64,000 nt of DNA from an uncultured Candidatus Saccharibacteria bacterium. Lineage in GTDB: Bacteria; Patescibacteriota; Minisyncoccia; 2-02-FULL-40-12; GWA2-44-9. The notes below the pieces were generated by a model. That model saw only the letters and a program-made list of their open reading frames with translations. It ran no database searches and was not told the DNA's origin. Numbering within the stretch: position 1 is the first letter of the stretch; every line of letters starts with the position of its first letter. The position numbers and the translations under genes were made by a program. Shown piece by piece: positions 1 through 64,000 of the stretch. The stretch spans positions 127,914 to 191,913 of the forward strand of contig CAZENF010000003.1 of assembly GCA_964513645.1 (NCBI GenBank), in the 5' to 3' direction.

Positions 1-22
1 TTATAAAGCTCGAAGCGATAAA

Positions 23-370
23 CTAGCTCCGTCCATAGTCATCCGCCAATCGGGTGATATCGTCTTCGTCATGTTCGCCGAAAGTGACCTCGATTATCGT
101 AGTATCAGTAATTCCTTCAGCACGATGCGCTTCTTCCTTTTTGAATGCGATAGTGTCGCCGGTCTTCAGAGTCAATGTTTCTTCGTCTTTTTGTATCTTG
201 GCTTCGCCGTCGGCTATAACCCAAAACTCGCTTCGCATCTGATGTTTCTGGAGGCTTAATCTCTGACCCTTTTTAACTTCTATTACTTTGAGATGCCATT
301 TTCCGGTCTCTTCGGCCATATCGTAGTATCCGCCCCAGGGTTTTTCCACGTCTTTGTTTAGTTTTTTCAT
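23..370 (-). CDS. Stand-alone cupin domain protein, type II mannose-6-phosphate isomerase C-terminal-like
   Basis: 115 aa ORF; motifs EKPWGGYY and LSLQKHQMRSEFWVIADGEAKI match the RPWGxY / LSLQxHxxRxEHWxVV cupin signature of type II PMI/GMP C-terminal domains; sits next to the GH130 genes. Confidence 0.6.
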   Translation of the reverse strand: MKKLNKDVEKPWGGYYDMAEETGKWHLKVIEVKKGQRLSLQKHQMRSEFWVIADGEAKIQKDEETLTLKTGDTIAFKKEEAHRAEGITDTTIIEVTFGEHDEDDITRLADDYGRS

Positions 371-376
371 ATTTTA

Positions 377-2296
377 TTAGTACGCATAAGCGCCGAACAA
401 TCTTAATAAGGTTGGTAAAGGCATCGCGGCTACTCCAACAACTGAATCAGCACCGCCATAGTACATGAATATTGTATCGTTCTTGATAACTGCTCCACAA
501 GGAAATACGACATTGTTGACCTGGCCGTTCTTTTCGAAAGGAAATCTCGGTTCGAGAATTGAGTCATCGGTTCGAGCCAAAATTTTTACCGGGTCTTTAA
601 GATCGGCCAGAATCGCGCCGACCCGGTAATAGCCGTCGTCATCTGAAATTCCATGGTACAACAACAGCCAACCTTTGGAGGTTTTTATCGGCGGGGCGGA
701 AATACCAACCTTTCTTGAATCCCACATTCCTTTGCGGGGTGCTATCCAACGGTATTCTTCAAGCCAGTGCTTACCGTCAAAATTAAGCGATTCGTGATAT
801 GAAATATCTATGTCTTGTCCGGAACGGTGAATGACCACGTATTTGCCGTTTATTTTTTCAGGGAATATCGCGGCATCTTTGTCGTCTATGTCCGGCGGGG
901 AGATAAGTACCGGTTTTGACCAGTTCCATTTTTGTTCGAGAAAATCTTTTTCCGAGATCGAGGTCAGAGCTACTCTGGGAGGACTCGAACCATTATAAGC
1001 GGTGTAGCACATATAAAGATGACTCCCGATCTTAGTGATACGAGGATCTTCACAACCCGAATTCCAATTCGGCTGGGATTTAGTTTCGAACGGTTCTCTC
1101 GGTAAATAGATCGGTTCAGGTCCGCGGTAATCGATATTAATCCCGTCTTTTGAAGTGGCGTAACCGATCACGGATGTATTGTCCTCTGACATTGCCCGGT
1201 AAAGTATGTGAACTTTTCCGCCAAGATATATTGCTGCCGGATTGAAAACAGCTTTTGATTCCCAGGGATGTTCTTTAAGCGGAGAGATTATTTCTTTCTC
1301 ATTTGACCACAGGACTTTTATCGGACCGCGGATAAATTCAAGTTTTGCCAGAAGCATTTTTAAAGATATCATCGCCACACAGATGACGGTATCTGCCCCG
1401 CCGTAGTAGAGATATATCTGTCCGTTCTTTACCAATGCTCCTGAAGGGAAAACTATATTCGGAACATGTCCCATTTTTTCATAATATTCTTCAGGGGTCA
1501 GGAGCGGTGCGCTTGTTCGTCCGATTATCTTGGTAGGATCTTTCAGATCAAGCAGAACGGCCTCAATGCTGAAAACTTGTTTCGGGTTGCCGTAGTCATG
1601 AATATACGAATAAAATATCAGCCAACCGTCTTTTGTTTTTATCGGCGGAGAACCCATTTCGACAAAATCATTCGGTTTTCTCTGGAGAGGCAGGGTGTTC
1701 TTATCCAAATTTTCATACCACTTTTTCCATTTCTCTTCATTCCAAAGATCTTCTTCTTTATCAAAGCTTGCGACGCCTATTTTGACCGGCGGCTGGTCGG
1801 TATTGACGGTCAGGATAGCCCACATTTTGCCGTTAATTTTTTCTGGGAAAAGGGCCATCGCTTTGGCGTTGAAAGGTGTGACGAGATGTTTTTCCTGAAT
1901 TTTTTCGAGGTCCTTGCTTATTGCAACACCGATCTTAATGCCTTCAGCCCGGAACGGATATTCGGAGAGGGCGGTGTAAAATATATAGTATTTTCCGTTG
2001 AGTTTGGTTGTCCGGGGGTCCTCACAGCCATATTTATCCCAGGATTGGTCGGAAACAATGAATCTTTTGCGGTCGGTAAAATTCAGTCCGTCCTTGGAAC
2101 GGCAGATGCCGATGTCAGATATCGATAATTTAAGGTTTGCCCCTGAATGATAATGCGAAAGTGAAACGGCTCGGTAGACCATGAATATTTCTTTGCCTTT
2201 CTCAACCGGACAACCGTTAAAAACCGCCTCTGCTTCCCATGATTGTTGGCGGTTTGGTTTAAGTATCGGGTTTTGGTGGCTTCTCTCTACTAACAT
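377..2296 (-). CDS. Tandem-duplicated GH130 family glycoside phosphorylase (two GH130 modules in one 639-aa polypeptide)
   Basis: Two copies of the GH130/DUF377 hallmark (GCEDPRTTKLNGKYYIFYTA and GCEDPRITKIGSHLYMCYTAYNG). Each is preceded by an AVFNxxxx...YRA(M/V)S block and followed by YYGGAD. Confidence 0.75.
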   Translation of the reverse strand: MLVERSHQNPILKPNRQQSWEAEAVFNGCPVEKGKEIFMVYRAVSLSHYHSGANLKLSISDIGICRSKDGLNFTDRKRFIVSDQSWDKYGCEDPRTTKLNGKYYIFYTALSEYPFRAEGIKIGVAISKDLEKIQEKHLVTPFNAKAMALFPEKINGKMWAILTVNTDQPPVKIGVASFDKEEDLWNEEKWKKWYENLDKNTLPLQRKPNDFVEMGSPPIKTKDGWLIFYSYIHDYGNPKQVFSIEAVLLDLKDPTKIIGRTSAPLLTPEEYYEKMGHVPNIVFPSGALVKNGQIYLYYGGADTVICVAMISLKMLLAKLEFIRGPIKVLWSNEKEIISPLKEHPWESKAVFNPAAIYLGGKVHILYRAMSEDNTSVIGYATSKDGINIDYRGPEPIYLPREPFETKSQPNWNSGCEDPRITKIGSHLYMCYTAYNGSSPPRVALTSISEKDFLEQKWNWSKPVLISPPDIDDKDAAIFPEKINGKYVVIHRSGQDIDISYHESLNFDGKHWLEEYRWIAPRKGMWDSRKVGISAPPIKTSKGWLLLYHGISDDDGYYRVGAILADLKDPVKILARTDDSILEPRFPFEKNGQVNNVVFPCGAVIKNDTIFMYYGGADSVVGVAAMPLPTLLRLFGAYAY

Positions 2297-2315
2297 TTAT
2301 AACTTGTTGGTTGCT

Positions 2316-2346
2316 CCGCTATCCCGTCAAGGCGGGATTACAGCGG
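2316..2346 (-). other. GC-rich stem-loop in the intergenic gap between the two GH130 genes (possible weak terminator or 5' leader structure)
   Basis: ccgct-atcccg-tcaagg-cgggat-tac-agcgg; no U-tract on the minus-strand transcript, so terminator function is uncertain. Confidence 0.3.
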
Positions 2347-2359
2347 TACGCTTAAGAGT

Positions 2360-3493
2360 CTATCCTTTTAAAGGTGATGTCCTAAGTTTAGGTTCTTTAT
2401 GATTCTTAAGTTCGTTTATAAATTCTTCAAAATCAGTGTGGGCAACACAAACATAACTATCGGCTCCACCGTAATAGACAAGAAGTTTTCTGTTCTTTAC
2501 CACCGCGCCTGAAGCATAGACAACTCCGCCTTTAAAACCGTGATTCTCGTAATGTTCGTTCGGTTCAAGTATCGGAGCTTTTGCCCGGGCGATTATTCTA
2601 GTCGGATCGTCTTGGTCAAGAAGCATTGCTCCGACGCGGTATTTGCCCCAGTCGTTATCCATTGCGTGATAGAACAAGAGCCAGCCATATTTAGTCTTAA
2701 TCGGTACCGGTCCTGCGCCACGTAGCCACCTATCCCAACAGTTTTTTCTGCGTTTTCCGCCGCCGTGGAAACTTTGAATATAATTTGTATCATCGAATTC
2801 CATCGTATCTCGGTACTCAACTTTTATTTCAGGATTTATGCTGTGCAATATCGCGTATTTTCCTTTTATTTTTTCCGGGAATATCAGCCAGTTTTTATGA
2901 ACCTCTCCGGGAGGGGAAAGAAGGATGGGTTCGGTCCAGTTCCACCTCTTATTTCTGAAGTCATCAACTTTTATGGAAGTTAAAGCGACCCGTAAATCTC
3001 CGTTGCAGGCGGTGTAGGTCATAAAAAGAGCATCTTCATTGCCTACTCTGACTATTCTCGGGTCTTCTCCGCCGCCCCATGAGCCGCCGGAAAAATATGA
3101 AAAAACATTATAAGACCTTTTTTGGTTAGGGTGTTCATAGGCCGGTTGAGGGTGGCGCTCTTTTATTCCAAAACCGTCGTCTGATGCGGCATAACCCAGA
3201 CGGGAAACACCGTCAGGTCCTATTGCCCGGTACATAAAATGAACTTTATCATCGAGCTGGACAACTCCTGGATTAAACGTCTGCCAGCCGTCCCATTCAT
3301 TGTTGTGCCGGGGAGAGATTATCGGATTAGAATGCGGTTTCCGAAGGGCTAATTTTGGAAAAGATTTTTTGGCCGGAGATTTTTTCTGTTTTTTTTGGTT
3401 TTTCGGTTTTGAAACCAACTTAACATTTCTCTTTTTTGGAGTTGTCGTTTTTTCTGTTTTTTTTCTGCCAAATCTTGACTTTTTTTGGGCCAT
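2360..3493 (-). CDS. GH130 family glycoside phosphorylase with a lysine-rich, disordered N-terminal tail of about 50 aa
   Basis: GGEDPRIVRVGNEDALFMTYTACNGD and YYGGADSYVCVA GH130 motifs. N-terminus is MAQKKSRFGRKKTEKTTTPKKRNVKLVSKPKNQKKQKKSPAKK. Confidence 0.7.
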   Translation of the reverse strand: MAQKKSRFGRKKTEKTTTPKKRNVKLVSKPKNQKKQKKSPAKKSFPKLALRKPHSNPIISPRHNNEWDGWQTFNPGVVQLDDKVHFMYRAIGPDGVSRLGYAASDDGFGIKERHPQPAYEHPNQKRSYNVFSYFSGGSWGGGEDPRIVRVGNEDALFMTYTACNGDLRVALTSIKVDDFRNKRWNWTEPILLSPPGEVHKNWLIFPEKIKGKYAILHSINPEIKVEYRDTMEFDDTNYIQSFHGGGKRRKNCWDRWLRGAGPVPIKTKYGWLLFYHAMDNDWGKYRVGAMLLDQDDPTRIIARAKAPILEPNEHYENHGFKGGVVYASGAVVKNRKLLVYYGGADSYVCVAHTDFEEFINELKNHKEPKLRTSPLKG

Positions 3494-3614
3494 TTAAGTA
3501 TGAAAAGACACTTAAATTATAAGGCTTTTTTACTTCTTAGACAAACAAAAATGGTGGATAACAATATTGATATAAATGATAGTATTTTGGTCATAAATCG
3601 TGTATTATTAAATT

Positions 3615-4358
3615 GTGAAGAAGAATCTATTGATCATGGGAATATTGTTTATTGTCCTGACCTTTGGGACGTTTTTTGTTTTGAAAAAAGACCAGCCTGG
3701 CAAGATCGGAGAACCGTTGCCGTCGCCCCGTCAGTATGTGTCGCCAACAACCAAAGCCAGTCCGTCAGTTTCCACTGTGTCCGGGGGTCTTCCTTCAGAA
3801 ATAAATCTCAACGTACCTTTTACTTCACAGGCGCCTTTTCAGGACTGGAGTCTGCCGTATGATGAATTTTGCGAGGAAGCATCGACCCTGATGGCGGCAA
3901 GTTATATCAAAGGTTCGCCGATAATAGACCCGGCAGATGCGAATAAAAAACTTTTGGAGATAAAAGCGTTTGAAGAAAAGTTCTTTGGTTTTTACGAGGA
4001 TACAAATACCGAACAGACTGCCATGATACTCACTAACTATTATGGTATCAAAAACATTAAAGTTTTATATGAACCCACTCTCGATGATATTAAAAAGTCT
4101 CTTGCCGGAGGTAAGGTTGTTTTGCTACCCGCAGCCGGGCAATTACTCGGCAACCCGTATTACCGTCAGCCGGGACCCATTTATCACATGCTTGTACTGA
4201 AGGGCTATACCAAGGACGGCAATATTATCACTAACGATCCTGGAACAAGAAGAGGCGAGAATTATATTTACGACGCTTCGGTTCTAATGAATGCGATGCA
4301 TGATTGGAATAACGGGGACATCCTCTCCGGCCGCAAAGCAGTCATAATAGTGGGCTAA
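3615..4358 (+). CDS. Membrane-anchored papain-like (peptidase C39-like) domain protein
   Basis: GTG start; N-terminal TM helix. Q...C pattern (SQAPFQDWSLPYDEFCEEAS) with a downstream His (PIYHMLVLKGY) and ITNDPG, typical of the C39-like Cys/His fold. Confidence 0.45.
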   Translation: MKKNLLIMGILFIVLTFGTFFVLKKDQPGKIGEPLPSPRQYVSPTTKASPSVSTVSGGLPSEINLNVPFTSQAPFQDWSLPYDEFCEEASTLMAASYIKGSPIIDPADANKKLLEIKAFEEKFFGFYEDTNTEQTAMILTNYYGIKNIKVLYEPTLDDIKKSLAGGKVVLLPAAGQLLGNPYYRQPGPIYHMLVLKGYTKDGNIITNDPGTRRGENYIYDASVLMNAMHDWNNGDILSGRKAVIIVG

Positions 4359-4369
4359 TATCTAAAATT

Positions 4370-4494
4370 AAAAATCCCGCGTAGGCTTCAGTCTATGAAG
4401 GGACTTGCGCAGGCCGACTGGGCCGAGCACGAAGCAAAATTTCAGCAGAAATTTATGCTGTGCCCTGAATGGGCTGAAGCCGAGAGCGGGATTT
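4370..4494 (+). other. Long imperfect inverted repeat of about 125 nt at the boundary of the GC-rich island. It may be the terminator of the upstream gene, a structured RNA or an insertion boundary
   Basis: aaaatcccgcgtaggcttcag (4370-4390) is complementary to ctgaagccgagagcgggatttt (4473-4494); GC content rises abruptly from here. Confidence 0.35.
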
Positions 4495-4511
4495 TCGTAG
4501 GAGCATTAAAC

Positions 4512-4540
4512 TTGCATATATAGAAGTTTTGTGTTATAAT
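4512..4540 (+). promoter_or_regulatory. Near-consensus sigma70 promoter (TTGCAT-17 nt-TATAAT)
   Basis: ttgcat at 4512-4517, 17-nt spacer, tataat at 4535-4540; lies about 75 nt upstream of the GC-rich ORF. Confidence 0.6.
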
Positions 4541-4616
4541 CTTGAAAGTACCATGGATAGGGGCAATTTCGTCCCATCCTATCTCTCGATCCGCCCCGGG
4601 CGGTGAAGGAGGAAAA

Positions 4617-5003
4617 ATGAAGATTCAAGTCGTCTCGAGGGATCCGCGTGTTCCGTTCCAGATTTCCAAAGAGAACGAGAAGAGGATTTACGAGTCTGCC
4701 GAAACCGCCGATGCGCTCAAGGCGCTCAACAGCATCGATCGGATCGCCAAGGTCATGGAGCTCTACGCTTCGGCGAAGATGATTCTCGCGAACCTCCATC
4801 AGTCGAAGATGGTGCGCCGTCTTGCCCACTGGCAGACGACCTGCCGTTTCGACGGCTGCCCGAAACAGCCCCGCATCGTCGGCCGCCGTCAGACCAGGAC
4901 TCATCTTTTCTGCAAGGGTCACACGTTGGTTGCGAGCTGCCTGTCGCGCGTGGACTACGAACGTCTCAAGTCGAGCTCGATGCTCCGCGTTGTCGTCGGG
5001 TAG
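4617..5003 (+). CDS. Small Cys/His-containing basic protein encoded on a GC-rich (about 58% GC) island; function unknown
   Basis: ATG at 4617 preceded by GGAGG (aaggaggaaaaATG). 128 aa; C-terminal CRFDGC...LFCKGH...ASC cluster. GC-rich codon usage unlike neighbouring genes. The track ORF 4542..5003 uses an upstream TTG. Confidence 0.5.
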   Translation: MKIQVVSRDPRVPFQISKENEKRIYESAETADALKALNSIDRIAKVMELYASAKMILANLHQSKMVRRLAHWQTTCRFDGCPKQPRIVGRRQTRTHLFCKGHTLVASCLSRVDYERLKSSSMLRVVVG

Positions 5004-5008
5004 TATCT

Positions 5009-5046
5009 GCCCCGCCTGATTAAATTCAGGCGGGGCCATTTTATTT
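5009..5046. terminator. Bidirectional intrinsic terminator between convergent genes
   Basis: gccccgcctga-ttaaat-tcaggcggggc perfect 11-bp stem, followed by cattttattta. Confidence 0.75.
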
Positions 5047-6403
5047 ATATGGTTCTATGAGGGTCGAGTTCTGTATCAGTCAAAGGCGATTGAGGCAGTT
5101 GTCGGATACGATATGGCAGGAGGATAATTAGAAACAGCATTTCGGTTGTACTGGCCAAAGCGAATGCGACCGGAATGGCTAAGATATCAAGCGACGGTAA
5201 CAGGAGATAACCTACCCCGATGGCGATGATCAGACCTATCACTGACATTATCACCGGTATCACGGTGTTTTTTGTTGCATAAAAAGCTCGGGCCAGAAGG
5301 TGGATAATAGATTCGGTCGGAATGCCCAAGGTAAATATTCCAAGAGTCATCGCGGTTCTGGCAATGGCTTTTTCATCAAAGCGTCCGCCGCCTAAGACGA
5401 GGCGTATCAAAGGTTCTCTGATGATGAACGTAACAACCGCGCAAAAAACACTGCCGGCAAATATCAGCAGAAAAGAATCTTTTAAGGTTTTTTTAAATTT
5501 TTCAGTTGAATGGGAAGCGATGGTTTCCGAAAGGACCGGAAAGGCGGTGGTGGCGAAAGTTATACCTATCAGACTGACCGGAACGCTCATGAAGTCTCTG
5601 GCAAAATTCATGACCGCGACCGAACCGGCGCTTAAACTCGAAGCCAGAACGGTGAATCCCCAGAACATTGCGAGCTCGACTGGATGGCCGAACATTTTAG
5701 GAAGCATCAGCGCAACGGTTTTTTTGAATTCTGGCGTTTTGAAATTAAAATTCATTTTAAATTTATAACCAGAAAGATAGCCGTCGATAATGCGGATGAG
5801 CATGTGGAACCCCGCGCCGCAGACGGTGCCGATTGCTACCCCGTTTATCCCGAAATATGGCGACAAAAATACCGCGCCCAATATCATCCCTAAGTTATAA
5901 AGTATCGGTGAAATTCCGTAGAAGAAAAATCTTTTTTTAGCCACCAGCATCGCTCCGATGGTATTGGATACCCCGAACATTATCGGCGATAACGAAAGCC
6001 ATCTTAAAATTCCGGTAACCATCGCCCGGCCTTCGGCGTCAAATCCGGGAGCGACGATAAAACTTATCTGCTTGGCAAAAACCACGAAAAATATTCCGGT
6101 CATGGTCATGGTTATTATCGCGGCTGAAACGACTGAATTTGAATAGGCATATGCCTTTTCGTGGTCTGATCGGTAAATTTCGCTGAAAAGAGGGACGAAA
6201 GCAGCCGCAATCCCGCTGGCAATAAGGATATTAAACAAAAGGTCGGGCATTAAAAAAGCGGCATTGTAAGCGTCCAACGCCCGTGAGGCGCCGAAAATAT
6301 GGGCAAACAGACGGTCTCTGAAAAGACCGAGCAGGTAAGAAACCAGGGTGGTCGAGGCTAAAACAGCGCTTCCGGCCGGAACGATCTTGAGGAGTTTGTT
6401 CAT
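5045..6403 (-). CDS. murJ: Lipid II flippase MurJ (MviN), MOP superfamily
   Basis: 452 aa polytopic protein; N-terminus LLGLFRDRLFAHIFGASRALDAYNAAFLMPDLLFNILIASGIAAAFVPLFSE is the canonical MurJ start. Confidence 0.85.
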   Translation of the reverse strand: MNKLLKIVPAGSAVLASTTLVSYLLGLFRDRLFAHIFGASRALDAYNAAFLMPDLLFNILIASGIAAAFVPLFSEIYRSDHEKAYAYSNSVVSAAIITMTMTGIFFVVFAKQISFIVAPGFDAEGRAMVTGILRWLSLSPIMFGVSNTIGAMLVAKKRFFFYGISPILYNLGMILGAVFLSPYFGINGVAIGTVCGAGFHMLIRIIDGYLSGYKFKMNFNFKTPEFKKTVALMLPKMFGHPVELAMFWGFTVLASSLSAGSVAVMNFARDFMSVPVSLIGITFATTAFPVLSETIASHSTEKFKKTLKDSFLLIFAGSVFCAVVTFIIREPLIRLVLGGGRFDEKAIARTAMTLGIFTLGIPTESIIHLLARAFYATKNTVIPVIMSVIGLIIAIGVGYLLLPSLDILAIPVAFALASTTEMLFLIILLPYRIRQLPQSPLTDTELDPHRTI

Positions 6404-6424
6404 ATAATGTGATAAAATAATAAC

Positions 6425-6826
6425 ATGACCAAATCTATATACAAAATTCTTATCGTTGAAGATGAAAAACTTATGCAGGAGCTCCTTACCGACCGTCTTT
6501 CTAAAGAGCCGATATTTAAGATCTACACCGCCAGCAACGGTGAGGAAGGGTTCGAAGTTTGCCGGGAATATATTCCAGACCTGATACTCCTTGATATAAA
6601 AATGCCTGTTATGGACGGGATAATGATGATGAGGGAGTTAAAAAAATACGAACAACTCAAGGATATTCCGATAATATTTCTGACCAATCTCGATCCGGAT
6701 GAGGACATTATCAAAAAGATCTCGGAAGAAAAACCGTCATACTACCTTATCAAAGCGAAAACAAATCTCGAGGATATTACCGAGAGGGTTAAAGAGACTC
6801 TTTCTGCAAAAAGACCGACATCTTAA
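6425..6826 (+). CDS. Stand-alone response regulator receiver (CheY-like) protein
   Basis: ILIVEDEKLMQELL...DLILLDIKMPVMDG...IIFLT; acidic pocket, phospho-acceptor Asp and conserved Lys contexts present; no output domain. Confidence 0.85.
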   Translation: MTKSIYKILIVEDEKLMQELLTDRLSKEPIFKIYTASNGEEGFEVCREYIPDLILLDIKMPVMDGIMMMRELKKYEQLKDIPIIFLTNLDPDEDIIKKISEEKPSYYLIKAKTNLEDITERVKETLSAKRPTS

Positions 6827-6898
6827 AAAAGCCGGACAGGCCCAAAAACTCTTATAATTTAAGGAAATTTAATCCATAGGCTGGTCAGCTGGTTTTTT

Positions 6899-7447
6899 TT
6901 GTGTAACAATTTGGCGCCAATAACGTCTTCAAATATGTCAGAACATAACGTGCTCAATGAACAATTCATGCAAGCCTATGACCAGTTTTCAGATGCTATA
7001 TTCAGGCATTGCTGGTTTAGGATTGGGGATCGTGAGAAGGCCAAAGATCTGATGCAGGATACTTTCACCAAATCATGGCAGTACATCGCCGATGGGGGCG
7101 TGGTCCAGAACCTTAAGCCATTTCTTTACCGCGTTGCCAATAATCTTATAATTGATGAATACCGGAAGAAAAAAGAACTTTCGCTTGATAGTCTTCAGAC
7201 CCTGGGCTTTGATCCTGGATTTGACGACCGGAACAGGAATGACAACCGGATCGACGCCAAACTGGCGGTCAGTGTGGTGAATCAGCTCGACGATAAATAT
7301 AAAGAGGTGGTTTTGATGAGATATATTGACGACATGTCGCCTTCGGAAATTGCCGAAGCCGTCGGAGAATCGGAGAATAACGTTTCAGTCAGGATACATC
7401 GCGGCCTTAAACAGTTAAAAGAAATTCTTGGAAAAAATGGAAGATAA
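6899..7447 (+). CDS. ECF-type RNA polymerase sigma-70 family factor
   Basis: Region 2 (LMQDTFTKSWQYI...YRVANNLIIDEYRKKK) and region 4 helix-turn-helix (LMRYIDDMSPSEIAEAVGESENNVSVRIHRGLKQLKEIL). Start may be the ATG at 6935 (MSEHNV). Confidence 0.85.
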   Translation: MCNNLAPITSSNMSEHNVLNEQFMQAYDQFSDAIFRHCWFRIGDREKAKDLMQDTFTKSWQYIADGGVVQNLKPFLYRVANNLIIDEYRKKKELSLDSLQTLGFDPGFDDRNRNDNRIDAKLAVSVVNQLDDKYKEVVLMRYIDDMSPSEIAEAVGESENNVSVRIHRGLKQLKEILGKNGR

Positions 7448-8303
7448 AAATTTCGAACAATTTATAAAAGAAGTTAGAAAGTCTGGCCTTTCCGACGAAG
7501 AACGTAACTCTATCCGGGAGTCAGTTTTTAATTTTATAAAAAATAATCCTGTAAGCGGTCAAACCCAACCCCGTCTCAAATACAGTTCCGGAAAAAATTT
7601 CTGGGACTGGTCGAGTATATATTTAAGAAATTTTAATTTAGCATCCATCATGGCACTATTACTCATCTTAACAGTAGCAGTTTCAAGCGGTGTCGGCCTG
7701 GCGGCTGAAAAAGCTCTGCCCGGCGACTTCCTTTATCCGGTGAAGCTCAATGTTAACGAGAACATTAGAGGTTTGACCAATATCACCGATCAACAAAAGG
7801 CCGATTGGGAAATTCAAAAAGCCGACCGCCGGCTCGAAGAAGCGGAAAACCTGGCTTCGAAAGGTTCTCTGGACTCGAAGAATCAGGCTGTTATCGAGGC
7901 TAATTTTGAAGCCCAATCTCGAAAAGTAAAGGACAGAATAAATAGTTTTGAAGATAAAAGTGACTTCAAGGCGGCGGCAAGCGTAAGCGCCAGTTTTGAA
8001 ACATCTCTGCAGGTTCACGAAAAAATATTACAGAAGATATCTGAAGAAAAAAAAGATTCTAAGAAAGATATCGAACCTATCGACGCTAAGATACGTTCGG
8101 AAGTAACAAGCATCAGGAACAGAAGAGACCACCTTGAGCTAAAGATAAGGTCCCACGGAAATACTAAGTTTAGGGAAGGTAAAAAAAGCAGTTCAAGTGA
8201 CGATAATTGGTCGGACACAGAGGTTAACGATGACATCAACATGAAAACAGCCAGCAGCTCAATCCGGCAAGACGGACATCTCAGATTAAAACTTAGATTT
8301 TAA
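7428..8303 (+). CDS. Single-pass membrane protein co-transcribed with the ECF sigma factor (putative anti-sigma / DUF5667-like)
   Basis: Overlaps the sigma gene by 20 nt; cytoplasmic N-domain, one TM (ASIMALLLILTVAVSSGVGLAA), then an extracytoplasmic coiled-coil-rich domain (LYPVKLNVNENIRG...). Confidence 0.45.
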   Translation: MEKMEDKNFEQFIKEVRKSGLSDEERNSIRESVFNFIKNNPVSGQTQPRLKYSSGKNFWDWSSIYLRNFNLASIMALLLILTVAVSSGVGLAAEKALPGDFLYPVKLNVNENIRGLTNITDQQKADWEIQKADRRLEEAENLASKGSLDSKNQAVIEANFEAQSRKVKDRINSFEDKSDFKAAASVSASFETSLQVHEKILQKISEEKKDSKKDIEPIDAKIRSEVTSIRNRRDHLELKIRSHGNTKFREGKKSSSSDDNWSDTEVNDDINMKTASSSIRQDGHLRLKLRF

Positions 8304-8317
8304 AACAAACATAAAAA

Positions 8318-8353
8318 CACAACATCCCGCATCTGCGGGATGTTGTGTTTTTG
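8318..8353 (+). terminator. Intrinsic terminator
   Basis: acaacatcccgca / tgcgggatgttgt perfect 13-bp inverted repeat, followed by gttttt. Confidence 0.8.
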
Positions 8354-8386
8354 GTGCAATGAATTTAATTCTGTTATAATCCCAGT

Positions 8387-9895
8387 ATGTCCAATAAGGC
8401 AGATGGTAAACTCAAAATACTTTTTGTCGCTTCCGAAGCGGCCCCTTTTGTTAAGGTTGGTGGTTTAGGCGAAGTGATGCGCTCCTTACCTAAGGCGCTA
8501 CGGAAACTCGGCCATGATGCCCGTGTTCTTATTCCCAAATACGCATCCATAGATCTTGAAAAATATCCTCTCGAGACCGAACTTAACAACATCAAGATCG
8601 CGAGCGGCGACAAGGACCCTTACGGTATTCTCATCTGTAACATTCTGAATCATGTGGGCTCCGACGGGGCTATCAATTATTTTCTTGAGAACATGGAATA
8701 TTATGAAAAAAGGGCCAATGTTTACGGTTATACCGATGATACGGTCCGCTGGGTCCTTCTTTCGAAGGCGGCTCTTGAGTTTGTCAGACAATCCAAATGG
8801 AAGCCGGACCTTATCGTCGCTTCTGACTGGCAGACCGGCTTTATTCCTAACCTCGTTCATACAGAATACAAAGATGATCCGGTACCCTCAAAGATACCCG
8901 TTGTTTTCTCTATCCATAATCTCAAATACCAAGGAACGTTCGATCCACGTTTTGTTTCGGAGATGGATTTTGATTCCGGTCAGGCTCCGATATCTGATTT
9001 TTTTGACCCCCAGACCCATAAATTAAGTGGGATGAGAAGGGGAATAATGTTCGCCGATGTTATCAATACTGTTTCCGAGACCTATGCCAGAGAAATTCTG
9101 ACCGAAGAGTTCGGTGAAGGTTTGGATAAACTTTTAAGTGAGCGTAAAAGCCGTCTTTTCGGTATTCTTAATGGCATTGATGTGGAATCTCTTAATCCAG
9201 AGACGGACAAAGAACTCGAAGTTAATTACAATATTCGTTCGACCGACAAAAGAAAAGAGAACAAGACCAGTCTTCAGAAACAATTCGGTTTGCCTCCTGA
9301 CGAGAATGTTTTTGTCATCGGGATGGTTTCGCGTATCGACGGCCAGAAGGGATTCGACCTGGTGACGCAAATGATCGGCCCCTTGATGGACAACATAAAC
9401 TTCCAGTTTGTTATCGTCGGAGAGGGCGATACCGGTTATCGGACATTTTTCGAAGAGCTTAAGGTTAAATATCCCGACCGGGTCGGTACGCATTTTTCAT
9501 TTGATTCACGTCTGCCGCGTCTGGTTTTCGGTGGCGCGGACGGGGTTTTGATACCCTCAAGATTCGAGCCCTCGGGTCTGGTGCAGATGGAAGCGATGCG
9601 CTACGGTGCCGTGCCTATTGTCAGGAAGGTTGGCGGCTTGGCGGATTCGGTTGCAGATTTTGCTCCGGAGTCTGACAGCGGTACCGGATTTGTTTTCGAA
9701 AGATACGATGCTTTTTCTCTGACGACTGCAATAATTCGAGCTCACGAACTTTACCGCCACAAAAAGGAATGGGAAAAGCTTGTTAAAAGAGCGATGACTG
9801 AAGACTTTTCTTGGGAAAAGTCCGCCGCGGAATACATAAAACTATTTGAAATGGCACTAAGGTTTCACAAGGAAAAAAGCGATGAGGTGGGCTAA
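8387..9895 (+). CDS. glgA: Glycogen (starch) synthase, GT5 family
   Basis: KILFVASEAAPFVKVGGLGEVMRSLPKAL (K-V-G-G-L ADP-glucose binding motif), GT-B architecture, 502 aa. Confidence 0.85.
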   Translation: MSNKADGKLKILFVASEAAPFVKVGGLGEVMRSLPKALRKLGHDARVLIPKYASIDLEKYPLETELNNIKIASGDKDPYGILICNILNHVGSDGAINYFLENMEYYEKRANVYGYTDDTVRWVLLSKAALEFVRQSKWKPDLIVASDWQTGFIPNLVHTEYKDDPVPSKIPVVFSIHNLKYQGTFDPRFVSEMDFDSGQAPISDFFDPQTHKLSGMRRGIMFADVINTVSETYAREILTEEFGEGLDKLLSERKSRLFGILNGIDVESLNPETDKELEVNYNIRSTDKRKENKTSLQKQFGLPPDENVFVIGMVSRIDGQKGFDLVTQMIGPLMDNINFQFVIVGEGDTGYRTFFEELKVKYPDRVGTHFSFDSRLPRLVFGGADGVLIPSRFEPSGLVQMEAMRYGAVPIVRKVGGLADSVADFAPESDSGTGFVFERYDAFSLTTAIIRAHELYRHKKEWEKLVKRAMTEDFSWEKSAAEYIKLFEMALRFHKEKSDEVG

Positions 9896-11372
9896 TTTTC
9901 TACATATTTACCAGCCGGCAGGGCAGCAACCGGATATTTTAGCGGCTGTATCCAATCAAAGCTATCGGCCGATACTTCAAGGCATTAAAGAAAACCCCAA
10001 AGCCAAAATGACCCTCAATATCAATGGGGTTCTTCTCGAGATGTTCGATCAGCACGGATATCGGGATCTGATCGATCTGATAAACGAACTCATGACGGAT
10101 GGTCGTCTCGAACTGACCGGTTCGGCAAAATATCACGCCCTTCTTCCATTTTTGTCTGAACAGGAGTTGATAAGGCAAGTTCAGGAAAACACAGAAACCT
10201 TAACCTTTTATACTGATAAAAAATTTAAGCCCCAGGGATTCTTTCCGCCGGAGATGGCTTACGATGAAAAAATAGTCCCCGCTATTGAGAGCTTAGGATA
10301 CAAATGGTTCATTATCGATGAGATAGCATGCGGAGGCAAGACAGGCCAGGTTGATTATACGAAGATATATAAAATTAAAGGTTCTTCCATGTCTGTTTTT
10401 TTTCGGGAACGTCGGCCCAGTAATCTTATAATGGGAGCGGCTGTCAGGTCTTTTGAAACTTTACGTGAGGCGATAGGTGGTGATATTAAGTCGGAGAGAT
10501 ACATGATAATCGGAATGGACGGGGAAACTTTCGGGCATCATCGGCCGGGATTAGATAAGCTTTTGTTGCAAATATTCCGGTCTTCAGAGTTCGAACTTGT
10601 AAAAATATCCGACCTCTTCAATTACTACCACGATGTTGTTGAGATAAACCCGGTTAAATCTACCTGGGCTTCAAGTGAAGAAGATATCGAAAAGGGTGTC
10701 CAGTTCCTGTCGTGGCGTGATCCCGATAATGAAATACATCGTTGGCAGCAGGAATTAGTAGATATTGCACTCGAAGGAGTATACGGAATGGATAAAACCT
10801 CGGCTCAATATGCGAATACGAGGCGCTTAATGGATGAAGCTTTGTCGAGTGATCAGTTCTGGTGGGCATCGGCCAAGCCCTGGTGGAGTCTGGAGGAAAT
10901 AGTCAGAGGAGCGGTTATGTGTTTCTCCATCATCAAAGACATACCGGCTATTGATAAGGAAAAAGTTGAGCATGCCCGGTTTTTGTATGAAAAAATAATA
11001 TCGACTGCTTTTCAGTGGAAAAGAAGCGGCAAAGTATATGACATGCTCCAGGCCCGTAAGAATATCACGAAGATACCGTTCAAGGAGAGGACGTTTGAAA
11101 AAGGAGGAGATGAAGAAGCAAAATACCTCGCTTTTATTGAGCTGTTAAAAACTCTCGAGAAAGAAGCTGTGGGAAAAGGGGAATATGAAAAAGCTATTCT
11201 GTGGCGCGATTCTATCTGGAAAATAGAAAATAAATCTGATATCTACGATGCGATGCATGCGATCGATCTTTTAAGGATGGAGATACCCAACTTTGAAGTT
11301 GAGGAAATTATTAAAAAATATCAGAAAAAATACCGTGAGATACGGGGTGGTCAGCCGGAACAGAGAGGATAA
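9882..11372 (+). CDS. Glycoside hydrolase family 57 protein (alpha-glucan processing: branching enzyme or amylase type)
   Basis: N-terminal NFLHIYQPAGQQ (HxHQP-like GH57 start), GVLLEMF, KYHALLPFL and ETFGHH motifs; overlaps glgA by 14 nt. Confidence 0.65.
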   Translation: MRWANFLHIYQPAGQQPDILAAVSNQSYRPILQGIKENPKAKMTLNINGVLLEMFDQHGYRDLIDLINELMTDGRLELTGSAKYHALLPFLSEQELIRQVQENTETLTFYTDKKFKPQGFFPPEMAYDEKIVPAIESLGYKWFIIDEIACGGKTGQVDYTKIYKIKGSSMSVFFRERRPSNLIMGAAVRSFETLREAIGGDIKSERYMIIGMDGETFGHHRPGLDKLLLQIFRSSEFELVKISDLFNYYHDVVEINPVKSTWASSEEDIEKGVQFLSWRDPDNEIHRWQQELVDIALEGVYGMDKTSAQYANTRRLMDEALSSDQFWWASAKPWWSLEEIVRGAVMCFSIIKDIPAIDKEKVEHARFLYEKIISTAFQWKRSGKVYDMLQARKNITKIPFKERTFEKGGDEEAKYLAFIELLKTLEKEAVGKGEYEKAILWRDSIWKIENKSDIYDAMHAIDLLRMEIPNFEVEEIIKKYQKKYREIRGGQPEQRG

Positions 11373-11379
11373 ATTAAAA

Positions 11380-11405
11380 ATACCCCTTAGGGGGTATTTT
11401 TTGCA
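11380..11405. terminator. Bidirectional intrinsic terminator overlapping the stop codon of the minus-strand gene
   Basis: atacccc-tta-ggggtat hairpin, followed by ttttttg on the plus strand and UUUUAAU on the minus-strand transcript. Confidence 0.6.
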
Positions 11406-12145
11406 GTTAGAACTTTCATCATCAGTTCCGGGCAATCGGTCACAATTCCGTCAACACCTAAATCAACGAATTTCTCGATCGTTTCGAGATCATTAAATAT
11501 GCCGGCCAGGACTTTTACGCCTTGCCGATTAACTTCCCGTATCTGTTTTTTAAGGGATGCTTTCCGGCCGCCGAGTGTTGCGAACAATAATCTACTTAGC
11601 AGAGATTCCTGAAGCCAGCCGATGGAAATAATATCAGGCCGGTATTTTGCTACGATTTTAGGAAGGTTGACCGGCCACATCACGATGAGATGTGTTTTGA
11701 TTGCCGAGTTCAAAGTTTTGGCAAAAGTGAGAAGTCTCGCATCGGATTCGATATTGAACATTACCAGGCGTTTTTGGAAAGCGGTCAGATAAACCCTCTC
11801 TTCGAGACCGTTGGCGGTAATCGCCCGAACAGCGTCTCCGACAAGCCCGAAAGAGTTTTGTTTTATGTCGAGGAGGCACGAAACATTGTCGAGTGTCTTG
11901 AGCATGCCCATCAGTTCATCGAGGTCCATGATATTGAATACCGAATTTCGAAGTTCCGCGTAGCTATAGCAGATAAGGTCGGGCTTGATGCTACCTGGGT
12001 GGTAGATTATTGGCTTTCCGTCCCAGGAATGGCAAATATCGGTTTCGATGCAGGTTATGCCTGCCCGGTAAAGATAAATTAACCCTTGGCGACTGTTGCC
12101 TATTTCGATGGGAGAAGCTCTGGTCCGGTGAGCCCAGATTTCCAT
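11387..12145 (-). CDS. Glycerophosphodiester phosphodiesterase (GDPD) family protein
   Basis: WAHRTRASPIEIGNS (HR(G)...EN(T) motif) and ETDICHSWDGKPIIYHPG (E-D...DG...H block) typical of the GDPD/UgpQ fold. Confidence 0.55.
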   Translation of the reverse strand: MEIWAHRTRASPIEIGNSRQGLIYLYRAGITCIETDICHSWDGKPIIYHPGSIKPDLICYSYAELRNSVFNIMDLDELMGMLKTLDNVSCLLDIKQNSFGLVGDAVRAITANGLEERVYLTAFQKRLVMFNIESDARLLTFAKTLNSAIKTHLIVMWPVNLPKIVAKYRPDIISIGWLQESLLSRLLFATLGGRKASLKKQIREVNRQGVKVLAGIFNDLETIEKFVDLGVDGIVTDCPELMMKVLTAKNTP

Positions 12146-12181
12146 AATAGTTTTTTGTGAATGAGCTTTAGTGTATGGTAT
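12146..12181 (+). promoter_or_regulatory. Sigma70 promoter with extended -10 (TTGTGA-18-TGgTATAAT)
   Basis: ttgtga...tggtataat immediately upstream of the msrA ATG at 12192. Confidence 0.5.
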
Positions 12182-12191
12182 AATTTTTCTA

Positions 12192-12752
12192 ATGAATAAA
12201 TCAACCCTAAAAGAAGCTATGTTCGGAGCGGGATGTTTTTGGGGAGTTCAGTATAATTTTGACCAACTGAAAGGTGTGATTGAAACAGAGGTCGGTTATG
12301 CCGGTGGACACACCGATAAACCGACTTACAAAGAAGTTTGTACCGACAAAACCGGCCATGCCGAAGTTGTTCATTTGCAGTATGACACTTCGGTCGTCAG
12401 TTACGAAGAATTGCTCAAAAATTTTTGGGAAAATCATGACCCAACAACAATGAACCGTCAGGGTCCGGATATTGGCAGCCAATACCGCTCGATAATTTTT
12501 TATTATGATGAAGAGCAGAAACGGACGGCGGAAAGGTCAAAAGAAGAGCTCGGTAAATCAGGCGAGTACATGAATCCCGTACGAAGTCTCGCTCGCGACA
12601 AAGTCACGAGTCCTCAAAAGGACCTCGGCGAGGCTACTTCGTACGGGATGAACAAAGTCGTGACCGAGATCGTCCCGGCCTCGCAGTTCTACAAAGCCGA
12701 GGAATATCATCAGAAATATTTTGAGAAGACCGGCCAGAAAGTTTGTCATTGA
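12192..12752 (+). CDS. msrA: Peptide methionine-S-sulfoxide reductase MsrA
   Basis: MNKSTLKEAMFGAGCFWGVQ (GCFWG active site) and GYAGGHTDKPTYKEVCTDKTGHAEVV. The track start at 12171 lies inside the -10 box, so ATG 12192 is preferred. Confidence 0.9.
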   Translation: MNKSTLKEAMFGAGCFWGVQYNFDQLKGVIETEVGYAGGHTDKPTYKEVCTDKTGHAEVVHLQYDTSVVSYEELLKNFWENHDPTTMNRQGPDIGSQYRSIIFYYDEEQKRTAERSKEELGKSGEYMNPVRSLARDKVTSPQKDLGEATSYGMNKVVTEIVPASQFYKAEEYHQKYFEKTGQKVCH

Positions 12753-12983
12753 TTTATAGATATCTTTTGGCTCGGATCGGATGTCCAAAATCTCTGCGCA
12801 TTTTGGCACCCTATCCCCTCGGCATTTCGAAGATCCGTTGTTAAGTCCGTGCTTATTTGTTACCGAAAATTATTCGTCAAAGCTCTAATTTTCGAACAAA
12901 TGGGCACTACCGCCTTACAGCGTCTTATTGATGAGCCGAAATGCCTGCGGGAAATTCCTCGCTAAAAGATATCTATAAATCAA
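12749..12983. repeat. Perfect 20-nt inverted repeat pair flanking 195 nt of non-coding DNA (MITE-like or structured-RNA element)
   Basis: ttgatttatagatatctttt (12749-12768, overlapping the msrA stop) and its exact reverse complement aaaagatatctataaatcaa (12964-12983). Internal complementary pair cggcatttcg / cgaaatgcc. Confidence 0.6.
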
Positions 12984-13039
12984 TATTTTCGCAGACTGTC
13001 TTTTTTGAACATCTAAATACTTAAATTGAATTTGCGCAG

Positions 13040-13235
13040 CCTGTCCCAATTTTTGTCACTTGATGAGCCGAATGAATTTAAGAAGATAGTTTAGATTTCT
13101 ATATCAAAATAATAGGTCGAGCGCCGAACGATAGTGAGGAGGCAAGCGAGGGTTACCTGTTATTTTGATAATAAAATCTATGCTATTCTGAATAAATTTA
13201 TGAGGCGAGGAACCGTGACCAAAAATTGGGACAGG
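13040..13235. repeat. Second inverted repeat pair (20/21 nt) flanking about 155 nt, ending 25 nt before msrB
   Basis: cctgtcccaatttttgtcac (13040-13059) versus gtgaccaaaaattgggacagg (13216-13235). Also a direct repeat ttgatgagccgaa(a)tg at 12928 and 13060. Confidence 0.55.
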
Positions 13236-13259
13236 CGAAAGCAAATTTATAAATAAAAA

Positions 13260-13673
13260 ATGACCAAAGACGAAATACAAAAAATGAATGAAGAAGATTG
13301 GAAGAAAAAGCTGACGCCGAAACAGTATAAAATTTTGCGTGAGAAGGGTACGGAAATGGCCTTTACCGGCAAGTATTATAAGAATCATGAGTCGGGGATG
13401 TATGTCTGCGGCGCCTGTGGCCAGGAATTATTCTCTTCAGATACCAAGTTTGATTCAGGTTCCGGCTGGCCGAGTTTCACGGATCCGGTCAACCGTGAGA
13501 ATGTTGAACTAAAACTCGATACCAGTCATGGCATGAACCGTGTCGAGGTTATCTGCAAGAATTGCGGTTCTCATCTGGGCCATGTCTTTGATGACGGCCC
13601 GAAGGATAAGGGTGGCAAACGCTTTTGTATCAATTCCTGTGCTCTGGATTTTAAAAAGAAAGAAGATAAATAA
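13260..13673 (+). CDS. msrB: Peptide methionine-R-sulfoxide reductase MsrB (SelR)
   Basis: CGACGQELF...GSGWPSF...[21 protein letters not shown]: two CxxC zinc motifs and the catalytic Cys context of MsrB. Confidence 0.9.
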
Positions 13674-13675
13674 AA

Positions 13676-14791
13676 ATGAAACGTCGAGATATAATCATAG
13701 TCATAGTTGTTTTAGCCGCTTTTGGTCTGATTTGGTATTTCCAAGACAGAAGTAGTATCTCACTACCAACCTCGGTAAATACGCAGTCGGGAGGGGTGGT
13801 TCAGGTTCAGAGTTTATTAAAACCGGAGAGTGACAAAGGATTTTCTGCCGCCCCCGACCTGACCGATGTTCAGGGATTTATAAATTCAAAACCCTTCAAA
13901 CTCCAGGATTATATCGGTAAAAAAGTTATTCTCATTGATTTCTGGACTTACAGCTGTATCAACTGTCAAAGAACCACGCCGTATTTGAATAGCTGGTGGG
14001 AAAAATATAACGACAAAGGTCTTCTGATCGTCGGAGTTGAAACGCCTGAATTTGAATTTGAAAAACATCTTGAAAATGTCCAGGCGGGCGTTGATAAACT
14101 CGGCATAAAATATCCTGTCGTCCAGGATAATAATTACGGGACCTGGAATGCTTACGGCAACCGCTACTGGCCCAGAAAATATCTCATCAATCTCGACGGC
14201 TACGTCGTCTACGATCATATCGGAGAGGGCGGTTACCAGGAAACCGAACAAAAAATTCAGGAAGTTCTTAATGAAAGAATGGCGGCCTTAGGAACGACAG
14301 GCAGTTTGACCGAAAGTTTAACTTCCGAACAAAACGACCATCTTGGTGATATCCAAAGCCCGGAAACATATTTTGGTTCAGGTCGGAATGAATATTTTGG
14401 CAACGGGACTGGCGCCCAGAACGGTACGCAGAATTTGACCAGACCTAAAAATATTCAGCTAAATCAGTTTTACCTGAACGGTAACTGGGAATTTTCTCCG
14501 GAATATGCCGAAAATAAATCTGAAAATGCGAGTATAATTTATAAATATAACTCTAAAAACGTTTATTTTGTGGCCGGTTCGGATAATGGTGCTAAGATCA
14601 AGGTTCTCCAGGACGGCCAGCCGGTTTCTGGTGCGGCGGGAGATGATGTCGCCAAAGATGGCACTGGCGGAGGTTTTATCAAGGAAAATCGGCTTTATAA
14701 ATTAATTTCTAACCCTTCCGCCGGCGAGCACACCCTTGAAATAATCATTGAAGAGCCCGGTCTTAAAGCGTTTACGTTCACATTCGGATAA
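13676..14791 (+). CDS. Membrane-anchored thioredoxin-like (TlpA/ResA family redoxin) protein with a C-terminal extension
   Basis: N-terminal TM; FWTYSCINCQRTTPYL (CxxC in a thioredoxin fold context); follows msrB by 3 nt. An envelope Msr-reducing partner is plausible. Confidence 0.6.
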   Translation: MKRRDIIIVIVVLAAFGLIWYFQDRSSISLPTSVNTQSGGVVQVQSLLKPESDKGFSAAPDLTDVQGFINSKPFKLQDYIGKKVILIDFWTYSCINCQRTTPYLNSWWEKYNDKGLLIVGVETPEFEFEKHLENVQAGVDKLGIKYPVVQDNNYGTWNAYGNRYWPRKYLINLDGYVVYDHIGEGGYQETEQKIQEVLNERMAALGTTGSLTESLTSEQNDHLGDIQSPETYFGSGRNEYFGNGTGAQNGTQNLTRPKNIQLNQFYLNGNWEFSPEYAENKSENASIIYKYNSKNVYFVAGSDNGAKIKVLQDGQPVSGAAGDDVAKDGTGGGFIKENRLYKLISNPSAGEHTLEIIIEEPGLKAFTFTFG

Positions 14792-14808
14792 TGTGATATA
14801 ATTAAATT

Positions 14809-16137
14809 ATGCCAAAAGACATTGACCTAATTTATCAGCAGACGGCGATGATCGAGCCGAAAGAAATCAAAGCCGGCCAGGAGGCCCTGAAGGATTATGT
14901 TGATTTTGTTTTTAAGGTTGCGAGTGAAGTTAATTATGATTACAACGAATCATCGATAAATCTGTCTCAAGACGATAATTTTAAGAACTATGTTCTTGCC
15001 AAGGTCCAGCAATGGAAAAACCCCGAGCTCAAATATATCGTCGTCGTCGGTATCGGCGGTTCGAATATCGGCACGATGGCGGTTTATCGGGCCTTACGTG
15101 GACGTCTTGAGGTTTTCATGGGCCAGAATGTTCCCAAAATAATCTTTGTTGATACGGTTTCTCCGCCGCTGATCAATCAGGTGGTAAAATTTCTCGAAGG
15201 TCAGGTTTCGAGCCCGGCTGAAGTCCTGGTCAACATGATATCCAAATCAGGTACGACCCTCGAGTCAGTAGCCAATTTCGAGGTTGTCTACGAAGTCCTT
15301 AAGAAAAAATTCGGCGAAGCCATAGATCAGCGTCTTATTTTTACCACTGACCGTGATACCAAGCTCTGGACCAAGGCCGAAGAGAAAAAACTCGAACTGC
15401 TTGAAATTCCCCAAGCCGTGAACGGCCGCTACTCGATATTGTCTTCGGTCGGTATGTTCCCTTTGGGTCTGGCCGGTTTTAACCCCCAGTTATTCTGGGA
15501 CGGCGCTTCGAGAATGGTGAAAAGGTGTGTCACTCGGAACGATCAGAATCCGGCGATGATATCCGCTATCTTGACCTACATGCACTATGCCAAAGGTTTG
15601 AACATTTACAATAATTTTTATTTTAATCCGGAGCTTAAATCGCTCGGCAAATGGCATTCGCAGCTTTTGGCCGAAGGCGTCGGCAAGGAATATAATCTTA
15701 ACAAGCAAAAAGTAAATCTCGGAATTACCCCGATGGTCACCATCGGTTCAACTGACCTTCATTCCATTGCCCAGCTTTGTCTGGCCGGTCCGAAAGATAA
15801 ATTTACCCAATTCGTTCATGCTGCACAGAAGGACGGTTCGCCGGTCGTGCCGAAGGAATTGTTCCTGCCTGACCTCGATCCCAATATCGCCGGCAAGTCA
15901 ATCGCCGACATCGTTGGAGCTATCTATTACGGTATTAAAATAGCATATCTTAAAAATTCTCTTCCGTTCTCTGAAATAATAATGTCCGATATTTCTGAAG
16001 ATTCTCTCGGTCAGTACATGCAGCTTAAAATGATAGAGACGATGTATCTGGCCCGTCTGATGGGAGTGAATGCTTTTGACCAACCGAAGGTCGAGGATTA
16101 CAAACGCGAAGCGGTGGAGTATCTCAAGAAACTTTAA
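14809..16137 (+). CDS. pgi: Glucose-6-phosphate isomerase (short bacterial/archaeal type)
   Basis: IVVVGIGGSNIGTMAV (GIGGS sugar-phosphate binding), RYSILSSVG, NAFDQPKVEDYKREAV (PGI signature 2-like). Confidence 0.75.
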   Translation: MPKDIDLIYQQTAMIEPKEIKAGQEALKDYVDFVFKVASEVNYDYNESSINLSQDDNFKNYVLAKVQQWKNPELKYIVVVGIGGSNIGTMAVYRALRGRLEVFMGQNVPKIIFVDTVSPPLINQVVKFLEGQVSSPAEVLVNMISKSGTTLESVANFEVVYEVLKKKFGEAIDQRLIFTTDRDTKLWTKAEEKKLELLEIPQAVNGRYSILSSVGMFPLGLAGFNPQLFWDGASRMVKRCVTRNDQNPAMISAILTYMHYAKGLNIYNNFYFNPELKSLGKWHSQLLAEGVGKEYNLNKQKVNLGITPMVTIGSTDLHSIAQLCLAGPKDKFTQFVHAAQKDGSPVVPKELFLPDLDPNIAGKSIADIVGAIYYGIKIAYLKNSLPFSEIIMSDISEDSLGQYMQLKMIETMYLARLMGVNAFDQPKVEDYKREAVEYLKKL

Positions 16138-16366
16138 TTACTGTCAAATACCCGCCGGAGAAGATTGATCATGCGGGGGAATTCGTTTAAACCGCGATTA
16201 ATTCATATTTTGTGCTTGTCTCCGGTCTTGTTATCCACTCTATTTCAGCCACCTATGGTAAAATTAGTATGTAGAACTCTTAAATAATATCGGATTTTTG
16301 AAGTTTGAATTTCGAATTATTTTTCGGTCATAATTCATAATTCTCTGTTCATAATTCGGTTATAAA

Positions 16367-16699
16367 ATGGGCTTATTCTTCTTACGGTTTGGGGTTGCGG
16401 CGGTTTTCATGTACCATTCTATTGGCAAACTTAGGGATCCTGAAAGATTTGCTCACGGAATGGGATGGAATTTTGGCCAAGCCCTGGGACTGGGCATCAT
16501 TGAGTTCATGTCGGCTCTCGCTGTTTTGGGCGGAGTAGGAGCCGGAACAGCCGCTCTTTTCTTGATGATAATAATGGCCGGAGCGATATATCACAAGGTG
16601 TTCAAATGGAACATACCTTTCATGGGTCGCGACAAAACCGGCTGGGAACTTGATTTTCTTTTGTTCCTTGCCTGCTTTACTATATATTTGAGATTCTAA
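16367..16699 (+). CDS. DoxX family membrane protein
   Basis: 110 aa, three TM helices, DoxX-like GMGWNFGQALGLGIIEFMSALAVLGG. Confidence 0.5.
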   Translation: MGLFFLRFGVAAVFMYHSIGKLRDPERFAHGMGWNFGQALGLGIIEFMSALAVLGGVGAGTAALFLMIIMAGAIYHKVFKWNIPFMGRDKTGWELDFLLFLACFTIYLRF

Positions 16700-16745
16700 A
16701 AGGCGGAATCTGCCTGTCGGCAGGCAGGGCGGTCAACAAGTTATA

Positions 16746-16973
16746 ATGATAAAAATATACACAACCCCTATTTGTGCTTACTGCAAAATGGCGAAGGAAT
16801 ACTTTAAGTCTAAAAACCTCAATTACGAGGAGATAAGTTTGGTCGGCAATCCTGAAGCCCAACAGCTCGTTATTTCCAAGACCGGCATTGTTGCCGCACC
16901 TATTATCGAGATAAAGAACAAATTCATCATTGGTTTCGACCGATCCAAAATAGACCTGGCGCTTAATTCTTAA
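16746..16973 (+). CDS. Glutaredoxin-like protein (NrdH/Grx family)
   Basis: KIYTTPICAYCKMAKEYF (CxxC in a Grx fold), 75 aa, ...FIIGFDRSKI. Confidence 0.8.
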   Translation: MIKIYTTPICAYCKMAKEYFKSKNLNYEEISLVGNPEAQQLVISKTGIVAAPIIEIKNKFIIGFDRSKIDLALNS

Positions 16974-16977
16974 ATTT

Positions 16978-17358
16978 ATGCCGCGGAGGAGGTTAATTAT
17001 CCTCATTACTCTGACGGTTATTACGGCGACGGCCGGTTTTTTATTTTGGCGCAAATACAAGGAGTGGCGCGCCGAAAGGGTATACATAGAAGCGATGACA
17101 GCCGATACTTATGGCGGGAAAACGCCGGAAGAAACCATTAACTTGTTCAAGGCTGCTCTCGAGAAAGGCGATGTCGAACTGGCCTCGAAATATTTTATGT
17201 TCGACAACAATTTATCAAAGGATAAATGGTTAAAAACTCTCATGGTCTTTAAGAACAAGGGTGTCCTGGGTGAGATGGCCAAAGACGTAAATTTAAATTC
17301 ACTCGACATCCAGCCCGATAAATATTCCGGTGTTTGGAAAATAGTTAATTTTAAATAG
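16978..17358 (+). CDS. Hypothetical membrane-anchored protein
   Basis: N-terminal TM (LIILITLTVITATAGFLFW); no recognisable domain. Confidence 0.35.
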   Translation: MPRRRLIILITLTVITATAGFLFWRKYKEWRAERVYIEAMTADTYGGKTPEETINLFKAALEKGDVELASKYFMFDNNLSKDKWLKTLMVFKNKGVLGEMAKDVNLNSLDIQPDKYSGVWKIVNFK

Positions 17359-17430
17359 AACAGTTTAATTGACCTCTCTCAAATTTTCCTTATAATATCC
17401 CTACACGTTCTTTTAAATCAGGAGTTTTGA

Positions 17431-18801
17431 GTGGAAACACAGGCCAGAACGGTACAGGAATTTTTTGATCTTTCCAAGATAGGACCCTTCAGCGATGACG
17501 AAGTTTCGATGATGCTCGAAGCCATTTTTAAGAAGATAAATGTCAGTTTTGCCAAGAACGAGGAAGTTCCGAAAACTATCCTTGTCGATCTGTTCGGTAC
17601 CCAGAAATCGATGAAAACTTCGGTTACGGGCAAGGTAGAGCAGGTTTTCAGGCGTCACGGATTCAAAGTATTTTGTCCGCCGGAAACAGCGGAACATGAG
17701 GGTATCCGAAGTCTCGATACGGATAATCCGGTTGTGGAACAGGCCAAGCATCTTAACGGCGTAAGGGCACAGGCATTGTATATGGCGAGACACCCGCGTG
17801 TCCATTTCGGTATGACCAGTCGCGGGCTCATCGATATGCTCTATTGGTATAAAAAAGGACTCAAAAAGGGAACCTACAGCCCGGCTCACGTGGAAAGTAT
17901 AAAGAACGAAGTTGTTGAACTTCTCCAGCTTCAGCTGGTTGACGCATTTTTCTTTTTCACCTGTTCAGTTGAGACTGTTATGAGGCGGGAATATGACGGC
18001 TCGCTGACTCAAAGGCGCGGCTCAAAAATGAACGAGAAGGATGTTGCCGATACCATCGGACTTTATAATGAAGTTCTGGCCGAGATCGAAGAAAGTGTTC
18101 CCGGTCTGCCGATATTCCATATCGATACTTCAGAAATGGATTTGCGCCAGGCCGGCCAGGAAGTTCTTCGGTATCTTCTGCCGACGATTTGCCGGCGGTT
18201 CGGCATTCCCGACTATTCCTACATGCCTTATTTACCGACGTTGGTTCAGCGCCGGGCCCGGCATTCGGATTATTTTGAGGAACAGCTTAAGCTTTCCGGC
18301 CATCCGGATCTCGACCGCTTGTTCAAGGCCGGCTGGGTTTATGTAAAAGAAACTCATGAAGAAGATACTTACTTCAATCCCGATAAGAACAAGGGAGAAG
18401 TTGTTCCTTCAGGAGAAACGATGCGTCTTCGATGTGATTATGATGGGACCAAATTTATGTATAAAGGCGAGCGTGAGGACATGATGTTCTCTCACTGTCG
18501 CCCGGTGACCTTCAAGGTCAATGCCGAAGAGATCAAAAAGATACAGGAAACATATCCTGCCATTGCATATATATTCAAAGAACGGAAGCATTATCGTAAA
18601 CAAGGTTCGACCGGTGACGGGCACTTCTTCAGTCTCCACCTGGACCGGGTCAGAGGTCTCGGCCTATTTACCGAGATCCGCGCCCGCGGTTCAGACGGAG
18701 CAACGCATGCCGAAGAAATGCTTAAACTGGCCGGCGAACTTGGCTTCACATTGAGCGATGTCCTGGAAGGCAACTATCTTTCCATGGTTTTTAAAAAGTA
18801 A
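17431..18801 (+). CDS. Two-domain protein: N-terminal nucleotide-kinase-like region fused to a C-terminal CYTH (triphosphate tunnel metalloenzyme) like domain
   Basis: C-terminal 170 aa: DTYF...RLRCDYDGTKFMYKGE...FSLHLDRVRGLGLFTEIRARG...LKLAGELGF resembles the CYTH/CyaB beta-tunnel pattern. N-terminal part is unassigned (degenerate P-loop-like GTQKSMKTS). Confidence 0.35.
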   Translation: METQARTVQEFFDLSKIGPFSDDEVSMMLEAIFKKINVSFAKNEEVPKTILVDLFGTQKSMKTSVTGKVEQVFRRHGFKVFCPPETAEHEGIRSLDTDNPVVEQAKHLNGVRAQALYMARHPRVHFGMTSRGLIDMLYWYKKGLKKGTYSPAHVESIKNEVVELLQLQLVDAFFFFTCSVETVMRREYDGSLTQRRGSKMNEKDVADTIGLYNEVLAEIEESVPGLPIFHIDTSEMDLRQAGQEVLRYLLPTICRRFGIPDYSYMPYLPTLVQRRARHSDYFEEQLKLSGHPDLDRLFKAGWVYVKETHEEDTYFNPDKNKGEVVPSGETMRLRCDYDGTKFMYKGEREDMMFSHCRPVTFKVNAEEIKKIQETYPAIAYIFKERKHYRKQGSTGDGHFFSLHLDRVRGLGLFTEIRARGSDGATHAEEMLKLAGELGFTLSDVLEGNYLSMVFKK

Positions 18802-18822
18802 ACTCCCTTCGGGGAGTTTTAA
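18800..18822 (+). terminator. Intrinsic terminator of the CYTH-fusion gene
   Basis: aactccc-ttcg-gggagtt followed by tttaaatt. Confidence 0.65.
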
Positions 18823-18825
18823 ATT

Positions 18826-18891
18826 ACAAGCATAAACCCTCGGCTAAAGTCGGGGTTTATGCTTGTAACAAAAAGCGGCAGTAATGCCGCT
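18826..18891. other. Two further hairpins between convergent genes (14-bp perfect stem 18826-18866; 7-bp stem 18874-18891 serving the minus-strand gene)
   Basis: acaagcataaaccc...gggtttatgcttgt and agcggca-gtaa-tgccgct followed by tt. Confidence 0.5.
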
Positions 18892-19248
18892 TTAAGCTTT
18901 GACCAAATTTCGATCAGTATGCACTGTCGATGTGACGAGGTCCTTTAAAAGGATCCTCTCATGTTTAAAATAACCTTTCCAAAACCTTACAAGGTCTCCC
19001 GTCTGGAAATCTAAATTATCCCAATCTATGAACTCATAGTTCTTGTTATCTACTGTAATTTGAACTATATTTTGACCCCCTGAACGCCAAGTGTTGGCTA
19101 CACTAGTTGTGACCTGTTCATCTCTGAAGTGGTTGCCGAGTGAATATTCGGCTGTTAAATTGAAGGCCAATACCACAAAAGCAAGAACAGGAAGAACTGA
19201 TAAAAAGATGTATGGGAATGGCATCTCCTGATACCTTAATGTTGTCAA
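18892..19248 (-). CDS. Hypothetical membrane-anchored protein
   Basis: 118 aa, one TM (IFLSVLPVLAFVVLAFNL), no recognisable domain. Confidence 0.35.
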   Translation of the reverse strand: MTTLRYQEMPFPYIFLSVLPVLAFVVLAFNLTAEYSLGNHFRDEQVTTSVANTWRSGGQNIVQITVDNKNYEFIDWDNLDFQTGDLVRFWKGYFKHERILLKDLVTSTVHTDRNLVKA

Positions 19249-19310
19249 AAAGCTTTTCTAAATTATTATAAGCAATTATTCGTGTCAAGCCACCGAACCA
19301 TAACGTTTGT

Positions 19311-19339
19311 TTGACTTTATTTACAAAATATTATATAAT
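19311..19339 (+). promoter_or_regulatory. Sigma70 promoter of the pilus operon (TTGACT-17-TATAAT)
   Basis: ttgact at 19311-19316, 17-nt spacer, tataat at 19334-19339; 45 nt upstream of the ATPase gene. Confidence 0.6.
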
Positions 19340-19383
19340 ATGTAATTGATTTATATCCGCTTTAGTGTAAGATTAACCGACTA

Positions 19384-20598
19384 ATGTCTAACACTCATAA
19401 AAAGAAAATAGATGCCGAGTTGTCCAAAGGCCGGAGTGTATCCATAATCAACTTGGTTGCCGCTCTTATCGGCTATGCCAACAGTATTAAGGCGTCTGAT
19501 ATCCATATCGACCCCAAGGAAAAAATGCTAAAAATCAGATTCAGGATCGACGGGGTTCTGAAAGATATTTACGACCTGCCGAAAGAGATACATCCAGAAA
19601 TAATCGGACGCATTAAGATACTTTCAAACTTACGGACCGATGAGCACCAAATGACCCAGGACGGTAGGTTCAGGATAAATGCAGACGATATTGAAAATAT
19701 CGATATCCGGGTTGCTATCAGTCCGGCTTATCATGGTGAAAGTGCGGTTCTTCGTCTTCTGACGGATAAAGCGGATCAGTTCAGTCTGGCCAATCTCGGC
19801 TTCAATGAAGAGAATCAGAGAAAAATTCTCGAAGCCGTCAAAAAACCTTACGGAATGATCCTGGCCACCGGTCCGACGGGCTCGGGCAAAACCACCACTC
19901 TCTATACCATCTTAAAACTTTTAAATACCAGAGATGTCGCCATCATTACTATTGAGGACCCTATCGAATATGCCATCGACAATATCAGACAAATCCCGGT
20001 CAACACCAGGACCGGCCTGACTTTTCATACCGGTTTGCGTTCAATTTTGAGACAGGATCCGGATATTATAATGGTAGGTGAGATACGCGACCAGGAAACT
20101 GCGGGCCTCGCGGTTAATACCGCTTTGACCGGCCATCTTTTACTTTCAACTCTTCACACCAATGATTCGGCCACAACTTTGCCCCGGCTTTTGGATATGA
20201 AGATCGAGCCCTATTTGGTTGCCTCAACGGTCAACATCGCTTTAGGCCAGAGACTTGTCAGAAAGATATGTGAAAATTGCAAAAAGCAATACAAGATGAC
20301 CGAAGCCGAGCTCAAAAGCCTGAACGGTATGGCTGCCAAGCTTACTGAAAAAGATTTCTATAAGGGCGCCGGCTGTGATAAGTGTAATCTGACCGGGTAT
20401 GAGGACCGGGTCGGCATACATGAAGTAATGCTTATCGATGCGGATATCCGGGAAGCTATCCTCAAAAAGGAATCTGCGGATACCATCAAGAAAATCGCGA
20501 TAAAAAATGGTATGAAAACGATGATCGAGGACGGTTTTGAAAAGGCCGCCCTGGGCATTACAACCATTGCCGAAGTTTTAAGGGTTATTCACGAGTAA
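19384..20598 (+). CDS. Type IV pilus / competence pseudopilus assembly ATPase (PilB/GspE/ComGA family, core domains only)
   Basis: Walker A ATGPTGSGKTTTLYT, Asp box, His box and tetracysteine motif CENCKK...CDKCNLTGY. At 404 aa it lacks the long N-terminal domains of PilB/GspE. Confidence 0.85.
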   Translation: MSNTHKKKIDAELSKGRSVSIINLVAALIGYANSIKASDIHIDPKEKMLKIRFRIDGVLKDIYDLPKEIHPEIIGRIKILSNLRTDEHQMTQDGRFRINADDIENIDIRVAISPAYHGESAVLRLLTDKADQFSLANLGFNEENQRKILEAVKKPYGMILATGPTGSGKTTTLYTILKLLNTRDVAIITIEDPIEYAIDNIRQIPVNTRTGLTFHTGLRSILRQDPDIIMVGEIRDQETAGLAVNTALTGHLLLSTLHTNDSATTLPRLLDMKIEPYLVASTVNIALGQRLVRKICENCKKQYKMTEAELKSLNGMAAKLTEKDFYKGAGCDKCNLTGYEDRVGIHEVMLIDADIREAILKKESADTIKKIAIKNGMKTMIEDGFEKAALGITTIAEVLRVIHE

Positions 20599-20607
20599 TT
20601 ATGTACT

Positions 20608-21678
20608 ATGGAACTGACTACCTATTTCAAAAACAGATTGCCGCTTAAGGATCAGGTTGCTTTTACCAAGCGCCTTGCTTTTCTGGTCCGGGCCGATGTA
20701 CCGATACTTGAAAGTTTGAGGATGATGCATAAACAGACCCGTTCCAAGTCTCGGGCTGAGATAATCGACCACATCATCCAGGATGTTTCAAACGGCCAGT
20801 ATCTTGCCGACAGTTTGGCCAAGTTCCGGAATACTTTCGGTGATTTTGCCATCAATATCATCCGGGTCGGTGAAGAAGGCGGAATTCTCGACCAAAATCT
20901 CGAGTACCTGGCCGAAGAACTCTACAAAAGACAAGAGCTTAAGAAAAAAATAATCGGCGCTCTCATTTATCCGGCTTTTATAACCATCTCGACTTTGGGT
21001 GTCAGTGGTTTCGTTACGGCCTATGTTTTTCCGAAAATAATGCCGATATTCAAAAGTATGGGCACTACTCTGCCGGTTACTACTCGCGCCCTGATATTTG
21101 TAAGCGGCTTCATTATCCATTATGGTATTTTAACTCTGTTCGGTCTGGTCATCGCCGGATTCATATGCTTTATGGCTTATAAAAAAAATAAGGCCTTTAA
21201 TTATGCGGCCAGTCACGCCATGATGAAAATGCCTGTCTGGGGAAACTTGATCCAAAACTACTATATGGCCAATTTTGCCCGGACTTTGGGACTTCTTTTA
21301 AACTGTCAGATGAATATAATTACCGCTGCCAGGATAACCGCCGATTCTACCCCGAACCTTATATATAAACACAGAATCTATGAACTGGCCGACGAAATCT
21401 CACGCGGTCGTAAAATATCACAATACCTCGAAACACAGGCAAACCTTTTTCCCGAAATGGTTCCCCAGATGATCGCCATTGGCGAAACGACCGGCAGTTT
21501 GGGTAACACTTTGATCTATCTGAGTGATTACTACGAGAAAGAGGTTAACGAAATAACTAAGAATCTCTCAAGTTCAATTGAACCCATCCTTCTGGTTTGT
21601 GTCGGGGTTATCGTCGGATTCATTGCGGTTTCAGTCATTACTCCTATCTATCAGCTCACGCAAAATATCCATCCGTAA
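20608..21678 (+). CDS. Type IV pilus / T2SS platform protein (PilC/GspF/ComGB family)
   Basis: 356 aa, two GspF-type repeats, polytopic; directly follows the ATPase gene. Confidence 0.8.
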   Translation: MELTTYFKNRLPLKDQVAFTKRLAFLVRADVPILESLRMMHKQTRSKSRAEIIDHIIQDVSNGQYLADSLAKFRNTFGDFAINIIRVGEEGGILDQNLEYLAEELYKRQELKKKIIGALIYPAFITISTLGVSGFVTAYVFPKIMPIFKSMGTTLPVTTRALIFVSGFIIHYGILTLFGLVIAGFICFMAYKKNKAFNYAASHAMMKMPVWGNLIQNYYMANFARTLGLLLNCQMNIITAARITADSTPNLIYKHRIYELADEISRGRKISQYLETQANLFPEMVPQMIAIGETTGSLGNTLIYLSDYYEKEVNEITKNLSSSIEPILLVCVGVIVGFIAVSVITPIYQLTQNIHP

Positions 21679-21688
21679 AGTTCAGTCC

Positions 21689-22117
21689 ATGAATGAAAAA
21701 GGTTTTACATTTATTGAAACTCTGGTCGTTGTTGTTATCTTTTCTTTTATTCTGGGTCTCGGATTTTTTATGAGCCAGGATCTTTATCGTTCCACTTCCT
21801 TTAATTCTGACACCCAGGCCATTGCTGCCGCTTTTGAGAGGGCACGGACCCAATCTTTGGACAATATCGACCAGAAACCTCACGGCGTTGTCTTAACCTC
21901 CGGCAATTATGTTATCTTCGAGGGCGCGGTTTACAATCCAAGCGATCCAAATAATTACTCTATTTCCGGCAATCCGAATTTTACTTTTACCGGTCCAACC
22001 CAGATTGTTTTTACCCAGCTTACGGGACAATCAAATGCCAGCGGCAGTTTAGTCATTCTTGACGGTTCCAAATCAGCTACCATATCTTTTAATTTTGAAG
22101 GAAGGATAAACTGGTAA
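21689..22117 (+). CDS. Prepilin-type N-terminal cleavage/methylation domain pseudopilin
   Basis: MNEKGFTFIETLVVVVIFSFILG: class III signal G-F-T-F-I-E. The track ORF 21578 start is an upstream in-frame extension overlapping pilC. Confidence 0.75.
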   Translation: MNEKGFTFIETLVVVVIFSFILGLGFFMSQDLYRSTSFNSDTQAIAAAFERARTQSLDNIDQKPHGVVLTSGNYVIFEGAVYNPSDPNNYSISGNPNFTFTGPTQIVFTQLTGQSNASGSLVILDGSKSATISFNFEGRINW

Positions 22118-23620
22118 ATGAAAAAATATTCAAAACAAAAAGGTTTCAGCACCATCGAGATCTCAGTCGCTCTCCTCATCATCACAGTAGGTTTGACCGC
22201 GGCTACTTTAGTCATTTTTGGCGGTCGGTCTTTTTCCTCGGATTCCGGACTCGATAACGAAGCATTATATAAAGCTCAGAGACAAATAGAGGATGCGAGG
22301 GCCTCGGCCCGGGCAAGTTTCGGTTCGGTCATTTCAAGCTCGAGCAACGACGGAATATATTTTAAAGAGGTCGTGGTTTCATCCGGTAGCCAGCCCTACA
22401 GCAAGAACGTCATTAGCCGGATTAGCTGGACGGCTCCTGGTCCGAGGTCTGAAAAGATCGAACTATCGACAACTTTAAGCGATTGGAAAAACGCTCTGGT
22501 CAAAAATCAGCCGTGTCTGACGCCTTTGTCGGGCGATTGGCAGCATCCGCAGATGGCTTTCTATGAATTCGGCAAAGATCTTCTTGGCGACTCTTCAAGC
22601 GGTTACCCTTTGACCGGGATTACCGTCCTGAACTCTAAGTTGTATGTTACTGTCAACAACACCAACGGTAATAATTTTCCGAGTCTTTTCATCTTTGATG
22701 TCTCAAAACCGGGCGTTAAACCGGCTCTTTTAACCAGTGCCGATAATGATCCGGGGGTAAAATCGGGCCTGAATGCCATAACGGTCAACGGCAATTATGC
22801 TTATGTCGCAAACGCCAACAATCCAAATTTTTCGACTTGCGCTACTTGCGGACAATTGCAAATATTCGACATCAGTAAAACGCCGCCCCAGGTCATAGAT
22901 ACTTTCAAGGTCCCCGGGGTGACCGGTAAGAACGGACAATCTATCGGTACCAGTATTTTTTATAAGGGCGGGATAGTTTATCTGGGTTTGGCGAAAACTC
23001 CCGATGGAGCAACGGGGGACACCGAATTTAATTTAATAGATGTTGGTGGCGGAGGACACGGCGGTAGTCCGACAAGCCCGGTTTTTCTCGGCGGCTACCA
23101 GGTCGGTAACGGGGTCAATGCGATATATGCTAAAGGCAAATATGCCTACATTGCAACGCCCAACAGCGAAAATATGACCATCTTGGATGTCAGCGATCCG
23201 ACCCACCCGACGAGAGCTGGCGGCTATTCTCCGGGAATCGGTTCCAACGGCGAGAGTTTGTTTGTCACCGGTTCTACCGTCTATCTTGGTCGGACCTTCG
23301 GCACCAACGAATTTTATATTTTAAATGTCCAGAATCCGGCGAGCATCACTGTTCTGGGTTCCAAAGATATCGGCAGCGGCAGCAGTACGAGTATTAACGG
23401 CGTCGTTTTGCGGAGCAATCTTGCGTTTTTGATAACCAATACCCAGTTCCAGATCTGGAATGTGGCAAATCCGGCGAGCATCACCCAGTGGGCGACACCT
23501 TTGAGTTTGCCGGCCGGCAGCGGCACGACCATCAGTTGTAGTACTGACAATTCCATCTATGTCGGCTCGCTACCTTCAAATGATAAAGGTTTTATCTCGA
23601 TAATTACCCCTGGTCCGTAA
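22118..23620 (+). CDS. Large pilin-like protein: prepilin N-terminus fused to an LVIVD-repeat beta-propeller domain
   Basis: MKKYSKQKGFSTIEISVALLIITVGL (prepilin signal). At least four blades of the LVIVD repeat pattern (NGNYAYVANA...LQIFDISKTPPQV; KGKYAYIATPNSENMTILDVSDPTHPT; STVYLGRT...FYILNVQNPASITVLG; SNLAFLITNTQFQIWNVANPASITQW). Confidence 0.65.
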   Translation: MKKYSKQKGFSTIEISVALLIITVGLTAATLVIFGGRSFSSDSGLDNEALYKAQRQIEDARASARASFGSVISSSSNDGIYFKEVVVSSGSQPYSKNVISRISWTAPGPRSEKIELSTTLSDWKNALVKNQPCLTPLSGDWQHPQMAFYEFGKDLLGDSSSGYPLTGITVLNSKLYVTVNNTNGNNFPSLFIFDVSKPGVKPALLTSADNDPGVKSGLNAITVNGNYAYVANANNPNFSTCATCGQLQIFDISKTPPQVIDTFKVPGVTGKNGQSIGTSIFYKGGIVYLGLAKTPDGATGDTEFNLIDVGGGGHGGSPTSPVFLGGYQVGNGVNAIYAKGKYAYIATPNSENMTILDVSDPTHPTRAGGYSPGIGSNGESLFVTGSTVYLGRTFGTNEFYILNVQNPASITVLGSKDIGSGSSTSINGVVLRSNLAFLITNTQFQIWNVANPASITQWATPLSLPAGSGTTISCSTDNSIYVGSLPSNDKGFISIITPGP

Positions 23621-23623
23621 ACT

Positions 23624-24091
23624 ATGAAAAAAAACAACGGCTTCAGCCTCATCGAAGTTTTAATATATATCAGCTTGATGTCACTTATCCTGACCGGGGC
23701 TTTGACCTTGTCTTACCAGCTCATCAGTTCAGCCGGTACTTCAAATAAAAATATCATAATTCTGGATGAAGCGAATTTTATGCTCCGAAAAATAAACTGG
23801 GCGATGGACGGGGTGGCGACAATCAATTCACCGGCTGTCGGGGCGAGCGGCCAGACTCTGTCTGTAACCAAAACCGGCGCCGCGAATCCGATAATTTTTG
23901 ATCTTAGTTCCGGAAATTTGAGAATAACCGAGAGCGGGGGAGCAGCGGTAATCCTCAACAGCTCGAGAGTTGTTGTCGCCGGTTTGAATTTTAAGCATTT
24001 TGCCGCCTCGGGCAACAAACCCGAATCGGTCAAAGCAAGTTTTACAGTCAACGGTACTGCGTTCGAAACTACAAAATATTTAAGAAAATAA
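23624..24091 (+). CDS. Prepilin-type pseudopilin
   Basis: MKKNNGFSLIEVLIYISLMSLILTG. Confidence 0.7.
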   Translation: MKKNNGFSLIEVLIYISLMSLILTGALTLSYQLISSAGTSNKNIIILDEANFMLRKINWAMDGVATINSPAVGASGQTLSVTKTGAANPIIFDLSSGNLRITESGGAAVILNSSRVVVAGLNFKHFAASGNKPESVKASFTVNGTAFETTKYLRK

Positions 24092-24092
24092 A

Positions 24093-24491
24093 ATGAACAG
24101 CCAATCCGGTTTTATCGCGATCATGTCATCCATCATCATTGTTCTGGTCGTAACCACAATGGCTTTTGCTTTGGGCATGCTCGGTTTCTTCAACCGTTTT
24201 AATATTTTGGACAGTCAGCTCAAGGAAACAAGTTTTGCTCTGGCCGAAGCCTGTGGCGATACTGCACTTTTGAATCTGGCTAACAATCCGAACTATACTC
24301 CGGTCAATGAGGTCGTCTCTTTCGGTTCAGAACAGTGTACCATTGTATCTTTGCAGTCGGATACTCCGGCTATCAATCAGACCACTATCAAAACCAAAGC
24401 GGTCGAAAATACCTCCGTATCGAACATCCAAATCGTCGTTAATTCCGATGACCTCTCGGTGATTACCTGGCAGGAAATACCTACTCTTTAA
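24093..24491 (+). CDS. Minor pilin-like protein (degenerate prepilin N-terminus)
   Basis: MNSQSGFIAIMSSIIIVLVVTTMAFALG; starts 1 nt after the previous pilin gene. Confidence 0.5.
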   Translation: MNSQSGFIAIMSSIIIVLVVTTMAFALGMLGFFNRFNILDSQLKETSFALAEACGDTALLNLANNPNYTPVNEVVSFGSEQCTIVSLQSDTPAINQTTIKTKAVENTSVSNIQIVVNSDDLSVITWQEIPTL

Positions 24492-24614
24492 TGCCTTTTT
24501 AAGTCGACCTCTTAAAGGTTTTTGTGTTTCGACACAGCTTGACAAAATAGTCAAAGTATAATATTATATGACTGGTATCTAAGCTTTATAGTTCGCTTAG
24601 TTTCTAAGTGACAA

Positions 24615-25061
24615 ATGACTAAAAATCCCATAAAATACTGGCTCTTTGGCGTGGTCTGTTTAGCCGTTCTTGCAGGTCTGACTTATCACGAAAAAACCGC
24701 CTTGGCGGAATGGATGTACAGGTATGATCTTCTGCCCAAGCCGGAATTTTTTACCGAATTATATTTTAATACTTATCCCAAATTCAAGGATATCGTCACC
24801 AATGGACAGCAGATATCATTTTCATTTACCATTGCCAACCATGAGGAATCGGAGCAGACCTATACTTACGAGGTCTGGTTCAGGGCCAGCGCCAACAATG
24901 AGATAAAGATAGCCAAAGGAGATGCGGATATTTCGCCCGGAGAATCCCAAACCATAAAGATCAATTATACCTTTGAACAGTTCGGATTATCAAAAAGTTC
25001 CATTGTTGTCAGAATACCTGAATCCGGAAGGGAGATACATTTCTTTCTGGGCCCGGTTTAA
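24615..25061 (+). CDS. Hypothetical membrane-anchored protein (predicted beta-rich ectodomain)
   Basis: N-terminal TM (YWLFGVVCLAVLAGL); preceded by a TTGACA-17-TATTAT promoter at about 24538-24566. Confidence 0.35.
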   Translation: MTKNPIKYWLFGVVCLAVLAGLTYHEKTALAEWMYRYDLLPKPEFFTELYFNTYPKFKDIVTNGQQISFSFTIANHEESEQTYTYEVWFRASANNEIKIAKGDADISPGESQTIKINYTFEQFGLSKSSIVVRIPESGREIHFFLGPV

Positions 25062-25071
25062 ATAAAAAATA

Positions 25072-26925
25072 ATGGCGTCAATCAAAAGAAAAAAAATAAC
25101 CGCCCTTATTCCTTGCTATAACGAAGCCGGAGGTATTGCTGCGGTCATCAATAATTTTCCGTTTGATAAAATTGATTATCAGGGTTTTGACCTCGAGATA
25201 GTTGTTATCGATAACAATTCGAGCGATTCGACTCCGAATATCGCACGTTCGCTCGGCGTAACCGTTCTCCATGAACCGATAAAAGGCAAAGGCAATGCGA
25301 TGCGCCGGGGTTTTAATTACGCCTTATCAAATCACGCCGATTATATCGTCATGCTCGATGGCGACGATACTTACCGTTCAAAAGAAATTTTAAGACTTAT
25401 CGAACCTTTGGATTCCGGTTTTTGCGACGTGGTTGTCGGCTCACGTTTGGGAGGACGTATTCATGATGGCTCGATGACGACTTTTAACAGGATGGGCAAC
25501 TGGGTGTTCTCTCATCTTGTCCGATATTTTTATCAGGTTAACGTAACCGATGTTCTCACCGGTTATTTTGCCTGGACCAAAAAAGCTTTGAAACATCTCG
25601 CCCCGAATCTCAAATCGCAGGGTTTTGCCATTGAAATGGAAATGGTCACTAAAATGGCGCGTCTCGGAGAGGAAATTTACTCTGTACCCATCTCATACGA
25701 TAAACGTGCCGGTGAGACCAACCTTAATCCAGTCTATGACGGTGCCAGGATACTTTGGATGTTTGCCAAAAATCTTGTTTGGAATGCTCCGTTGCAGTCG
25801 GTTCAGCGTATCGTTTTTGTTTCCGATGCCATCATGCCTTATAACAAAGGTGGGAAAGAGCGTCGTCTCTATGAAATAACCAAACGTCTCGTCAGGGAAG
25901 GACGCGAGGTACATATCTATACTATGAAATGGTGGGACGGGCCGTTCATCATTGAACACAACGGAGTATATTTCCATGCCATCTCGAAACTATATCCTTT
26001 ATACAACGGAGGCCACCGCTCGATAAAACAAGCTATCATGTTCGGTCTGGCCACTTTCAAACTTATCTTCGTTGATTTCGATGTTCTCGATGTCGACCAT
26101 ATGCCGTTCTTCCCGCTTTTCAGTGCGAGAATAGTAACCTGGTTAAAGGGTAAAAAACTTCAGGCCACCTGGCATGAGGTCTGGGGCTATAACTACTGGA
26201 TGCACTATTTAAAGGGCCTGAGTGGATTTATCGGATACATTATAGAGAGAACATCTCTTTTAATGCCGGATACAATTATTTCAAACTCGGAACACACTAC
26301 CGGCCGTCTTAAATCGGCGGGATTTAACGGTATCATCCAAACCATTCCCTTAGGAGTGGATGTTCCGAGAATAAAATCAGTCAAGAAAGCAAGCGACAAA
26401 AGCGATGTCATCTTTGTCGGGCGTTTGCTCGAGAATAAGAATGCGGATCTTCTGGTCAAAGCCATTGCTCTCGTTAAATACATCTATCCGAATGTCATCT
26501 GTAAGATCGTCGGTGACGGACCGGAAAAAGATAATATCGAAGGTCTTATCCGCAGACTTGGTCTCGAACAAAATATCCACATCACGTCTTTTGTTGCGGA
26601 AAGCGACGAGCTTTATTCTTTGATGAAGGCCTCTAAGATGCTGGTCTTGCCCTCTATCCGGGAAGGTTTTGGTCTGGTTGTGGTTGAGGCAAATGCGGCC
26701 GGCATCCCTGTTATCACCACATCTCACGAGGATAACGCTGCCCGGCACCTCATTCAGGAAGGCAGCAACGGTCTTCTGGCCGATGCAAGCATGAGAAGTA
26801 TTGCTGAAAAAATAATCAAAATAATGAGGAATGAAAATAAAATGCAGCCCAAAAAAGATATAGAGAAATATGACTGGCCTGTCGTGGTCCAACGAGTGGA
26901 ACAGGTTATAGGGCCGATGCCGTAA
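25072..26925 (+). CDS. Bifunctional glycosyltransferase: N-terminal GT2 (Dpm1-like) fused to C-terminal GT4 (group 1)
   Basis: N-terminal ALIPCYNEAGGI...VVIDNNSSDST...MLDGDDTY (GT-A DXD). C-terminal VGRLLENKNADLL...PSIREGFGLVVVEANAAGIPVITT (GT4 E-x7-E region). Confidence 0.75.
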   Translation: MASIKRKKITALIPCYNEAGGIAAVINNFPFDKIDYQGFDLEIVVIDNNSSDSTPNIARSLGVTVLHEPIKGKGNAMRRGFNYALSNHADYIVMLDGDDTYRSKEILRLIEPLDSGFCDVVVGSRLGGRIHDGSMTTFNRMGNWVFSHLVRYFYQVNVTDVLTGYFAWTKKALKHLAPNLKSQGFAIEMEMVTKMARLGEEIYSVPISYDKRAGETNLNPVYDGARILWMFAKNLVWNAPLQSVQRIVFVSDAIMPYNKGGKERRLYEITKRLVREGREVHIYTMKWWDGPFIIEHNGVYFHAISKLYPLYNGGHRSIKQAIMFGLATFKLIFVDFDVLDVDHMPFFPLFSARIVTWLKGKKLQATWHEVWGYNYWMHYLKGLSGFIGYIIERTSLLMPDTIISNSEHTTGRLKSAGFNGIIQTIPLGVDVPRIKSVKKASDKSDVIFVGRLLENKNADLLVKAIALVKYIYPNVICKIVGDGPEKDNIEGLIRRLGLEQNIHITSFVAESDELYSLMKASKMLVLPSIREGFGLVVVEANAAGIPVITTSHEDNAARHLIQEGSNGLLADASMRSIAEKIIKIMRNENKMQPKKDIEKYDWPVVVQRVEQVIGPMP

Positions 26926-26926
26926 A

Positions 26927-27625
26927 ATGAAAAAAATAAAAGTTACAACCAGCTGGGATGACGGCCATATGCTCGACATCCGTATCGCTAAACTCTTGAG
27001 AAAATACAACCTTAAGGGGACGTTTTTTATTTCTCCCAAGGACAGGGAGCTTTCTCCGACCGAACGTTTGACTGGCGGGGAGATAAAAATGCTGTCCAAA
27101 GAATTTGAGATCGGCGCACATACGATGACGCATCCGCTTTTAACCCGCGTTGAGGACCATATCGCCTATAAGGAAATCCTTGATTCCAAGAATTATCTTG
27201 AAAAGATCCTCCACAAACCGGTTAGAAGTTTTTGTTATCCCGGAGGTTTTTATAAAAAGAAACACCAACTTATCCTAAAAAAGCTCGGCTTTAAGTTAAG
27301 CAGGACAGTCAGCAGATTCGAGACTGAAACTGGTTCGAATTTGTTTGCTGTCCCGACAACTGTCCACGCCTACCGTCATTGGTCGGATATCGTTCCGATA
27401 TTTAAAAATGCCGGCTTCAGAAAATTCCTTTCCCGATATCTGAATTGGGATGAACTGGCCATATCCATGTTCGACAAAATAGCCGAGACCGGAGGCGTTT
27501 TTCATCTATGGGGTCATTCCTGGGAAATAGAAAAAAACAATGACTGGGAAAGATTGGAACGAGTTTTTAAACATATTTCAAATCACGCTAACGCCAAATA
27601 TATAACCAATGGAGACGTCGCCTAA
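26927..27625 (+). CDS. Polysaccharide deacetylase (CE4 / NodB homology domain)
   Basis: TTSWDDGHMLDIRIAKLLRKYNLKGTFFI (TFDDG-like motif 1), GAHTMTHP (motif 2 His); starts 2 nt after the upstream gene. Confidence 0.65.
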   Translation: MKKIKVTTSWDDGHMLDIRIAKLLRKYNLKGTFFISPKDRELSPTERLTGGEIKMLSKEFEIGAHTMTHPLLTRVEDHIAYKEILDSKNYLEKILHKPVRSFCYPGGFYKKKHQLILKKLGFKLSRTVSRFETETGSNLFAVPTTVHAYRHWSDIVPIFKNAGFRKFLSRYLNWDELAISMFDKIAETGGVFHLWGHSWEIEKNNDWERLERVFKHISNHANAKYITNGDVA

Positions 27626-30600
27626 AACAATTCTGCTTGTCGCTCCGTATTTTCCTCCTGACGGCGGCGGTTTAGAACGCTATGCCTTCGAGATCGCCAA
27701 GCGTCTCGCTAAAGGCTACAACTGGCGCATCGTCGTGATGGTGTCCGGCAAAAAATATGGTGAGGATACTAAAGAAGAATCAAACGGCCTGACGATATAC
27801 CGATTAGGATATAGTCTCAAAATTTCTAATACTCCATTAGGATTTTTGTGGTTTGGTAAAATTCGCAAAATTTTAAAGACTGAAAAACCAGATATCATAA
27901 ACATCCACACTCCTGTTCCGGGTATCGGAGATATAACTTCTTTTTTAGCGGGCAGCATCCCGACCGTGGTTACATACCATACCGGCAGCATGCTTAAGAG
28001 TAAGATCTTGCCGGATATTGCTGTCCGGTTATATGAGTACGGGCCTATGAGATTACTTCTGAACCAGGCCAAACATATAATTTGTTCGTCTGACTTTGTC
28101 CGTTTTAATTTTCTTGGGCGCTATATTCATAAAAGCACTACTATCACTCCTGCGGTCGATGTAGATATATTTAAGCCAGATGTCTCAAAAAAAGCTAAAG
28201 ACCCGACTGTATTGTTTGTCGCAGGTCTTGGCCATTCAGAACAGTACAAAGGTCTTGCTACTCTTTTGAATGCCATTTCGATGGTCAAAAATGATATTTC
28301 GAATATCCGACTTATTGTGGCCGGAGACGGGGATATGCGCTCAGAATACGAATCCCAAGCGGAAAAATTAGGAATCGGAAGCTCTGTAGATTTCAGAGGT
28401 AAATTAAGCAATGGCAAATTAGTTGCGGCTTATCAGGAAGCTCACATTTTTGTCTTACCGACATCAAATGACAGTTTTCCTTTAACCATCCTCGAAGCTA
28501 TGGCAACAGAATTGCCTGTGGTCTCAACCAGGATCGGTAGCATACCTTCTATAATTGAAAGCGGTCAAGACGGCTTCTTAATTAACGGATTTACTGCAGA
28601 GGCCGTAGCTTCTGATATATCGAAGATAATTAAAGACGAAATCGTTAAATTGAATTTTGGTCTTGCTGGTCGTAAAAAAGTATTAGATAAGTTTAATTGG
28701 AAATTGCGTGCTGATCAATATCAAAACGTTCTGTCATCTATTTCAGAATTTAAATTAAGGACAGTTCGAAAAATAGCTATTGTAACTCCATATTTTTATC
28801 CCAAGATTGGCGGACTTGAAAATTATGCTCTTGAAATGGGCAGAGCTTTAAGGCGCGACGGTAACGATATTTTTGTCATTACCAGTAATCATTTAAACAA
28901 AAAATGGCAATACGAAGAAATAGAAGGTATGAAGATTTATCGCATGCCAAGATTGTTTAAGATATCGAACACGCCGGTAAATCCTTTATGGTATTTATGG
29001 GTCTGGCGTATTTTAAGGCTTGAAAGACCAGATCTTATCAATGCCCATACCCCTGTTCCATTTATTGCCGATGTGACCGAAAGAGTAAGGGGCAATATAC
29101 CCCTTGTTTTAAATTATCACAATGATCTTGTGAAAAGTAATTTGTTTGCAGATCTGCTTTGTCGCATATCCTATATCTTTATGATAAACAAAACACTGCG
29201 TGATGCAGATAAGATAATAGCGACATCTCAATATTACGCTTCGCAATCCAGTTATTTAAGGCCGCTAATCAGTAAAATTGATTTTGTTCCGCCCGGAGTA
29301 GATATTAATAGATATAAACTCAATCTTGATGCACGCTATTTTAAAGAACGTTTTAAAGATTTTCGCACTGTGCTTTTTGTTGGTCAATTGGATAAAACCC
29401 ACAGACACAAAGGTCTGGACGATATAATAAAAGCCGTTGCCGAACTGAGGTCGTCGATAAAAAATATTAAACTTGTTGTTGTGGGTAAGGGTAATAATAT
29501 TGATTCATATAAAAAATATGCTGCTTCTCTTGGTATTGAAAATCAAGTAAGTTTCGAGGGGTTTGTTGAAGATGATGTATTGCCACAATATTATGCGGGA
29601 GCGGACGTTTTGGTCTTGCCGTCCAAAGATAAGTCAGAAGGTTTCGGGATGGTTATAACTGAGGCAGCTGCCTGCGGTACGCCAGCTGTTGCAAGTAGAA
29701 TCGGAGGAATCCCGGCAGCTCTAATAGACGGAGAGACCGGTATCCTGGTTTCACCTAATAATGTTTTACAACTTTCTGCGGCCATGAAAAAAATACTGGA
29801 CAATGGAACTTTTGCCAAAAAGTTAGGTGATAATGCCAGTTTGCGTATTAAAAAAGAGTTTGCATTATCGGTAGTAACAAGCAAATTTGTGGATATAATT
29901 TGTAAGATCGAGAAGAAAATTTCTATACTGCAAGTAGTGCCTTATTATCCACCCCACATAGGAGGAATGGAATTAAGGGTCAGAGATTTATCTACAAACT
30001 TGGTTAAGGAAAAAGTTGATGTTAATGTCATCACTTCTAACATTGGCGCTCAAAGCGGTTATTCTGAACAGAACGGTGTCAAGGTTAACTATCTGCCAGC
30101 ATTCAATTTTGCTAATACTCCATTTACCCCGGGACTTATATGGTACTTGCTTACTGTAAAAAAGCCCGATGTGTTTCACATACACATATCTCAAGCTTTT
30201 TTTCCGGAAATAGCTGCTATTGTTGCGAAAATAAGAGGTATTCCATACATAACCCATATACGTTTACTAGTTGAAGCATCAGGAGTTTTCGGAATTCTTC
30301 TGCCGATATACAGATATTTTGTATTAAAGCCGGTACTTCTTGGCTCAAAATACGTCATAACTTTGACAGAAGACGATAAGGAAATAGTGAATAATAAATT
30401 TAAGGTCCCGTTACCACGGATAAAAGTAATTCCAAACGCTACAGATTTTGGAATCATTGACTCACCAAGAACTATAACCAAACCTCTCAATATCCTTGCT
30501 GTTGGACGTATATCTCTTCAAAAAAATTATTCATTCATGTTGCAGGTTATGAGTGAATTCAAGAAAATATATGGCCCTGATTTTAAGTTAAAAATTGTTG

Positions 30601-31025
30601 GTACTGGTGACGGTTTATATAACCTTAAAAACGAGGCTGAAAAATTAAATCTCAAAAATAATATTCTATTCTTAGACGAAAAAATAGGTTCAGAACTGGA
30701 AGACATATACAGCAAATCTGATATTTTTCTGCATACATCTACTAAAGAAGGTTTTGGTACTGTTTTTATTGAAGCCATGACCAAGGGCTTGCCAGTGGTA
30801 GCTTCAAATATCCCTGGTTCACGTAATGTGATTATGAATGGAAGGAACGGCTTGTTAAGTGATTTTTCCTCTGAGGATATGGCTAAGAAGCTCGAACTTT
30901 TGTGCAGGGATCAATCCTTATACCAAAAAATCAGTGAAAATAATATTTCAGATGTTAAAAAATACAATTGGGACAATGTAGCGACTGATACGATCAACAC
31001 TTACTTACATGCAAGAAATTTTTAA
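27609..31025 (+). CDS. Triple GT4 glycosyltransferase: three complete tandem GT4 modules in one 1138-aa polypeptide
   Basis: Module starts: TILLVAPYFPPDGGGLERYAFEIA; KIAIVTPYFYPKIGGLENYALEMGRAL; ISILQVVPYYPPHIGGMELRVRDLS. Three C-terminal nucleotide-sugar motifs (DSFPLTILEAMATELPVVST; SEGFGMVITEAAACGTPAVAS; KEGFGTVFIEAMTKGLPVVAS). Confidence 0.75.
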   Translation: METSPKTILLVAPYFPPDGGGLERYAFEIAKRLAKGYNWRIVVMVSGKKYGEDTKEESNGLTIYRLGYSLKISNTPLGFLWFGKIRKILKTEKPDIINIHTPVPGIGDITSFLAGSIPTVVTYHTGSMLKSKILPDIAVRLYEYGPMRLLLNQAKHIICSSDFVRFNFLGRYIHKSTTITPAVDVDIFKPDVSKKAKDPTVLFVAGLGHSEQYKGLATLLNAISMVKNDISNIRLIVAGDGDMRSEYESQAEKLGIGSSVDFRGKLSNGKLVAAYQEAHIFVLPTSNDSFPLTILEAMATELPVVSTRIGSIPSIIESGQDGFLINGFTAEAVASDISKIIKDEIVKLNFGLAGRKKVLDKFNWKLRADQYQNVLSSISEFKLRTVRKIAIVTPYFYPKIGGLENYALEMGRALRRDGNDIFVITSNHLNKKWQYEEIEGMKIYRMPRLFKISNTPVNPLWYLWVWRILRLERPDLINAHTPVPFIADVTERVRGNIPLVLNYHNDLVKSNLFADLLCRISYIFMINKTLRDADKIIATSQYYASQSSYLRPLISKIDFVPPGVDINRYKLNLDARYFKERFKDFRTVLFVGQLDKTHRHKGLDDIIKAVAELRSSIKNIKLVVVGKGNNIDSYKKYAASLGIENQVSFEGFVEDDVLPQYYAGADVLVLPSKDKSEGFGMVITEAAACGTPAVASRIGGIPAALIDGETGILVSPNNVLQLSAAMKKILDNGTFAKKLGDNASLRIKKEFALSVVTSKFVDIICKIEKKISILQVVPYYPPHIGGMELRVRDLSTNLVKEKVDVNVITSNIGAQSGYSEQNGVKVNYLPAFNFANTPFTPGLIWYLLTVKKPDVFHIHISQAFFPEIAAIVAKIRGIPYITHIRLLVEASGVFGILLPIYRYFVLKPVLLGSKYVITLTEDDKEIVNNKFKVPLPRIKVIPNATDFGIIDSPRTITKPLNILAVGRISLQKNYSFMLQVMSEFKKIYGPDFKLKIVGTGDGLYNLKNEAEKLNLKNNILFLDEKIGSELEDIYSKSDIFLHTSTKEGFGTVFIEAMTKGLPVVASNIPGSRNVIMNGRNGLLSDFSSEDMAKKLELLCRDQSLYQKISENNISDVKKYNWDNVATDTINTYLHARNF

Positions 31026-32931
31026 TAAAAACACATTAATAGGGCAAATAAGCGCATACTATCCGCCCCACATAGGCGGAATTGAAAATGTGGTTGAGGC
31101 TGTTAGTAGGGAATTATCTGTGATGGGTCGGAATGTACAGGTGATTACAGCATCTAACTCACACTTATCAGAAAAAAACCATCCTCGTATAATCGGGTTG
31201 AAATATTTTGAAATTGCTCATGTACCTTTTACTCCCGGGCTTCTTTGGTATCTTTTGATGTTGCCCAAAAATTCTTTAATGCATCTTCATATTGCTCATG
31301 CATTTTTTCCAGAGCAAGTATTTATTGCTTCAAAAATAAGGAAGATACCATATATAGTTCATTTTCATCTCGACGTAGGACCATCGACTTTTTTAGGACC
31401 CCTATTCTTGTTATATAAAAAGATTGTCTGGGGGCCTGTTTTGCGCAGCGCAAGTAAGGTTATCGTTTTATCAAATGAACAATTAAGTTTGGTTTCCAGC
31501 AAGTATGGGGTTAAGAAAGAAAATATCGTCATTGTTTCTAATGGTGTGGGCCAAGAATTTATTAAGATCGGTAAGGAGCGTAAATCGTTTAGCAAAACTC
31601 TGCGTCTTCTGTCCGTCGGTCGTTTAGCAATACAAAAACGTCCGGAACGGCTATTGTATGCCATGTTGTCGTTGAATGTTCCTGTACATATGACTTTTGT
31701 TGGGGACGGTGAAGATAGAGAAAAACTTGAAACATTGGCCCGTGAATTGAAACTGACCAATGTCACTTTTGTCGGAAAAAAATTCGGAGACGAATTACTT
31801 GAGTATTACCGCAATTCAGATGTCTTTTTAATATCTTCAGATGAAGAGGGGATGCCCTTAGTGGTACTCGAAGCCATGGCTTCCGGTCTGCCTGTTATTG
31901 GTACGGATGTCATCGGTACACGTGAACTTGTAAAAGATACAGGGTTGCTTGTAGCCGAGCCATACCTCCAGAATTTTACATATGCCATAAGTAAACTTCA
32001 TTATAATCCAGAATTAGTAAAAGAATTGTCACAAAAAAGTGTTGAGAAAGCCAGTTCTTATACTTGGGCCAGTGCGGTTGAAAAAATAACTAAAATTTAT
32101 ACCGATATTTTAAAAAATGATGTTGTCTCACAAAATCGTAACCGGGAAATTGAGTTCTGGGACAATGTTAGCAAGAGAGATAAAGAATGGATTGTCAGTA
32201 CACCAAAGGAAGAAATCGAACAATTTATAGTTGATAAAATACGGAGAGGAAATACCAGATGGTGGGAGCCGATGATTGGCAAGTTAGAGGGCAAAAAAAT
32301 ATTAGACATAGGGTGTGGTACAACTTTTTTTGCGACATACTGGTCGTTGACGGGTAATGATTCTTTTGGTTCCGACTATTCACCAGAAACTATCAAAACA
32401 AATAATCTTTTACACGAAAAATTAGGATTGAAAAAGAATTTTTATGTTGCTTCGTCCGAGAAAATAGATGCAGCGGATAACTCTTTGGATGTAGTGCATA
32501 TGCGTTGGGTAATACATCATATACCACCAGAATTACAAAATAGCTCTATGTATGAGATAAAACGAGTTCTTAAACCTGGCGGAAAACTTATCGTATTTGA
32601 AACCAATTATGCCTACCCATTTAGATGGATAGTTCAGACACCGATATTGCGTAGTTTAAATTTTTTAAGACATTACGCTATAAATAAAGGTTGGTTAGAC
32701 CCAGAAGAAAAAGCTCTAACCAACGAAGGATATATAAATCTTATTGAGAATAATGGCTTTAAGATAAATATTGTTGACCACGATTTTACGTTCTTCTACT
32801 ACCCAGTAAGTTTATTGACCCGAAATGAATTCATAAGAAACTTAGTTCGGGAGTTTGATAATACAATCAGATCAATTATATCGGATAGGTTTAGTAAGGA
32901 TATTAAAATAATTGCAGAAAAATATGAATGA
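31009..32931 (+). CDS. GT4 glycosyltransferase fused to a C-terminal class I SAM-dependent methyltransferase
   Basis: N-terminal ISAYYPPHIGGIENVV...EGMPLVVLEAMASGLPVIGT. C-terminal ILDIGCGTTFFATYW (MTase motif I), LDVVHMRWVIHHI, LKPGGKLIVFE (motif post-II/III). Overlaps upstream by 17 nt. Confidence 0.75.
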   Translation: MQEIFNKNTLIGQISAYYPPHIGGIENVVEAVSRELSVMGRNVQVITASNSHLSEKNHPRIIGLKYFEIAHVPFTPGLLWYLLMLPKNSLMHLHIAHAFFPEQVFIASKIRKIPYIVHFHLDVGPSTFLGPLFLLYKKIVWGPVLRSASKVIVLSNEQLSLVSSKYGVKKENIVIVSNGVGQEFIKIGKERKSFSKTLRLLSVGRLAIQKRPERLLYAMLSLNVPVHMTFVGDGEDREKLETLARELKLTNVTFVGKKFGDELLEYYRNSDVFLISSDEEGMPLVVLEAMASGLPVIGTDVIGTRELVKDTGLLVAEPYLQNFTYAISKLHYNPELVKELSQKSVEKASSYTWASAVEKITKIYTDILKNDVVSQNRNREIEFWDNVSKRDKEWIVSTPKEEIEQFIVDKIRRGNTRWWEPMIGKLEGKKILDIGCGTTFFATYWSLTGNDSFGSDYSPETIKTNNLLHEKLGLKKNFYVASSEKIDAADNSLDVVHMRWVIHHIPPELQNSSMYEIKRVLKPGGKLIVFETNYAYPFRWIVQTPILRSLNFLRHYAINKGWLDPEEKALTNEGYINLIENNGFKINIVDHDFTFFYYPVSLLTRNEFIRNLVREFDNTIRSIISDRFSKDIKIIAEKYE

Positions 32932-35303
32932 ATAAAGTGCGTATTAAAATCTCGACAATATTAATTGTATCCATAGTTTGGTGGGCGGTCTTTGTGTGCC
33001 TGTCTTTGCTTCAGTTTAATCCGTTTGAAATTCTGAACATTACGGGTTTTCTTTTTCTAATTATTATTCCAGGCCTCTTAACCGTTTTGACTTTGGGTTT
33101 GGCCAATCTTGAATTCTGGGCAGCATCTGCTTTTGTTGTGGCATTCAGTATTTTTGAACTGATGTTAACCGCTCTTCTTGGCAACACCTTTTTGCCTTAT
33201 ATTGGTTTTCCACATCCGTTCCTGCCGAATATACTTATGACCCAGGTCTCGGTCCTGTTCTGGGTCCTGATTGGCATAAATTTATACGACGGAAATAAAT
33301 TTGAATTTAATATCCCGCGCTATTTTATTTTCAAAGACTTTAAGAATTTCTGCTTTGCCACTCTTTCGGTCTTGTTTGTTGTCTTAAGTATTTTCGGCGC
33401 TATACGGCTGAATAACGGGGCAAGTAATATTCTGACTATGATTATGCTCGGTTCTATGGGTCTTTATTTTGCTGTGATGCTTTTTAATCAGGATAAGTTC
33501 GAGGAGAACACGATACTTACAGGTTTGTATTTTATTGCTTTAGCTCTTCTTTTAATGACGAGTCTGCGTGGTTGGTATATTACCGGGCATGATATTCAGT
33601 CTGAATTCAAGGTTTTTCAGTTGCTTAAGGAAGATGCAGTCTGGAATATTGCGGCCTATCGTGATGCATACAATGCCTGTTTAAGCATTACTATTCTTCC
33701 GTCGATATTTTCATTCTTGCTCCGCATTCCTGACCAATACATATATAAACTTCTTTTCCAGATAATATTTGCCTTTTCTGTACCGGTTATATACATGACT
33801 GGACGCAAATGGGCAGGTCCGAGAATTTCTCTCCTTGGAATTTTATATTTCATCGGATTTCCAACATTTTTCACTGATATGCCGTTTCTTATTCGCCAGG
33901 AGACCGCCTTCCTGTTCTATGGGCTTATGCTCTATTCAATATTTGCAGCTGATCTTGAAATATTTACACGCCGGATGCTTTTTATCCTTATGGGCTTCGG
34001 TGTAATATTTTCCCACTACTCTACTACATATACGGTTTTGATGATATTTGGTTTAGCTGTTTTTTTCCGGCCAATACTTATCAAACTATTTGAAAGATTT
34101 GAAGACTCATATCTTGTCAAAAAATCAGGACTTGCGTCTTTGCTTGCTTATAACAGTCATGAAAAAGGTAAGATTACTATGGGCATGATTTTTCTCTTAC
34201 TTGCGGCGAGCTTTTTCTGGACGTCCAGTATCACTCAGACAGGAGGAGGTTTATCCAAAGTAATAAATGAGACAGTCTCAGCAGTGCAAAACGGTTTTGG
34301 AGAGGGGAACCGCTCGATTGATATAAATACGCTTCTTAGTTTCAGCCATCCTGACCAAAACCAAGAAATGCAGGGGTTTATCAAAAATTCAATAGGTAAG
34401 ATACGTGCCCAAGCAAATCCGGGCATATTTTATCCCGAAAAATCTTATAGCCAATACTCATTCTCCGCCTTACCGCAGGAATTAGTGCCTTTAACAGGCG
34501 GAGCTCAATGGCTGATTAATCACGGTATAAACATCGGAAAAATTATGACACTGTTTGGTTCCATTCTCGGAAAGCTGATAGAGGTTCTGGCTCCTTTGGG
34601 TATGATACATGTTTTGTTCAAAAAGAAGGTAGTTACATACATAGATGATGAGATCTATCTTATATCATTTTTCTCATTTGTGTTTATTCTTATGAACATC
34701 GTTTTGCCGGTGCTCTCGACTGAATACGGAATATTCCGTGCAATGCAGCAAGCAATGTTCATTATTGCCCCTATTATAGTATTGGGCAGTATGTCGTTGG
34801 GGGATATTTTGGCCAAAATTATCAGACATTCTAAAACAGCAATTATTTTTGCCACGCTTATGGCTCTGGTATTTTTCACTTATTCCACCTCTTTTGACCG
34901 CGAACTTATCGGCGGCTATTCAGCGGTTCTCCATTTAAGTAATTACGGTACCTATTATGACAACTATCTTATTCATGATGTTGAGGTTGTTGGTGTAGAA
35001 TGGATAACCAATATAGCTACAGCCAACCCGGAGAACATCAACGGAGTCCGGCTCTCGGTTCAAACCGACAGATATTCACGGGCAAAATTCGCATCATTAA
35101 CTACCTTGTCGACGGACAATGATATTTTTCCTGGGGTAGTTAGGAAATCGGCTTATGTATTCTTAAACCTGGCTAACGTAACCAAACAGCGTGCCGTAGC
35201 GTTCTATAATGGCGACCCTATTGCTTATGCTTATCCTGTAAAATTTTTGGATGAAAATAAAAACCTTATCTATGACAGCAACGGAGCCAGGGTTTATAAA
35301 TAA
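32928..35303 (+). CDS. Large polytopic membrane protein (putative GT-C-type glycosyltransferase, polymerase or YfhO-like)
   Basis: 791 aa. More than 12 predicted TM helices in two blocks separated by a predicted extracytoplasmic region, plus a 150-aa C-terminal soluble domain. No signature motif recognised. Overlaps upstream by 4 nt. Confidence 0.4.
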   Translation: MNKVRIKISTILIVSIVWWAVFVCLSLLQFNPFEILNITGFLFLIIIPGLLTVLTLGLANLEFWAASAFVVAFSIFELMLTALLGNTFLPYIGFPHPFLPNILMTQVSVLFWVLIGINLYDGNKFEFNIPRYFIFKDFKNFCFATLSVLFVVLSIFGAIRLNNGASNILTMIMLGSMGLYFAVMLFNQDKFEENTILTGLYFIALALLLMTSLRGWYITGHDIQSEFKVFQLLKEDAVWNIAAYRDAYNACLSITILPSIFSFLLRIPDQYIYKLLFQIIFAFSVPVIYMTGRKWAGPRISLLGILYFIGFPTFFTDMPFLIRQETAFLFYGLMLYSIFAADLEIFTRRMLFILMGFGVIFSHYSTTYTVLMIFGLAVFFRPILIKLFERFEDSYLVKKSGLASLLAYNSHEKGKITMGMIFLLLAASFFWTSSITQTGGGLSKVINETVSAVQNGFGEGNRSIDINTLLSFSHPDQNQEMQGFIKNSIGKIRAQANPGIFYPEKSYSQYSFSALPQELVPLTGGAQWLINHGINIGKIMTLFGSILGKLIEVLAPLGMIHVLFKKKVVTYIDDEIYLISFFSFVFILMNIVLPVLSTEYGIFRAMQQAMFIIAPIIVLGSMSLGDILAKIIRHSKTAIIFATLMALVFFTYSTSFDRELIGGYSAVLHLSNYGTYYDNYLIHDVEVVGVEWITNIATANPENINGVRLSVQTDRYSRAKFASLTTLSTDNDIFPGVVRKSAYVFLNLANVTKQRAVAFYNGDPIAYAYPVKFLDENKNLIYDSNGARVYK

Positions 35304-35304
35304 T

Positions 35305-38300
35305 ATGAAATTCATAATCGTAAATTCATTTCACAGAGACGACAAAGGTGACGCAGCGCTCACCCATGTTTTGATCGATCAGCTTTTATCCATCGACCCG
35401 AAGGCCGACATTGCTGTTTCGAGCATGGAGGAACCGTCCAACTACCCTTCATTTTATAAGGGACGCAATATCGGTTCTATCGAGCTTTATTCATCCTCAC
35501 AAATTCACCCCGGCTTGAGCCATATATTTTACAAAGTGTACTCGTTCTTAGCATTGTTTTTAACCGCCGAGGCTGGTAAAAAATTCTCATGGGTATTATC
35601 CAAAGACCTCGCTAAGATATACGAAGAATACAGAATAGCTGATATGATAATTTCTGTCGGAGGCGGATACTTTACAACTAAGCCTAACTTTGGCAGCCGT
35701 CTGCATTTGCTGTTTGCTCTTGAAACGTTAATGCTTTGCAAACGCATGGGCCTTAAAGTTGTTACCGCTCCGGTATCGGTCGGGCCGTTTCAGTATTCAT
35801 ACGAAGCCAGATATGCTTCCCGAATACTTAAAAAAATGGACTTGGTGATGTTGCGGGAAGATGTAAGTAAGAAATATTTTGTTGATAAGGAAGACAACCT
35901 GCCGGAAAACATTATTCGTGTACCTGACAGCGCTTTTGCTTTTAATCCGGAAGGGGATTTTGATTTGCGCGGTCTGGTTAAGGTAAAACCTGAACAAAAA
36001 ATTCTTATTTTAAGCGTACGCAACTGGCTCTTGTCGGATAAACAATCAGTTTACGAAAAAGCCCATGCCGATCTAATTGACCACATTGCTCAAAAATATC
36101 CGGATATTTTGCCAGTATTCATAAATCAATGCACCTTTCCTGATGTCAGTGAAGATGACCGTCTTGTTGTCGAAAGGATAATGGCGATGTCCAAGTCGAA
36201 AAAAGCGGCGTTTATTGCCGAAGATCTCGACTATATAAAGGTAAAACTTGCATATAAGCAGGCGGATTTTGTGATAGGTACGAGATTTCATGCCATGGTA
36301 TTCGGTCTGGCTTATCAGGTACCGGGAATTGCAATTGAGTATGAACATAAAACCCGCGGTATTATGCGTGACTTAGGTCTTGAAGAATGGGTAATTTCTA
36401 TTAGCAAAGTAACTTCAGAAAAACTTATTCAGCTATTCGGCGATATAGTAAAATTCCGAGAATTTTATAAAGAGCATTTGAAGAAGATAATGCCAGGGTA
36501 TAGTCACTCCACCGACAACGCCGTGAATATACTTTTAAATGTACTTCGAAAAAGAAACGAAGTTTATGTTCCCGGTAAAATAAGTCAAAAAATTAATAAA
36601 ATAATTTCTAAATTATATAACGACAGCTTATACAGAAATTCTTTTTATCTTATATTGGCCACCGCCGTTTTAGCCGGATTTGGATTTTTCTTCTGGCTCA
36701 TCAGTGCCCATTATATTTCGGCGGAGCAGATAGGAATTGCTACTGCTCTTATCTCGGCAATGAATATTATTGCCATTTTAAGTTTGATAGGTTTTGACAG
36801 CGCTATTGTCAGGTTTTTGTGGCATTCAACTAAGCGGAATGACAAACTCAATACCGCAATTATCTTGGTTGGTTCGGCTGCAACCCTGTTAAGCACAGCT
36901 TTCCTGTTGTTCTTGCCTTATATATCACCTAAGCTCGAATTTATCAGAAATAGTCCGCTAACTCTTTTTGCATTCATAATTTTCTGTGTCATGTCGTCTA
37001 TAAATATCCTTACCGATGCTGTTTTTTTGGCGTATCGAAAAACTGATTTTTCAATGATTATAAATACGATCTTCAGTTTCGTTAAAATGCTGTTGCCTTT
37101 GCTTTTTGTAAGATGGGGTGCATTTGGGATATTTTCAGCCGCTGCCATCGGCCAGTCGGTCGGGTTCATTTTGAGTATTTTTGCGATGATATGGAAATTT
37201 GATTATAAACCTAAATTTGTTGTGAATATGGAAATAGTCCGCGAGGTCTGGGATTATTGCGCCGCTAATTATGTGGCCGGTATTTTTAACCTTATCCCGG
37301 TAATGCTTTTGCCCATAATTATTACTAATCACCTCGGTTCGGCCCAAGCGGCCTATTTCTATATCGTTATGATGATAGCTAACCTCCTTTATGTTATTCC
37401 GCAGGCCGCCAATCGTTCTCTTTTTGCCGAGGGAGCTTTTGATGAAAAATCTTTCCATAAAAACATAGACAAAGCCGTTAAGATGATAGGCATATTACTT
37501 TTGCCGGCAATAATTATCTTTATTCTGGGCGGCAATTTTATACTTTCATTTTTCGGTAAAAATTATTCCGCCGAGGGCATCAATTTCTTTTATCTTGTTA
37601 TTTTTTCAGGTTTATCGGTAAGCATGTATTCTCTCTCAAACTCATTGTACCGGGTCAAGAAACAACTTACCCCGCTTATTATTTCAAACGCTGTCTATGC
37701 CTTCACGATCTTAGCTACCGCTTATCTCTTGCTTGATCACGGTCTGGTCGGCATTGGTCTTGCCTGGTTTGCCGGTAATACTTTGGCCTGTGTCGGATAT
37801 TTATTTTATATGAAAGAAGCTGAATATAAAATGATAGGCCGCGGTTGGCAGTATACGGTCTATGATATGGGAAATAGCAGAGTAGAAAAGAAGTATAATT
37901 CAATTTTTTTGTCCTATTTTATGATGTTTAAGGACGCGTTCAGGTATTTAAGGATGCCGGACCTGGCTTTCAGGAAGTATTATCGGGAAACTCAAAAAAT
38001 AGCCATGAACTCTCTTGAAAAAGTAATGGCTTCTCCTCTTGATAAAAATTTGTTCGGTAATCCGAAAATGATAGGAACTGTTGGATATGAGCAGGACCAC
38101 CTTAAGTCTCTTGGTAAGTATTTTATGGAACATAGCGCGGACGAATCAAAGGATAAGATAGACCGGGTGGTCAAATTTTGTCTGATGCTGTTCGAGCACT
38201 CATTGGCGGAAAAATATTTTAATATAGCAGACAATTTTGGTCTGGATGCTTCAGGTAATATCGTGTTGATAGATCTTGGGGAAATTATTGATTCGCGGGA

Positions 38301-38424
38301 AGAAATATCCGTTCAGATAAAAAACCGGGCATGGTCCGCCCCGGACGTTATTTCCGAGTTTCCGGAAAAACTACGCGGGTATTTTGTCCGGTCAATGGAT
38401 AATGCATTTGCCAATAAAATATAA
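35305..38424 (+). CDS. Fusion protein: polysaccharide pyruvyl transferase (CsaB/WcaK family) + Wzx-like MOP flippase + C-terminal soluble domain
   Basis: N-terminal ISVGGGYFTT...DFVIGTRFHAMVFGLAYQVPGIAIEYEHKTRG (PS_pyruv_trans). Middle: at least 12 TM with Wzx/polysaccharide-biosynthesis-protein pattern. C-terminal 240 aa unassigned. Start taken at ATG 35305 (2 nt after upstream stop); the track start at 35251 overlaps the upstream gene. Confidence 0.6.
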   Translation: MKFIIVNSFHRDDKGDAALTHVLIDQLLSIDPKADIAVSSMEEPSNYPSFYKGRNIGSIELYSSSQIHPGLSHIFYKVYSFLALFLTAEAGKKFSWVLSKDLAKIYEEYRIADMIISVGGGYFTTKPNFGSRLHLLFALETLMLCKRMGLKVVTAPVSVGPFQYSYEARYASRILKKMDLVMLREDVSKKYFVDKEDNLPENIIRVPDSAFAFNPEGDFDLRGLVKVKPEQKILILSVRNWLLSDKQSVYEKAHADLIDHIAQKYPDILPVFINQCTFPDVSEDDRLVVERIMAMSKSKKAAFIAEDLDYIKVKLAYKQADFVIGTRFHAMVFGLAYQVPGIAIEYEHKTRGIMRDLGLEEWVISISKVTSEKLIQLFGDIVKFREFYKEHLKKIMPGYSHSTDNAVNILLNVLRKRNEVYVPGKISQKINKIISKLYNDSLYRNSFYLILATAVLAGFGFFFWLISAHYISAEQIGIATALISAMNIIAILSLIGFDSAIVRFLWHSTKRNDKLNTAIILVGSAATLLSTAFLLFLPYISPKLEFIRNSPLTLFAFIIFCVMSSINILTDAVFLAYRKTDFSMIINTIFSFVKMLLPLLFVRWGAFGIFSAAAIGQSVGFILSIFAMIWKFDYKPKFVVNMEIVREVWDYCAANYVAGIFNLIPVMLLPIIITNHLGSAQAAYFYIVMMIANLLYVIPQAANRSLFAEGAFDEKSFHKNIDKAVKMIGILLLPAIIIFILGGNFILSFFGKNYSAEGINFFYLVIFSGLSVSMYSLSNSLYRVKKQLTPLIISNAVYAFTILATAYLLLDHGLVGIGLAWFAGNTLACVGYLFYMKEAEYKMIGRGWQYTVYDMGNSRVEKKYNSIFLSYFMMFKDAFRYLRMPDLAFRKYYRETQKIAMNSLEKVMASPLDKNLFGNPKMIGTVGYEQDHLKSLGKYFMEHSADESKDKIDRVVKFCLMLFEHSLAEKYFNIADNFGLDASGNIVLIDLGEIIDSREEISVQIKNRAWSAPDVISEFPEKLRGYFVRSMDNAFANKI

Positions 38425-38432
38425 ACTGAACC

Positions 38433-39638
38433 ATGAAAATATCCAACATTCGAACGAAGATAGATAGTGACACCGTTACTCTGATGGCCGACTGCAAGAT
38501 AAGGCCGGTAGGTATTGACACAGTATATTTTAAATTCCCACTTAAATATAGGAATTTTATCTATGAAGATGCAAGTCCTTTCGCTGCGGCTTTATTGATA
38601 CCTTCGATGTATTTTGATCAATCTCTCGAGATAGACGGAACGATAAGCGCCAAACTCTATGAAGGGATGCACAAGGCCCAAGACGTTCTTTTGGGCTGGA
38701 ACTTAAAAGACCCAAGGTTAAATAGAATAGAGATAAAAGTTAAGAATACTGCCAGGGATTCCGCATCTCCGGATAAAGTTGCAATGTTTTTTTCCGGAGG
38801 GGTGGACTCCTTTCATACTTTTCTTAAACATGAACATGACAAAATTGACCCCCTCACACACTTAATACTGGTTAATGGCAATGATATCGATATTCGCAAC
38901 AAACAATTATGGTCAGAAACAAGTGAGAGAATCGGAGCGGTCGCCAAAGAAACGGGCAAGGAAGTGATAGAAGTTGAAACAAACGTTCAGGTATTGACAG
39001 AGCCGATGTTAAACCCTGAATATACTCACGGTGGAAATCTCGGAGCGATGGGGTTATGCCTTCGAGGCGGACTTAAAAAAATATACATTGCTTCAACTTT
39101 CAGCTATGAACAGAATATGCCGTACGGTTCGAGTCCGGAGCTTGATTATTTATGGAGCAGTGAAGTTTTACAATTTGAACACGACGGTGCCGAAACCATA
39201 AGAGTTAAGAAAGTTGAGGATTTCATTGCCAAATCCCCGCTTGCATTGAAATATCTACGGGTCTGTAACCGCAATGTCAAAGGTACTTATAATTGCGGCA
39301 AATGTGAAAAATGTACCCGTACAATGCTTAACTTATATATGGCCGGGGCGTTGGATAAGGCACAAACTCTCCCGCATATTATTGATCCCAAACTTTTGGC
39401 ATGTAATGTTTCTCTCGATGGTCCAACCAACGACAGTTATACGCGACTTCATAAGACTATGATCGAAAAGAATATCGATAAAGAACTTCGGGATGCGGTT
39501 AAGTGGGGAGTAGATAATATGATAACAGTCTCTCAAACCCCTAAAGAAAAAATTATCCGCGGGATGATACGCCTTGACCATATGTATTTAAGAGGTTTCC
39601 TGTTCAAGATATGGTTAAGTATCGTTCATCCGTATTAA
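38433..39638 (+). CDS. PP-loop ATP pyrophosphatase family protein with QueC-like C-terminal zinc motif (candidate sugar amidotransferase)
   Basis: FFSGGVDSFHTF (SGGxDS PP-loop) at about residue 115. C-terminal C-x9-CGKCEKC resembles the QueC zinc site. N-terminal 110 aa unassigned. Last gene of the co-directional glycan cluster. Confidence 0.45.
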   Translation: MKISNIRTKIDSDTVTLMADCKIRPVGIDTVYFKFPLKYRNFIYEDASPFAAALLIPSMYFDQSLEIDGTISAKLYEGMHKAQDVLLGWNLKDPRLNRIEIKVKNTARDSASPDKVAMFFSGGVDSFHTFLKHEHDKIDPLTHLILVNGNDIDIRNKQLWSETSERIGAVAKETGKEVIEVETNVQVLTEPMLNPEYTHGGNLGAMGLCLRGGLKKIYIASTFSYEQNMPYGSSPELDYLWSSEVLQFEHDGAETIRVKKVEDFIAKSPLALKYLRVCNRNVKGTYNCGKCEKCTRTMLNLYMAGALDKAQTLPHIIDPKLLACNVSLDGPTNDSYTRLHKTMIEKNIDKELRDAVKWGVDNMITVSQTPKEKIIRGMIRLDHMYLRGFLFKIWLSIVHPY

Positions 39639-39767
39639 ACAGTAATAAACCTTGATAGTGTTACGGTAAAATATTTGTAAGAATAGTCATTTTTTCCACG
39701 TTTTTTAATTCGTTTTTTTAATGTAAATTTTAAAAAAATTACGTAAGTTTTAAGCCGGAAAAACGTC

Positions 39768-39796
39768 TTGTAGAAACAGTTTTAAACTGCTACAAT
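39768..39796 (+). promoter_or_regulatory. Sigma70-like promoter (TTGTAG-17-TACAAT) overlapping the annotated ATG of the downstream gene
   Basis: ttgtag at 39768-39773, 17-nt spacer, tacaat at 39791-39796. If used, translation starts downstream (candidate ATG 39843, MNNNSEGK...). Confidence 0.4.
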
Positions 39797-42440
39797 GACA
39801 TCATTAAATTTAGCTTTTTCAGGCCAGGACTTACTATTTCCAATGAACAACAATTCGGAGGGAAAATTATACATTGCGGGTATCTTGGTTGCCTTGGCCG
39901 TCATAATATTGGCGGGATATTTCCTATCCCCGTTTTCGTTTACTTTTGATCTTGCTAATTTACACGGTTCTCTTCAGGGCGGGAAGAATCCTCAACAGTA
40001 CGCCGCTTTGGTTTCTCCCGGCCTTGATACAACTCCTCCGATTGTAAGTTCCTTCGATATGCAACCCCGGACTATCAGTGCGGGCAATTATGCCACCGCC
40101 TCTTTTAATGTTACCGACTCTGGTGGCTCTCATATTGTCCGTGTTGCTCTTAACCGTGCGCCGTATAGCTCCTCCGGTTGTAATGTCGCTGATAAGTCAA
40201 GTTGTGACTGGATAAGCGTTGCAAATTCAAATACTTCTTCTGGCCTCGATTCCTGGACCGGGACTTTGATGGATAACCCTGGCCAGGGTACTTGGTGGTA
40301 CGGTTTTATGGTGGTGGACGGTGCCAATAATTTCGGCTATGAACCGGCTACAGTCGAGGTCATAGTTACAGCTGCTGTTCCGACCCCGACTCCGGGTGCG
40401 GATACTATCAAACCCAAAGTAACTTCTTTTGATGTTCAACCCCGAAATATAAATGTTGGTAGCTCTGTTAAAGTTTCCTTTACAGTAGTTGATTCTGGTG
40501 GTTCACATTTGAGTCGTGTTGGTATCAATCGGGCTTTATATAATTCAACCAACTGCAATGCTTCGGTAAAAACCGGTTGTCAGTGGGTCAGTGGCGGAAG
40601 ATTGTATCCTACAAGCGGATTAGATTCATGGTCTTCAAGTGCTGATAATTCTCCTGCTCTTGGAACATGGTGGTATGGTATATATGTAACTGATAATGGC
40701 GGTAATTTCGGATACGAGCCATATCAGATACAGGTTATCGTAAATCCTGCCTCGACACCTACTGCAACTCCATCACCAACTGCGACTCCTACGCCCACAC
40801 CAACTCCGACACCGAGGCCGAGTTCAACGTCGGTTCCGACGCCTACGCCCGGTTCAGGAGGACCTGGACCTACTACGCCTCCGACACCTACTCCGACTCC
40901 GACACCTGTTCCGACCGGCAGCGACACTATAAGACCGAAAGTAAACGCTTTTGATGTTCAACCTCGAACCCTTAACGTTGGCGGTTCAGTTCTGGCAACC
41001 TTTACTGTTTCTGATACCGGTGGCTCTCACTTATCTAAAGTCGGCTTCAGTCGGGCATCATATAATTCTTCAAATTGCAGCGAAACAGTAAAAACCACCT
41101 GCCAGTGGGTCAGTTTAGCAAAGACAGCGACACCTTATACCGACAACTGGAATTCTTCCTGGGCCGATACTCCTTCCGCCGGAACCTGGTGGTATGGAAT
41201 GTCTGCGACAGATGGCGCCGGCAATGTTGGCTATGAACCGGCAACGCTCGAAGTGTTCGTGAATACTGTTTCTTCAACCCCGACTTCGACTCCTGTTCCG
41301 GTTCCTACTGCCACTCCAAGCCAAACTCCTGTTCCGACACCTGCCCCAACTCCAACTCCGATACCTACGCCCGTTCCTACGGCAATTCCGACACCGACTC
41401 CAACTCCGTCACCAACTGTAACCCAGAATTATTCTTTTGGTTTTTCTGTAGCTGAAAGTTTCCTACCTTTATCAAGTGCTGAACTAAATGCTCGTATGGA
41501 TGATTTAGTGGCTTTGCATATTGGCTGGCTAAGGTTTGATATCGACTGGTCATCAGTGCAAGGACTAAATTCAACAATCTTTGATTGGACAGCTATAGAT
41601 AATTTAATAAGTGCAGCCAATTCGCATCACATAAAGCTTATGCCGGTTATTGATTCGACTCCACCTTGGGCTCGGCCGGCTAATTGTACTTCTAATAAAT
41701 GGTGTCCGCCGGCTGATAATAATGCTTTCGCAAATTTTGCCAAAGCTGTTGTTCAACGTTATACACCTCAAGGAGTCCATACTTGGGAAATATGGAACGA
41801 ACCCAATATCAATAGTTTTTGGCAATCTGGCCCTAATTCATCAGCTTATGCAAATCTTTTGACGGCAACCTATAATGCGATCAAAAGCGTAGATTCTTCC
41901 GCAACTGTTATATCGGCAGGATTGGCTCCTGCCGCCACTCAAGGTTCAACTATATCGCCAGTAGATTTCTTAACCAGTATGTATCAGGCGGGAGCCAAAA
42001 ATTACTTTGACGCTGTCGGTTTTCATCCATATTCATTCCCGGCCATGCCTTCTTACTACGCGGTTTGGAATGCCTGGTCGCAGATGTCCTCTACACCCAC
42101 AAGTTTGCGAAGTGTAATGTCGGCCAACGGAGATTCGGCTAAACAGATATGGTTAACCGAATATGGCGCACCTACAGGAGGGCCAGGAGCCGTTGCAGAC
42201 GTTAATAATTATAACTTCTCGGCCAGCCCGGATCATGTTACCGAAGCATTACAAGCGTCGATGTATCAGGATTCTATTAATTTGGTCCGGGGCTATTCAT
42301 GGGCCGGACCAATGTTCTTCTATTCCTATAAAGACTTAGGTACCTCTTCGAGCACCAACGAGAACTTCTTTGGCGTAATAAGATATGACGGCACTCAAAA
42401 ACCGGCTTATCAGACGGTAAAACAACTACTCGCCCAATAG
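39795..42440 (+). CDS. Secreted multidomain glycoside hydrolase: three repeated ~115-aa beta-domains joined by Pro/Thr-rich linkers + C-terminal GH5-like (clan GH-A) catalytic domain
   Basis: N-terminal signal/TM; three repeats (FD(M/V)QPR..(V/A)SF.V.DSGGSH..RV...RA.Y.S..C.....C.W.S......TWWYG......N.GYEP....V.V); PTPTPTPTP linkers; catalytic EIWNEPN (acid/base) and IWLTEYGAPTGG (nucleophile) motifs. True start may be 39843. Confidence 0.7.
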   Translation: MTSLNLAFSGQDLLFPMNNNSEGKLYIAGILVALAVIILAGYFLSPFSFTFDLANLHGSLQGGKNPQQYAALVSPGLDTTPPIVSSFDMQPRTISAGNYATASFNVTDSGGSHIVRVALNRAPYSSSGCNVADKSSCDWISVANSNTSSGLDSWTGTLMDNPGQGTWWYGFMVVDGANNFGYEPATVEVIVTAAVPTPTPGADTIKPKVTSFDVQPRNINVGSSVKVSFTVVDSGGSHLSRVGINRALYNSTNCNASVKTGCQWVSGGRLYPTSGLDSWSSSADNSPALGTWWYGIYVTDNGGNFGYEPYQIQVIVNPASTPTATPSPTATPTPTPTPTPRPSSTSVPTPTPGSGGPGPTTPPTPTPTPTPVPTGSDTIRPKVNAFDVQPRTLNVGGSVLATFTVSDTGGSHLSKVGFSRASYNSSNCSETVKTTCQWVSLAKTATPYTDNWNSSWADTPSAGTWWYGMSATDGAGNVGYEPATLEVFVNTVSSTPTSTPVPVPTATPSQTPVPTPAPTPTPIPTPVPTAIPTPTPTPSPTVTQNYSFGFSVAESFLPLSSAELNARMDDLVALHIGWLRFDIDWSSVQGLNSTIFDWTAIDNLISAANSHHIKLMPVIDSTPPWARPANCTSNKWCPPADNNAFANFAKAVVQRYTPQGVHTWEIWNEPNINSFWQSGPNSSAYANLLTATYNAIKSVDSSATVISAGLAPAATQGSTISPVDFLTSMYQAGAKNYFDAVGFHPYSFPAMPSYYAVWNAWSQMSSTPTSLRSVMSANGDSAKQIWLTEYGAPTGGPGAVADVNNYNFSASPDHVTEALQASMYQDSINLVRGYSWAGPMFFYSYKDLGTSSSTNENFFGVIRYDGTQKPAYQTVKQLLAQ

Positions 42441-42441
42441 C

Positions 42442-42669
42442 TTGAATAAATACGAATTAAAACTTATTCGTTCGCTTAGTTTGACGTTGTTTGTTTTCAG
42501 TTTTGCCGGCTGGGTTTATATTGCCGGGAACGCGATATCTCATCCCTGGACCCTCGATATGCCGCTGACTCATTTTGTTGATTTTCCGCGCGAAGATACT
42601 TTTGGTGTGGCTTGTTTCGGGATATCTTTTGTCTCGTTTTTTATCTATAATCTCGTAAAAGAAAACTGA
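42442..42669 (+). CDS. Small membrane protein
   Basis: 75 aa, two hydrophobic helices; no recognisable domain. Confidence 0.3.
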   Translation: MNKYELKLIRSLSLTLFVFSFAGWVYIAGNAISHPWTLDMPLTHFVDFPREDTFGVACFGISFVSFFIYNLVKEN

Positions 42670-42670
42670 T

Positions 42671-43783
42671 ATGAAAAAGCATTTACTCAACAAAAAATTC
42701 CTGTACGGATTGGTTGTTCTTTTTTTTATCATTCTGGTATTTACTTGGTATTCCGTCAGGAGCATGCCGGTTGTCGTTAATTTAAAAACTCCTCAACCCG
42801 CAAAGCTTAATTACCGTTTCGGTTTATCGGTCAGCCAGTCCTTGCTTTATAATTTAACCGATAACGAACTCAATTCCCGTTTAGACGATATTGCATCGAT
42901 GAACATTGGTTGGCTAAGATTTGATATCGACTGGTCTTCTGTCCAGCCGTCCGGTCCGGATTATTATGACTGGTCAGAAATTGATCGTCTCGTTGCAGGT
43001 GCGAACGTGAGAAATATAAAGCTCTTGCCGATAATCGACAATGTCCCGGCTTGGGCCAGGATTTCCGGATGTCATACTGCCTGGTGTCCGCCGGCAGATG
43101 ACAATACTTTTGCTAATTTTGTGTCAACTGTTGTAAGGCGGTACTCCTCCAAAGGCATTACCACTTGGGAAATATGGAATGAACCGAATATGAGAGGATT
43201 CTGGAAACCTGTACCTAACCCTGGAGCATATGCCGAACTTTTAAGAGCAGTATTCTTGGTGATAAAAAAACAGGAATCTTCCGCGACCGTTATTTTGGGC
43301 GGTCTCGGTTCAGCTGACCCTGATTACGGTGATATTTATGCCGCCGGTTTTTTGTCGTCGATTTATAAAGCCGGAGCCGGGCCGTATTTTGATGCGGTTG
43401 CATTTCATCCATACTCTTATCCCGGTGAACCTTCCTCTGATTTTCCGAGGAACAGTTGGCCCCAGATGCTTCAGACCGGTTCGGGTTTGCTTAGCGTGAT
43501 GGCTTCGAACGGAGACTCGTATAAAAAAATATGGTTGACCGAATTCGGCGCGCCGACTGGCGGTCCTGATTCCGTAACCGAAGACGGGCAGGCCTCGATA
43601 ATTCAGGATGCTGTCGGCTTGTGGCGGAACTATGACTGGGCAGGGCCTTTGTTCGTCTATACTTATAAGGATTCAGGCACCAATCCCAACACCAATGAAA
43701 ATTTCTTCGGCCTCCTCCGTTATAATGGTACTCAAAAGCCTGCATATAATTTGCTCAAAAACTTTGCAACTACGGTAAAGTAA
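42671..43783 (+). CDS. Membrane-anchored GH5-like (clan GH-A) glycosidase, paralog of the catalytic domain of the upstream gene
   Basis: NIGWLRFDIDWSSVQ, NIKLLPIIDNVPAWAR, TTWEIWNEPNMRGFW, YFDAVAFHPYSYP, IWLTEFGAPTGGP, NENFFGLLRYNGTQKPAY; block-for-block parallel to residues 520-881 of the upstream protein. Confidence 0.7.
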   Translation: MKKHLLNKKFLYGLVVLFFIILVFTWYSVRSMPVVVNLKTPQPAKLNYRFGLSVSQSLLYNLTDNELNSRLDDIASMNIGWLRFDIDWSSVQPSGPDYYDWSEIDRLVAGANVRNIKLLPIIDNVPAWARISGCHTAWCPPADDNTFANFVSTVVRRYSSKGITTWEIWNEPNMRGFWKPVPNPGAYAELLRAVFLVIKKQESSATVILGGLGSADPDYGDIYAAGFLSSIYKAGAGPYFDAVAFHPYSYPGEPSSDFPRNSWPQMLQTGSGLLSVMASNGDSYKKIWLTEFGAPTGGPDSVTEDGQASIIQDAVGLWRNYDWAGPLFVYTYKDSGTNPNTNENFFGLLRYNGTQKPAYNLLKNFATTVK

Positions 43784-43804
43784 AGCTCTGAATTCTCACT
43801 TTTT

Positions 43805-43836
43805 AAGGCGCCGCTTTACGCGGCGCCTTGCTTATT
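43805..43836 (+). terminator. Intrinsic terminator (GC-rich hairpin)
   Basis: aaggcgccgc-tttac-gcggcgcctt; weak T-tail. Confidence 0.5.
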
Positions 43837-43918
43837 GACTCTAATTTTTTTTGTGATAAAATATAGCAGCGACAAAAGACCGCCATTGGCGGCTCTTACC
43901 GTCTATTTGGCCATATTT

Positions 43919-45331
43919 ATGGATATATTTGCGAGCGAAAAGAAGATATGCATTATCGGCTCCGGTCTGGTCGGGGCGCTTTTGGCTACGCTTTTGGCGG
44001 AAGCCGGTTTTGGGGTTGATGTGTATGAAAAACGGAATGATCCCCGGAAGATGAACGGAGGCGAAGGCCGGACGATAGCTTTGTCCCTGTCGGACCGCGG
44101 CTGGAAAGCTCTACGTTATGCCGGCCTCGAAAAAACTATCCGCCTCAACACCAATCCTGCCTACGGCCGTAGGATACATACCGGGAATGGCGAGGACCAG
44201 ATACAGAAATACGGCAGCGGTTCGGAAGCGATACACACCGTCAACCGGAGCTATTTAAATACCGTTCTGATAGAAAGAGCTCTCGAAACAAAAAAAGTTA
44301 ATTTCTTTTTCTCTTACGTCTGCGAAGACATCAAACAGGATACCGGTGAGATTATTTTTACGATCAACGGGACCGGCGAAAAGTTAAGCCGGAAATATGA
44401 CCACATTTTCGGCGCCGACGGAATGTTCTCTGTGGTCAGAAAGAGTTTTACTGATAAAAATTTGTTCAAGTTCGACGAATCTAAGTTGGAGGTCGGTTAT
44501 AAGGAAATGAGAATACCGGCCGACAGGAACGGGAATTCCGTTCTCGAGAAAAATCTCGTCCATGTCTGGCCACGCAAAAACTCGATGTTCATTTCATTTC
44601 CGACCAAGGCAGGGGAGTTCGTCTCAACTTTGTTCATGCCGGTAGCCGGCGAAGATTCCCTCGAGTCGATCAGCGACCCGGCCGCACTTAAAAACTTTTT
44701 AACCCGTGAATATCCTGAAATTATAAAATTGGTGCCGGATTTTGAGGAGCAATTTTTCAAAAATCCTTCCTCCCAGCTTTTCCAGGTCAAAGGCGGACCC
44801 TGGCATTACAAGGACAAAATACTTCTGATAGGTGATTCCTGTCATGCCATTACGCCTTTTTACGGCATGGGTATGAACATCGGTTTTGAGGACTGCACTG
44901 TTTTGCTCGACCTCCTAAGGAAAAATTCCTTTAATTTTGAAAAAGTTTTCGCCGAGTTCGGGACCTTAAGAAAACCTGACACCGATGCAATGACCGAACT
45001 CTCTCTCAACAACTTGAAAAGCATCAATGAAAGTCCAGACCCGGATTATCAGACCAAGTGGCTTATCGAAAGAAGGATATGGGAACTTTTTCCCAAACTC
45101 TGGACCCCGGCCTATGTGCTTATAGCTTTTTCACATGTTGCCTTGTCCAAGGTCGCCCAAATAAAAAAACAGCAGGACGGGATAGTTAACGAACTTGTTG
45201 TAAAATATCCGTCTATCCTTGATTTTACCGATAAAGAGCTTAAGATGGTTTTCAAACCGGTCTTTGCCGGATTTAACCGGACGATAAGACCCTTCAGTTT
45301 TAAGAGTTTTTTCAGGGCGAGCGTCTCTTAG
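43919..45331 (+). CDS. FAD-dependent monooxygenase, kynurenine 3-monooxygenase-like
   Basis: [30 protein letters not shown] (Rossmann GxGxxG), [37 protein letters not shown] (KMO-like GD motif block). Start placed at the first ATG after the terminator hairpin; the track ORF extends to 43835. Confidence 0.55.
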
Positions 45332-45339
45332 TCAGTACT

Positions 45340-46470
45340 ATGAATTCAAGTTTTAATAAAGATCTTACCAAAAGATTTATTATCGCTTTTTATGTTGGGG
45401 CGTTTTTGGCGTCTTATATCATCCAGCCCTTGATATTTTCTGTTTCGGCTCACGACAGCCCAGATTATGAATGTAAGGACCGCGGTTTTGACTTTGGTAT
45501 TGTAAAATACGATTCAGGCGGTACGGGTCCGGATACTGACGGCGCTTCCGGTTCAGACGGATACCAAACCGGCGTTGAATGGGACGGCAATATCGTGAAA
45601 TGGAATTCCGATCCGGGTGTATCCGGCGTGATAACCAAAGAGGGCGATATTTCTTATGTTAATTCGGGCGGCAGTCGGGGCAGTATTACCCAACACGGCC
45701 AGTATCCTTTTAGCCATATAACTTTTTGCGGAAAAAACTTTCATCCGACTCCGACACCGAGTCCAGTTTGTACGCCTTCTTCAACCCCGACACCTCGACC
45801 GACCACCACTCCGCATCCTACTTATACGCCGACTCCTCATCCAAGTGTAGGTCCAACTCCGACTCTAAGCCCGCTTCCTTCAGTCACTCCAAGTCCTTCA
45901 CCCTCGCCAACATCAATGCCTACTCCGATACCCACACCTTCAGCAATTCCCTCTGTAACCCCAACACCAACTCCTACGCCTTCAACAACTCCGATGGTCA
46001 CGGCTACACCTTCGCCAACTCTTGAACCTTCGGTAACTCCTGAAGTAACACCTGACCCTTCTGATACACCGATTCCGACTCCGGACCCTTCTGATACACC
46101 AACTCCGACCAATATACCTAATCCAAATCCGCCCCCTCCGCCTATCGGCGGCGGATGTTACGGCTGTGAACCTTATGTTCCGCCAAGTCCGTCTCCGATA
46201 CCCGGTGAGGGTTCTGTAGTAACTCCGACTCCGACGCCGGACTCCTCCGGTTCCCAGCCGTCCCAAAGCTTTGGCGGGCAGTTTGTTCCGGTATTACCGC
46301 CTCAGGTTTTTGGTTACTCAACTTGTTGCCTTCCTGATACTGATTCATCTTTGTTCGAGAGATTTATGATATCCATATTTACCGCCTCGGCCATGACGGG
46401 ACTCCTAATGATGATAATTGGTTTTGACCTCCTGCCTAAGTTTTTGCTCTCAACCGGCTATAAAAATTAA
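45340..46470 (+). CDS. Pro/Thr/Ser-rich cell-surface protein with C-terminal sortase-type sorting signal
   Basis: N-terminal TM/signal, globular domain, about 180 aa of PTPTPSPSP low-complexity. C-terminus LPDTD + hydrophobic stretch ([17 protein letters not shown]) + KN-containing tail. Immediately upstream of the sortase gene. Confidence 0.55.
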
Positions 46471-46479
46471 ATTTTTTTA

Positions 46480-47118
46480 ATGACGATGCCTAAACCGCTA
46501 TATTTTAAGATAGGATTGATATTGTTGCTGGTGGGTGTTGCCGGAATTCTTTTGCCTTTTATTTCTTTCGGCGTTTCGGACGATTATGCCACTCTCGAAG
46601 TAATAGCCCAAAATGAAGAAGCGCAAAATTCTCAAAACAAATTTCTTCAGCAGGTGAGTATAAGCCTGGCAACACCGACTCCTGTTCCGTCGGTCAAATT
46701 TGACCCGAACCACCTTAATGTTACCGATCGGCTGGTCATTTCAAAGATAGGCGTCGATATGCCATTGTTTGAATCTGATAAACTGTCGATACTCTGGAAA
46801 GGCGGCTGGGTTTTCCCGGGTACATCCACTCCGGATAAAGGAGGGAATACGGTAATTTTCGGACACCGTTTCCGTTATCTTCCGCCGATAAACAATACTT
46901 TTTTCTCTTTAGATAAGATACAAATGGATGATACTTTCACGGTTGTCTGGAAAGGGACGATATATCACTACCAGGTTATCGATAAAAAAGTCATCGAGCC
47001 GAGCGATTTTTCCATTTTAAGCCAGAGTTCCGAACAGGAAGTAACCCTGGTAACCTGTACACCCTTATGGACAAGCAAACAACGCCTGGTCGTAGTCGGC
47101 AAACTTTTGCCAAATTAA
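46480..47118 (+). CDS. Sortase family transpeptidase
   Basis: N-terminal TM; catalytic His (TVIFGHRF), TLxTC motif (EVTLVTCTP) and downstream Arg (QRLVVVG). Confidence 0.7.
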   Translation: MTMPKPLYFKIGLILLLVGVAGILLPFISFGVSDDYATLEVIAQNEEAQNSQNKFLQQVSISLATPTPVPSVKFDPNHLNVTDRLVISKIGVDMPLFESDKLSILWKGGWVFPGTSTPDKGGNTVIFGHRFRYLPPINNTFFSLDKIQMDDTFTVVWKGTIYHYQVIDKKVIEPSDFSILSQSSEQEVTLVTCTPLWTSKQRLVVVGKLLPN

Positions 47119-47140
47119 AAACCGCAGGACAAAGGCGGTT

Positions 47141-47719
47141 TTACCATTTAACTCCCCATAGAAGGAGTATTTTTATAAAAAAGTATATCGAAGTGTTTGC
47201 GAAGATATGTGAAAGGACGGCCAGCTGCCATTCTCTCGTCCTGATTACTAACCAGCTCCAGGTCAGGCCGACAAAGAATATTGGCCCGAGGATGGGTAAA
47301 GAGTCGGAATGGCCGAGCGTCCACAAATAATTACCGATGATGAAAGGTATCCAAGCGAGAAAGTAAAAGAATTTTCCGGCTTCGTTCCCGATAAGTTCAT
47401 TGTTGCGGGACTCCCACAATTTAATGAACATTATAAGCAATAGTAAACACAGCCACGGCAGAAGGCGGTACTGAATTTCTTCCGCTCCGATGGTAATGCT
47501 ACTGGTAAGAAAAAATTTACCAAGGTCAGATATCGGATAAAGGAAGCTGATGTGAACATTCAGGTATGGTTTGAGTGTTCTGAACAATGGACTTGGGCCT
47601 GTTATCAGGGCTGACAAAAGAAATAATCCCGTGACTACTGTAATGTTGATGAGTGCTATTTTAAAAAATAAGAGCCACTTTTCTTTAGGAGCAGGCGGTG
47701 GAGCCAGGATATCGAACAT
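47141..47719 (-). CDS. CPBP family intramembrane glutamic endopeptidase (CAAX protease/Abi family)
   Basis: Motif 1 EExxxR (GAEEIQYRLL), motif 3 HxxxN (HIFANTSIYF); polytopic 192 aa. Confidence 0.65.
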   Translation of the reverse strand: MFDILAPPPAPKEKWLLFFKIALINITVVTGLFLLSALITGPSPLFRTLKPYLNVHISFLYPISDLGKFFLTSSITIGAEEIQYRLLPWLCLLLLIMFIKLWESRNNELIGNEAGKFFYFLAWIPFIIGNYLWTLGHSDSLPILGPIFFVGLTWSWLVIRTREWQLAVLSHIFANTSIYFFIKILLLWGVKW

Positions 47720-47834
47720 TTTGATATTTTCAAGGGACCTTAGAACTGGCTGATTTATACCACATTTTTAGGAATTTGTCGATATACAGATGGTCTGATG
47801 TTTGTAGTAAAATTAACTGGTAACGCTGAATTAT

Positions 47835-48494
47835 ATGGGAACTTTTCTTGGAATTGATCTCGTTGCTCTGATTAAAACAGCCGGATATCTGGGCCTGTTT
47901 TTTATTGTCTTTGCCGAGTCGGGATTATTGATAGGATTCTTTTTTCCTGGAGATTCATTGTTATTCACGGCTGGGTTTTTAGCTTCGCAAGGATTTCTCG
48001 GAATTGTACCCTTAATTTTATTGATGGCGGTTGCGGCGATACTTGGCGATAATGTCGGCTATGCCTTCGGGCGCCGAATAGGAGTAAAAATATTTACTCG
48101 TGAGGACTCGGTTATATTTCACAAAGCTCATCTCGAGAGGGCCAGAGTTTTTTACGAGAAATATGGAGGTAAGACTATAGTTCTTGCCCGCTTTATGCCG
48201 GTGGTCAGGACATTCGCGCCGATAGTGGCCGGGGTGGGACAGATGAACTATGGTCAATTCGTTTTTTATAATTTTTTCGGCGGCCTCGTCTGGGGACTTG
48301 GAATGCCGTTGGCCGGTTATTTTCTCGGCCGCACTATACCGAATGTCGATCATTACTTGCTGCCGATAATTTTGCTGATAATCTTGATCTCGATAGCACC
48401 GCCTCTTTGGCATGCTTTGAAAGACAAAGAGGATAGGAAGCGTATCAAAGAAGCGGTTATAAGCATAGTTCACTCTCTTTTGGGCAGGAAATAG
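47835..48494 (+). CDS. DedA/SNARE-associated (TVP38/TMEM64) family membrane protein
   Basis: FFFPGDSLLFTAGFLASQG DedA signature, polytopic 219 aa. Confidence 0.8.
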   Translation: MGTFLGIDLVALIKTAGYLGLFFIVFAESGLLIGFFFPGDSLLFTAGFLASQGFLGIVPLILLMAVAAILGDNVGYAFGRRIGVKIFTREDSVIFHKAHLERARVFYEKYGGKTIVLARFMPVVRTFAPIVAGVGQMNYGQFVFYNFFGGLVWGLGMPLAGYFLGRTIPNVDHYLLPIILLIILISIAPPLWHALKDKEDRKRIKEAVISIVHSLLGRK

Positions 48495-48516
48495 GATTTG
48501 TGGTATACTTACATAT

Positions 48517-48720
48517 ATGTACGTTTTTGGTCTGGCAATACTTCTTCTCGGTCTCGCATTTTTATTGAGGAATCTCGGTTTGCTTAGTTTTGCCGCGAGT
48601 TTCTGGTCGGTTTTTTATCCTCTGGTTATAATTCTGGTCGGGCTTGGGGTACTTGGAGCCACTTATGAAGGCCGGAAATTTCTCAAAAGACTAAAGGAAC
48701 TCTTCGGCAAAGAAAAGTAA
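48517..48720 (+). CDS. Small membrane protein
   Basis: 67 aa, two TM helices. Confidence 0.3.
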   Translation: MYVFGLAILLLGLAFLLRNLGLLSFAASFWSVFYPLVIILVGLGVLGATYEGRKFLKRLKELFGKEK

Positions 48721-48744
48721 AAGGTCCTCATGAGGACCTTTTTA
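48721..48744. terminator. Intrinsic terminator
   Basis: aaggtcctca / tgaggacctt perfect palindrome followed by ttt. Confidence 0.7.
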
Positions 48745-48952
48745 GAACCAAGTTAAGGTTTTCTATCCGCTGATCGTCTTCTTTTTCCCAATTCCATTTT
48801 TCGCTGCCATCCGAGTAAACCCACACGCGTTTGCCAGGAAGGAAAAATTGAGCCAACTGCCAATCTATTTCTGCCGTACCCGGTACTTCGTATCTTAGTC
48901 TTAATTCGTAGATCTTATAAGCACATATTTTGAGCCACTCTTCTCTTTCCAT
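48728..48952 (-). CDS. Small hypothetical protein downstream of the DUF192 gene
   Basis: 74 aa, Trp-rich (WLKICAYKIYELRLRYEVPGTAEIDWQ...WNWEKEDDQ); 57-nt gap after the DUF192 gene, same strand. Confidence 0.3.
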   Translation of the reverse strand: MEREEWLKICAYKIYELRLRYEVPGTAEIDWQLAQFFLPGKRVWVYSDGSEKWNWEKEDDQRIENLNLVLKRSS

Positions 48953-49009
48953 TTACACCTCCGGACACGATTCTTATACATTACAATATTAAATCAAATT
49001 TGTCAATTA

Positions 49010-49477
49010 CTAAAACCGAACAATATCGCCGGGTTTGATATTGTTTCTGTCCGACCAGCCGGCGTTAACCTCGATAACATAGAGAACAGGCGACGGTGGT
49101 TGAAAAGTTGCGGGATAGGTGTCAGGTGAGATGTTTTTTGTGACAGCGACTATTTTGCCGCTCTTATCCGCCCAGAGCATATCAAGTGGAAAATGCATGT
49201 CTTTCATCCAGAACGAAGGCGTTTCGGGCAGAGGAAATATGAAGAGCATTCCGTGGTTCTCGACCATTGAAGTGCGGTATGAAAGGCCGAGAACCTGTTT
49301 ATCCGGAGTATCCGCAACTTCGACGTTTAAAATTTCTCCGCCGATGTTTATTGTTTTCTGATTTTGAATACTAGCGGTATTGTTGTCCGTTTCCGATTTA
49401 TGGTTGAAGGCGGTGAACACTAAAAGCGCCAGAAAACCGAGGCCGAAGATAAGAAGGGTTTTTTTGTACATTTGCAT
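49010..49477 (-). CDS. DUF192 (COG1430) family secreted protein
   Basis: Signal peptide; LNVEVADTPDKQVLGLSYRTSMVENHGMLFIFPLPETPSFWMKDMHFPLDMLWADKSGKIV matches the DUF192 core. Confidence 0.65.
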   Translation of the reverse strand: MQMYKKTLLIFGLGFLALLVFTAFNHKSETDNNTASIQNQKTINIGGEILNVEVADTPDKQVLGLSYRTSMVENHGMLFIFPLPETPSFWMKDMHFPLDMLWADKSGKIVAVTKNISPDTYPATFQPPSPVLYVIEVNAGWSDRNNIKPGDIVRF

Positions 49478-49525
49478 CGAAGTTTACTCCATTATACTCG
49501 GGATTTTAGGGTTTAGCCATCGGGC

Positions 49526-49554
49526 TTGCCTTAAAAGCCGTTCTATGATATCAT
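49526..49554 (+). promoter_or_regulatory. Sigma70 promoter (TTGCCT-17-TATCAT) for the RRM protein gene
   Basis: ttgcct at 49526-49531, 17-nt spacer, tatcat at 49549-49554. Confidence 0.45.
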
Positions 49555-49595
49555 ATAGGCATTGTAGGTTTTTCTCGCGTTTCCTCTAAGCTTTT

Positions 49596-49690
49596 AGTAG
49601 GAACTGACGGGAGGTCGTTCCTACTAAAAATAGATAGGTCAGGGGAGGGTTACCATGAATTTTTCTTGGTTTATTTTCTCCTCGATCTAA
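49596..49690 (+). promoter_or_regulatory. Structured 5' leader: perfect 10-bp hairpin followed by a strong RBS and an 11-codon uORF ending 8 nt before the RRM gene start
   Basis: tagtaggaac-tgacgggaggtc-gttcctacta (49596-49627); aggggaggg RBS; ATG 49655 encodes MNFSWFIFSSI, stop TAA 49688-49690; RRM gene GTG at 49699. Confidence 0.45.
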
Positions 49691-49698
49691 ACAATTAG

Positions 49699-50043
49699 GT
49701 GAAGAAATTATATGTAGGCAATCTGCCCTACTCAACCACTGATGCCGATTTGAAGAGCATGGTCTCTCAATACGGTTCAGTCGATTCTGCTTCTGTCCTC
49801 ATGGACAGAATGTCGGGTCGTTCAAGAGGTTTCGGATTCGTCGAAATGTCGAACGATGATGAAGCCCAGGCCGCAATTGACGGTTTGAACGGTAAAGAGT
49901 TCGAAGGCAGGAAGCTGGTTGTCAATGAAGCCAGACCGCCTGCCGAACGAGGCCCTCGAAGGAGCTTCGGTGGCGGTGGCGGTGGACGTGGTGGATTTGG
50001 CGGCGGACGCGGAGGCTACGGCCGAGGCGGCGACAGCTACTAA
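49699..50043 (+). CDS. RRM-type RNA-binding protein with Gly/Arg-rich C-terminal tail
   Basis: RNP2 LYVGNL, RNP1 RGFGFVEM, C-terminal GGGGGGRGGFGGGRGGYGRGG; GTG start. Confidence 0.85.
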   Translation: MKKLYVGNLPYSTTDADLKSMVSQYGSVDSASVLMDRMSGRSRGFGFVEMSNDDEAQAAIDGLNGKEFEGRKLVVNEARPPAERGPRRSFGGGGGGRGGFGGGRGGYGRGGDSY

Positions 50044-50055
50044 TCCTTGCCAATC

Positions 50056-50085
50056 AAAAACTCCCGTAAGGGAGTTTTTGATTTT
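50056..50085 (+). terminator. Intrinsic terminator
   Basis: aaaactccc-gtaa-gggagtttt followed by tgatttt. Confidence 0.8.
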
Positions 50086-50113
50086 CCTGGAATACGTGTA
50101 TCATAAGCTTGTA

Positions 50114-50452
50114 ATGTTTAAAATTCCGAAAAACGATGCTAAATACCACTGGACCCAACATGTTTTAAGGAAGATGGCTTTTTATGGTCTGACCCCGGAC
50201 CGGGTTAAAAGGATAATCAGGACTCCGAGCCGTATCGAAGAGGGAATAGCCGAACAAACTATCGGGGTGATGCAGTTAGGGCCGAACAAGAAAAAACCGA
50301 CAGAAATTTGGGCAATGTACCGGACAAAACCAAAATCTCATCAAAAGATAGTAATCAGTGCTTGGCGTTATCCCGGAATCAGTCCGGTCGGCAAACAAAT
50401 TCCGATTCCGCAAGATATTTTGGAAGAGTTAAAAAAAGAGAATATAATTTAA
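50114..50452 (+). CDS. Small conserved hypothetical protein (DUF4258-like)
   Basis: MFKIPKNDAKYHWTQHVLRKMAFYGLTPDRVKRIIRTP...; 112 aa. The track ORF 49919..50452 overlaps the RRM gene and terminator; the internal ATG at 50114 is preferred. Confidence 0.35.
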   Translation: MFKIPKNDAKYHWTQHVLRKMAFYGLTPDRVKRIIRTPSRIEEGIAEQTIGVMQLGPNKKKPTEIWAMYRTKPKSHQKIVISAWRYPGISPVGKQIPIPQDILEELKKENII

Positions 50453-50536
50453 AACACAGACAGTTTAGAACGCAGCTGGCTTGGCCAAGAGCGTATCCGC
50501 CCTGATCTTAGGCGGAAGCGACCAGCAAGTTATAAC

Positions 50537-51352
50537 ATGAGAATTGGGTGTCATGTATCTATCGCAGGTGGGGTGATTAATGCGCCGAAAAACGCGGCTG
50601 ATTTAGGTTGCGAAGTTTTTCAAATGTTCACGCGGTCACCTCAAGGCGGGCCGGCACCGAAGATCGACGCTGAAGTTATCAAAAAATTTAAAGAAGAGAT
50701 GGAAAAATACGGCCAGGAGAATTGTTATATCCACGCTCCATATTATATAAATTTTGCTTCAGGTAACGAAAAAACAAGAGAAGCATCGATCAAGGTTATC
50801 CGAGAGGAACTTGAGCGCGGGAGTCTTCTCGGTGCAAAATATTTGATGACCCACCTGGGCAGTTCCAAGGATTTTACACGCGCTGAAGCGTTAAAGCTTG
50901 TTACTTCCGGTGTTCAGGCGGTGATGAAAAGTTACAAAGGCACAACCCAATTTCTGCTTGAGATATCAGCCGGTTCGGGAAATACCATCGGAGATACTTT
51001 TGAAGAACTTCAAGAGATAATGGGTGACAATAAGAATATTGGTGTTTGTCTTGATTCTGCCCATATGTTCGCTTCGGGTTATGATATTAAGACCAAGAAC
51101 GGAATGGCTGAAACCATGGCGATGCTCAAAAAAACCATCGGGCTTGAAAAAATAAAGCTCATTCATTCAAATGATTCCAAGGTTGGTCTGGGCGAACATA
51201 AAGATAGACACGACCATATTGGTGATGGTAAGATAGGCAAGGACGGCTTTATTAATCTTCTTAAAGCATTTCCTGGAGTTGATTTTATCCTTGAGACGAA
51301 GCCGGACAAAGTGGCTCAAGATATCAAATTACTAAAACAACTTCGGAAGTAA
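50537..51352 (+). CDS. nfo: Endonuclease IV (AP endonuclease family 2)
   Basis: MRIGCHVSIAGG, HAPYYINFAS, LMTHLGS, GVCLDSAHMFASGYDI, IHSNDSK, DRHDHIGDGKIG: the three zinc-site His/Asp/Glu blocks of Nfo. Confidence 0.85.
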   Translation: MRIGCHVSIAGGVINAPKNAADLGCEVFQMFTRSPQGGPAPKIDAEVIKKFKEEMEKYGQENCYIHAPYYINFASGNEKTREASIKVIREELERGSLLGAKYLMTHLGSSKDFTRAEALKLVTSGVQAVMKSYKGTTQFLLEISAGSGNTIGDTFEELQEIMGDNKNIGVCLDSAHMFASGYDIKTKNGMAETMAMLKKTIGLEKIKLIHSNDSKVGLGEHKDRHDHIGDGKIGKDGFINLLKAFPGVDFILETKPDKVAQDIKLLKQLRK

Positions 51353-51356
51353 AATT

Positions 51357-51647
51357 ATGGCAAATTTTTTCATGAACTATGCTAACTTATCCGCCTACGG
51401 CGGAATGAATATGGGTCTTTTCTCGGCGGTCTTTACGCCCATTGTTTTAGCTCTCCTTGTCTGGACACTTTACTGGAAGTATCGGGCCCTTTGGTATGCC
51501 GCCAAACATGATGATAAGTGGTGGTTCATCGCTTTAATGATTATAAATACTCTCGGTATTCTCGAGATAGTCTACCTTTATGTTATTAACAAACAATCCG
51601 GAGAACCTTCCGGCCATGACGAGAACAGTGTTCCGATGGTCCAATAA
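51357..51647 (+). CDS. Small membrane protein
   Basis: 96 aa, two TM helices. Confidence 0.35.
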   Translation: MANFFMNYANLSAYGGMNMGLFSAVFTPIVLALLVWTLYWKYRALWYAAKHDDKWWFIALMIINTLGILEIVYLYVINKQSGEPSGHDENSVPMVQ

Positions 51648-51652
51648 TAAAA

Positions 51653-51687
51653 ACACCCCGACGAAATGTCGGGGTTTGGTTTTATTT
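51653..51687. terminator. Bidirectional intrinsic terminator
   Basis: caccccgac-gaaat-gtcggggt followed by ttggttttattt. Confidence 0.7.
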
Positions 51688-51973
51688 AACGGGGATTTTT
51701 AGCGCAACTGTTAGGGACTCCCCATATACCGCCTTTATCGCCGGAGCTATAAATTAATGTTCCCGTATATGTGTCGCAGATTGCGGCCAAAGTGTAGTAA
51801 ATATTATTATTTGATTTTCCGGAGTAATCCCATTTTCCGAGTGCTTGAAATTGGAATCTAGCTTCTGATCTCTCAACTTGGGCCTCAACGGTAGCAGGGG
51901 CAAAATAATGGTCGGTCATTAGTCCAAATGAAAAACCCAGAACAATGAAAGCGGCCAGTACCAAGGTGCGCAT
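51686..51973 (-). CDS. Small secreted hypothetical protein
   Basis: 95 aa with signal peptide (MRTLVLAAFIVLGFSFGL); two Cys. Confidence 0.35.
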   Translation of the reverse strand: MRTLVLAAFIVLGFSFGLMTDHYFAPATVEAQVERSEARFQFQALGKWDYSGKSNNNIYYTLAAICDTYTGTLIYSSGDKGGIWGVPNSCAKNPR

Positions 51974-52015
51974 TTTGGCTCCTAGGAAGTTTTAAATGTG
52001 CGAGTATAGTCTAAT

Positions 52016-53197
52016 CTATTTATTGAATTTTGTCAAGAATTGTAATTTGAACTGGGTAAACTTTCCTTTGGTGATCGAGTCACGTATTTTCTCGACAAAA
52101 TCATTGAAGAACCACATATTGTGCATGAGGGCGTAACGCTGGCCTCGGGCGAGCTCTTTGGGTGAAGCGCTTTTTAGCAGTTTTCTGATATTGCTTCGGG
52201 AAATTTTTGACTTACAGGTCGGGCAGCCGCATCTATGATCAATTATTTTTTTATCGTCCGAGAATTTGCCTCGCATAACATCCAGTGTGCCAGTTGAGGT
52301 GTACAGGCGGCCGTGGCGAGCTTCTCGGGTAGGAATAACACAATCGAAAGTATCGACGCCGTTTGAGACGGCCTCGAGGATATCTTCCAATTTGCCTACC
52401 CCGAGAAGGTGGCGAGGTTTCTCTTCGGGCAGATAGGGAATGATCCATTTTAAAATTTTAGAGATCTGTTTTTTGGTATATGAGCCGCCGATGCCGAAAC
52501 CGTCAAAAGGCATACTACCGATGCTTTTCGCGCTTTTTATTCGAAGGTCTTTGAAAATCCCACCCTGAACAATGCCGAATAACGACTGGGAGTGGATTTC
52601 GCTTCGCTTCCCGTCTTGCTCCTGTTTCCTTTTTAGAACTTCCAGACAAATTTTGGCCCATTTATCCGTCAGTGCGACGGCTTTTTGATTATATTTATAA
52701 TTATCCAAAGGCGAGGTGATGTGATCGAAAGCAAATATAATATCCGCACCGATGCGGTTTTGAATTTTCATAGATAAAGCCGGACCAAGAAAGAATAGTT
52801 TACCGTTAAAATAAAATTCAACTCCCTTGCCGCTTATTTTTACCCTTGTTCTTTTAAAATCTTTTTGGGCTTTGGCGTCACCAGTCATAAATTTGCCGAC
52901 CTTACTCTTATTTCCAAAGGCAAGAGATAAAACCTGAAACCCTCCGCTGTCGGTCATTGTTGCAACCCGGCCGAAATTAAAAGGTCTCGGATTGTGCCAA
53001 AGGTGGAAAGTATTGGCAATTATAAGTTGGGTTTTTGTTTTTTTAATATCAGCCGGAGACAGGTTCCGGATCTGTCCGTAAGTGCCGACCATGACGTAAG
53101 ACGGGGTCAAAACTTTGCCGTGAGGCGTGGTTAAAACACCCAGGCGGGCTTTTGTTCTTTTATCTTTTTTTAATATTTTGAAAATTGTTTGTGGCAA
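52016..53197 (-). CDS. tgt: Queuine tRNA-ribosyltransferase (tRNA-guanine transglycosylase)
   Basis: LGVLTTPHGKVLTPSYVMVGT, TDSGGFQV, zinc site HRCGCPTCKSKISRSNIRKLL...H; 393 aa. Confidence 0.85.
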   Translation of the reverse strand: MPQTIFKILKKDKRTKARLGVLTTPHGKVLTPSYVMVGTYGQIRNLSPADIKKTKTQLIIANTFHLWHNPRPFNFGRVATMTDSGGFQVLSLAFGNKSKVGKFMTGDAKAQKDFKRTRVKISGKGVEFYFNGKLFFLGPALSMKIQNRIGADIIFAFDHITSPLDNYKYNQKAVALTDKWAKICLEVLKRKQEQDGKRSEIHSQSLFGIVQGGIFKDLRIKSAKSIGSMPFDGFGIGGSYTKKQISKILKWIIPYLPEEKPRHLLGVGKLEDILEAVSNGVDTFDCVIPTREARHGRLYTSTGTLDVMRGKFSDDKKIIDHRCGCPTCKSKISRSNIRKLLKSASPKELARGQRYALMHNMWFFNDFVEKIRDSITKGKFTQFKLQFLTKFNK

Positions 53198-53204
53198 TGT
53201 TTTT

Positions 53205-53230
53205 TAAAAACCCGCTTTTGCGGGTTTTAT
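53205..53230 (-). terminator. Intrinsic terminator of the upstream minus-strand gene
   Basis: aaaacccgc-tttt-gcgggtttt. Confidence 0.65.
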
Positions 53231-53970
53231 CTTGATCGGTAATTTCCCAGAGCATAAGTATATTTTTCTGTGCCGCGTTTCCTCACTTCATAATCAGCGG
53301 TGCCGGTCAGGTATTTTTCAATGACCATATCTTTATATTCGGTATACTCAACTGTAAACTCGAAATTATAAACGTCTACATTGATAGGGATAAAAAGAAT
53401 AAAGATTGAACTGACATCGAAACTGAAATGATAGTTTATGTTTCCTTCAACTTTAACTACACTAAGGTTGTCGAGATTTAAATAAACTTTTCCTGATGTC
53501 CGGTTTATGAACTCATCGGCGGTTTTTCTGACCTTCAGGTCCGGTTTGGGTTTGAACTTTATGACCGCACATTTGACGTCGTTTATGACGGCGGCGGTTT
53601 CGTCGGAAGGGTCGATAAAGAATTCATACCGTGTTTGAAATGCCTGATATAACTCTTCCACGCTCAAGTTTATAAGCTTCGGCGGACCGGTAATGGTCCG
53701 CTTCTCGGTCTTTTTAGACTTAAGATGGCCCTGATCATCGTACTCTTCGCTGTTTGAGACCATATCCGTAATGATGTTCCTGCGTGCGGGATTGTTGATC
53801 TTTGAAAGACCTTTTTCAACCATTAATTTTGCGATTTCCTGACCTTTGGAAATTCTTCCGGCCAAGAAGATCACTAAAACCATGCTCAAAATGCTAATTT
53901 TCCTTTTCAATACGTTCTCTATGTGTAAAAATGCTGTACATAATATATAACAAAAATCGGATATTTGCAA
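53227..53970 (-). CDS. Hypothetical exported protein
   Basis: Hydrophobic signal/anchor (ISILSMVLVIFLAGRI); beta-rich; true start may be an internal Met. Confidence 0.35.
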   Translation of the reverse strand: MQISDFCYILCTAFLHIENVLKRKISILSMVLVIFLAGRISKGQEIAKLMVEKGLSKINNPARRNIITDMVSNSEEYDDQGHLKSKKTEKRTITGPPKLINLSVEELYQAFQTRYEFFIDPSDETAAVINDVKCAVIKFKPKPDLKVRKTADEFINRTSGKVYLNLDNLSVVKVEGNINYHFSFDVSSIFILFIPINVDVYNFEFTVEYTEYKDMVIEKYLTGTADYEVRKRGTEKYTYALGNYRSR

Positions 53971-54009
53971 GTTTTGAATTTACAAAATTATTTATGGTAT
54001 AATGACCTT

Positions 54010-54249
54010 ATGAATAAAATATTGATATATTCGACTCCGACCTGTCCGTGGTGCAAAAAGGTCAAAGCTTACCTGACCGAAAAGGGCTTTGAGTACAAAG
54101 ATATAAACGTTGTTGAGGACCCGAAAGCCCAGGAAGAGATGATAGATAAGAGCGGCCAGCTCGGAGTTCCGGTCATAGATATCGACGGTAAGATAATCAT
54201 TGGATTTGATAAGGAAAAGATAGACCAGATCTTAAGTATAAAAAATTAA
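54010..54249 (+). CDS. Glutaredoxin-like protein (second NrdH/Grx paralog)
   Basis: MNKILIYSTPTCPWCKKVKAYL...VPVIDIDGKIIIGFDKEKI. A TTGAAT-18-TGgTATAAT promoter occupies 53978-54007, so the track start at 53965 is rejected. Confidence 0.75.
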   Translation: MNKILIYSTPTCPWCKKVKAYLTEKGFEYKDINVVEDPKAQEEMIDKSGQLGVPVIDIDGKIIIGFDKEKIDQILSIKN

Positions 54250-54258
54250 TTTAATAAC

Positions 54259-54873
54259 ATGCCAAAAAAAGAATTTAAAACACTATCGTATAAATCAGAT
54301 TCTCTTAAGGGAATTTCTGAAAAAACCATTGAGATACATCACGGCAAACTTTATAAGGGTTACGTAGATAAGTCGAACGATATCAAGGAAAAACTGATGC
54401 CCATTGCCAAAAGCGGCAAAGCGGAAGGCAATCAGATATACAGCGAATTAAGGGCCCTCAAGAACGGCGAGAGTTTTGCCAATAACGGAGTCTATCTTCA
54501 TGAGAATTATTTTGCTGTTATGGGCGGCGACGGAGTGCCAAGAGGAGAAGTGGCTGGCAAAGTGACAGAAAAATACGGCTCATTCGATAATTTTAAAAAT
54601 TATTTTTCTGCCTGTGGCATGGCTGCCCGCGGCTGGGCGGTTCTGGCCTGGGATATGTACGAGAAGGACCTCCGGATATTTACCTGCGATGCCCAGAATC
54701 ACGGTGGCATCTGGGGTACGGTCCCGGTTCTTTGTATGGATGTCTATGAACACTCCTATTTCATCGATACCGGTTCTGACCGCGCATCTTACATCAAATC
54801 ATTTTTTGATAATCTCAACTGGGACAAGATAGAGGAATTCTATCAAAAGGCCAAGAAATACGAACTAGACTAA
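54259..54873 (+). CDS. Fe/Mn superoxide dismutase
   Basis: HHGKLYKGYV, WAVLAWDMYEKDL, DVYEHSYFIDTGSDRASYI (D-x-W/Y-E-H-x-Y-Y metal-binding block). Confidence 0.85.
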   Translation: MPKKEFKTLSYKSDSLKGISEKTIEIHHGKLYKGYVDKSNDIKEKLMPIAKSGKAEGNQIYSELRALKNGESFANNGVYLHENYFAVMGGDGVPRGEVAGKVTEKYGSFDNFKNYFSACGMAARGWAVLAWDMYEKDLRIFTCDAQNHGGIWGTVPVLCMDVYEHSYFIDTGSDRASYIKSFFDNLNWDKIEEFYQKAKKYELD

Positions 54874-54937
54874 GGCCTTGACCTCGCATCTCTATTTTAT
54901 TAATCTGCGTAAGCGATATGTCTTTTGTGGTTGAGAA

Positions 54938-55189
54938 ATGAGTCTTTTGTCTTATCCGGCCGCTTTTGTCCTGGCGATATTTATTTTTGCCATAGGTTGG
55001 AGTTTGTACGGCGGAGCTTTAGAACAGAAGGACAAGATTAGCCTTCCGAGCCTCGAATATGCAAGCTTTACAACTGAAGAGAAAAAGAAATATAACGAAG
55101 ATATTAAGTCTTGTAAAAAATGGGGGATAATCGTGATTTGTGCCAGTCTTCCTTTTGTTGTGTATTTTTTCATCAAAGCCGCAATGTAG
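54938..55189 (+). CDS. Small membrane protein
   Basis: 83 aa, two TM helices. Confidence 0.3.
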   Translation: MSLLSYPAAFVLAIFIFAIGWSLYGGALEQKDKISLPSLEYASFTTEEKKKYNEDIKSCKKWGIIVICASLPFVVYFFIKAAM

Positions 55190-55197
55190 CGGCTTTT

Positions 55198-56643
55198 TTA
55201 TTCCCAGCTTGAGAACCAAACTCTGGCGTGGAAGGCCTTATCTGATAAAGGTGTGCCGTAGCTTAGAGGCGCGAAATAGATGAAAGAAATTACTGCAAGT
55301 ACAACCAGGACCAAAAACATTTTCTGGGGATCTTTTTTAACCGAAAGTTTACCGTGTTTATGTGTAATTTGTTTGAAATAATTATCCAGAAGGTAAGCCA
55401 TGATCATGACGGCAAATATCATCGCCGAAAGATAGTGGTAGAGAAACATTATTCTTTTTATCCCGACATAGGGCAGAAGGTCGAGGATGTATCCTGAAAT
55501 AAGGATAAAAAGAATTGGGGTTACATATTCGGACCTGCTCTCATATCTTCTAAGTTTTTTCCAGAGATAACCGCCGATGAGAAGTAAGGAATAAAGTATC
55601 GCGACGCTCGATGACCACCAGACAACGGGATTGCCGATGAAATAGATGCGTGAATAACCTGGGTCGGGCGGGGTGACAGATGAACTGACCCAGTAATATA
55701 TCGGTCTGAACATGAACGGCCAGGTGTACCATAAACTTGAATAGGGATGGGTTGCGGTCAGGCCCTGATTGACCAGGTACATTTGTTTGTTAAGTTCCCA
55801 GAAACGGCTGAAAATGTTCGGTACTTCTATGTTCGGATCGTTCTGATATTGGTTGCCGTCGAGGGTTTTTTGATAGCCTGCGCTCATGAATGCATCGCCG
55901 GTGCCGGACCTATGCAGTATTCCCGCGTAAGCCATTACTGCTGAAAAATAAACTATGACCGGTACGACAACCAAAGCTACGAGAGTTGTCAGGGTTTTCA
56001 GGTTTTTAAGATAGCCAAACCCGTTCCGGAACATATTTTTTAAAATATCCAATCCTTCAAAAATTACCGGGACCGCAAAGAACGAAAGGCCGACCCATTT
56101 TACCGCAAACGAACAACCGGCAAATACTCCGGTCAGAAACAGGAATTTTTTCTTATGGGTATTCCGATATTTGAAATAGAATAAAAGCGAGAGAAAACCA
56201 TAAAGCAATAGGAAACCGTCCATTAACAGAAAACGTGTCTGGACCAGAAGACCGTTATCGAACACGAGCAATAACGCCCCCAGAAATGAAGTAAAAGGGG
56301 TTATGCCGAGTTCGAGCATTATCAGATAAACTACCGTCGGTAGAACGGCTCCGGCCAGAGACGGCAGGAATCTAAGGATAAAATATTGTTTATCCGGATA
56401 TGTTTCGCCGATATTCTCGAAAGAAAAATTCGGCTGATAGTTCATAAGTTTTGCAAAACCGGAGATTGTCATTCTGGCTAAGGGCGGATGGCCGTCAAAA
56501 TGAAAAGTTCCTTTGATATAGTCATTTACGTGGCGGCCGTACCAGACCTCATCGAAAACAACCTGATTCGGATTGCCATAATAAAGAAAATGGACTAAAA
56601 GTCCGGCGGTTATCAGAACGACGATATATAGTTTATTATTCAT
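55198..56643 (-). CDS. PMT family (GT39) phospholipid-carrier-dependent protein O-mannosyltransferase homolog
   Basis: YIVVLITAGLLVHFLYYGNPNQVVFDEVWYGRHVNDYIKGTFHFDGHPPLARMTISGFAKL: conserved DE motif in loop 1 and HPPL block of PMT/GT39; polytopic 481 aa. Confidence 0.75.
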   Translation of the reverse strand: MNNKLYIVVLITAGLLVHFLYYGNPNQVVFDEVWYGRHVNDYIKGTFHFDGHPPLARMTISGFAKLMNYQPNFSFENIGETYPDKQYFILRFLPSLAGAVLPTVVYLIMLELGITPFTSFLGALLLVFDNGLLVQTRFLLMDGFLLLYGFLSLLFYFKYRNTHKKKFLFLTGVFAGCSFAVKWVGLSFFAVPVIFEGLDILKNMFRNGFGYLKNLKTLTTLVALVVVPVIVYFSAVMAYAGILHRSGTGDAFMSAGYQKTLDGNQYQNDPNIEVPNIFSRFWELNKQMYLVNQGLTATHPYSSLWYTWPFMFRPIYYWVSSSVTPPDPGYSRIYFIGNPVVWWSSSVAILYSLLLIGGYLWKKLRRYESRSEYVTPILFILISGYILDLLPYVGIKRIMFLYHYLSAMIFAVMIMAYLLDNYFKQITHKHGKLSVKKDPQKMFLVLVVLAVISFIYFAPLSYGTPLSDKAFHARVWFSSWE

Positions 56644-56673
56644 CCAGGGTATAGTATATTAATTTAAGATATT

Positions 56674-58350
56674 ATGTTCAGGATATTAAAACAATCGGTA
56701 AAAAGCCACCTTTATTACATACTCTTCTTAATTCTAACGCTCGGAACTTATTTTTCAATACTCTTCTCGAAGATACTGTATTTTAAGGATGATGGTATAT
56801 ATGCCGGCCATGTGAATGTCTGGAGCGATTGGGCTCTTCATATCGCGATTGCAAATATTTTCGCTTTCAAAAGTCCTCGGTATTGGTTCGCTTATCATCC
56901 GCTTTATGCCGGCGGCAAGTTCACTTATCCTTTTATGGCTGATATGCTGTCGGGATTTTTAATGCGGCTTGGACTGCCACTAAGACCGGCTTTTATTTTG
57001 CCTTCTGTTCTGATGGTGCTGGTTTTGCTGACCGGTCTTTATTTTTTAATGTATCTTCTGACCCGTTCCAAAAAACTGGCTGTGGTCGCAGTTATGATAT
57101 TTTTTCTGGCCGGTGGATTGGGTTTTATTGATTTTTTGAGAGATGCCTGGCAAAATCACTCGTTCTCTTTTCTGCCTTCAAACATAATGCTTGATTACGG
57201 CCGCCATGATAATTACCAGTGGTATGCCGGAAGTATGGTTGACGGATTGCTTCTGCCTCAACGTGCATTTCTGTTCGGTACGGCTTTGGGAGTCTGGGCT
57301 ATTTTAGGTCTTTTTTATGTTGTTTCAAGAGAAGACAAATTGGCAAAAAATATTAAGACAAATATATTAATTGTTGCCGGTATTTTGGCTGGAATACTGC
57401 CCGTGACCCATGCCCACAGTTTTATTGCCGTCATGGTCACCACCGGACTTTTGTGTTTTTTTAATATAAAAAAATGGATGCTCCTCTGGCCTTACGTTGC
57501 TGTTGCCGGCGTTATCTCATCCGTTCTTTATCTCACGTTCATTTCAGGCGGAATTCAGTCCGGTTCGTTTATCCAGAACCACTTAGGATATACCTCACAA
57601 GGTGATTTCTTTGACTGGTTGAGAATGTGGACCTTATTGTGGGGACTGATGCTCCCGATTGTCATGCTCGCTTTGTTTTTTTTCAGAAAAGAAATAGGAA
57701 CTTCGGGCTGGGCGTTGTATGCGGGGGCGGGCGCTCTTTTTGTGGCGGGAAATATTTTTTATTTTCAGCCGATCGCCTGGGATAATTCAAAAATTTTCTG
57801 GTGGGTTTATCTTCTGTTTTGTGCTCCGGCGGCGATGATACTCGGTAAACTTTGGTCAGGCAGGAACTTTATCTTGAGAGCGACGGCAGTTTTTATTTTT
57901 ACCACCCTTATTTTTACCGGCGTGGTTGATCTGGTCGGTCTTATTCAGATAGACAAGCATAGTTATCAGATGACCTCGGCCGAAGACATGAAACTTGGTT
58001 CCGAGATAAGCCAAAAAACCGACCCTGTGGCGGTTTTCCTTACTGCGCCGTCCCACAATCATTTCATCATGATCTGGGGTATGCGGCCGATACTGATGGG
58101 CTATACGGCCTGGGTCTGGAATTTTGGATTTAATTATAATCAACGTGAAGCCGACTTGAAACAAATGTTCTTAGGCGGAGATAACGCGCCTTCATTGTTA
58201 AAAAAATACAACATCAGCTATGTTGCCATCGGGCCGACCGAACTCCATGACCTGAACGCGAACGAACAATATTTTAAAGGTAATTTTCCTTTAGCTTTCA
58301 AAGATAATAATTACAATATTTATGATACGCGGACTGTTTTAGGACGTTAG
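56674..58350 (+). CDS. Polytopic membrane protein, uncharacterised (candidate GT-C-type glycosyltransferase)
   Basis: 558 aa with at least 11 predicted TM helices; acidic KDDGIYAGH block in the first loop; flanked by PMT and Dpm1 homologs. Confidence 0.35.
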   Translation: MFRILKQSVKSHLYYILFLILTLGTYFSILFSKILYFKDDGIYAGHVNVWSDWALHIAIANIFAFKSPRYWFAYHPLYAGGKFTYPFMADMLSGFLMRLGLPLRPAFILPSVLMVLVLLTGLYFLMYLLTRSKKLAVVAVMIFFLAGGLGFIDFLRDAWQNHSFSFLPSNIMLDYGRHDNYQWYAGSMVDGLLLPQRAFLFGTALGVWAILGLFYVVSREDKLAKNIKTNILIVAGILAGILPVTHAHSFIAVMVTTGLLCFFNIKKWMLLWPYVAVAGVISSVLYLTFISGGIQSGSFIQNHLGYTSQGDFFDWLRMWTLLWGLMLPIVMLALFFFRKEIGTSGWALYAGAGALFVAGNIFYFQPIAWDNSKIFWWVYLLFCAPAAMILGKLWSGRNFILRATAVFIFTTLIFTGVVDLVGLIQIDKHSYQMTSAEDMKLGSEISQKTDPVAVFLTAPSHNHFIMIWGMRPILMGYTAWVWNFGFNYNQREADLKQMFLGGDNAPSLLKKYNISYVAIGPTELHDLNANEQYFKGNFPLAFKDNNYNIYDTRTVLGR

Positions 58351-59058
58351 CCTGGGGCCGGAAACAGTTCGGCCAGTCAATCTGAACAAAAGGATCTCTT
58401 TAACCGCCCGCAATATAACTTTTACATTCGCTCCGGTTTGTTTGCCTGCAGTGCGAGGATAGTGGGTGACGGGGAGTTGCTTAATCTTGTAACCCATCCG
58501 TTTGGCCCTAACCAGAAGTTCTGTGTTTATCAGAGCGCCGTTAGATTCGAGATGAGCTTTTTCAATCACTTCACGTTTTATTAATTTGAAAGCACAGTCG
58601 ATATCTTTGACCCAAAGGCCGAACAAAATATTTACCGCTAACTTAAAAGTTCCGGCGTTGAGCTTACGTATGAAAGGATCCTGACGGTCGTGGCGGTATC
58701 CGATGACCAGGTCATATTTATCGGCGTATTCACCGAGCTTAGCTATCTCTTTAATATCAAATTGCCTATCTGAATCTGTAAAGAAAACCCAGTCTTTCCG
58801 GGCGGCATCAAAACCGCTTCTGACTGCCGCTCCATAGCCACGGTTTTTAATGTGATGAACCCACCTTATCCGGTCGTCTTCACGGTTTAATTTTTCCAGA
58901 ATCTCCTGGGTGTTATCGCTACTTCCGTCGTTAACTGTGATTACCTCGTAATCCCAACCCAAACTTTCCATGCAATTTTGGATATCTTTTATTAAAAGAG
59001 GCAGATTCTCGGCTTCGTTGTGGGCGGGCAGAACAATGCTTAAACTTAATTTGTTCAT
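58339..59058 (-). CDS. Polyprenol-phosphate mannose synthase (GT2, Dpm1/Ppm1-like)
   Basis: LSIVLPAHNEAENLPLLI, VITVNDGSSDNT, FFTDSDRQ (DXD), GYRHDRQDPFIRKL; 239 aa soluble GT-A. Confidence 0.8.
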   Translation of the reverse strand: MNKLSLSIVLPAHNEAENLPLLIKDIQNCMESLGWDYEVITVNDGSSDNTQEILEKLNREDDRIRWVHHIKNRGYGAAVRSGFDAARKDWVFFTDSDRQFDIKEIAKLGEYADKYDLVIGYRHDRQDPFIRKLNAGTFKLAVNILFGLWVKDIDCAFKLIKREVIEKAHLESNGALINTELLVRAKRMGYKIKQLPVTHYPRTAGKQTGANVKVILRAVKEILLFRLTGRTVSGPRLTS

Positions 59059-60434
59059 TTATGTATCTTAAACAATTTTTCCATTAATATCCCGGCCTGA
59101 TATTGAGCCGGGGTTGAACTGACGCCGTAGCTTAAAGGGGCCATAAGGAAGAAAGCTATAATTGAGAAGACGGCCAGGAAACTGAATAATTTCATGCCTT
59201 TTTCCTGACGGGACAGCCAATAAGATAAGATAATAATAGCAAAAACAAGCGCGGCCAGGTAGTGATATAGGAACATTGTCCGCTTGATAGTTACGAAAGG
59301 TAAAAGATTTGCAAAATAACCTCCCAAAAGCAGAAGTTCTGTTTTGCGTCCAGGATTTGGCCGGAAACTTAAATTTCCAAACAAGAGCATGATCACGGTG
59401 GCCGTTCCAAAAGACCAGACAATTGGATTGCCCATCAGATCGATCTGTGGACCATTGGCCGGAGTATTCTCATCCGCGACCCAGTAATCTATCGAGCCGG
59501 CCATCAACGGCCACTCGAACCATTTGCTTGCAAAAGGATGTCCGACGTTGTTGTGGTTATTTGATTCATACATTGCAATATTTATTTCGAAGAATTTTTG
59601 CAGTACACTGGATGGCTTTACCGACGCGTCGGAAGCGTAATTATTATCCTCAAGGGTTTTACGAAAACCAGGTCCGACGGCGGTATCGGCCGGACTATCT
59701 TTATAAAGAAGGCGGAAATCAATGCCAAAGATCGTAAAATAAATCACGACAGGAATTACTATGAATGCGGCGATAAGCAGAAATACTTTTTTAAATTCAA
59801 ACGTCCTCAAACCGTCCCGGTTTATTTCTGATATCATTTCGTAGCCCTCGAACAATAGAGGCAGACCTAAGAAAGAAAGGCCGGTCCATTTGATAGACAA
59901 AGCCAATCCGGCAAATATCCCCGAAGCCAGAAGATGGTAAGTGTCTTTAGTGTTTCGATATTTAAGATAAAAGAGGAAGGAGGTAAAACCGAACAAGAGA
60001 AGGAATGCGTCGAGTAATATATAATGCGACTGGACAAAAACCCCGTTCTCGAAAGTTACTAAAAGTCCTCCCAAAAAAGCCGGCTGATACTCAAGCCCAA
60101 GCTCGATAAGTATCAGGAACATAACGACCGGCAGAAGCGCTCCGGCCAGGTTAGGCAGGGCGCGGAGTATCATGTATTGTTTGTCCGGATAAACGTCTCC
60201 GATATTGGCGAAAGCAAACCCCGGCTTGAAATCGAACAGTTTAGCAAAACCTGCTATCATCATTTTTCCCAAAGGGGGATGGATATCGAAATAGAATTGG
60301 TGCGTGAAGTAAGATGAGACAAATTTACCGAAATGGACCTCGTCAAACACGACCTTATCCGGTTGCGTCAGGAAGATAAAATGCGTCAAAAGGCCAAGCG
60401 CCAGGAGAGTTAGTAAATAGTATTTTTTGGTCAT
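59055..60434 (-). CDS. PMT family (GT39) protein O-mannosyltransferase homolog, second paralog
   Basis: YYLLTLLALGLLTHFIFLTQPDKVVFDEVHFGKFVSSYFTHQFYFDIHPPLGKMMIAGFAKL; collinear with 55198..56643; overlaps the dpm1-like gene by 4 nt. Confidence 0.75.
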   Translation of the reverse strand: MTKKYYLLTLLALGLLTHFIFLTQPDKVVFDEVHFGKFVSSYFTHQFYFDIHPPLGKMMIAGFAKLFDFKPGFAFANIGDVYPDKQYMILRALPNLAGALLPVVMFLILIELGLEYQPAFLGGLLVTFENGVFVQSHYILLDAFLLLFGFTSFLFYLKYRNTKDTYHLLASGIFAGLALSIKWTGLSFLGLPLLFEGYEMISEINRDGLRTFEFKKVFLLIAAFIVIPVVIYFTIFGIDFRLLYKDSPADTAVGPGFRKTLEDNNYASDASVKPSSVLQKFFEINIAMYESNNHNNVGHPFASKWFEWPLMAGSIDYWVADENTPANGPQIDLMGNPIVWSFGTATVIMLLFGNLSFRPNPGRKTELLLLGGYFANLLPFVTIKRTMFLYHYLAALVFAIIILSYWLSRQEKGMKLFSFLAVFSIIAFFLMAPLSYGVSSTPAQYQAGILMEKLFKIHK

Positions 60435-60485
60435 TGGCGTTATGATATACTATATAGGTACAAAATTAAACCTCTAATAAATTTT

Positions 60486-61457
60486 ATGTTCGACCTCATC
60501 ATAATCGGCGGTTCGGCAGCTGCTACGACAGCGGCGATATACGGCGTCAGGCGCGGCCTTAAGTTAAAAATGCTCGCTAAAGATTTCGGCGGAGAAGTTG
60601 CAACTTCAGGTGATATCGGCAATTGGCCGGGCGAAGGCATGACGGATGGCATAACTTTAGCCGGTAAATTTAAAGACCACCTCAAACACTACAATGTCGA
60701 TATGGAAGAAGGGGTCTGGGTTGAAAAAATAGCCAAAGAAGAAGACGGAACTTTTTGTATCTCGACCAACAAGGGCAAATCAAATATGGCCGTGGACAAA
60801 ATGGCCTCTGACACGGCCGGAGGTCTTAAATGTGATTACAAAGCCAAAACCGTCATTGTTGCAACCGGGGTTCATCCCAGAGAACTCGATATTCCGGGTG
60901 AAAAAGAATACCGCAACAAGGGTGTCAGTTATTGCTCTACCTGTGATATGCCTTTGTTCATGGGCAAGACAGTAGCTGTGATAGGAGGCGGTAATTCTGC
61001 CCTCGAGTCCGGTCTGATGGCGGTTGATATTGCTAAAAAGGCCTACATCATAAACAAAAACGCTGTTTTCAAGGGCGATGACGTTTTGCTTAAAAAATTA
61101 GAAGCCGCAAAAGATAAAGTTGAAATAATTTACGAGGCCAAAACAAGCAGGGTCACAGGGGACAAGTTTGTAAATTCGTTGATGTATACTGATAAGAACG
61201 GAAAAGAACACGAGCTAAAAGTTGACGGGATATTTGTTCATATCGGCATGGTGCCGAATTCTGACCTTGTGCCGGATGATGTAGAAAAAAGCAAATTCGG
61301 AGAGATAAAGGTTAACAATAAATGCGAGACGAATATTCCCGGCCTATATGCTGCCGGTGATGTAACGGACGTGGCTTTTAAACAGATAGTTATCGCAGCC
61401 GGCCAGGGTTGTATGGCGGCGTTGAGCGCGGTCCAGTATCTTAATCAAATGAAATAA
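60486..61457 (+). CDS. trxB: Thioredoxin-disulfide reductase-like FAD/NAD(P) oxidoreductase
   Basis: DLIIIGGSAAATTAAIYG (FAD GxGxxA), redox-active CSTCDMPLF, TVAVIGGGNSALE (NADPH site), GIFVHIGMVPN, AAGDV. Confidence 0.75.
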   Translation: MFDLIIIGGSAAATTAAIYGVRRGLKLKMLAKDFGGEVATSGDIGNWPGEGMTDGITLAGKFKDHLKHYNVDMEEGVWVEKIAKEEDGTFCISTNKGKSNMAVDKMASDTAGGLKCDYKAKTVIVATGVHPRELDIPGEKEYRNKGVSYCSTCDMPLFMGKTVAVIGGGNSALESGLMAVDIAKKAYIINKNAVFKGDDVLLKKLEAAKDKVEIIYEAKTSRVTGDKFVNSLMYTDKNGKEHELKVDGIFVHIGMVPNSDLVPDDVEKSKFGEIKVNNKCETNIPGLYAAGDVTDVAFKQIVIAAGQGCMAALSAVQYLNQMK

Positions 61458-61897
61458 TGATATACCTCGGTTCCGACCATCGTGGATTTGAATTTAAGGA
61501 TAAATTAAAAAACACTCTGACAGAGTGGAGTTATGAGTTTGAGGATTTGGGTCCGTCCGAATACAACAAAGATGACGATTACCCGGATTATGCGGCCGTA
61601 GTTGGTGAAGCAGTGGCTGGTAAGGAAGACGCCAAGGGTATTCTCATCTGCGGTTCCGGCATTGGCGTTTGTATAGCAGCGAACAAGATAAAAGGCGTCC
61701 GGGCGGGAACGATGTCTACCCCCGAACAAACCAAGGCCTCGGTGTCAGACGAGGATACGAATGTACTTTGCTTATCGGCGGATTATACGGATGAGAAGGT
61801 GAGACTCGAGATAATTAAAACATTCCTTGAAACTAAATTCTCTGGCCTCGAAAGGCACGTCCGGCGGGTAAATAAAATAAAAAATCTCGAAAAATGA
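61457..61897 (+). CDS. rpiB: Ribose-5-phosphate isomerase B (RpiB/LacAB family)
   Basis: MIYLGSDHRGFEFKDKL, ILICGSGIGVCIAANKIKGVRAG. Confidence 0.85.
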   Translation: MIYLGSDHRGFEFKDKLKNTLTEWSYEFEDLGPSEYNKDDDYPDYAAVVGEAVAGKEDAKGILICGSGIGVCIAANKIKGVRAGTMSTPEQTKASVSDEDTNVLCLSADYTDEKVRLEIIKTFLETKFSGLERHVRRVNKIKNLEK

Positions 61898-62532
61898 CAG
61901 ATATAATTCCCGCGATTCTGACCGATTCTCCTGAAAAGTTCAAAGAACTGGTTCGCCGTTTCGAACCCTATGCCAAAAGAATTCACATTGATTGTGCGGA
62001 CGGGAATTTTGTGCCCAATCAAACCGTTAAAGCTTTTGAGCTTATCCCGTTGATAGAATCAGCTTCAAGATACGATATTCATCTGATGGTCCGTGAGCCG
62101 GCCCAGCATCTCAAACAATGGTTCTATACTCACGCTGACAGATTTATAATTCACGCTGAATCGGAAGGCGACCTGCTTAAAATAACCGATGAATTTCACA
62201 AGCATAACCGCAAGGTCGGTTTAGCGTTTAATCCCGAGACGGATATTGGTAGTTTTGAGGATATAATCAAGAACTTTGATTTTGTTCAGTTCATGACCGT
62301 TCACCCTGGTTTTCAGGGCGGGAAATTTGTAAAAGAAGTTGTTGATAAAATCTCGGCTTTTCATCAGAAATATCCTGATATAATGATTATGGCCGATGGC
62401 GGGATAACTCCCGAAACTGCTCCTCAATTAGCCAAGGCCGGAGTATCGTCCCTGGTTTCCGGCAGTTATTTAGTTAAGAGCAAAAATTTCGAGGAATCAA
62501 TCAATGAACTAAAAAATTCATGTACGACATAA
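61894..62532 (+). CDS. rpe: Ribulose-phosphate 3-epimerase family protein
   Basis: IIPAILTDSPEKF, IHIDCADGNFVPNQT, IHLMVREP, MADGGI; overlaps rpiB by 4 nt. Confidence 0.7.
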   Translation: MTDIIPAILTDSPEKFKELVRRFEPYAKRIHIDCADGNFVPNQTVKAFELIPLIESASRYDIHLMVREPAQHLKQWFYTHADRFIIHAESEGDLLKITDEFHKHNRKVGLAFNPETDIGSFEDIIKNFDFVQFMTVHPGFQGGKFVKEVVDKISAFHQKYPDIMIMADGGITPETAPQLAKAGVSSLVSGSYLVKSKNFEESINELKNSCTT

Positions 62533-63500
62533 TTTCCATCGGTTCTGCGACCCGCGACGTATTCTTCGGAGCCGATGATATCAAAAAATTCAAGATGGAT
62601 GAGTTTCCGACCGGCGAGGCGGTCTGTTTAGGCTACGGCTCAAAGATAGAGATGAAAAAAATCGTCCTGACCTCAGGCGGCGGGGGTACGAATGCTGCGG
62701 TTACCTTTGCCCGTCAGGGCCTTAAGACAGCCAATATCGGAGTAGTCGGTAAGGACTTTAACGGTACTGAGATACTCAATGAGTTAAAAAGCGAAGGCAT
62801 AGATGTGAGTCATTTTCAGAAACATGAGGATGACCTCACGGCCTATTCTGTCATCCTTGTTCATCCGGACGGCGAAAGGACGATATTATCATATAAAGGC
62901 GAAGGCCAGCATTTTGAAGCGGCTAAAATAGATTTTGATAAACTTCAATCAAAATGGCTTTTCCTCGATAGCTTGGGCGGCCATTTGGATTTTCTTGAAA
63001 AAGCGGTCAATTGGGCCAACAAGAACGGCGTCAAAATTGCCACCAATCCCGGCGGCAGAGAACTTGCCCAAGGCCTTGAAAAATTAAAACCATTTTTAAA
63101 AAATTACTCCATCGTGATAATGAATCAGGAGGAAGCGGCCGGACTCTCGGGTATAGATTATAAGAATGAGTCAGAGATATTTAAATTTATGGACAAGCTT
63201 ATCGGCGGGATATTTGTTATGACCAAAGGACCGGAAGGGGTTGTGGTCTCGGACGGCAAAAATATATATTCGGCCGGGGTACCGGATTCGCCGGTCGTTG
63301 AGAGGACCGGGGCTGGGGATGCGTTCAGTTCAGGTTTCGTGGTAGAATACATTAGGTCAGGTGATATTGTGAAGGCAGTACAGTTTGCGACCGCTAATTC
63401 TTCTTCGGTCGTGACCCAGTATGGTGCTAAAGCCGGAATTTTGAAAAAAGGAGATTGGGGACCATGGAAATTGGTAGATGTGTCCGTAAAACCGGTATAA
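62520..63500 (+). CDS. PfkB family carbohydrate kinase (ribokinase-like)
   Basis: GGGGTNAAVTFARQG (PfkB signature 1), TGAGDAFSSGFV (signature 2, catalytic Asp). Confidence 0.8.
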   Translation: MYDIISIGSATRDVFFGADDIKKFKMDEFPTGEAVCLGYGSKIEMKKIVLTSGGGGTNAAVTFARQGLKTANIGVVGKDFNGTEILNELKSEGIDVSHFQKHEDDLTAYSVILVHPDGERTILSYKGEGQHFEAAKIDFDKLQSKWLFLDSLGGHLDFLEKAVNWANKNGVKIATNPGGRELAQGLEKLKPFLKNYSIVIMNQEEAAGLSGIDYKNESEIFKFMDKLIGGIFVMTKGPEGVVVSDGKNIYSAGVPDSPVVERTGAGDAFSSGFVVEYIRSGDIVKAVQFATANSSSVVTQYGAKAGILKKGDWGPWKLVDVSVKPV

Positions 63501-63696
63501 AAAAGCCCCACCCAGATTTCTCTGAATGGGGCTCGACGACAACGCCGGCGCCGCGGACGTGGATTATATGCCCTTCCACCGAATCGGGGTTCTCACATTG
63601 AGCCTCCTTCCTTGAAGAACTGACAGATCGGATCGACTCCGAACTGTTCGGTAAGAGTATATCATAAATCACATAGTTTTGTCAATAGATTAAAAT

Positions 63697-64000
63697 ATGG
63701 AAAATTCATATACAAAAATAGCAAAAATGCTCCGTATCTCCCCGGGAGATCTTTTGAACATTGACCAGAAAATGTCCGCAATAACGGGTCAGAAGGGCGT
63801 AATGGACGCAATTGCCCAGGAATCGGATGAACTGGTCAAGAAAAATTTAAATGAGCTTGGTCTGGCCAAAGATGCCACGGCCGAGGAGGTATATCGGGTT
63901 TTGATAAACCGTCTTACCCATCTTGATAATCATCTTTTCGAACTTTTAGGCAAGCCGGACCTGATGAGCATGTCCGCGACCTGCGGTAAGATGTGCGAAG
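63697..64000 (+). CDS. Hypothetical protein, 5' portion only (runs off the window end)
   Basis: ATG at 63697, open frame to the end of the window (MENSYTKIAKMLRISPGDLLNIDQKMSAITGQKG...); not in the supplied track because no stop is reached. Confidence 0.3.
   Translation, partial: MENSYTKIAKMLRISPGDLLNIDQKMSAITGQKGVMDAIAQESDELVKKNLNELGLAKDATAEEVYRVLINRLTHLDNHLFELLGKPDLMSMSATCGKMCE

Follow-up and report, generated by a model that had tools for sequence, protein, structure and literature searches.

Three GH130 modules in two adjacent Patescibacteria genes: a putative beta-1,2-mannoside-processing cassette with a predicted complete phosphate site in one module

Introduction

The closest described relatives of the locus analysed here are Teth514_1788 and Teth514_1789 of Thermoanaerobacter sp. 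X-514 (9FJ8, 7FIP), the best match in sequence and in fold for all three of its GH130 modules. The two enzymes are beta-1,2-oligomannan and beta-1,2-mannobiose phosphorylases of subfamily GH130_6 (PMC12814180). [quoted passage not shown] Both are single-module true phosphorylases, a homodimer and a monomer, whereas in the cassette two modules are fused, the key Arg is missing in two of three modules, and every module scores below the NCBIfam cutoff. Solved GH130 structures are homo-oligomers save one reported monomer (PMC8950772, table).

BT3780 and BACOVA_03624 (5A7V, 3QC2), also GH130 members, are beta-1,2-mannosidases assigned to GH130_3 (PMC12814180). As in module N of the cassette, their basic phosphate ligands are absent and the Asp, the Lys and the sugar site are retained; Glu227 and Glu268 replace the basic ligands, and Tyr302 is kept. 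The GT108 proteins MTP1-MTP4 of Leishmania mannogen cycling (6Q4W-6Q50) have the five-bladed propeller and the mechanism of GH130, and form a paralogue set in which phosphate-site differences accompany transferase versus phosphorylase action on beta-1,2-mannan (PMC12814180, PMC10913872). They differ from the cassette in belonging to another CAZy family and in being separate single-module chains (Foldseek E ~1e-9, identity 14-18%); in strict GT108 transferases the donor phosphate is still surrounded by Lys, His, His and Tyr, of which module N has only the Lys. The domain architecture of the tandem protein is that of the GH130-GH130 bimodular entries in CAZy, four sequences of 1592, which were treated as a technicality of network clustering (Li et al. 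2020, PMC7660257), without residue analysis, function or distribution.

Results

Locus and domain structure

The window, that is, the whole 64-kb stretch of DNA analysed, is part of a metagenome-derived contig. In the ORF list the tandem gene occupies 377..2296 (minus strand) and encodes 639 aa, comprising module N, a linker and module C; gene A, at 2360..3493 (minus strand), encodes 377 aa with a single GH130 module and lies upstream of N-C. The features are as follows.

23..370, minus strand: stand-alone PMI-like cupin, 115 aa, start 6 bp past the tandem-gene stop
380..1306, minus strand: module C, aa 331-639
1040..1057, minus strand: GCEDPR of module C, aa 414-419, proton-donor Asp417
1307..1336, minus strand: inter-module linker, aa 321-330, ~10 aa, the one stretch that AF2 models with low confidence (pLDDT ~62)
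1337..2296, minus strand: module N, aa 1-320
2012..2029, minus strand: GCEDPR of module N, aa 90-95, proton-donor Asp93
3056..3073, minus strand: GGEDPR of gene A, aa 141-146, proton-donor Asp144
3344..3493, minus strand: N-terminal tail of gene A, 50 aa, rich in Lys and Arg (40% K+R)
3516..3544, minus strand: promoter-like TTGTCT-17-TATAAT upstream of gene A, 10/12 matches in a consensus scan

The 639-aa protein has two stretches that match PF04041 (Glyco_hydro_130; E 1.7e-110, 369 bits, cutoff 26), and gene A has one (E 1.7e-42, 146 bits, cutoff 26). When each half was searched alone, residues 4-314 aligned end to end with 9fj8 (E 5.9e-51) and residues 327-627 with a solved GH130 phosphorylase (E 5e-66); for gene A, too, 9fj8 is the best PDB match (E 6.6e-42). 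In the AF2 model (pLDDT 93.3, pTM 0.88) the fold is a five-bladed beta-propeller, matched to 9fj8 by Foldseek (TMt 0.87, rmsd 2.0, ~41% identity); no PDB chain spanning both propellers was retrieved by Foldseek (TMq 0.41). The original prediction of three GH130 modules spread over two genes is thus borne out by Pfam, PDB alignments and motif positions, as are the two full propellers of the 639-aa ORF with their separate GCEDPR motifs; every module has its EDPR motif, in which the proton-donor Asp lies.

Cytoplasmic enzymes of the family are expected to lack a signal peptide (PMC7660257), and by a simple hydropathy check neither the tandem protein nor gene A has a hydrophobic N-terminal segment (maximum Kyte-Doolittle 1.05 and -0.21, the latter being the gene A tail, against 3.04 for a secreted C39-like neighbour used as control), which is consistent with intracellular enzymes. 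The promoter scan returned 11 sites against 7.7 expected and is weak evidence for a gene A promoter; the site at 3516..3544 could drive an operon of A, N-C and the cupin. A hairpin between gene A and N-C (2297..2359) is no better than in shuffled sequence (z = -1.44), and Rfam and tRNA scans across the window gave no matches.

Because the contig derives from a metagenome, the fused ORF might be an assembly or gene-calling artefact joining two neighbouring GH130 genes, and the junction near 1350 had been named as a possible assembly error. The identical ORF occurs in the independent Logan assembly of run SRR12313479, and the fused frame is continuous in 119 homologues of 634-682 aa and in 80/80 GTDB loci (as a continuous ORF of 630-650 aa), a set that spans many studies and assemblers. 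The short linker keeps the reading frame, and the pTM of the model is high. An assembly artefact is ruled out by the independent assembly, the homologues and the GTDB loci, and the wider artefact explanation has a negligible probability.

Distribution and gene order

Full-length homologues number 119, at 63-81% identity. Relatives are encoded in at least 593 GTDB species-representative genomes, and 103 of the best 150 representatives (50%-identity clusters) have at least 560 aa. The description of the architecture as unusual does not hold: GH130-GH130 is rare in CAZy and already listed there (PMC7660257), yet it is common in Patescibacteria. In 69/80 genomes A, N and C follow one another in this order on the same strand; genes overlap by 4 bp in four relatives' loci (L002-L005), A-N-C triple fusions occur (P0040, 1110 aa; P0241, 971 aa), and there are an A-C fusion (P0255) and a permuted C-N order (P0245). 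Synteny, overlaps and fusions together point to functional linkage of modules A, N and C. The literature searched offers no biochemical characterisation of any cassette member and, on GH130 with Patescibacteria or the candidate phyla radiation, passing mentions only. The genomes of Patescibacteria are minimal, and few carbohydrate enzymes can be recognised in them; that hundreds of these species retain the cassette makes it likely to be central to their sugar economy.

Kinship and linkage signature

An internal tandem duplication had been proposed, and the identities argue otherwise: module C is nearer to gene A (44%) and to Teth514_1788 (~41%) than to module N (35%). A recent internal duplication is ruled out by these pairwise identities and by the topology of a neighbour-joining tree of weak support. 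Taken singly, all three modules miss the 450-bit cutoff of the beta-1,2-mannobiose phosphorylase equivalog NF052550 (N 206, C 276, A 187 bits), which argues against assigning an exact substrate even to module C. The fused protein reaches 476 bits because two sub-threshold domains are summed; its label 'beta-1,2-mannobiose phosphorylase' is for that reason an annotation hazard.

Residues were mapped by alignment, in which the published anchors Asn28, Glu91, Asp92 and Asp281 of Teth514_1788 (PMC4264767) and Lys184, Arg202 and Arg242 of Uhgb_MS (PMC12814180) were reproduced. The proton-donor Asp (UhgbMP D104, Teth514_1788 D92; PMC7660257, PMC4264767) is present in all three modules (N, Asp93; C, Asp417; A, Asp144) and invariant in homologues. 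The beta-1,2 signature at the +1/-1 subsites consists of an Arg, the Glu beside the Asp, a Lys (Lys199 in BT3780; PMC4599007) and an Asp (PMC7660257, Table 2). It is invariant in N (R42, E92, K145, D302), C (R367, E416, K473, D617) and A (R89, E143, K200, D345), which suggests beta-1,2 specificity throughout and speaks against the proposed dual specificity for beta-1,2 and beta-1,4 linkages. The asymmetry among the modules would lie in the nucleophile site, the linkage determinants being alike.

Phosphate site in module C and gene A

The canonical beta-1,2-mannoside phosphorylase residues are complete in module C: Asn352, Arg367, Glu416, Asp417, Lys473, Asp474, His490, Arg491 (824..826), Lys529, His548 (653..655), Tyr557 and Asp617. 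The phosphate-binding Arg/His pair (UhgbMP R168/H231; PMC7660257, Table 2) is thereby present as Arg491 and His548, and Arg491, His548 and Tyr557 are each found in 119/119 homologues and 79/80 GTDB loci. In gene A a 'KNW' motif is present and the pair is incomplete, with Ser218 (codon 2840..2842) in place of the phosphate-binding Arg, aligned with Uhgb_MS Arg202, and with His276 and Tyr285 kept. The Ser218 position is S111/G3/N1 among 115 gene A homologues and S46/N12/R8/G5/T2 among 75 GTDB loci. Judged by alignment, C is the only one of the three modules that keeps the full phosphate ligands Arg491, His548 and Tyr557, so that A and N probably perform different chemistry or bind sugar alone.

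Module N

The sugar subsite of N is intact (Asn27, Arg42, Glu92, Asp93, Lys145, Asp302) and conserved in 80/80 GTDB loci and 119/119 homologues. Where the phosphate site would be, N has Ala146, Met147, Leu162, Thr163 (1808..1810), Phe211, Ser230 and Phe242. Neither Arg nor His occurs at the positions of the pair (Thr163, Ser230) in any of 199 sequences, the 80 GTDB loci and 119 homologues, in which the canonical Arg position is T/S/G/A and the canonical His position S/A/C; the canonical Tyr position is Phe in 80/80 GTDB loci. The refuting case named beforehand, one module lacking the phosphate site, applies to N, whereas its corollary, decay to a pseudo-domain, is contradicted by the retained sugar residues and by conservation equal to that of C (mean pairwise identity 70.8% versus 70.3%).

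Glu213 of N (codon 1658..1660) stands at a canonical Gly (Gly196), is Glu in 80/80 GTDB loci and 117/119 homologues, and aligns by sequence, through a loop, with Glu268 of BT3780, where E268Q lowers activity 200-fold (PMC4599007). The second hydrolase carboxylate is missing, the Glu227 position being Val/Asn/His. N further differs from BT3780 in having Ser, not Asn, at the His position, Phe where the hydrolases retain Tyr302, and no signal peptide. On the BT3780-type model NF058598, whose cutoff is 550 bits, N reaches 98, and it is nearer to the phosphorylase model (206 bits). If N is a hydrolase, it evolved independently of the BT3780-type mannosidases. The missing canonical phosphate hold, together with Glu213 aligned with the candidate base Glu268, makes N most likely phosphate-independent.

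The same residues bear on a different possibility, tentative and clearly the less probable one, in which N, perhaps with A, would be a non-catalytic pseudo-enzyme that replaces the second subunit of a homodimer and holds or positions beta-1,2-mannan for C. N has lost four to five phosphate-site residues and gained one of two hydrolase carboxylates, its canonical Tyr has become Phe, and in distant tandem representatives the Glu213 position is E, D, N, Q, Y, S or A, so that a catalytic-base role is insecure and pure binding equally possible. A helical insertion specific to N (aa 181-200) carries the invariant Trp185, Trp190 and Trp193, which might serve as a platform for sugar or as an interface. 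There is, moreover, a tandem GH130 class of ~600-625 aa with a far more degenerate first propeller, in which EDPR and the sugar residues are lost; a degenerate N-terminal partner is hence a recurring theme. Against non-catalytic binding stand Asp93 and all subsite -1/+1 residues, invariant in 199 sequences, and Glu213, present in 197/199, a constraint exceeding what binding alone would obviously require; that argument is tempered by the Asp93 equivalent of homologues, which forms a hydrogen bond to the sugar as well (PMC4599007).

Glu245 (invariant, N-specific, at canonical Gly224) was set aside as catalytic base by inference alone: strand alternation should point it away from Tyr221/Phe242, it co-varies with the loss of Arg222, and its position is Q or N in distant members.

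Cupin and neighbouring genes

The cupin matches PF01050 MannoseP_isomer (82 bits) and Cupin_2, and covers positions 356-467 of TIGR01479; by these matches it is a homologue of the PMI domain that type II GMP/PMI enzymes carry at their C-terminus. As predicted, it is adjacent to the cassette, downstream of the tandem gene, and it adjoins the cassette in 29/80 GTDB loci and also in L007-L009. A HAD gene adjoins the cassette in 7/80 loci, P0191 joins an A-like module and a HAD domain of PMM type in one protein, and in L007 the cassette has both a GT4 and a HAD gene as neighbours. Within the 64-kb window no phosphomannomutase/HAD homologue of the relatives' neighbours was found, and the GT4 homologues gave a marginal match only (28212..28661). 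The proposed link to central metabolism therefore stands as far as the adjacent cupin is concerned and lacks, in the window, the phosphomannomutase that it requires. A link to mannosylglucosylglycerate metabolism, considered on account of GH130-GT81 fusions, was dropped, as a literature search on both terms was empty.

Discussion

From these observations of architecture, conservation, residue patterns and synteny we infer substrate, activities, complex formation and pathway direction as follows, and give the whole slightly better than even chances: the cassette would be a cytoplasmic three-module beta-1,2-mannoside processor with a phosphorolytic C, a phosphate-independent N and a weakened A in one hetero-oligomer, feeding a PMI pathway. 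C would act as a canonical inverting phosphorylase in which Asp417 relays the proton and phosphate held by Lys473, Arg491, Lys529, His548 and Tyr557 attacks C1, releasing alpha-mannose-1-phosphate. N would bind the same sugar in the same way with no phosphate hold at the canonical site, most likely as a phosphate-independent weak hydrolase or, failing that, as a non-catalytic mannoside holder. In A, which has a polybasic tail, the phosphate site would be weakened (Arg -> Ser, Asp -> Asn). The three paralogues probably form one hetero-oligomer, with the N-C fusion as a covalent pseudo-heterodimer of a normally homo-oligomeric family; for A with N-C this is suggested by synteny (69/80) and fusions only, and for N with C the pTM of 0.88 adds an indirect indication. 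Phosphomannomutase and then the adjacent PMI-like cupin would convert mannose-1-phosphate to fructose-6-phosphate.

Alternatively, the Arg-less module or modules might be GDP-Man-dependent beta-1,2-mannosyltransferases which with C build and mobilise an intracellular, mannogen-like beta-1,2-mannan reserve; the cassette would then be biosynthetic and cycling, not catabolic, much as the GT108 MTP paralogues cycle mannogen in Leishmania. All tested beta-1,2 GH130 phosphorylases weakly transfer from GDP-Man, and the GT108 Arg/His position was proposed as the switch that makes an enzyme transferase-only or bifunctional (PMC12814180, PMC10913872), but that position was later shown to be insufficient alone (PMC10913872), and in Uhgb_MS R202A causes complete loss of transferase activity and R202H likewise abolishes it (PMC12814180). 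The Thermoanaerobacter GH130 pair lies within a GDP-mannose biosynthesis cluster (PMC4264767). The proteins are cytoplasmic, the cassette is retained in very small genomes, and GT4 and HAD genes are neighbours in L007; on the other hand, N also lacks the donor-phosphate contacts His and Tyr, and no GDP-mannose pyrophosphorylase is adjacent at the locus. To our knowledge beta-1,2-mannan has not been reported in CPR bacteria, which further counts against a transferase role, and we regard it as decidedly improbable.

A broader proposal, rather improbable in our estimation, is that N and A carry chemistry new to GH130 and with C form a self-contained machine that builds and/or mobilises an intracellular mannogen-like beta-1,2-mannan reserve; the new chemistry could be that of a phosphate-independent hydrolase with an origin separate from the Bacteroides mannosidases, or could rely on another nucleophile or donor. 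If true, Patescibacteria would have here a core trait of energy storage that has so far escaped notice. For enzymologists the locus is a natural experiment within one putative operon, in which the sugar pocket is shared and the nucleophile site appears kept (C), weakened (A) or rebuilt (N), and which bears on the interconversion of phosphorylase, hydrolase and transferase in GH130 and GT108.

An N-terminal tail resembling that of gene A is present in most of the gene A homologues listed (~40-65 aa, 33-50% K+R); its composition is conserved and its sequence has diverged.

Gene organization and domain content

Gene A, the tandem GH130 gene and a cupin gene lie in one direction on the minus strand:

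2360..3493, minus strand: gene A, a separate single-module GH130 gene (module A), 377 aa
3344..3493, minus strand: Lys/Arg-rich tail at the N-terminus of gene A, 50 aa, 40% Lys+Arg
377..2296, minus strand: tandem GH130 gene (N-C), 639 aa; module N, aa 1-320; linker, aa 321-330; module C, aa 331-639
23..370, minus strand: cupin, 115 aa, start 6 bp past the stop of the 639-aa gene

PF04041 (Pfam GH130) matches two stretches of the 639-aa protein and one of gene A; each half of the 639-aa protein, searched singly, aligns along its whole length with GH130 phosphorylases of solved structure; the EDPR motif is found as GCEDPR at aa 90-95 and aa 414-419 of the 639-aa protein and as GGEDPR at aa 141-146 of gene A. 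Pfam assigns the cupin to the C-terminal mannose-6-phosphate isomerase (PMI) domain. From the ORFs, the Pfam matches, the half-by-half alignments and the motif positions, the original prediction of three GH130 modules in two genes beside a PMI-like cupin is therefore correct.

All three modules belong to GH130 by profile and fold. None passes the 450-bit cutoff of NCBIfam NF052550 alone (N, 206; C, 276); the fused protein reaches 476 bits only by summing two sub-threshold domains, so that automated pipelines could name N-C 'beta-1,2-mannobiose phosphorylase' although neither module reaches the cutoff by itself, a risk of over-specific naming. Module N falls outside the known hydrolase subfamily (98 bits vs a cutoff of 550). 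Overall confidence in the AF2 model of N-C is high (pLDDT 93.3, pTM 0.88), the pTM implying a defined predicted arrangement of the two propellers. A simple hydropathy check gave no signal peptide for gene A protein or N-C. The 63-nt spacer that separates the tandem gene from gene A (2297..2359, minus strand) holds an inverted repeat, CCGCT..ATCCCG / CGGGAT..AGCGG, with a folding energy no better than that of shuffles (z = -1.44).

Occurrence and origin of the fused gene

The fused tandem ORF is neither an artefact nor rare. An identical ORF with the same neighbours is present in the independent Logan assembly of run SRR12313479. The best 120 clusters of a 5.8-billion-protein search are full-length homologues (63-81% identity; 634-682 aa in all but one), the named sources being Liptonbacteria, Jorgensenbacteria, Levybacteria and 'Patescibacteria group'; when representatives of clusters at 50% identity were searched exhaustively, the 150 best matches included 103 of at least 560 aa. 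A scan of GTDB species representatives placed a relative in at least 593 genomes, the best 80 matches all covering residues 1 to about 632 and coming overwhelmingly from Patescibacteria (CPR). The GH130-GH130 combination was already in CAZy in 2018, with four sequences among 1592 (PMC7660257); the architecture, first taken to be unusual, is thus less exotic than supposed. It is catalogued but unstudied: a literature search found no paper analysing the combination, and no chain of a solved structure holds two GH130 propellers, the best Foldseek matches spanning half the model (TMq 0.41). The conserved asymmetry of the modules, their grouping as a three-module unit at the operon level and the polybasic tail appear to be undescribed in the literature searched. 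The cassette is a conserved, unexplained CPR trait, more interesting as a trait than as an architecture, and offers a clear experimental handle.

A recent internal duplication, as the tandem had been described, is ruled out by the pairwise identities: N and C are only 35% identical, and C is closer to gene A (44%; N vs A, 28%). A neighbour-joining tree recovers the A, N and C families as three monophyletic groups and joins A to C, with the Thermoanaerobacter beta-1,2 phosphorylases placed between (A+C) and N; being weakly supported, the tree was used as a consistency check only, and it is consistent with these identities.

Active-site residues

Residues were anchored on Asn28, Glu91, Asp92 and Asp281 of Teth514_1788 from Thermoanaerobacter (PMC4264767), which were reproduced in the alignment, and on Lys184, Arg202 and Arg242 of Uhgb_MS (PMC12814180), whose positions can be counted off in the phmmer alignment; Table 2 of PMC7660257 is the source of both the phosphate-binding Arg/His pair and the Arg/Glu/Lys/Asp signature for beta-1,2 linkages. 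N, C and A all retain the proton donor, the residues that determine beta-1,2 specificity and the Asn, Asp and Asp of the -1 subsite, with no exception among 119 + 115 homologues and 80 genomes.

Table. Active-site positions in the three modules. Columns: Teth514_1788 residue; module C; module N; module A. Residues of the window proteins are numbered.
Lys142; Lys473; Lys145; Lys200
Asp143; Asp474; Ala/Gly (Ala146); Asn201
Ala144; Ala/Thr/Ser (Ala475); Met147; Trp202
His159; His490; Leu/Phe/Val (Leu162); His217
Arg160; Arg491; Thr/Ser (Thr163), never Arg in 199 sequences; Ser218, Arg in only 8/75 genomes
Arg194; Lys529; His/Gln (Phe211 here); Val/Ile/Thr (Leu257), then invariant Arg258
Gly196; Gly; Glu213; Gly/Ser/Ala
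His213; His548; Ser/Ala/Cys, never His (Ser230); His276
Tyr221; Tyr557; Phe in 199/199 (Phe242); Tyr285

Module C has every sequence feature of a beta-1,2-mannoside phosphorylase, its Arg, His and Tyr being conserved in 119/119 homologues and 79/80 genomes. Modules N and A lack a complete Arg/His phosphate pair. Checked module by module, conservation of the catalytic site thus stands for the proton-donor Asp in N, C and A, and for the phosphate pair in C only. The Arg kept by eight genomes suggests that gene A descends from a canonical phosphorylase.

Module N

By its conservation module N is not decaying: mean pairwise identity is 70.8% (C, 70.3%), with 50 invariant columns. A three-helix insertion (aa 181-200), in loop L2 of PMC12814180, carries invariant Trp185, Trp190 and Trp193. 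Comparison with the GH130 mannosidase BT3780 was made via P0301, a hydrolase-like tandem representative, as a bridge (chain numbering native + 4; checked on Asn74, Arg89, Glu141, Asp142 and Lys199). In this alignment Tyr302 of BT3780 corresponds to Tyr221 of Teth514_1788, Asn285 to His213 and Glu268 to Gly196, and Glu227 lies 1-2 residues past the Arg160 position; activity of BT3780 drops 200-fold with E268Q and 30-fold with E227Q (PMC4599007). The Glu213 position of N is Glu in 117/119 close homologues and 80/80 GTDB genomes, vs Gly in 79/80 for C and Gly/Ser/Ala for A; among more distant tandem representatives it is variable. Of the two hydrolase carboxylates module N thus carries one; the other is missing, as is the Tyr. 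With the position also variable farther afield, the most economical reading is a phosphate-independent, possibly weakly hydrolytic site, though a purely sugar-binding role is plausible too. Phe211 (1664..1666, minus strand), at the Arg194 position, faces the former phosphate pocket; since Phe occurs here in only one of 119 close homologues, the window protein, and His or Gln in 77/80 GTDB relatives, the window organism is an outlier at this position.

The three-module unit in relatives

Of 80 GTDB loci, 69 keep A, N and C in this order on a single strand; six others have a C-like variant as upstream module, and the remaining loci have N-C only, several at contig ends. In several relatives A overlaps N-C by 4 bp where the window has the 63-nt spacer. 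Fusions tie the three modules together: the homologues P0040 (1110 aa) and P0241 (971 aa) are triple fusions of A-like, N-like and C-like modules in that order, P0255 is an A-C fusion, and P0245 has the permuted order C-N.

The cupin adjoins the cassette in 29/80 GTDB loci and a HAD-family gene in 7/80. In some relatives (L007, 8112..11773; L008, 7959..9096) the cupin comes after the cassette, together with an overlapping HAD gene of 270 aa (Hydrolase_3/S6PP-like); L007 has a GT4 glycosyltransferase gene of 816 aa between them, which hints at a biosynthetic side of the locus.

In most listed homologues of A the tail is about 40-65 aa long with 33-50% K+R, conserved in composition and not in sequence; in some relatives the tail of the A-like module gives way to a fused N-terminal HAD domain of the eukaryotic phosphomannomutase (PMM) type (P0191). 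Binding of a polyanion or membrane by the tail is a possibility.

A second, more divergent tandem GH130 class (P0266-P0390; about 600-625 aa) is found outside the window; its first propeller lacks the EDPR motif and sugar-site residues, and its second is canonical or A-like. P0301 has hydrolase-like signatures in both modules.

Proposed function

GH130 enzymes are known as homo-dimers, trimers or hexamers, bar one reported monomer (PMC8950772). Here three diverged paralogues stay together and have been fused repeatedly, which is most simply modelled as one hetero-oligomer, for which we infer complex formation, substrate, activities and physiological direction. Module C would phosphorolyse beta-1,2-mannosides to alpha-Man1P, module N would provide a non-phosphorolytic site, and module A a modified site with a polyanion- or membrane-directed tail; Man1P would then be converted to fructose-6-phosphate by way of a phosphomannomutase and the PMI-like cupin. 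Phosphomannomutase is fused or adjoining in some relatives and was not found in the 64-kb window. Because two adjacent GH130 paralogues of Thermoanaerobacter are specialised by chain length (PMC4264767), a division of labour among the modules is plausible by analogy.

Other features of the window

Across the window (1..64000) no tRNA genes and no Rfam families at the gathering threshold were found. The following were also noted:

3615..4358, plus strand: divergently transcribed protein of 247 aa; N-terminal segment strongly hydrophobic; Peptidase_C39_2-like domain (E 2.1e-08)
8387..11372 and 14809..16137, plus strand: GT5 glycogen/starch synthase, then an overlapping GH57 gene; phosphoglucose isomerase nearby
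27609..31025, plus strand: 1138-aa ORF with three GT4 glycosyltransferase units per chain, opening a low-GC (0.36-0.40) polysaccharide-biosynthesis island
31009..32931: GT4-methyltransferase fusion, in the island
32928..35303: DUF2206 membrane protein, in the island
35251..38424: pyruvyl-transferase/flippase fusion, in the island

From the GT5 synthase, the GH57 gene and phosphoglucose isomerase, the organism also appears to have an alpha-glucan storage route.

Follow-up and report, generated by a model that had tools for sequence, protein, structure and literature searches.

A GC-Rich Single-Gene Unit with a Predicted Shine–Dalgarno-Gating Leader and a Putative Zinc-Knuckle Protein in CPR-Type Bacteria

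The GC-rich island at positions 4370–5046 of the window, the 64 kb stretch of DNA analyzed here, is probably best explained as an autonomous single-gene unit that combines a predicted leader gating the Shine–Dalgarno (SD) sequence, a basic Cys3His zinc-knuckle protein, and a heritable GC-richness, and of which the window seems to hold a translocated copy. The plus strand is the coding strand of a real gene with its own promoter, ribosome-binding site (RBS), and terminator; as the first-pass annotation had proposed, the gene is genuine and its product matches no annotated family above threshold. It belongs to a previously unannotated family of small basic putative zinc-binding proteins from groundwater ultra-small (CPR-type) bacteria.

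The 128-Amino-Acid Protein and Its Family

The coding sequence (CDS, 4617–5003, plus strand) is supported by homologues, codon statistics, and an AlphaFold2 (AF2) model. It specifies a basic protein of 128 aa (pI 10.2) with the putative zinc-knuckle ligands C76-x4-C81-x17-C99-x2-H102, in agreement with the 128-aa open reading frame (ORF) and C-x4-C...C-x2-H cluster first read from the sequence. All four ligands are invariant across the family, and the spacer between ligands 2 and 3 is longer in most other members. The invariant residues number 12 (P10, A53, M65, R68, C76, C81, K83, P85, C99, H102, L123, and R124), and all members are basic (pI 9.1–11.4). The AF2 model of the window protein has a pLDDT of 92.7 and a pTM of 0.73, and no structural neighbor was found for it. 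In the model of a 190-aa homologue (pLDDT 87.6), the core is as in the window protein and the helical bundle is enlarged; the length differences between members fall in one helical region, as a variable-length insertion. Sequence searches of Pfam, PHROGs, NCBIfam, PADLOC, and the PDB gave nothing above threshold for the window protein. PADLOC did not match it at all; weak PADLOC matches (best E = 0.001, others ∼0.01–0.02) linked coiled regions of two longer homologues to unrelated models.

The first-pass annotation saw no obvious family for this protein. A word-indexed homologue search with the 128-aa sequence likewise found no match, and the family became visible only by exhaustive HMMER, which returned nine homologues with E-values from 2.9e-17 (full length) to 5e-5. 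A profile search added P0016, and DNA scans and locus look-ups yielded more copies. Some family copies were never called as genes. Single-protein scans of IMG/VR and the JGI metagenomes found no homologue, and the family is small, with about a dozen loci among ∼15 billion proteins. Neither the protein nor its leader is represented above threshold in Pfam, NCBIfam, PHROGs, PADLOC, or Rfam, and nothing relevant was found in the literature on GC-rich genes in Saccharibacteria/Patescibacteria or on the sample accessions. The comparisons below use 12 distinct loci including the window, that is, every homologue whose DNA was retrieved.

When an AT-rich genome contains a GC-rich island, the island is often an RNA gene, and long ORFs are present on both strands here. 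A structured noncoding RNA with ORFs as by-products of its high GC is nevertheless extremely improbable, as the CDS folds worse than its own shuffles (z = +1.8), codon-position periodicity is strong (GC3 >> GC1 > GC2), the region has no Rfam match, the proteins are conserved with their insertion placed in a helical region, and the three-dimensional model is confident. The conserved structured RNA that the first-pass annotation had named as evidence against a gene was thus not encountered. Across the 64 kb, no Rfam match attained its gathering score; between 3000 and 7000, the only match at E ≤ 1 was that of the terminator to NsiR1, which is sub-threshold (24.6 versus 39 bits).

At this place, the public collection holds only an antisense ORF of 177 aa (4506–5039, minus strand; gene call P0001) and not the plus-strand ORF. 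An ORF on the opposite strand had been described as equally long; it is indeed long but exceeds the 128-aa ORF. This gene call is most likely spurious. It is the longer of the two ORFs and was the one chosen by the gene caller, and the equivalent frame is open in four of five homologues checked. However, that frame has a stop in L007, the antisense ATG lies inside the terminator stem and lacks an RBS, a homologue search returned only the query itself, and gene callers chose the plus strand at other loci, which makes a real or second overlapping antisense gene very improbable. The frame is open automatically because the sense codons TTA, CTA, and TCA, the sole sources of stops in it, are absent from the window gene, as in GC3-rich genes. 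Antisense coding was rejected in favor of a shadow frame.

Promoter, Leader, and Terminator

A sigma-70-type promoter occupies 4512–4540 on the plus strand, with the −35 hexamer TTGCAT (4512–4517), a 17-nt AT-rich spacer, and the −10 hexamer TATAAT (4535–4540). These elements agree with the promoter first annotated, and an extended −10, TGtTATAAT (4532–4540, with the TG at 4532–4533), can be added. The −35 is a weak match that fits TTGACA at only three of six positions, and for this reason a consensus scanner missed the promoter. The homologues are preceded by TTGAC[AT]-17-TATAAT promoters that align with it, and across these alignments conservation is confined to the hexamers and does not extend to the spacers. 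Transcription is predicted to start at ∼4546–4548.

At the other end, a scanner match identifies an intrinsic terminator at 5009–5046 on the plus strand: an 11-bp stem (5009–5019/5026–5036) with nine G–C pairs is followed by TTTTATTT, with the T-run at 5039–5046. The convergent murJ (ORF 5045–6403, minus strand) has its stop codon directly against the T-run. The terminator had been called strong and bidirectional; it is an intrinsic terminator on the plus strand, but the T-run is present on that strand only, and since the minus-strand tail is AGAUACUACCC, it is not a canonical bidirectional terminator. Homologous cassettes likewise end with G+C-rich hairpin and T-run terminators of different sequence.

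The SD sequence AAGGAGG (4606–4612) was read directly, 4 nt upstream of the ATG at 4617–4619. The GGAGG RBS recognized by the first-pass annotation is thus present at 4608–4612, with the start codon at 4617 and not 4618, and the position of the SD is conserved across leader alignments. Two hairpins are predicted between the transcription start and the start codon. Hairpin 1, GGATAGGGGCAATTTCGTCCCATCC (4555–4579), lies near the point where the mRNA is predicted to begin and appears in the minimum free energy (MFE) or centroid fold of 12 of 12 leaders folded independently; its sequence differs between loci, and Alifold reports double changes in its pairs. In hairpin 2 (4583–4611), the anti-SD CUCU (4583–4586) is predicted to pair with GGAG (4608–4611) below a 4 × 4 internal loop (CGAU/UGAA) and an apical stem CCGCC/GGCGG (4591–4595/4599–4603) closed by a CCG loop. 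The SD helix of the window is only 4 bp long, and its anti-SD UCUCU matches a register-shifted SD.

Hairpin 2 also appears in every one of the 12 leaders folded separately. Over the 12 loci, 98.5% of cells are paired, three pairs are changed on both sides, and the covariation score was reached by none of 500 shuffles; a conserved, covarying helix that pairs the SD, as expected of an SD-sequestering riboregulator, is thus found in all leaders. The stability of the whole leader is not significantly above that of shuffles (z = −1.1 to −1.9). Scans found the leader core GAYCCGC-N5-GCGGTGA a single time in the window and a single time in each homologous locus covered, always just 5′ of the gene, and it preceded no other gene in these scans; L075 and L076 carry the G–U variant GTGGTGA. 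Indels of 1–2 nt between the leader and the ATG indicate that the leader is noncoding. The internal-loop nucleotides GGAUC/GGUGAU are almost invariant, and the encoded proteins are only ∼40% identical.

These features make up the unit and suggest how it is controlled. Its sigma-70 promoter, strong and with an extended −10, is predicted to drive a transcript that opens with the conserved leader of ∼70 nt and its two hairpins, encodes the 128-aa basic Cys3His zinc-knuckle protein, and ends at the intrinsic terminator. Translation of the window gene would be gated because the predicted hairpin 2 pairs its SD. Most plausibly, the gate would be opened or closed by a specific partner, for which our first guess is the encoded, putatively nucleic-acid-binding protein itself (autogenous control) and the alternative is temperature. 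Possible indications of nucleic-acid binding and autoregulation are that the protein is basic and carries the zinc motif and that the internal loop of the leader is invariant. An RNA thermometer or other trans-acting switch, rather than an operator for the gene's own product, seems to us rather unlikely. The short SD/anti-SD helix with G–U pairs beside an internal loop resembles fourU/ROSE-type elements, but the loop is almost invariant while the proteins have diverged, which points to sequence-specific recognition and not simple melting, and the groundwater habitat, taken from record names, would be thermally stable.

SD-sequestering operators and thermometers include the autogenously regulated leaders of ribosomal-protein and phage-coat genes and the fourU/ROSE elements. 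The window leader is like them in that a hairpin of the 5′ untranslated region is predicted to pair the SD with an upstream pyrimidine stretch, with an internal loop available for recognition or melting; it differs in having no match to an Rfam family.

GC-Richness of the Island and Its Relatives

The island contains the highest 400-nt GC peak of the 64 kb (0.58, against a window mean of 0.43 with an sd of 0.041). The GC content first claimed for the whole of 4370–5046 is that of the CDS (58.4%); the full segment reaches only 54.1%, against a background of 42.9% in the remaining window. The codon usage of the gene is alien to the surrounding genome. GC1/GC2/GC3 of the CDS are 0.55/0.42/0.78, and host GC3 is 0.459 ± 0.052 with a maximum of 0.553 (41 long reading frames of the window), a distance of ∼6 sd that bears out the GC-rich codon usage described at first. 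Adenine occupies 4% of third codon positions in the gene versus 23% in the host. Other GC-rich spots in the window were rejected as similar islands, being Pro/Thr-rich linkers, an RGG tail, and conserved enzymes such as glycogen synthase.

Compositional deviation from the host, as expected of a recent genomic island, is therefore present here, and the first-pass annotation had taken the island to be recently acquired. The family does not support this reading. All 12 loci are GC islands (58–64% GC, GC3 0.69–0.86) in DNA of 40–47% GC, with flank GC of 28–44% measured at L073–L076. Five of the 12 share one syntenic site, between genes for Wzy_C and UDG, in genomes whose Wzy_C proteins are 48–68%, UDG proteins 62–80%, and gene A products 43–66% identical. 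Uniform GC-richness together with a shared site across diverged genomes indicates that the composition has been inherited with the gene over the long term. From these comparisons, GC-richness appears to be an old heritable trait of the family, not a mark of recent import. Relatives carrying the segment at ordinary GC, which had been named as evidence against a foreign island, were not found, as all relatives carry it at high GC, nor was a donor pool of matching composition.

A recent horizontal acquisition of the mini-cassette from a high-GC donor, not yet ameliorated, would explain a codon usage like that of an organism with ∼60–65% GC, the compact and self-sufficient unit, and the location of the window copy at a site not common to the other loci. 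Against it stand the 12 diverged copies that share the anomaly in AT-rich contexts, the syntenic copies in genomes with flanking genes 48–80% identical, and the lack of any homologue in a high-GC context among 1.84 billion representatives, IMG/VR, and pattern scans of JGI metagenomes and GTDB genomes. In addition, the promoter spacer of the window is only 21% GC, and the unconstrained promoter spacers generally are AT-rich and not conserved between loci, unlike a freshly imported high-GC segment. Judged from the sequences, recent import is improbable and largely refuted for the family, although an unsampled GC-rich reservoir of homologues may exist.

If GC-richness is inherited, a locus-specific force would hold GC at synonymous sites over long divergence in AT-rich genomes, with elevated recombination and GC-biased repair or selection on mRNA or codons as candidates. 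We offer a more specific version tentatively: a small operon family in CPR/Saccharibacteria-type bacteria might be kept, over deep divergence, at ∼60% GC (GC3 0.7–0.86) in genomes of ∼43% GC by a force that acts on the CDS only. This force might be a recombination hotspot that is permanent and whose repair is biased toward GC, or it might be selection for host-mismatched codons or AU-poor mRNA. The AT-rich promoter spacers argue against purely regional GC-biased conversion, and these spacers may be under their own selection.

Genomic Context, Mobility, and Relation to Known Systems

The window copy lies between genes for a C39-like peptidase and MurJ, while the family's commonest site is Wzy_C|UDG, and it lacks the small second gene of the Wzy_C|UDG loci. 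On both counts, it resembles a single-gene version that has been translocated. At least six distinct genomic contexts are known for the family gene, and the flanking genes are housekeeping genes (C39-like peptidase, MurJ, Wzy_C, UDG, and Lon). A MurJ-based scan of GTDB genomes for an empty C39|murJ site found no relative, and the sole further contigs that carry these neighbors belong to the window's own population and break inside the island.

The imperfect palindrome of 125 nt proposed by the first-pass annotation is present at 4371–4495 (plus strand), with perfect 10-nt ends AAAATCCCGC/GCGGGATTTT. It begins 13 nt past the stop codon that closes the gene for the C39-like peptidase; its last base lies 17 nt 5′ of the −35. 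Its MFE is −66.9 kcal/mol on the plus strand (z = −7.2) and −57.5 on the minus strand, and the predicted fold is a three-way junction with a long outer stem and two inner hairpins. The core motifs are TTGCGCAGGC (4405–4414) and GCCGAGCAC (4422–4430). No Rfam match was found. The sole similar element, at ∼791–915 of L013, has the core motifs and architecture of the window palindrome and a different outer stem, and it lies 3′ of its cassette instead of 5′; the other ten of the 12 loci have no such element. On inspection, 50 IMG/VR matches to the core pattern were chance matches in GC-rich coding DNA, which leaves the element without viral relatives. The palindrome is possibly a terminator/insulator or a cassette-associated element.

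An alternative that we consider doubtful would make the window copy a moron-like cassette that is mobile and has been translocated. The 125-nt hairpin would then be a part of the mobile unit, in which it could serve as a recombination site or be a terminator/insulator carried with the gene. The variety of genomic contexts is consistent with this proposal, as are the different GC-rich mini-gene that holds the Wzy_C|UDG site in L004, the hairpin core that recurs at L013, the nearest relative among the single-gene copies, where it shares the orientation of the gene and flanks its other side, and the contigs that often break at cassette edges. However, contigs from metagenomes are often short in any case, ten loci have no such hairpin, and we found neither target-site duplications nor inverted terminal repeats, no recombinase gene nearby (ORFs at 2500–7500), and, by reading, no integron attC core sites. 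Strains with flanks 99.5–100% identical differ by ∼30 substitutions clustered in 100 nt of the neighboring small gene, and one of these strains is a mosaic. We count the clustered substitutions, the mosaic strain, and the contig breaks as support for local recombination. An origin of the clustered substitutions in L007–L012 like that of a DGR was rejected, as the changes are not adenine-specific.

Independent Logan assemblies of the window's own population also break inside the island, at ∼4400 and ∼4996, as might be seen if a fragment of a high-GC organism had been stitched into a low-GC contig. Such a chimera is scarcely credible. These contigs start in the host genes and enter the island without a break: on one side they cover 30 nt of the palindrome, and on the other they pass the terminator and reach 8 nt inside the CDS. 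Eleven further loci, taken from unrelated assemblies, show the same architecture.

The single-gene unit that we favor shares features with several known systems. Phage morons, as described by Hendrix and colleagues, are reportedly promoter–gene–terminator units whose composition deviates from that of their neighbors. Morons are taken as recent additions. The window gene resembles them in having its own sigma-70 promoter and intrinsic terminator and a deviant composition between unrelated genes, but it lies between cellular genes and not in a prophage, its deviant composition appears to have been conserved over long vertical descent, and neither IMG/VR nor PHROGs matches the family, which argues against its membership among phage morons. 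Integron cassettes likewise place a small gene beside an imperfect palindrome of ∼60–140 nt. In the present family, one locus has the palindrome 5′ of the gene and another has it 3′, which is the pattern of arrayed cassettes. They differ in that they are usually promoterless, whereas the window gene has its own promoter and only two of 12 loci have the palindrome; reading the palindrome ends revealed no RYYYAAC/GTTRRRY core sites, and no integrase-like ORF lies beside the island.

At the protein level, the likeness to the EsV-1-7 motif (PF19114) of phaeovirus/giant-virus and brown-alga proteins consists in C-x4-C … C-x2-H and FDGCxKQP … [FY]C..H. The window protein contains the C-x4-C-x(∼16)-C-x2-H ligand pattern of EsV_1_7_cys, but PF19114 scores it at only 13.7 bits (E = 0.058) against a gathering threshold of 25 bits; among 11 family members, four have matches with E < 0.1 (best 0.035), all below the gathering score. 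Two giant-virus-like repeat proteins, P0011 (E = 1.6e-8, nine repeats) and P0015, were matched via this motif alone. EsV-1-7 proteins carry tandem repeats and belong to eukaryotic viruses and algae, whereas here a single copy is set in a helical protein with conserved N- and C-terminal strands, encoded on bacterial contigs. DksA/TraR-type proteins have a coiled-coil hairpin followed by a zinc finger, and the modeled order of a helical hairpin, a four-ligand zinc site (∼17 residues between ligands 2 and 3), and C-terminal helices would be similar; neither a sequence nor a fold match to zf-dskA_traR/DksA was found.

The standard computational signs of recent horizontal transfer are GC content and codon usage out of line with the genome. 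In this island the sign is strong, at 6 sd from host GC3, yet on comparison it appears to be an old inherited property of a family, and the island is thus a concrete counterexample. It also yields an unannotated protein family, whose confidently predicted fold has no structural neighbor, and an unannotated covarying 5′ leader RNA predicted to gate the RBS. Since gene callers take the antisense shadow ORF in such islands, the annotation error is systematic. The family offers a tractable system for asking what holds bacterial synonymous sites off genomic equilibrium, biased gene conversion or selection. If a force acting on the CDS does so, whether through a recombination hotspot or through host-mismatched codons or AU-poor mRNA that serve as a regulatory or stability device, the family would exemplify in nature a compositional equilibrium confined to one bacterial locus, accompanied by a zinc-knuckle fold and an SD-gating leader RNA that are both new. 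Little is understood of these bacteria with their reduced genomes, which makes any conserved, strongly promoted, regulator-like gene in them of interest.

Signals and coding strand of the island

The island at window positions 4370-5046 has a GC content of 54.1%, and the ORF that it carries on the + strand (4617-5003) reaches 58.4%; the rest of the window stands at 42.9%. It forms the top 400-nt GC peak in 64 kb (0.58; window mean 0.43, sd 0.041). Every signal listed for it in the first-pass annotation is present: a 125-nt palindrome (4371-4495; -66.9 kcal/mol, z = -7.2), a + strand TTGCAT-17-TATAAT promoter with an extended -10 TG (4512-4540), a GGAGG RBS (4608-4612, +) ahead of an ATG at 4617, a 128-aa protein with the ligand cluster C76-x4-C81-x17-C99-x2-H102, and an 11-bp G+C-rich terminator (5009-5036). 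The terminator had been described as strong and bidirectional; its T-run is confined to the + strand, and the second attribute is dropped.

Other GC peaks in the window, including 49699-50043 (+), 40700-40960, and 45700-46300, are explained by Pro/Thr-rich linkers, an RGG tail, and conserved enzymes, and the GC island is therefore unique within the window. The peak at 49699-50043 (+) is a gene for an RRM-type RNA-binding protein with a Gly/Arg-rich tail, and two large secreted proteins with long Pro/Thr/Ser linkers give rise to local peaks. Neither tRNA genes nor Rfam families at gathering score were found across the whole window (1-64000).

The + frame shows the coding signature GC3 >> GC1 > GC2, with codon-position GC of 0.55/0.42/0.78; the window's 41 long reading frames have a GC3 of 0.459 ± 0.052, with a maximum of 0.553. 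G- or C-ending codons are favored for nearly every amino acid, and A occupies 4% of third positions compared with 23% in the host. The opposite strand holds a 177-aa ORF (4506-5039, -), whose ATG falls within the terminator stem. Only the sense codons TTA, CTA, and TCA can create stops in its frame, and the window gene contains none. A homologue search with this antisense ORF returned only the ORF itself. The public collection records it (P0001, the lone member of its cluster, from an NCBI contig) as the island's only product and has no entry for the 128-aa + strand protein. As RNA, the coding sequence folds less stably than its shuffles (z = +1.8), and Rfam gives no match for the region, which speaks against a structured RNA in place of a gene. 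Together, the codon signature, the homologues, the fold model, and the lack of RNA structure establish a protein gene on the + strand, and the antisense ORF is its shadow.

The protein family and its genomic sites

Word-indexed homologue searches with the 128-aa protein gave no matches; HMMER, run exhaustively over 1.84 billion representatives, gave 11. Of these, nine (P0005-P0010 and P0012-P0014; E 2.9e-17 to 5e-5) align over their full length and are true relatives, so the protein is not, as first thought, without a family. The remaining two matches were rejected as giant-virus-like EsV-1-7 repeat proteins, whose likeness is confined to the Cys motif. No model from Pfam, NCBIfam, PHROG, or PADLOC reaches threshold for the family protein. 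The only recurring weak match, found in four of 11 members, is the EsV-1-7 cysteine-rich motif (13.7 bits vs a cut-off of 25), a sub-threshold likeness that runs through the Cys motif.

Residues P10, A53, M65, R68, C76, C81, K83, P85, C99, H102, L123, and R124 are invariant in the family alignment, and both ends are conserved (MK[VI]xEKDPRVPF at the N-terminus and NLRVVA at the C-terminus). AlphaFold2 models the window protein with a pLDDT of 92.7 and a pTM of 0.73 as N- and C-terminal strands, a helical hairpin (18-73), a zinc knuckle (74-104), and two short helices. Family length varies by insertion in a helical region; a 190-aa homologue combines an unchanged core with a four-helix expansion (pLDDT 87.6). 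The family is basic throughout (pI 9.1-11.4), and this charge and the motif suggest that the Cys3His knuckle probably binds zinc and the protein nucleic acid.

The family gene occurs at 12 distinct loci including the window (L004, L007, L013, L014, L017, L069, L070, and L073-L076), after merging of equivalent records (L004 with L005, L006, L015, and L016; L007 with L008-L012; L070 with L071 and L072). Among the source records are several named as groundwater metagenomes and a GTDB genome with the title Candidatus Saccharibacteria. Five loci (L007, L017, L069, L070, and L076) hold the gene between Wzy_C (O-antigen-ligase-like) and UDG genes. In four of these, a conserved GC-rich second gene of 58-63 aa follows (L007 2350-2541, L069 1744-1920, L070 4590-4769, and L076 2723-2914); in L017, a GC-rich 116-aa ORF follows. 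The second product (…INQADGSWK…QMDLDMQAGY.LAGRLKRAKKEK) is 62-70% identical between genomes and has no Pfam match; its GC3 is 0.73-0.88 (L069 and L070), and the gene is absent from the window. Elsewhere, the family gene lies between MgtC and Lon (L004), next to holB (L013), next to dus (L014), and, in the window, between a C39-like peptidase gene and murJ. The window and L013 copies are single-gene versions and mutual closest relatives (45-48% identity).

The Wzy_C-UDG site of L004 carries a different, uncalled mini-gene (6648-6958, -; ~65% GC) that comprises a -10 (GTGGTATAAT), a hairpin pairing the SD, a Cys-rich ORF of 56 aa (MAKKGKGGRKSQKRPCRFCHRML…), and a terminator of its own. The frameshifted L014 copy (4959-5351), in which the frame closes at 5171 and homology resumes in another frame, reflects either pseudogenization or misassembly; its promoter, leader, and terminator are all intact. 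L073, L074, and L075, from three unrelated datasets, are contigs of 915-931 nt, scarcely more than the cassette, which may reflect repeated or variable contexts or simply short contigs typical of such assemblies. Directly upstream of the -35, L075 has a small three-way hairpin (~20-85), and one of its sub-hairpins (AACCGCTTAGCGGTT) has CCGCTTAGCGG in common with the downstream cassette terminator (~835-860), a hint that the terminator was partly duplicated or that cassettes once stood in tandem.

Leader RNA and palindrome

Across the family loci, the -35 and -10 hexamers align, and the 17-nt spacers are AT-rich and unrelated. Two leader hairpins follow. Hairpin 1 (window 4555-4579) is predicted for 12 of 12 leaders by the MFE or the centroid fold, its pairing kept and its sequence varying by locus, and is followed by a near-invariant TTTCCTGGATCCGC-N5-GCGGTGATAGGAGG. 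Hairpin 2 (4583-4611), recovered in all 12 leaders folded independently, pairs UUUCCU with AGGAGG and has a 4x4 internal loop and an apical CCGCY/RGCGG stem. In the 12-sequence alignment, 98.5% of cells are paired and three pairs have changed on both sides; its covariation score lies above those of all 500 shuffles, and slid controls have 52-84% of cells paired. The window leader is an outlier, in which a 2-nt deletion shifts the Shine-Dalgarno (SD) sequence and an anti-SD UCUCU in place of UUCCU restores pairing. Between leader and ATG, the loci differ by indels of 1-2 nt, so the reading frame cannot extend upstream into the leader. Scans for the leader core gave a single occurrence in the window, one in each locus scanned, and none in IMG/VR. 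The alignment shows a conserved structure predicted to occlude the SD; such a hairpin would gate translation. The invariant loop would suit a specific ligand, and the simplest candidate is the basic protein that the gene itself encodes.

The palindrome folds as a three-way junction. The sole similar element found, in L013, shares the core (TTGCGCAGGC…GCCGAGCAC) and resembles the window's in an AUUUC…GAAAU hairpin; its outer stem is of wholly different sequence, with pairing retained. The remaining family loci lack the element. Its orientation matches the gene in both, lying 3' of the terminator in L013 and 5' of the promoter in the window. IMG/VR matches to the core pattern were dismissed as chance occurrences inside GC-rich coding DNA. 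Judging from its base of A-tract, stem, and T-tract, the palindrome could serve as a terminator for the peptidase gene upstream and as an insulator for the promoter; it may also be a mobility-related site.

Origin of the GC-rich composition

The first-pass reading of a recently acquired mini-cassette was right about the fully equipped mini-gene and wrong about its recency. The family gene has 58-64% GC in 12 of 12 loci, inside DNA of 40-47% GC (flanks 28-44% in L073-L076), and a GC3 of 0.69-0.86 where measured. Among the Wzy_C-UDG genomes, identities of 48-68% for Wzy_C, 62-80% for UDG, and 43-66% for the family protein indicate that the operon was inherited at this site across synonymous-saturating divergence; its neighbors have a GC3 of 0.38-0.44 beside the GC3-rich operon. 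Recent import fits poorly with anomalous composition in all copies, vertical inheritance at a syntenic site, and a GC content of only 21% in the unconstrained promoter spacer of the window. The foreign-looking composition is an old trait of the family and does not indicate recent import.

RNA structure of the coding sequence is excluded as the cause by its fold (z = +1.8), and antisense coding would need avoidance of just three codons, not a global shift. One candidate is a local recombination hotspot with GC-biased repair, a process proposed for bacteria at genome scale (PMC4450053). In L007-L012, flanks are 99.5-100% identical, yet ~30 substitutions and a 3-nt indel are concentrated in a 100-nt stretch of the second gene (positions +431 to +530, counted from the ATG of the family gene), and L009 is a mosaic of the two second-gene alleles. 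These changes are not adenine-specific, which argues for a recombination tract and against a DGR. Independent assemblies of the window's own population also break within the island: Logan contigs from SRR12313479 and SRR12313480 contain the flanking genes, identical in sequence, and end at ~4400 (L001), after the first 30 nt of the palindrome, and at ~4996 (L002/L003), where the last 8 nt of the coding sequence are included. The left break falls on an identical position in the two samples, which suggests that the assembly graph branches and that the population has at least two island alleles. The other candidate is selection acting at synonymous sites, which might favor, for example, an mRNA that is poor in AU and resists nucleases, or a decoding rate deliberately mismatched to the host. 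Both are hypotheses for the force that maintains GC3.

The window gene is a real mini-gene with a full set of signals; it belongs to an unannotated family and has a new leader RNA. We hypothesize that its product is a basic zinc-knuckle protein that probably binds nucleic acid and may regulate its own expression. GC3-rich islands of this kind in AT-rich genomes may be systematically mis-called as antisense ORFs.

Follow-up and report, generated by a model that had tools for sequence, protein, structure and literature searches.

We analysed a window of 64,000 nt, the whole stretch of DNA presented here, whose host is a tiny-genome CPR/Parcubacteria-type bacterium. The repair genes msrA and msrB belong to the conserved gene order GT5-GH57-GDPD-msrA-msrB-...-PGI-DoxX-Grx; msrA ends with a TGA codon at 12750-12752 and msrB starts at 13260, which leaves a gap of 507 nt (12753-13259) between them. 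The features of the locus are the following.

12155-12184, plus strand: promoter-like TTGTGA-18-TATAAT upstream of msrA, ending 7 nt before the ATG
12192-12752, plus strand: msrA, peptide-methionine (S)-S-oxide reductase, with the C-terminus ...EKTGQKVCH and the stop position as in relatives
12573-12650, plus strand: palindromic element of ~78 nt, in frame inside msrA
12748-12984, no strand assigned: module A, a foldback hairpin of 237 nt, from terminal arms, nested stems and RNA fold
12928-12940, plus strand: motif TTGATGAGCCGAA, copy 1, in module A inside a 10-nt asymmetric internal loop
12985-13021, no strand assigned: spacer of 37 nt between modules A and B, unmatched in the relatives, whose spacers are 4-19 nt long
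13022-13026, no strand assigned: TAAAT, left copy of a 5-bp direct repeat directly flanking module B, candidate target-site duplication read from the sequence
13027-13249, plus strand: module B, a foldback hairpin of 223 nt, from perfect arms, inner arms and RNA fold
13060-13072, plus strand: motif TTGATGAGCCGAA, copy 2, in the left arm of module B
13065-66/13207-08, 13070-71/13202-03, 13082-83/13190-91 and 13119-20/13148-49, plus strand: GA/AG motifs of module B, from the fold
13226-13253, plus strand: candidate promoter of a leaderless msrB mRNA, with TTGGGA (13226-13231), a 16-nt spacer and TATAAA (13248-13253)
13250-13254, no strand assigned: TAAAT, right copy of the repeat flanking module B, candidate target-site duplication read from the sequence
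13260-13673, plus strand: msrB, SelR domain; the upstream sequence lacks a Shine-Dalgarno motif

The original prediction, made from the letters of this DNA, was that 507 nt without an ORF part the two genes, and the coordinates agree with it. The longest ORF lying wholly inside the gap has 44 aa and none is credible; an antisense ORF of 94 aa (13104-13388) reaches from the gap into msrB. None of the 6 gap ORFs was present in an exact look-up in a collection of 15 billion proteins, and a tRNA/tmRNA scan of the 64-kb window gave no call. The GC content of the gap is 0.38, compared with about 0.43 nearby. Logan contigs of the runs SRR12313479 and SRR12313480, which may come from the same samples as the assembly, match 12928-13300 and 13148-13300 at 100% identity; the left part of module A (12748-12927) has no second sequence source.

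The gap consists of two separate non-coding hairpin modules with terminal inverted repeats, whose ends read ATTGATTTAT...ATAAATCAAT and TGAATTTGC...GCAAATTTA. In module A the terminal arms (12748-12776/12956-12984) are 29 nt long and 90% paired, with 21 nt perfect, and thus extend the predicted 20-nt inverted repeat 12749-12768/12964-12983, whose complementarity is indeed perfect. The left arm holds the last codon of msrA and its stop codon (cATTGA), so that the predicted overlap with the stop is also borne out. Two nested stems lie further in, 12814-12829/12937-12952 and 12849-12861/12895-12907; a side hairpin spans about 12785-12808. The RNA fold is equally stable on the two strands (-89.6 and -89.9 kcal/mol), with z = -8.65 for the module alone. 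Module A is flanked by TTGTC and ATTTT, i.e. by no direct repeat and no target-site duplication.

Module B is self-complementary from end to end (68% over 227 nt), with perfect arms of 17 nt (13039-13055/13220-13236) that reach about 32 nt with one indel, and with inner arms 13086-13117/13155-13186 that are 81% paired. A second inverted repeat of 20/21 nt had been proposed at 13040-13059/13216-13235; it exists if one bulged G is accepted, but strictly perfect pairing covers 17 nt. The further internal complementary segments of the original prediction correspond to the nested stems of A and the inner arms of B. Its 14-nt direct repeat is also real, but is 13 nt long (TTGATGAGCCGAA at the two places given above), and a one-mismatch copy, TTTATGAGGCGA, lies at 13197-13208 in the right arm of module B on the same strand as copy 2. 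The two TAAAT copies would be placed as they are by chance with a probability of roughly 0.002-0.02, a rough estimate for an AT-rich context. The fold of module B alone has z = -13.4.

Folding of the whole gap gave z = -11.5 on the plus strand and -10.4 on the minus strand, far beyond chance, and we reject the alternative of intergenic DNA that has merely decayed. For comparison, seven other large apparent gaps were folded across the window: z lay between -1.0 and +0.6 in six, and the seventh (49478-49918, z = -5.4) is partly coding. Across the whole 64 kb, the A and B pairs are the only inverted repeats with arms of at least 16 nt lying more than 15 nt apart. A and B as a single composite was also considered; the outer pairing 12749-12771/13235-13257 reaches just 74% and is AT-rich, and is treated as chance or as a weak family resemblance. 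A replication origin or terminus was rejected because the cumulative GC skew climbs steadily across the region.

Each module is a long hairpin, about 200 nt in size, and we asked whether either could be an integron attC site, or else a known small-RNA gene or ribozyme (a hammerhead or 6S RNA, for example) that Rfam misses in CPR bacteria. The Rfam 15 covariance models gave no match at gathering thresholds over the whole 64 kb; at E values up to 10, over 12400-13500, they returned only chance-level microRNA, snoRNA, lncRNA and viral-pseudoknot models. Hammerhead ribozymes have a three-way junction and CUGAUGA and GAAA cores parted by stem II. Such a ribozyme was suggested by UGAUGAG...CGAA, UUGAUGAGCCGAA resembling the two conserved core strands; nevertheless, UUGAUGAG-CC-GAA has U in place of C3, GAG-CC-GAA leaves no room for stem II, and the motif sits in a two-strand helix. 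Module B lacks the large central bubble of 6S RNA. Integron attC sites are imperfect palindromes of 57-141 bp next to cassettes, with RYYYAAC/GTTRRRY core sites at their ends. The modules here have 223-237 bp, no RYYYAAC or GTTRRRY core sites at the ends, and no integrase in the window. Retrons, TIGR arrays, bridge RNAs and omega RNAs were ruled out, like the previous candidates, by anatomy and by the absence of a partner gene: no reverse transcriptase, Tas or recombinase gene is found nearby in the 50 ORFs scanned. A known element of any of these kinds is therefore largely rejected, and we regard it as highly improbable.

The same junction was then compared in relatives. Five of them share the gene order and have either overlapping msrA and msrB genes or a spacer of 4-19 nt, as follows.

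L014: overlap of 10 nt
L094: 4 nt
L005: 9 nt
P0024 contig: 13 nt
L096-L099: 19 nt

The 507 nt are therefore an insertion relative to these genomes. Three other relatives carry non-coding DNA of weakly similar sequence at this junction, and in a poorly resolved neighbour-joining tree of MsrA the insertion-bearing and the empty lineages are interspersed; presence and absence are patchy, as far as this weakly resolved tree allows. In L003 the junction has 748 nt: a hairpin whose left arm likewise includes the msrA stop, a 121-aa ORF with an HExxH motif (read by eye) and no Pfam family, and a second hairpin that ends 14 nt 5' of msrB. L003 and L004 encode an identical MsrA protein, yet differ directly after the arm, and L003 has a nested GC-rich palindrome at this point of divergence. 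Non-coding DNA follows msrA for at least 130 nt in L095 and at least 89 nt in L100. The contigs of L095, L100 and L004, from the runs SRR22387835, SRR22387878 and SRR12113430, end inside the element, so both arms of comparable hairpins are seen only in L003. Among the matches listed from an MsrA-based scan of JGI metagenomes, at least 80 loci, close relatives are limited to L014 and L015. Neither the MsrA of the window nor P0001 had a record when looked up. The msrB relatives P0138 and P0135 were uninformative, L104 having 84 nt upstream of msrB and L105 having msrB after a different gene.

The gaps of the window and of L003 share no sequence similarity and cannot be aligned. Module B weakly resembles two of the tails when these are reverse-complemented: that of L095 over about 80 nt (z = 3.6) and that of L004 (z = 5.2). 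Module A is weakly similar to the tail of L100 (z = 3.5), and the motif TTGATGAGSCGA was confined to A, B and the tail of L004. The left arm of the first hairpin takes 5-6 nt of the native msrA end into its pairing both in the window (ATTGA/TCAAT) and in L003 (CATTAA/TTAATG), the remaining arm sequences being different. Stems are near-perfect although the elements barely align between species.

The arrangement of L003, i.e. hairpin, ORF, hairpin with the outer edges placed as in the window, raises the alternative that the gap is the remnant of a larger insertion, a hairpin-bounded gene cassette or insertion sequence that has lost its coding part and kept the 37-nt spacer, of otherwise unexplained origin, as a scar. 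This spacer has no detectable ORF remnant, the two gaps have no sequence in common, and each module is a complete palindrome in itself, with B having its own flanking direct repeat. We consider a remnant improbable.

The strand properties of module B bear on another alternative. Its fold is better by about 18 kcal/mol on the plus strand (-93.3 versus -75.6 kcal/mol), which is the sense strand for both msrA and msrB. The non-Watson-Crick oppositions on this strand are 12 G·A, 3 G·U, 1 A·C and 0 C·T, and the four tandem 5'-GA/3'-AG mismatch motifs lie in symmetric loops, all on the sense strand. The second hairpin of L003 likewise favours the plus strand (-83.4 versus -73.9). One or both hairpins, especially B, could thus be a locus-specific structured RNA acting in the msrA-msrB transcript as an RNase III processing or insulator site, as a stabiliser of the msrA 3' end or as a protein-binding 5' element of msrB; selection would keep the base pairing while the sequence drifts. 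The near-perfect stems in barely alignable elements and the pairing of the native msrA end by otherwise different arms in the window and L003 are consistent with it. Against it, no Rfam family matched even at E = 10, the region is dispensable since it is absent from the five relatives with conserved gene order, and perfect stems of 17-24 bp typify young inverted repeats rather than conserved RNAs. Moreover, module A is equally stable on both strands, L003 has an ORF between its hairpins, and there is no alignable set of orthologues in which covariation could be counted. The large structured RNA of the original prediction thus agrees with the strand-asymmetric mismatches of B, but not with the Rfam search, and we hold this explanation to be possible though doubtful.

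The other proposal was one or two MITE-like insertions. Prokaryotic MITEs are shorter than about 500 bp, with terminal inverted repeats of about 4-30 bp and flanking direct repeats that may fade with age; they are non-autonomous, with no transposase gene, are AT-rich, give a stable stem-loop transcript, and are repeated in the genome or show other evidence of transposition, together with a related autonomous insertion sequence (PMC10969869). Modules A (237 bp) and B (223 bp) have terminal inverted repeats of 29 nt (90%) and 17 nt (perfect), contain no transposase, with 44 aa as the longest ORF inside the gap, and combine a GC content of 0.38 with the strongly negative fold scores given above. 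Neither A nor B turned up a second time in the 64-kb window or in about 105 fetched loci. The whole gap had no match in plasmid and phage collections with BLASTN in distant mode, and an exact-match scan of IMG/VR with the module B arm gave single chance matches or none. The exact 20-mer of the module A arm had 8 unrelated single matches, none with both arms, in 185,579 species-representative genomes (GTDB), a collection evidently without the source genome. Of 50 window ORFs that were scanned, none had a Pfam family for a transposase, integrase or recombinase, and no autonomous insertion sequence with the same terminal repeats was found in the window. The weakly related modules seen are all at the msrA-msrB junction, a distribution that may be a sampling bias because only msrA-centred loci were sampled.

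The insertion proposal therefore stands as regards the empty site in relatives, the two AT-rich non-coding modules of less than 250 bp with terminal inverted repeats and the direct repeat of B; as regards multiple copies, the searches above give a weak negative. Besides the missing second copy and the lack of a target-site duplication in A, the strand asymmetry of the B mismatches speaks against it, as it is not predicted by simple decay of a DNA palindrome; in its favour, the lineage hosts a clearly mobile palindromic element of ~80 nt. This is the best-supported reading, and we give it an even chance: the 507 nt would be made up of two neighbouring insertions, A and B, non-autonomous and of foldback (MITE-like) type, at a tolerated site.

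Among known elements, QMITE2 of Coxiella burnetii has inverted repeats of 23-29 bp, a core of 113-145 bp and direct repeats of 7-9 bp (PMC10969869). A and B resemble it in being intergenic, non-coding, AT-rich and below 500 bp, with terminal repeats of 17-29 nt and a predicted single long stable stem-loop transcript, B also in its short flanking direct repeat. They differ from QMITE2 in that no second copy or parent insertion sequence was found, A has no direct repeat, and the palindrome of B takes in the entire module (foldback type) and not the ends alone.

The Correia/NEMIS repeats of Neisseria and the ERIC repeats of enterobacteria are co-transcribed palindromes that give rise to promoters, undergo cleavage by RNase III or alter mRNA stability, and form families of tens to hundreds of near-identical copies with a defined TA duplication. 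Like them, the gap modules are a palindromic insertion between co-oriented genes, within the presumed transcript, with promoter-like hexamers at one end beside the downstream start codon; in contrast to their many near-identical copies, the modules related to those of the gap are weakly similar. Module A is also like the terminator-forming SPRITE-like repeats of Streptococcus pneumoniae (PMC10969869) in that its hairpin starts where the upstream gene has its stop codon and is followed by AUAUUUUC. However, its stem-loop of 237 nt is far above the size of an intrinsic terminator, the U-run is short and a terminator scan made no call.

The palindromic element inside msrA adds 26 aa (NPVRSLARDKVTSPQKDLGEATSYGM) that are absent at that position in 12 of 12 aligned homologues; the homologue P0035 has a similar insertion at a different site. 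The element (~80 nt) reads TCCCGTWWGAAGT...ACTTCWWACGGGA. In this lineage it is clearly mobile: it was seen at two different sites in msrA, between genes in one spacer, and within several further proteins of related bacteria. Its terminal repeat gave chance single matches or none in IMG/VR, and it shares no sequence with A or B. Rickettsia palindromic elements (RPEs) are palindromic and insert in frame in unrelated genes of a reduced genome (PMC10969869). The msrA element does the same in a CPR bacterium, not an alphaproteobacterium, which suggests an RPE-like phenomenon outside Rickettsia; modules A and B differ from RPEs in being intergenic and three times longer. If RPE-like, the msrA element would add an independent second example of proteins in reduced genomes being remodelled by palindromic elements.

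The right arm of the second inverted repeat had also been proposed as a possible source of the msrB promoter or regulation. TTGGGA lies in the right arm of module B and TATAAA ends 6 nt before the msrB ATG, a box geometry shared with other genes: almost none of the window genes has a Shine-Dalgarno motif, and TATAAT lies about 7 nt before the ATG in several of them (starts 8387, 12192 and 14809). Judged from sequence, many genes of this genome appear to use such a leaderless start. The promoter scan did not call the candidate, because its -10 box lacks the conserved final T. The right end of module B as a putative msrB promoter is thus modestly supported by its sequence.

Under the MITE-like reading, A and B would have landed in an msrA-msrB junction of originally 0-20 nt, as members of a loose, fast-diverging, lineage-specific set of palindromic modules which would be present at the junction of some related CPR genomes of Yanofskybacteria-like type as well. 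Their arrival would have uncoupled msrB from msrA. The 24-bp basal stem of module A, including the msrA stop, may form the 3'-end hairpin of the msrA transcript, as a stabiliser or a weak terminator, and the right end of module B (TTGGGA-16-TATAAA) may supply the promoter of a leaderless msrB mRNA.

It is unlikely, in our judgement, that B, and perhaps A, is instead a new lineage-specific CPR structured RNA, i.e. a long sense-strand hairpin with tandem G·A motifs whose pairing is due to selection and not to transposition. If this were true, the tandem G·A motifs would be a candidate protein- or RNase-recognition surface, and junction insertions would split translationally coupled operons, in genomes with almost no Shine-Dalgarno sequences, into independently expressed leaderless units.

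The usual picture of CPR/Patescibacteria is one of small, streamlined genomes with little mobile DNA, and in the literature library searched we found no paper on MITE-type elements in them. The msrA-msrB locus shows that the few intergenic junctions of such genomes are open to repeated colonisation by hairpin-forming modules. Such a module can part two formerly coupled genes, and it may bring a new promoter where genes seem to depend on leaderless mRNAs, as in this genome.

The 507-nt spacer between msrA and msrB (12753-13259) lies in a compact window, of which a crude ORF call assigns about 92% to coding sequence. The longest ORF of the spacer encodes 44 aa, and of six gap ORFs looked up none was present in a collection of 15 billion proteins. 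The spacer consists of two separate, self-contained hairpin modules, A and B, which are the sole long-range inverted repeats of such size in the 64 kb. The features of the region, with the + strand as the sense strand of both genes, are the following:

12192-12752, msrA, with its TGA stop codon at 12750-12752
12748-12984, module A, two nested stems and a side hairpin
between A and B, a spacer of 37 nt
13027-13249, module B, self-complementary over its full length (68% over 227 nt)
13260-13673, msrB

The first predicted pair of inverted repeats, 12749-12768 and 12964-12983, is a perfect complement, and its arms can be extended to 29 nt (12748-12776 and 12956-12984, 90%). The second, described as 20/21, holds if one bulged G is allowed, its perfect part being 13039-13055 and 13220-13236. 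The 14-nt direct repeat is actually 13 nt long (TTGATGAGCCGAA, at 12928 and 13060). Two Logan contigs match 12928-13300 and 13148-13300 exactly (runs SRR12313479 and SRR12313480), although they may come from the samples that also gave the assembly; for the left part of A there is no further sequence source. The feature is real and non-random.

The closest named homologues of both MsrA and MsrB belong to Candidatus Yanofskybacteria (Parcubacteria, CPR). The gene order in the window is GT5, GH57, GDPD (− strand), msrA, msrB, thioredoxin-like, PGI and DoxX; relatives share the stretch GT5 through msrB as well as the pair PGI-DoxX. In five relatives sharing this order msrA and msrB are adjacent, with an overlap of 10 nt (locus L014) or spacings of 4 nt (L094), 9 nt (L005), 13 nt (the contig of the homologous protein P0024) and 19 nt (L096-L099). 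By this comparison, the 507 nt of the window are an insertion. The end of MsrA (...KVCH, followed by the stop) is conserved, so that the first 5 nt of the left arm of A (ATTGA) are native msrA sequence.

The spacer as a whole gave fold z-scores of −11.5 (+ strand) and −10.4 (− strand), and the single modules −8.65 (A) and −13.4 (B). Seven further large apparent gaps of the window served as controls; six of them ranged from −1.0 to +0.6 and the seventh (49478-49918), which is partly coding, reached −5.4. The predicted folding of the gap is far beyond chance. This seventh region is the only other apparent gap of the window that is strongly structured (z = −5.4 to −5.8), and it includes a hairpin of 13 perfect base pairs (49592-49629). 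The 3' part of the region, missed by the crude ORF call, apparently encodes an RRM-type RNA-binding protein (...RGFGFVEMSNDDEAQAAIDGLNGKEFEGRKL, read by eye), so that the structured part may be a 5' leader.

The folding energy of A is the same on both strands (−89.6 vs −89.9 kcal/mol), while that of B is asymmetric, −93.3 kcal/mol on the + strand vs −75.6 on the − strand. The arms of B differ at 19 mismatched positions which, read on the + strand, include 12 G·A, 3 G·U, 1 A·C and 0 C·T, and in the minimum-energy structure the G·A mismatches are arranged as four tandem 5'-GA/3'-AG motifs, each in a symmetric loop. By our estimate, a 12:0 split would arise with a probability of about 0.006, given that the purine fraction is 0.57. 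This pattern is not predicted by simple decay of a DNA palindrome and argues for the single + strand as the level on which selection acted or on which the element arose. A structured RNA with a functional role is, on the strength of this strand asymmetry, a live if rather unlikely alternative for B; against it, the Rfam search of the gap gave no match. An element moving via a single-stranded intermediate would also fit the mismatches. No orthologue with both hairpin arms could be aligned to the window.

Other known types were considered and rejected: a hammerhead ribozyme (C3 is replaced by U and stem II is missing), 6S RNA (the central bubble is lacking), an attC site (size and ends both wrong), a retron, TIGR array, bridge RNA or omega RNA (partner gene absent), and a replication origin or terminus (no turning point of cumulative GC skew at the gap).

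Both modules agree with five criteria for MITEs, small non-autonomous terminal-inverted-repeat elements, taken from PMC10969869, namely length, terminal inverted repeats, AT-richness, absence of coding and hairpin-forming transcripts. TAAAT stands immediately outside B at both ends (13022-13026 and 13250-13254), plausibly a 5-bp target duplication; no direct repeat flanks A. The suggested one or two MITE-like insertions are supported by these traits. Repetition is the key MITE criterion, and no second copy was found in the window, the fetched loci, plasmids, phages or IMG/VR, while a scan of a genome collection that lacks the source genome gave eight single matches, which is chance level; this negative is a weak one, since of the source genome it covers the 64 kb of the window. 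No transposase, integrase or recombinase family was detected in 50 ORFs scanned across the window. We consider, with moderate confidence, two MITE-like foldback insertions the most likely reading of the gap.

Another lineage carries 748 nt at the same junction (L003, Yanofskybacteria GCA_016181145.1), without BLAST similarity to the gap of the window:

6517-6682, hairpin 1, whose left arm CATTAAGCAGAATATC... takes in the msrA stop, as in the window
6689-7054, ORF of 121 aa, hypothetical protein MBI2065158.1
7068-7257, hairpin 2, ending 14 nt upstream of msrB

The ORF, which has no Pfam family, may form with the two long hairpins a hairpin-bounded cassette. An HExxH motif (HELIH) was read in it by eye. 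L004, a contig from a different sample, encodes an MsrA identical to that of L003 and retains a long left hairpin arm, 75% complementary to the L003 right arm. The two sequences (L003 6536-6610, L004 3459-3498) diverge immediately 3' of the arm, where L003 has a nested GC-rich palindrome (GGTCAGGCC...GGCCTGACC-like), and therefore the region differs between two assemblies with identical MsrA. Non-coding DNA also extends 3' of msrA up to the contig end in L095 (at least 130 nt) and L100 (at least 89 nt). In a neighbour-joining tree of MsrA, lineages with an occupied and with an empty junction are intermingled, L003 for example pairing with the empty L014; the tree is weak, a single protein alignment of 151 columns being its basis.

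Several Logan contigs (L001, L002, L004, L095, L100) end within or immediately beside these hairpin regions. Breaks of the assembly graph at inverted repeats may be the cause, so that palindromic junction elements may be under-represented in short-contig collections.

Local alignments were scored against shuffled controls that keep single-base composition only, and about 8 of 42 comparisons reached p ≤ ~0.015, compared with a chance expectation of about 0.6. The main matches are between the left arm of B and the L095 tail in reverse complement (about 80 nt, z = 3.6), between B and the L004 tail, also in reverse complement (z = 5.2), and between the apical part of A and the L100 tail (z = 3.5). 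In the window, all three copies of the motif TTGATGAGSCGA (one with one mismatch) lie within the gap, and all are on the + strand. Of about 100 loci, the L004 tail alone has it as well, there on the other strand, if the window's own sequence in L002 is set aside. In our reading, A, B and the fillers of the relatives would make up a single loose set of palindromic modules that have diverged.

Almost all genes of the window lack a Shine-Dalgarno motif within 40 nt upstream, and in several a TATAAT box ends about 7 nt before the ATG (including the starts at 8387, 12192 and 14809), msrA having TTGTGA-18-TATAAT-7-ATG. Together these two traits imply leaderless mRNAs, and suggest that such messages are widespread in the source genome. 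Upstream of msrB, TTGGGA (13226-13231, within the right arm of B) is followed after 16 nt by TATAAA (13248-13253) and after a further 6 nt by ATG. The proposed msrB promoter at the right end of B has the geometry of other genes in the window, but its −10 box ends without the usual T and was not called by the promoter scan. We propose that foldback modules were inserted into the junction of a formerly coupled msrA-msrB pair, such that the msrA message would now end in a hairpin formed by A, and the right end of B would be a promoter keeping msrB expressed. Equally compatible with the sequence would be read-through transcription in which RNase III cuts the long stems.

The msrA gene itself carries an in-frame insertion of 26 aa (about 12573-12650), absent at that position from all 12 aligned homologues. 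Its DNA is a palindrome of about 78 nt, belonging to an element of about 80 nt with the ends TCCCGTWWGAAGT...ACTTCWWACGGGA and T(G/T/A)AA-like flanking bases. Related copies were found elsewhere:

L015 1187-1263, closely similar, in frame at a different position of another organism's MsrA (P0035)
L003 2189-2272, closely similar, in an intergenic spacer
L014 8279-8391, with a related terminus, overlapping a glutaredoxin stop codon

The terminal repeat of the L015 copy shows compensatory changes (CCCGTACGAAGT/ACTTCGTACGGG to CCCGTTAGAAGT/ACTTCTAACGGG). The element peptide MNPVRSLARDKVASPKDLGEATSYGMN occurs at the N-termini of a predicted trigger factor, SecE, a RecR fragment and several small proteins, and internally in a predicted 437-aa protein. 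In its behaviour this element of CPR bacteria resembles the Rickettsia palindromic elements. The lineage is thereby shown to host mobile palindromes, an indirect support for the reading of A and B as mobile elements.
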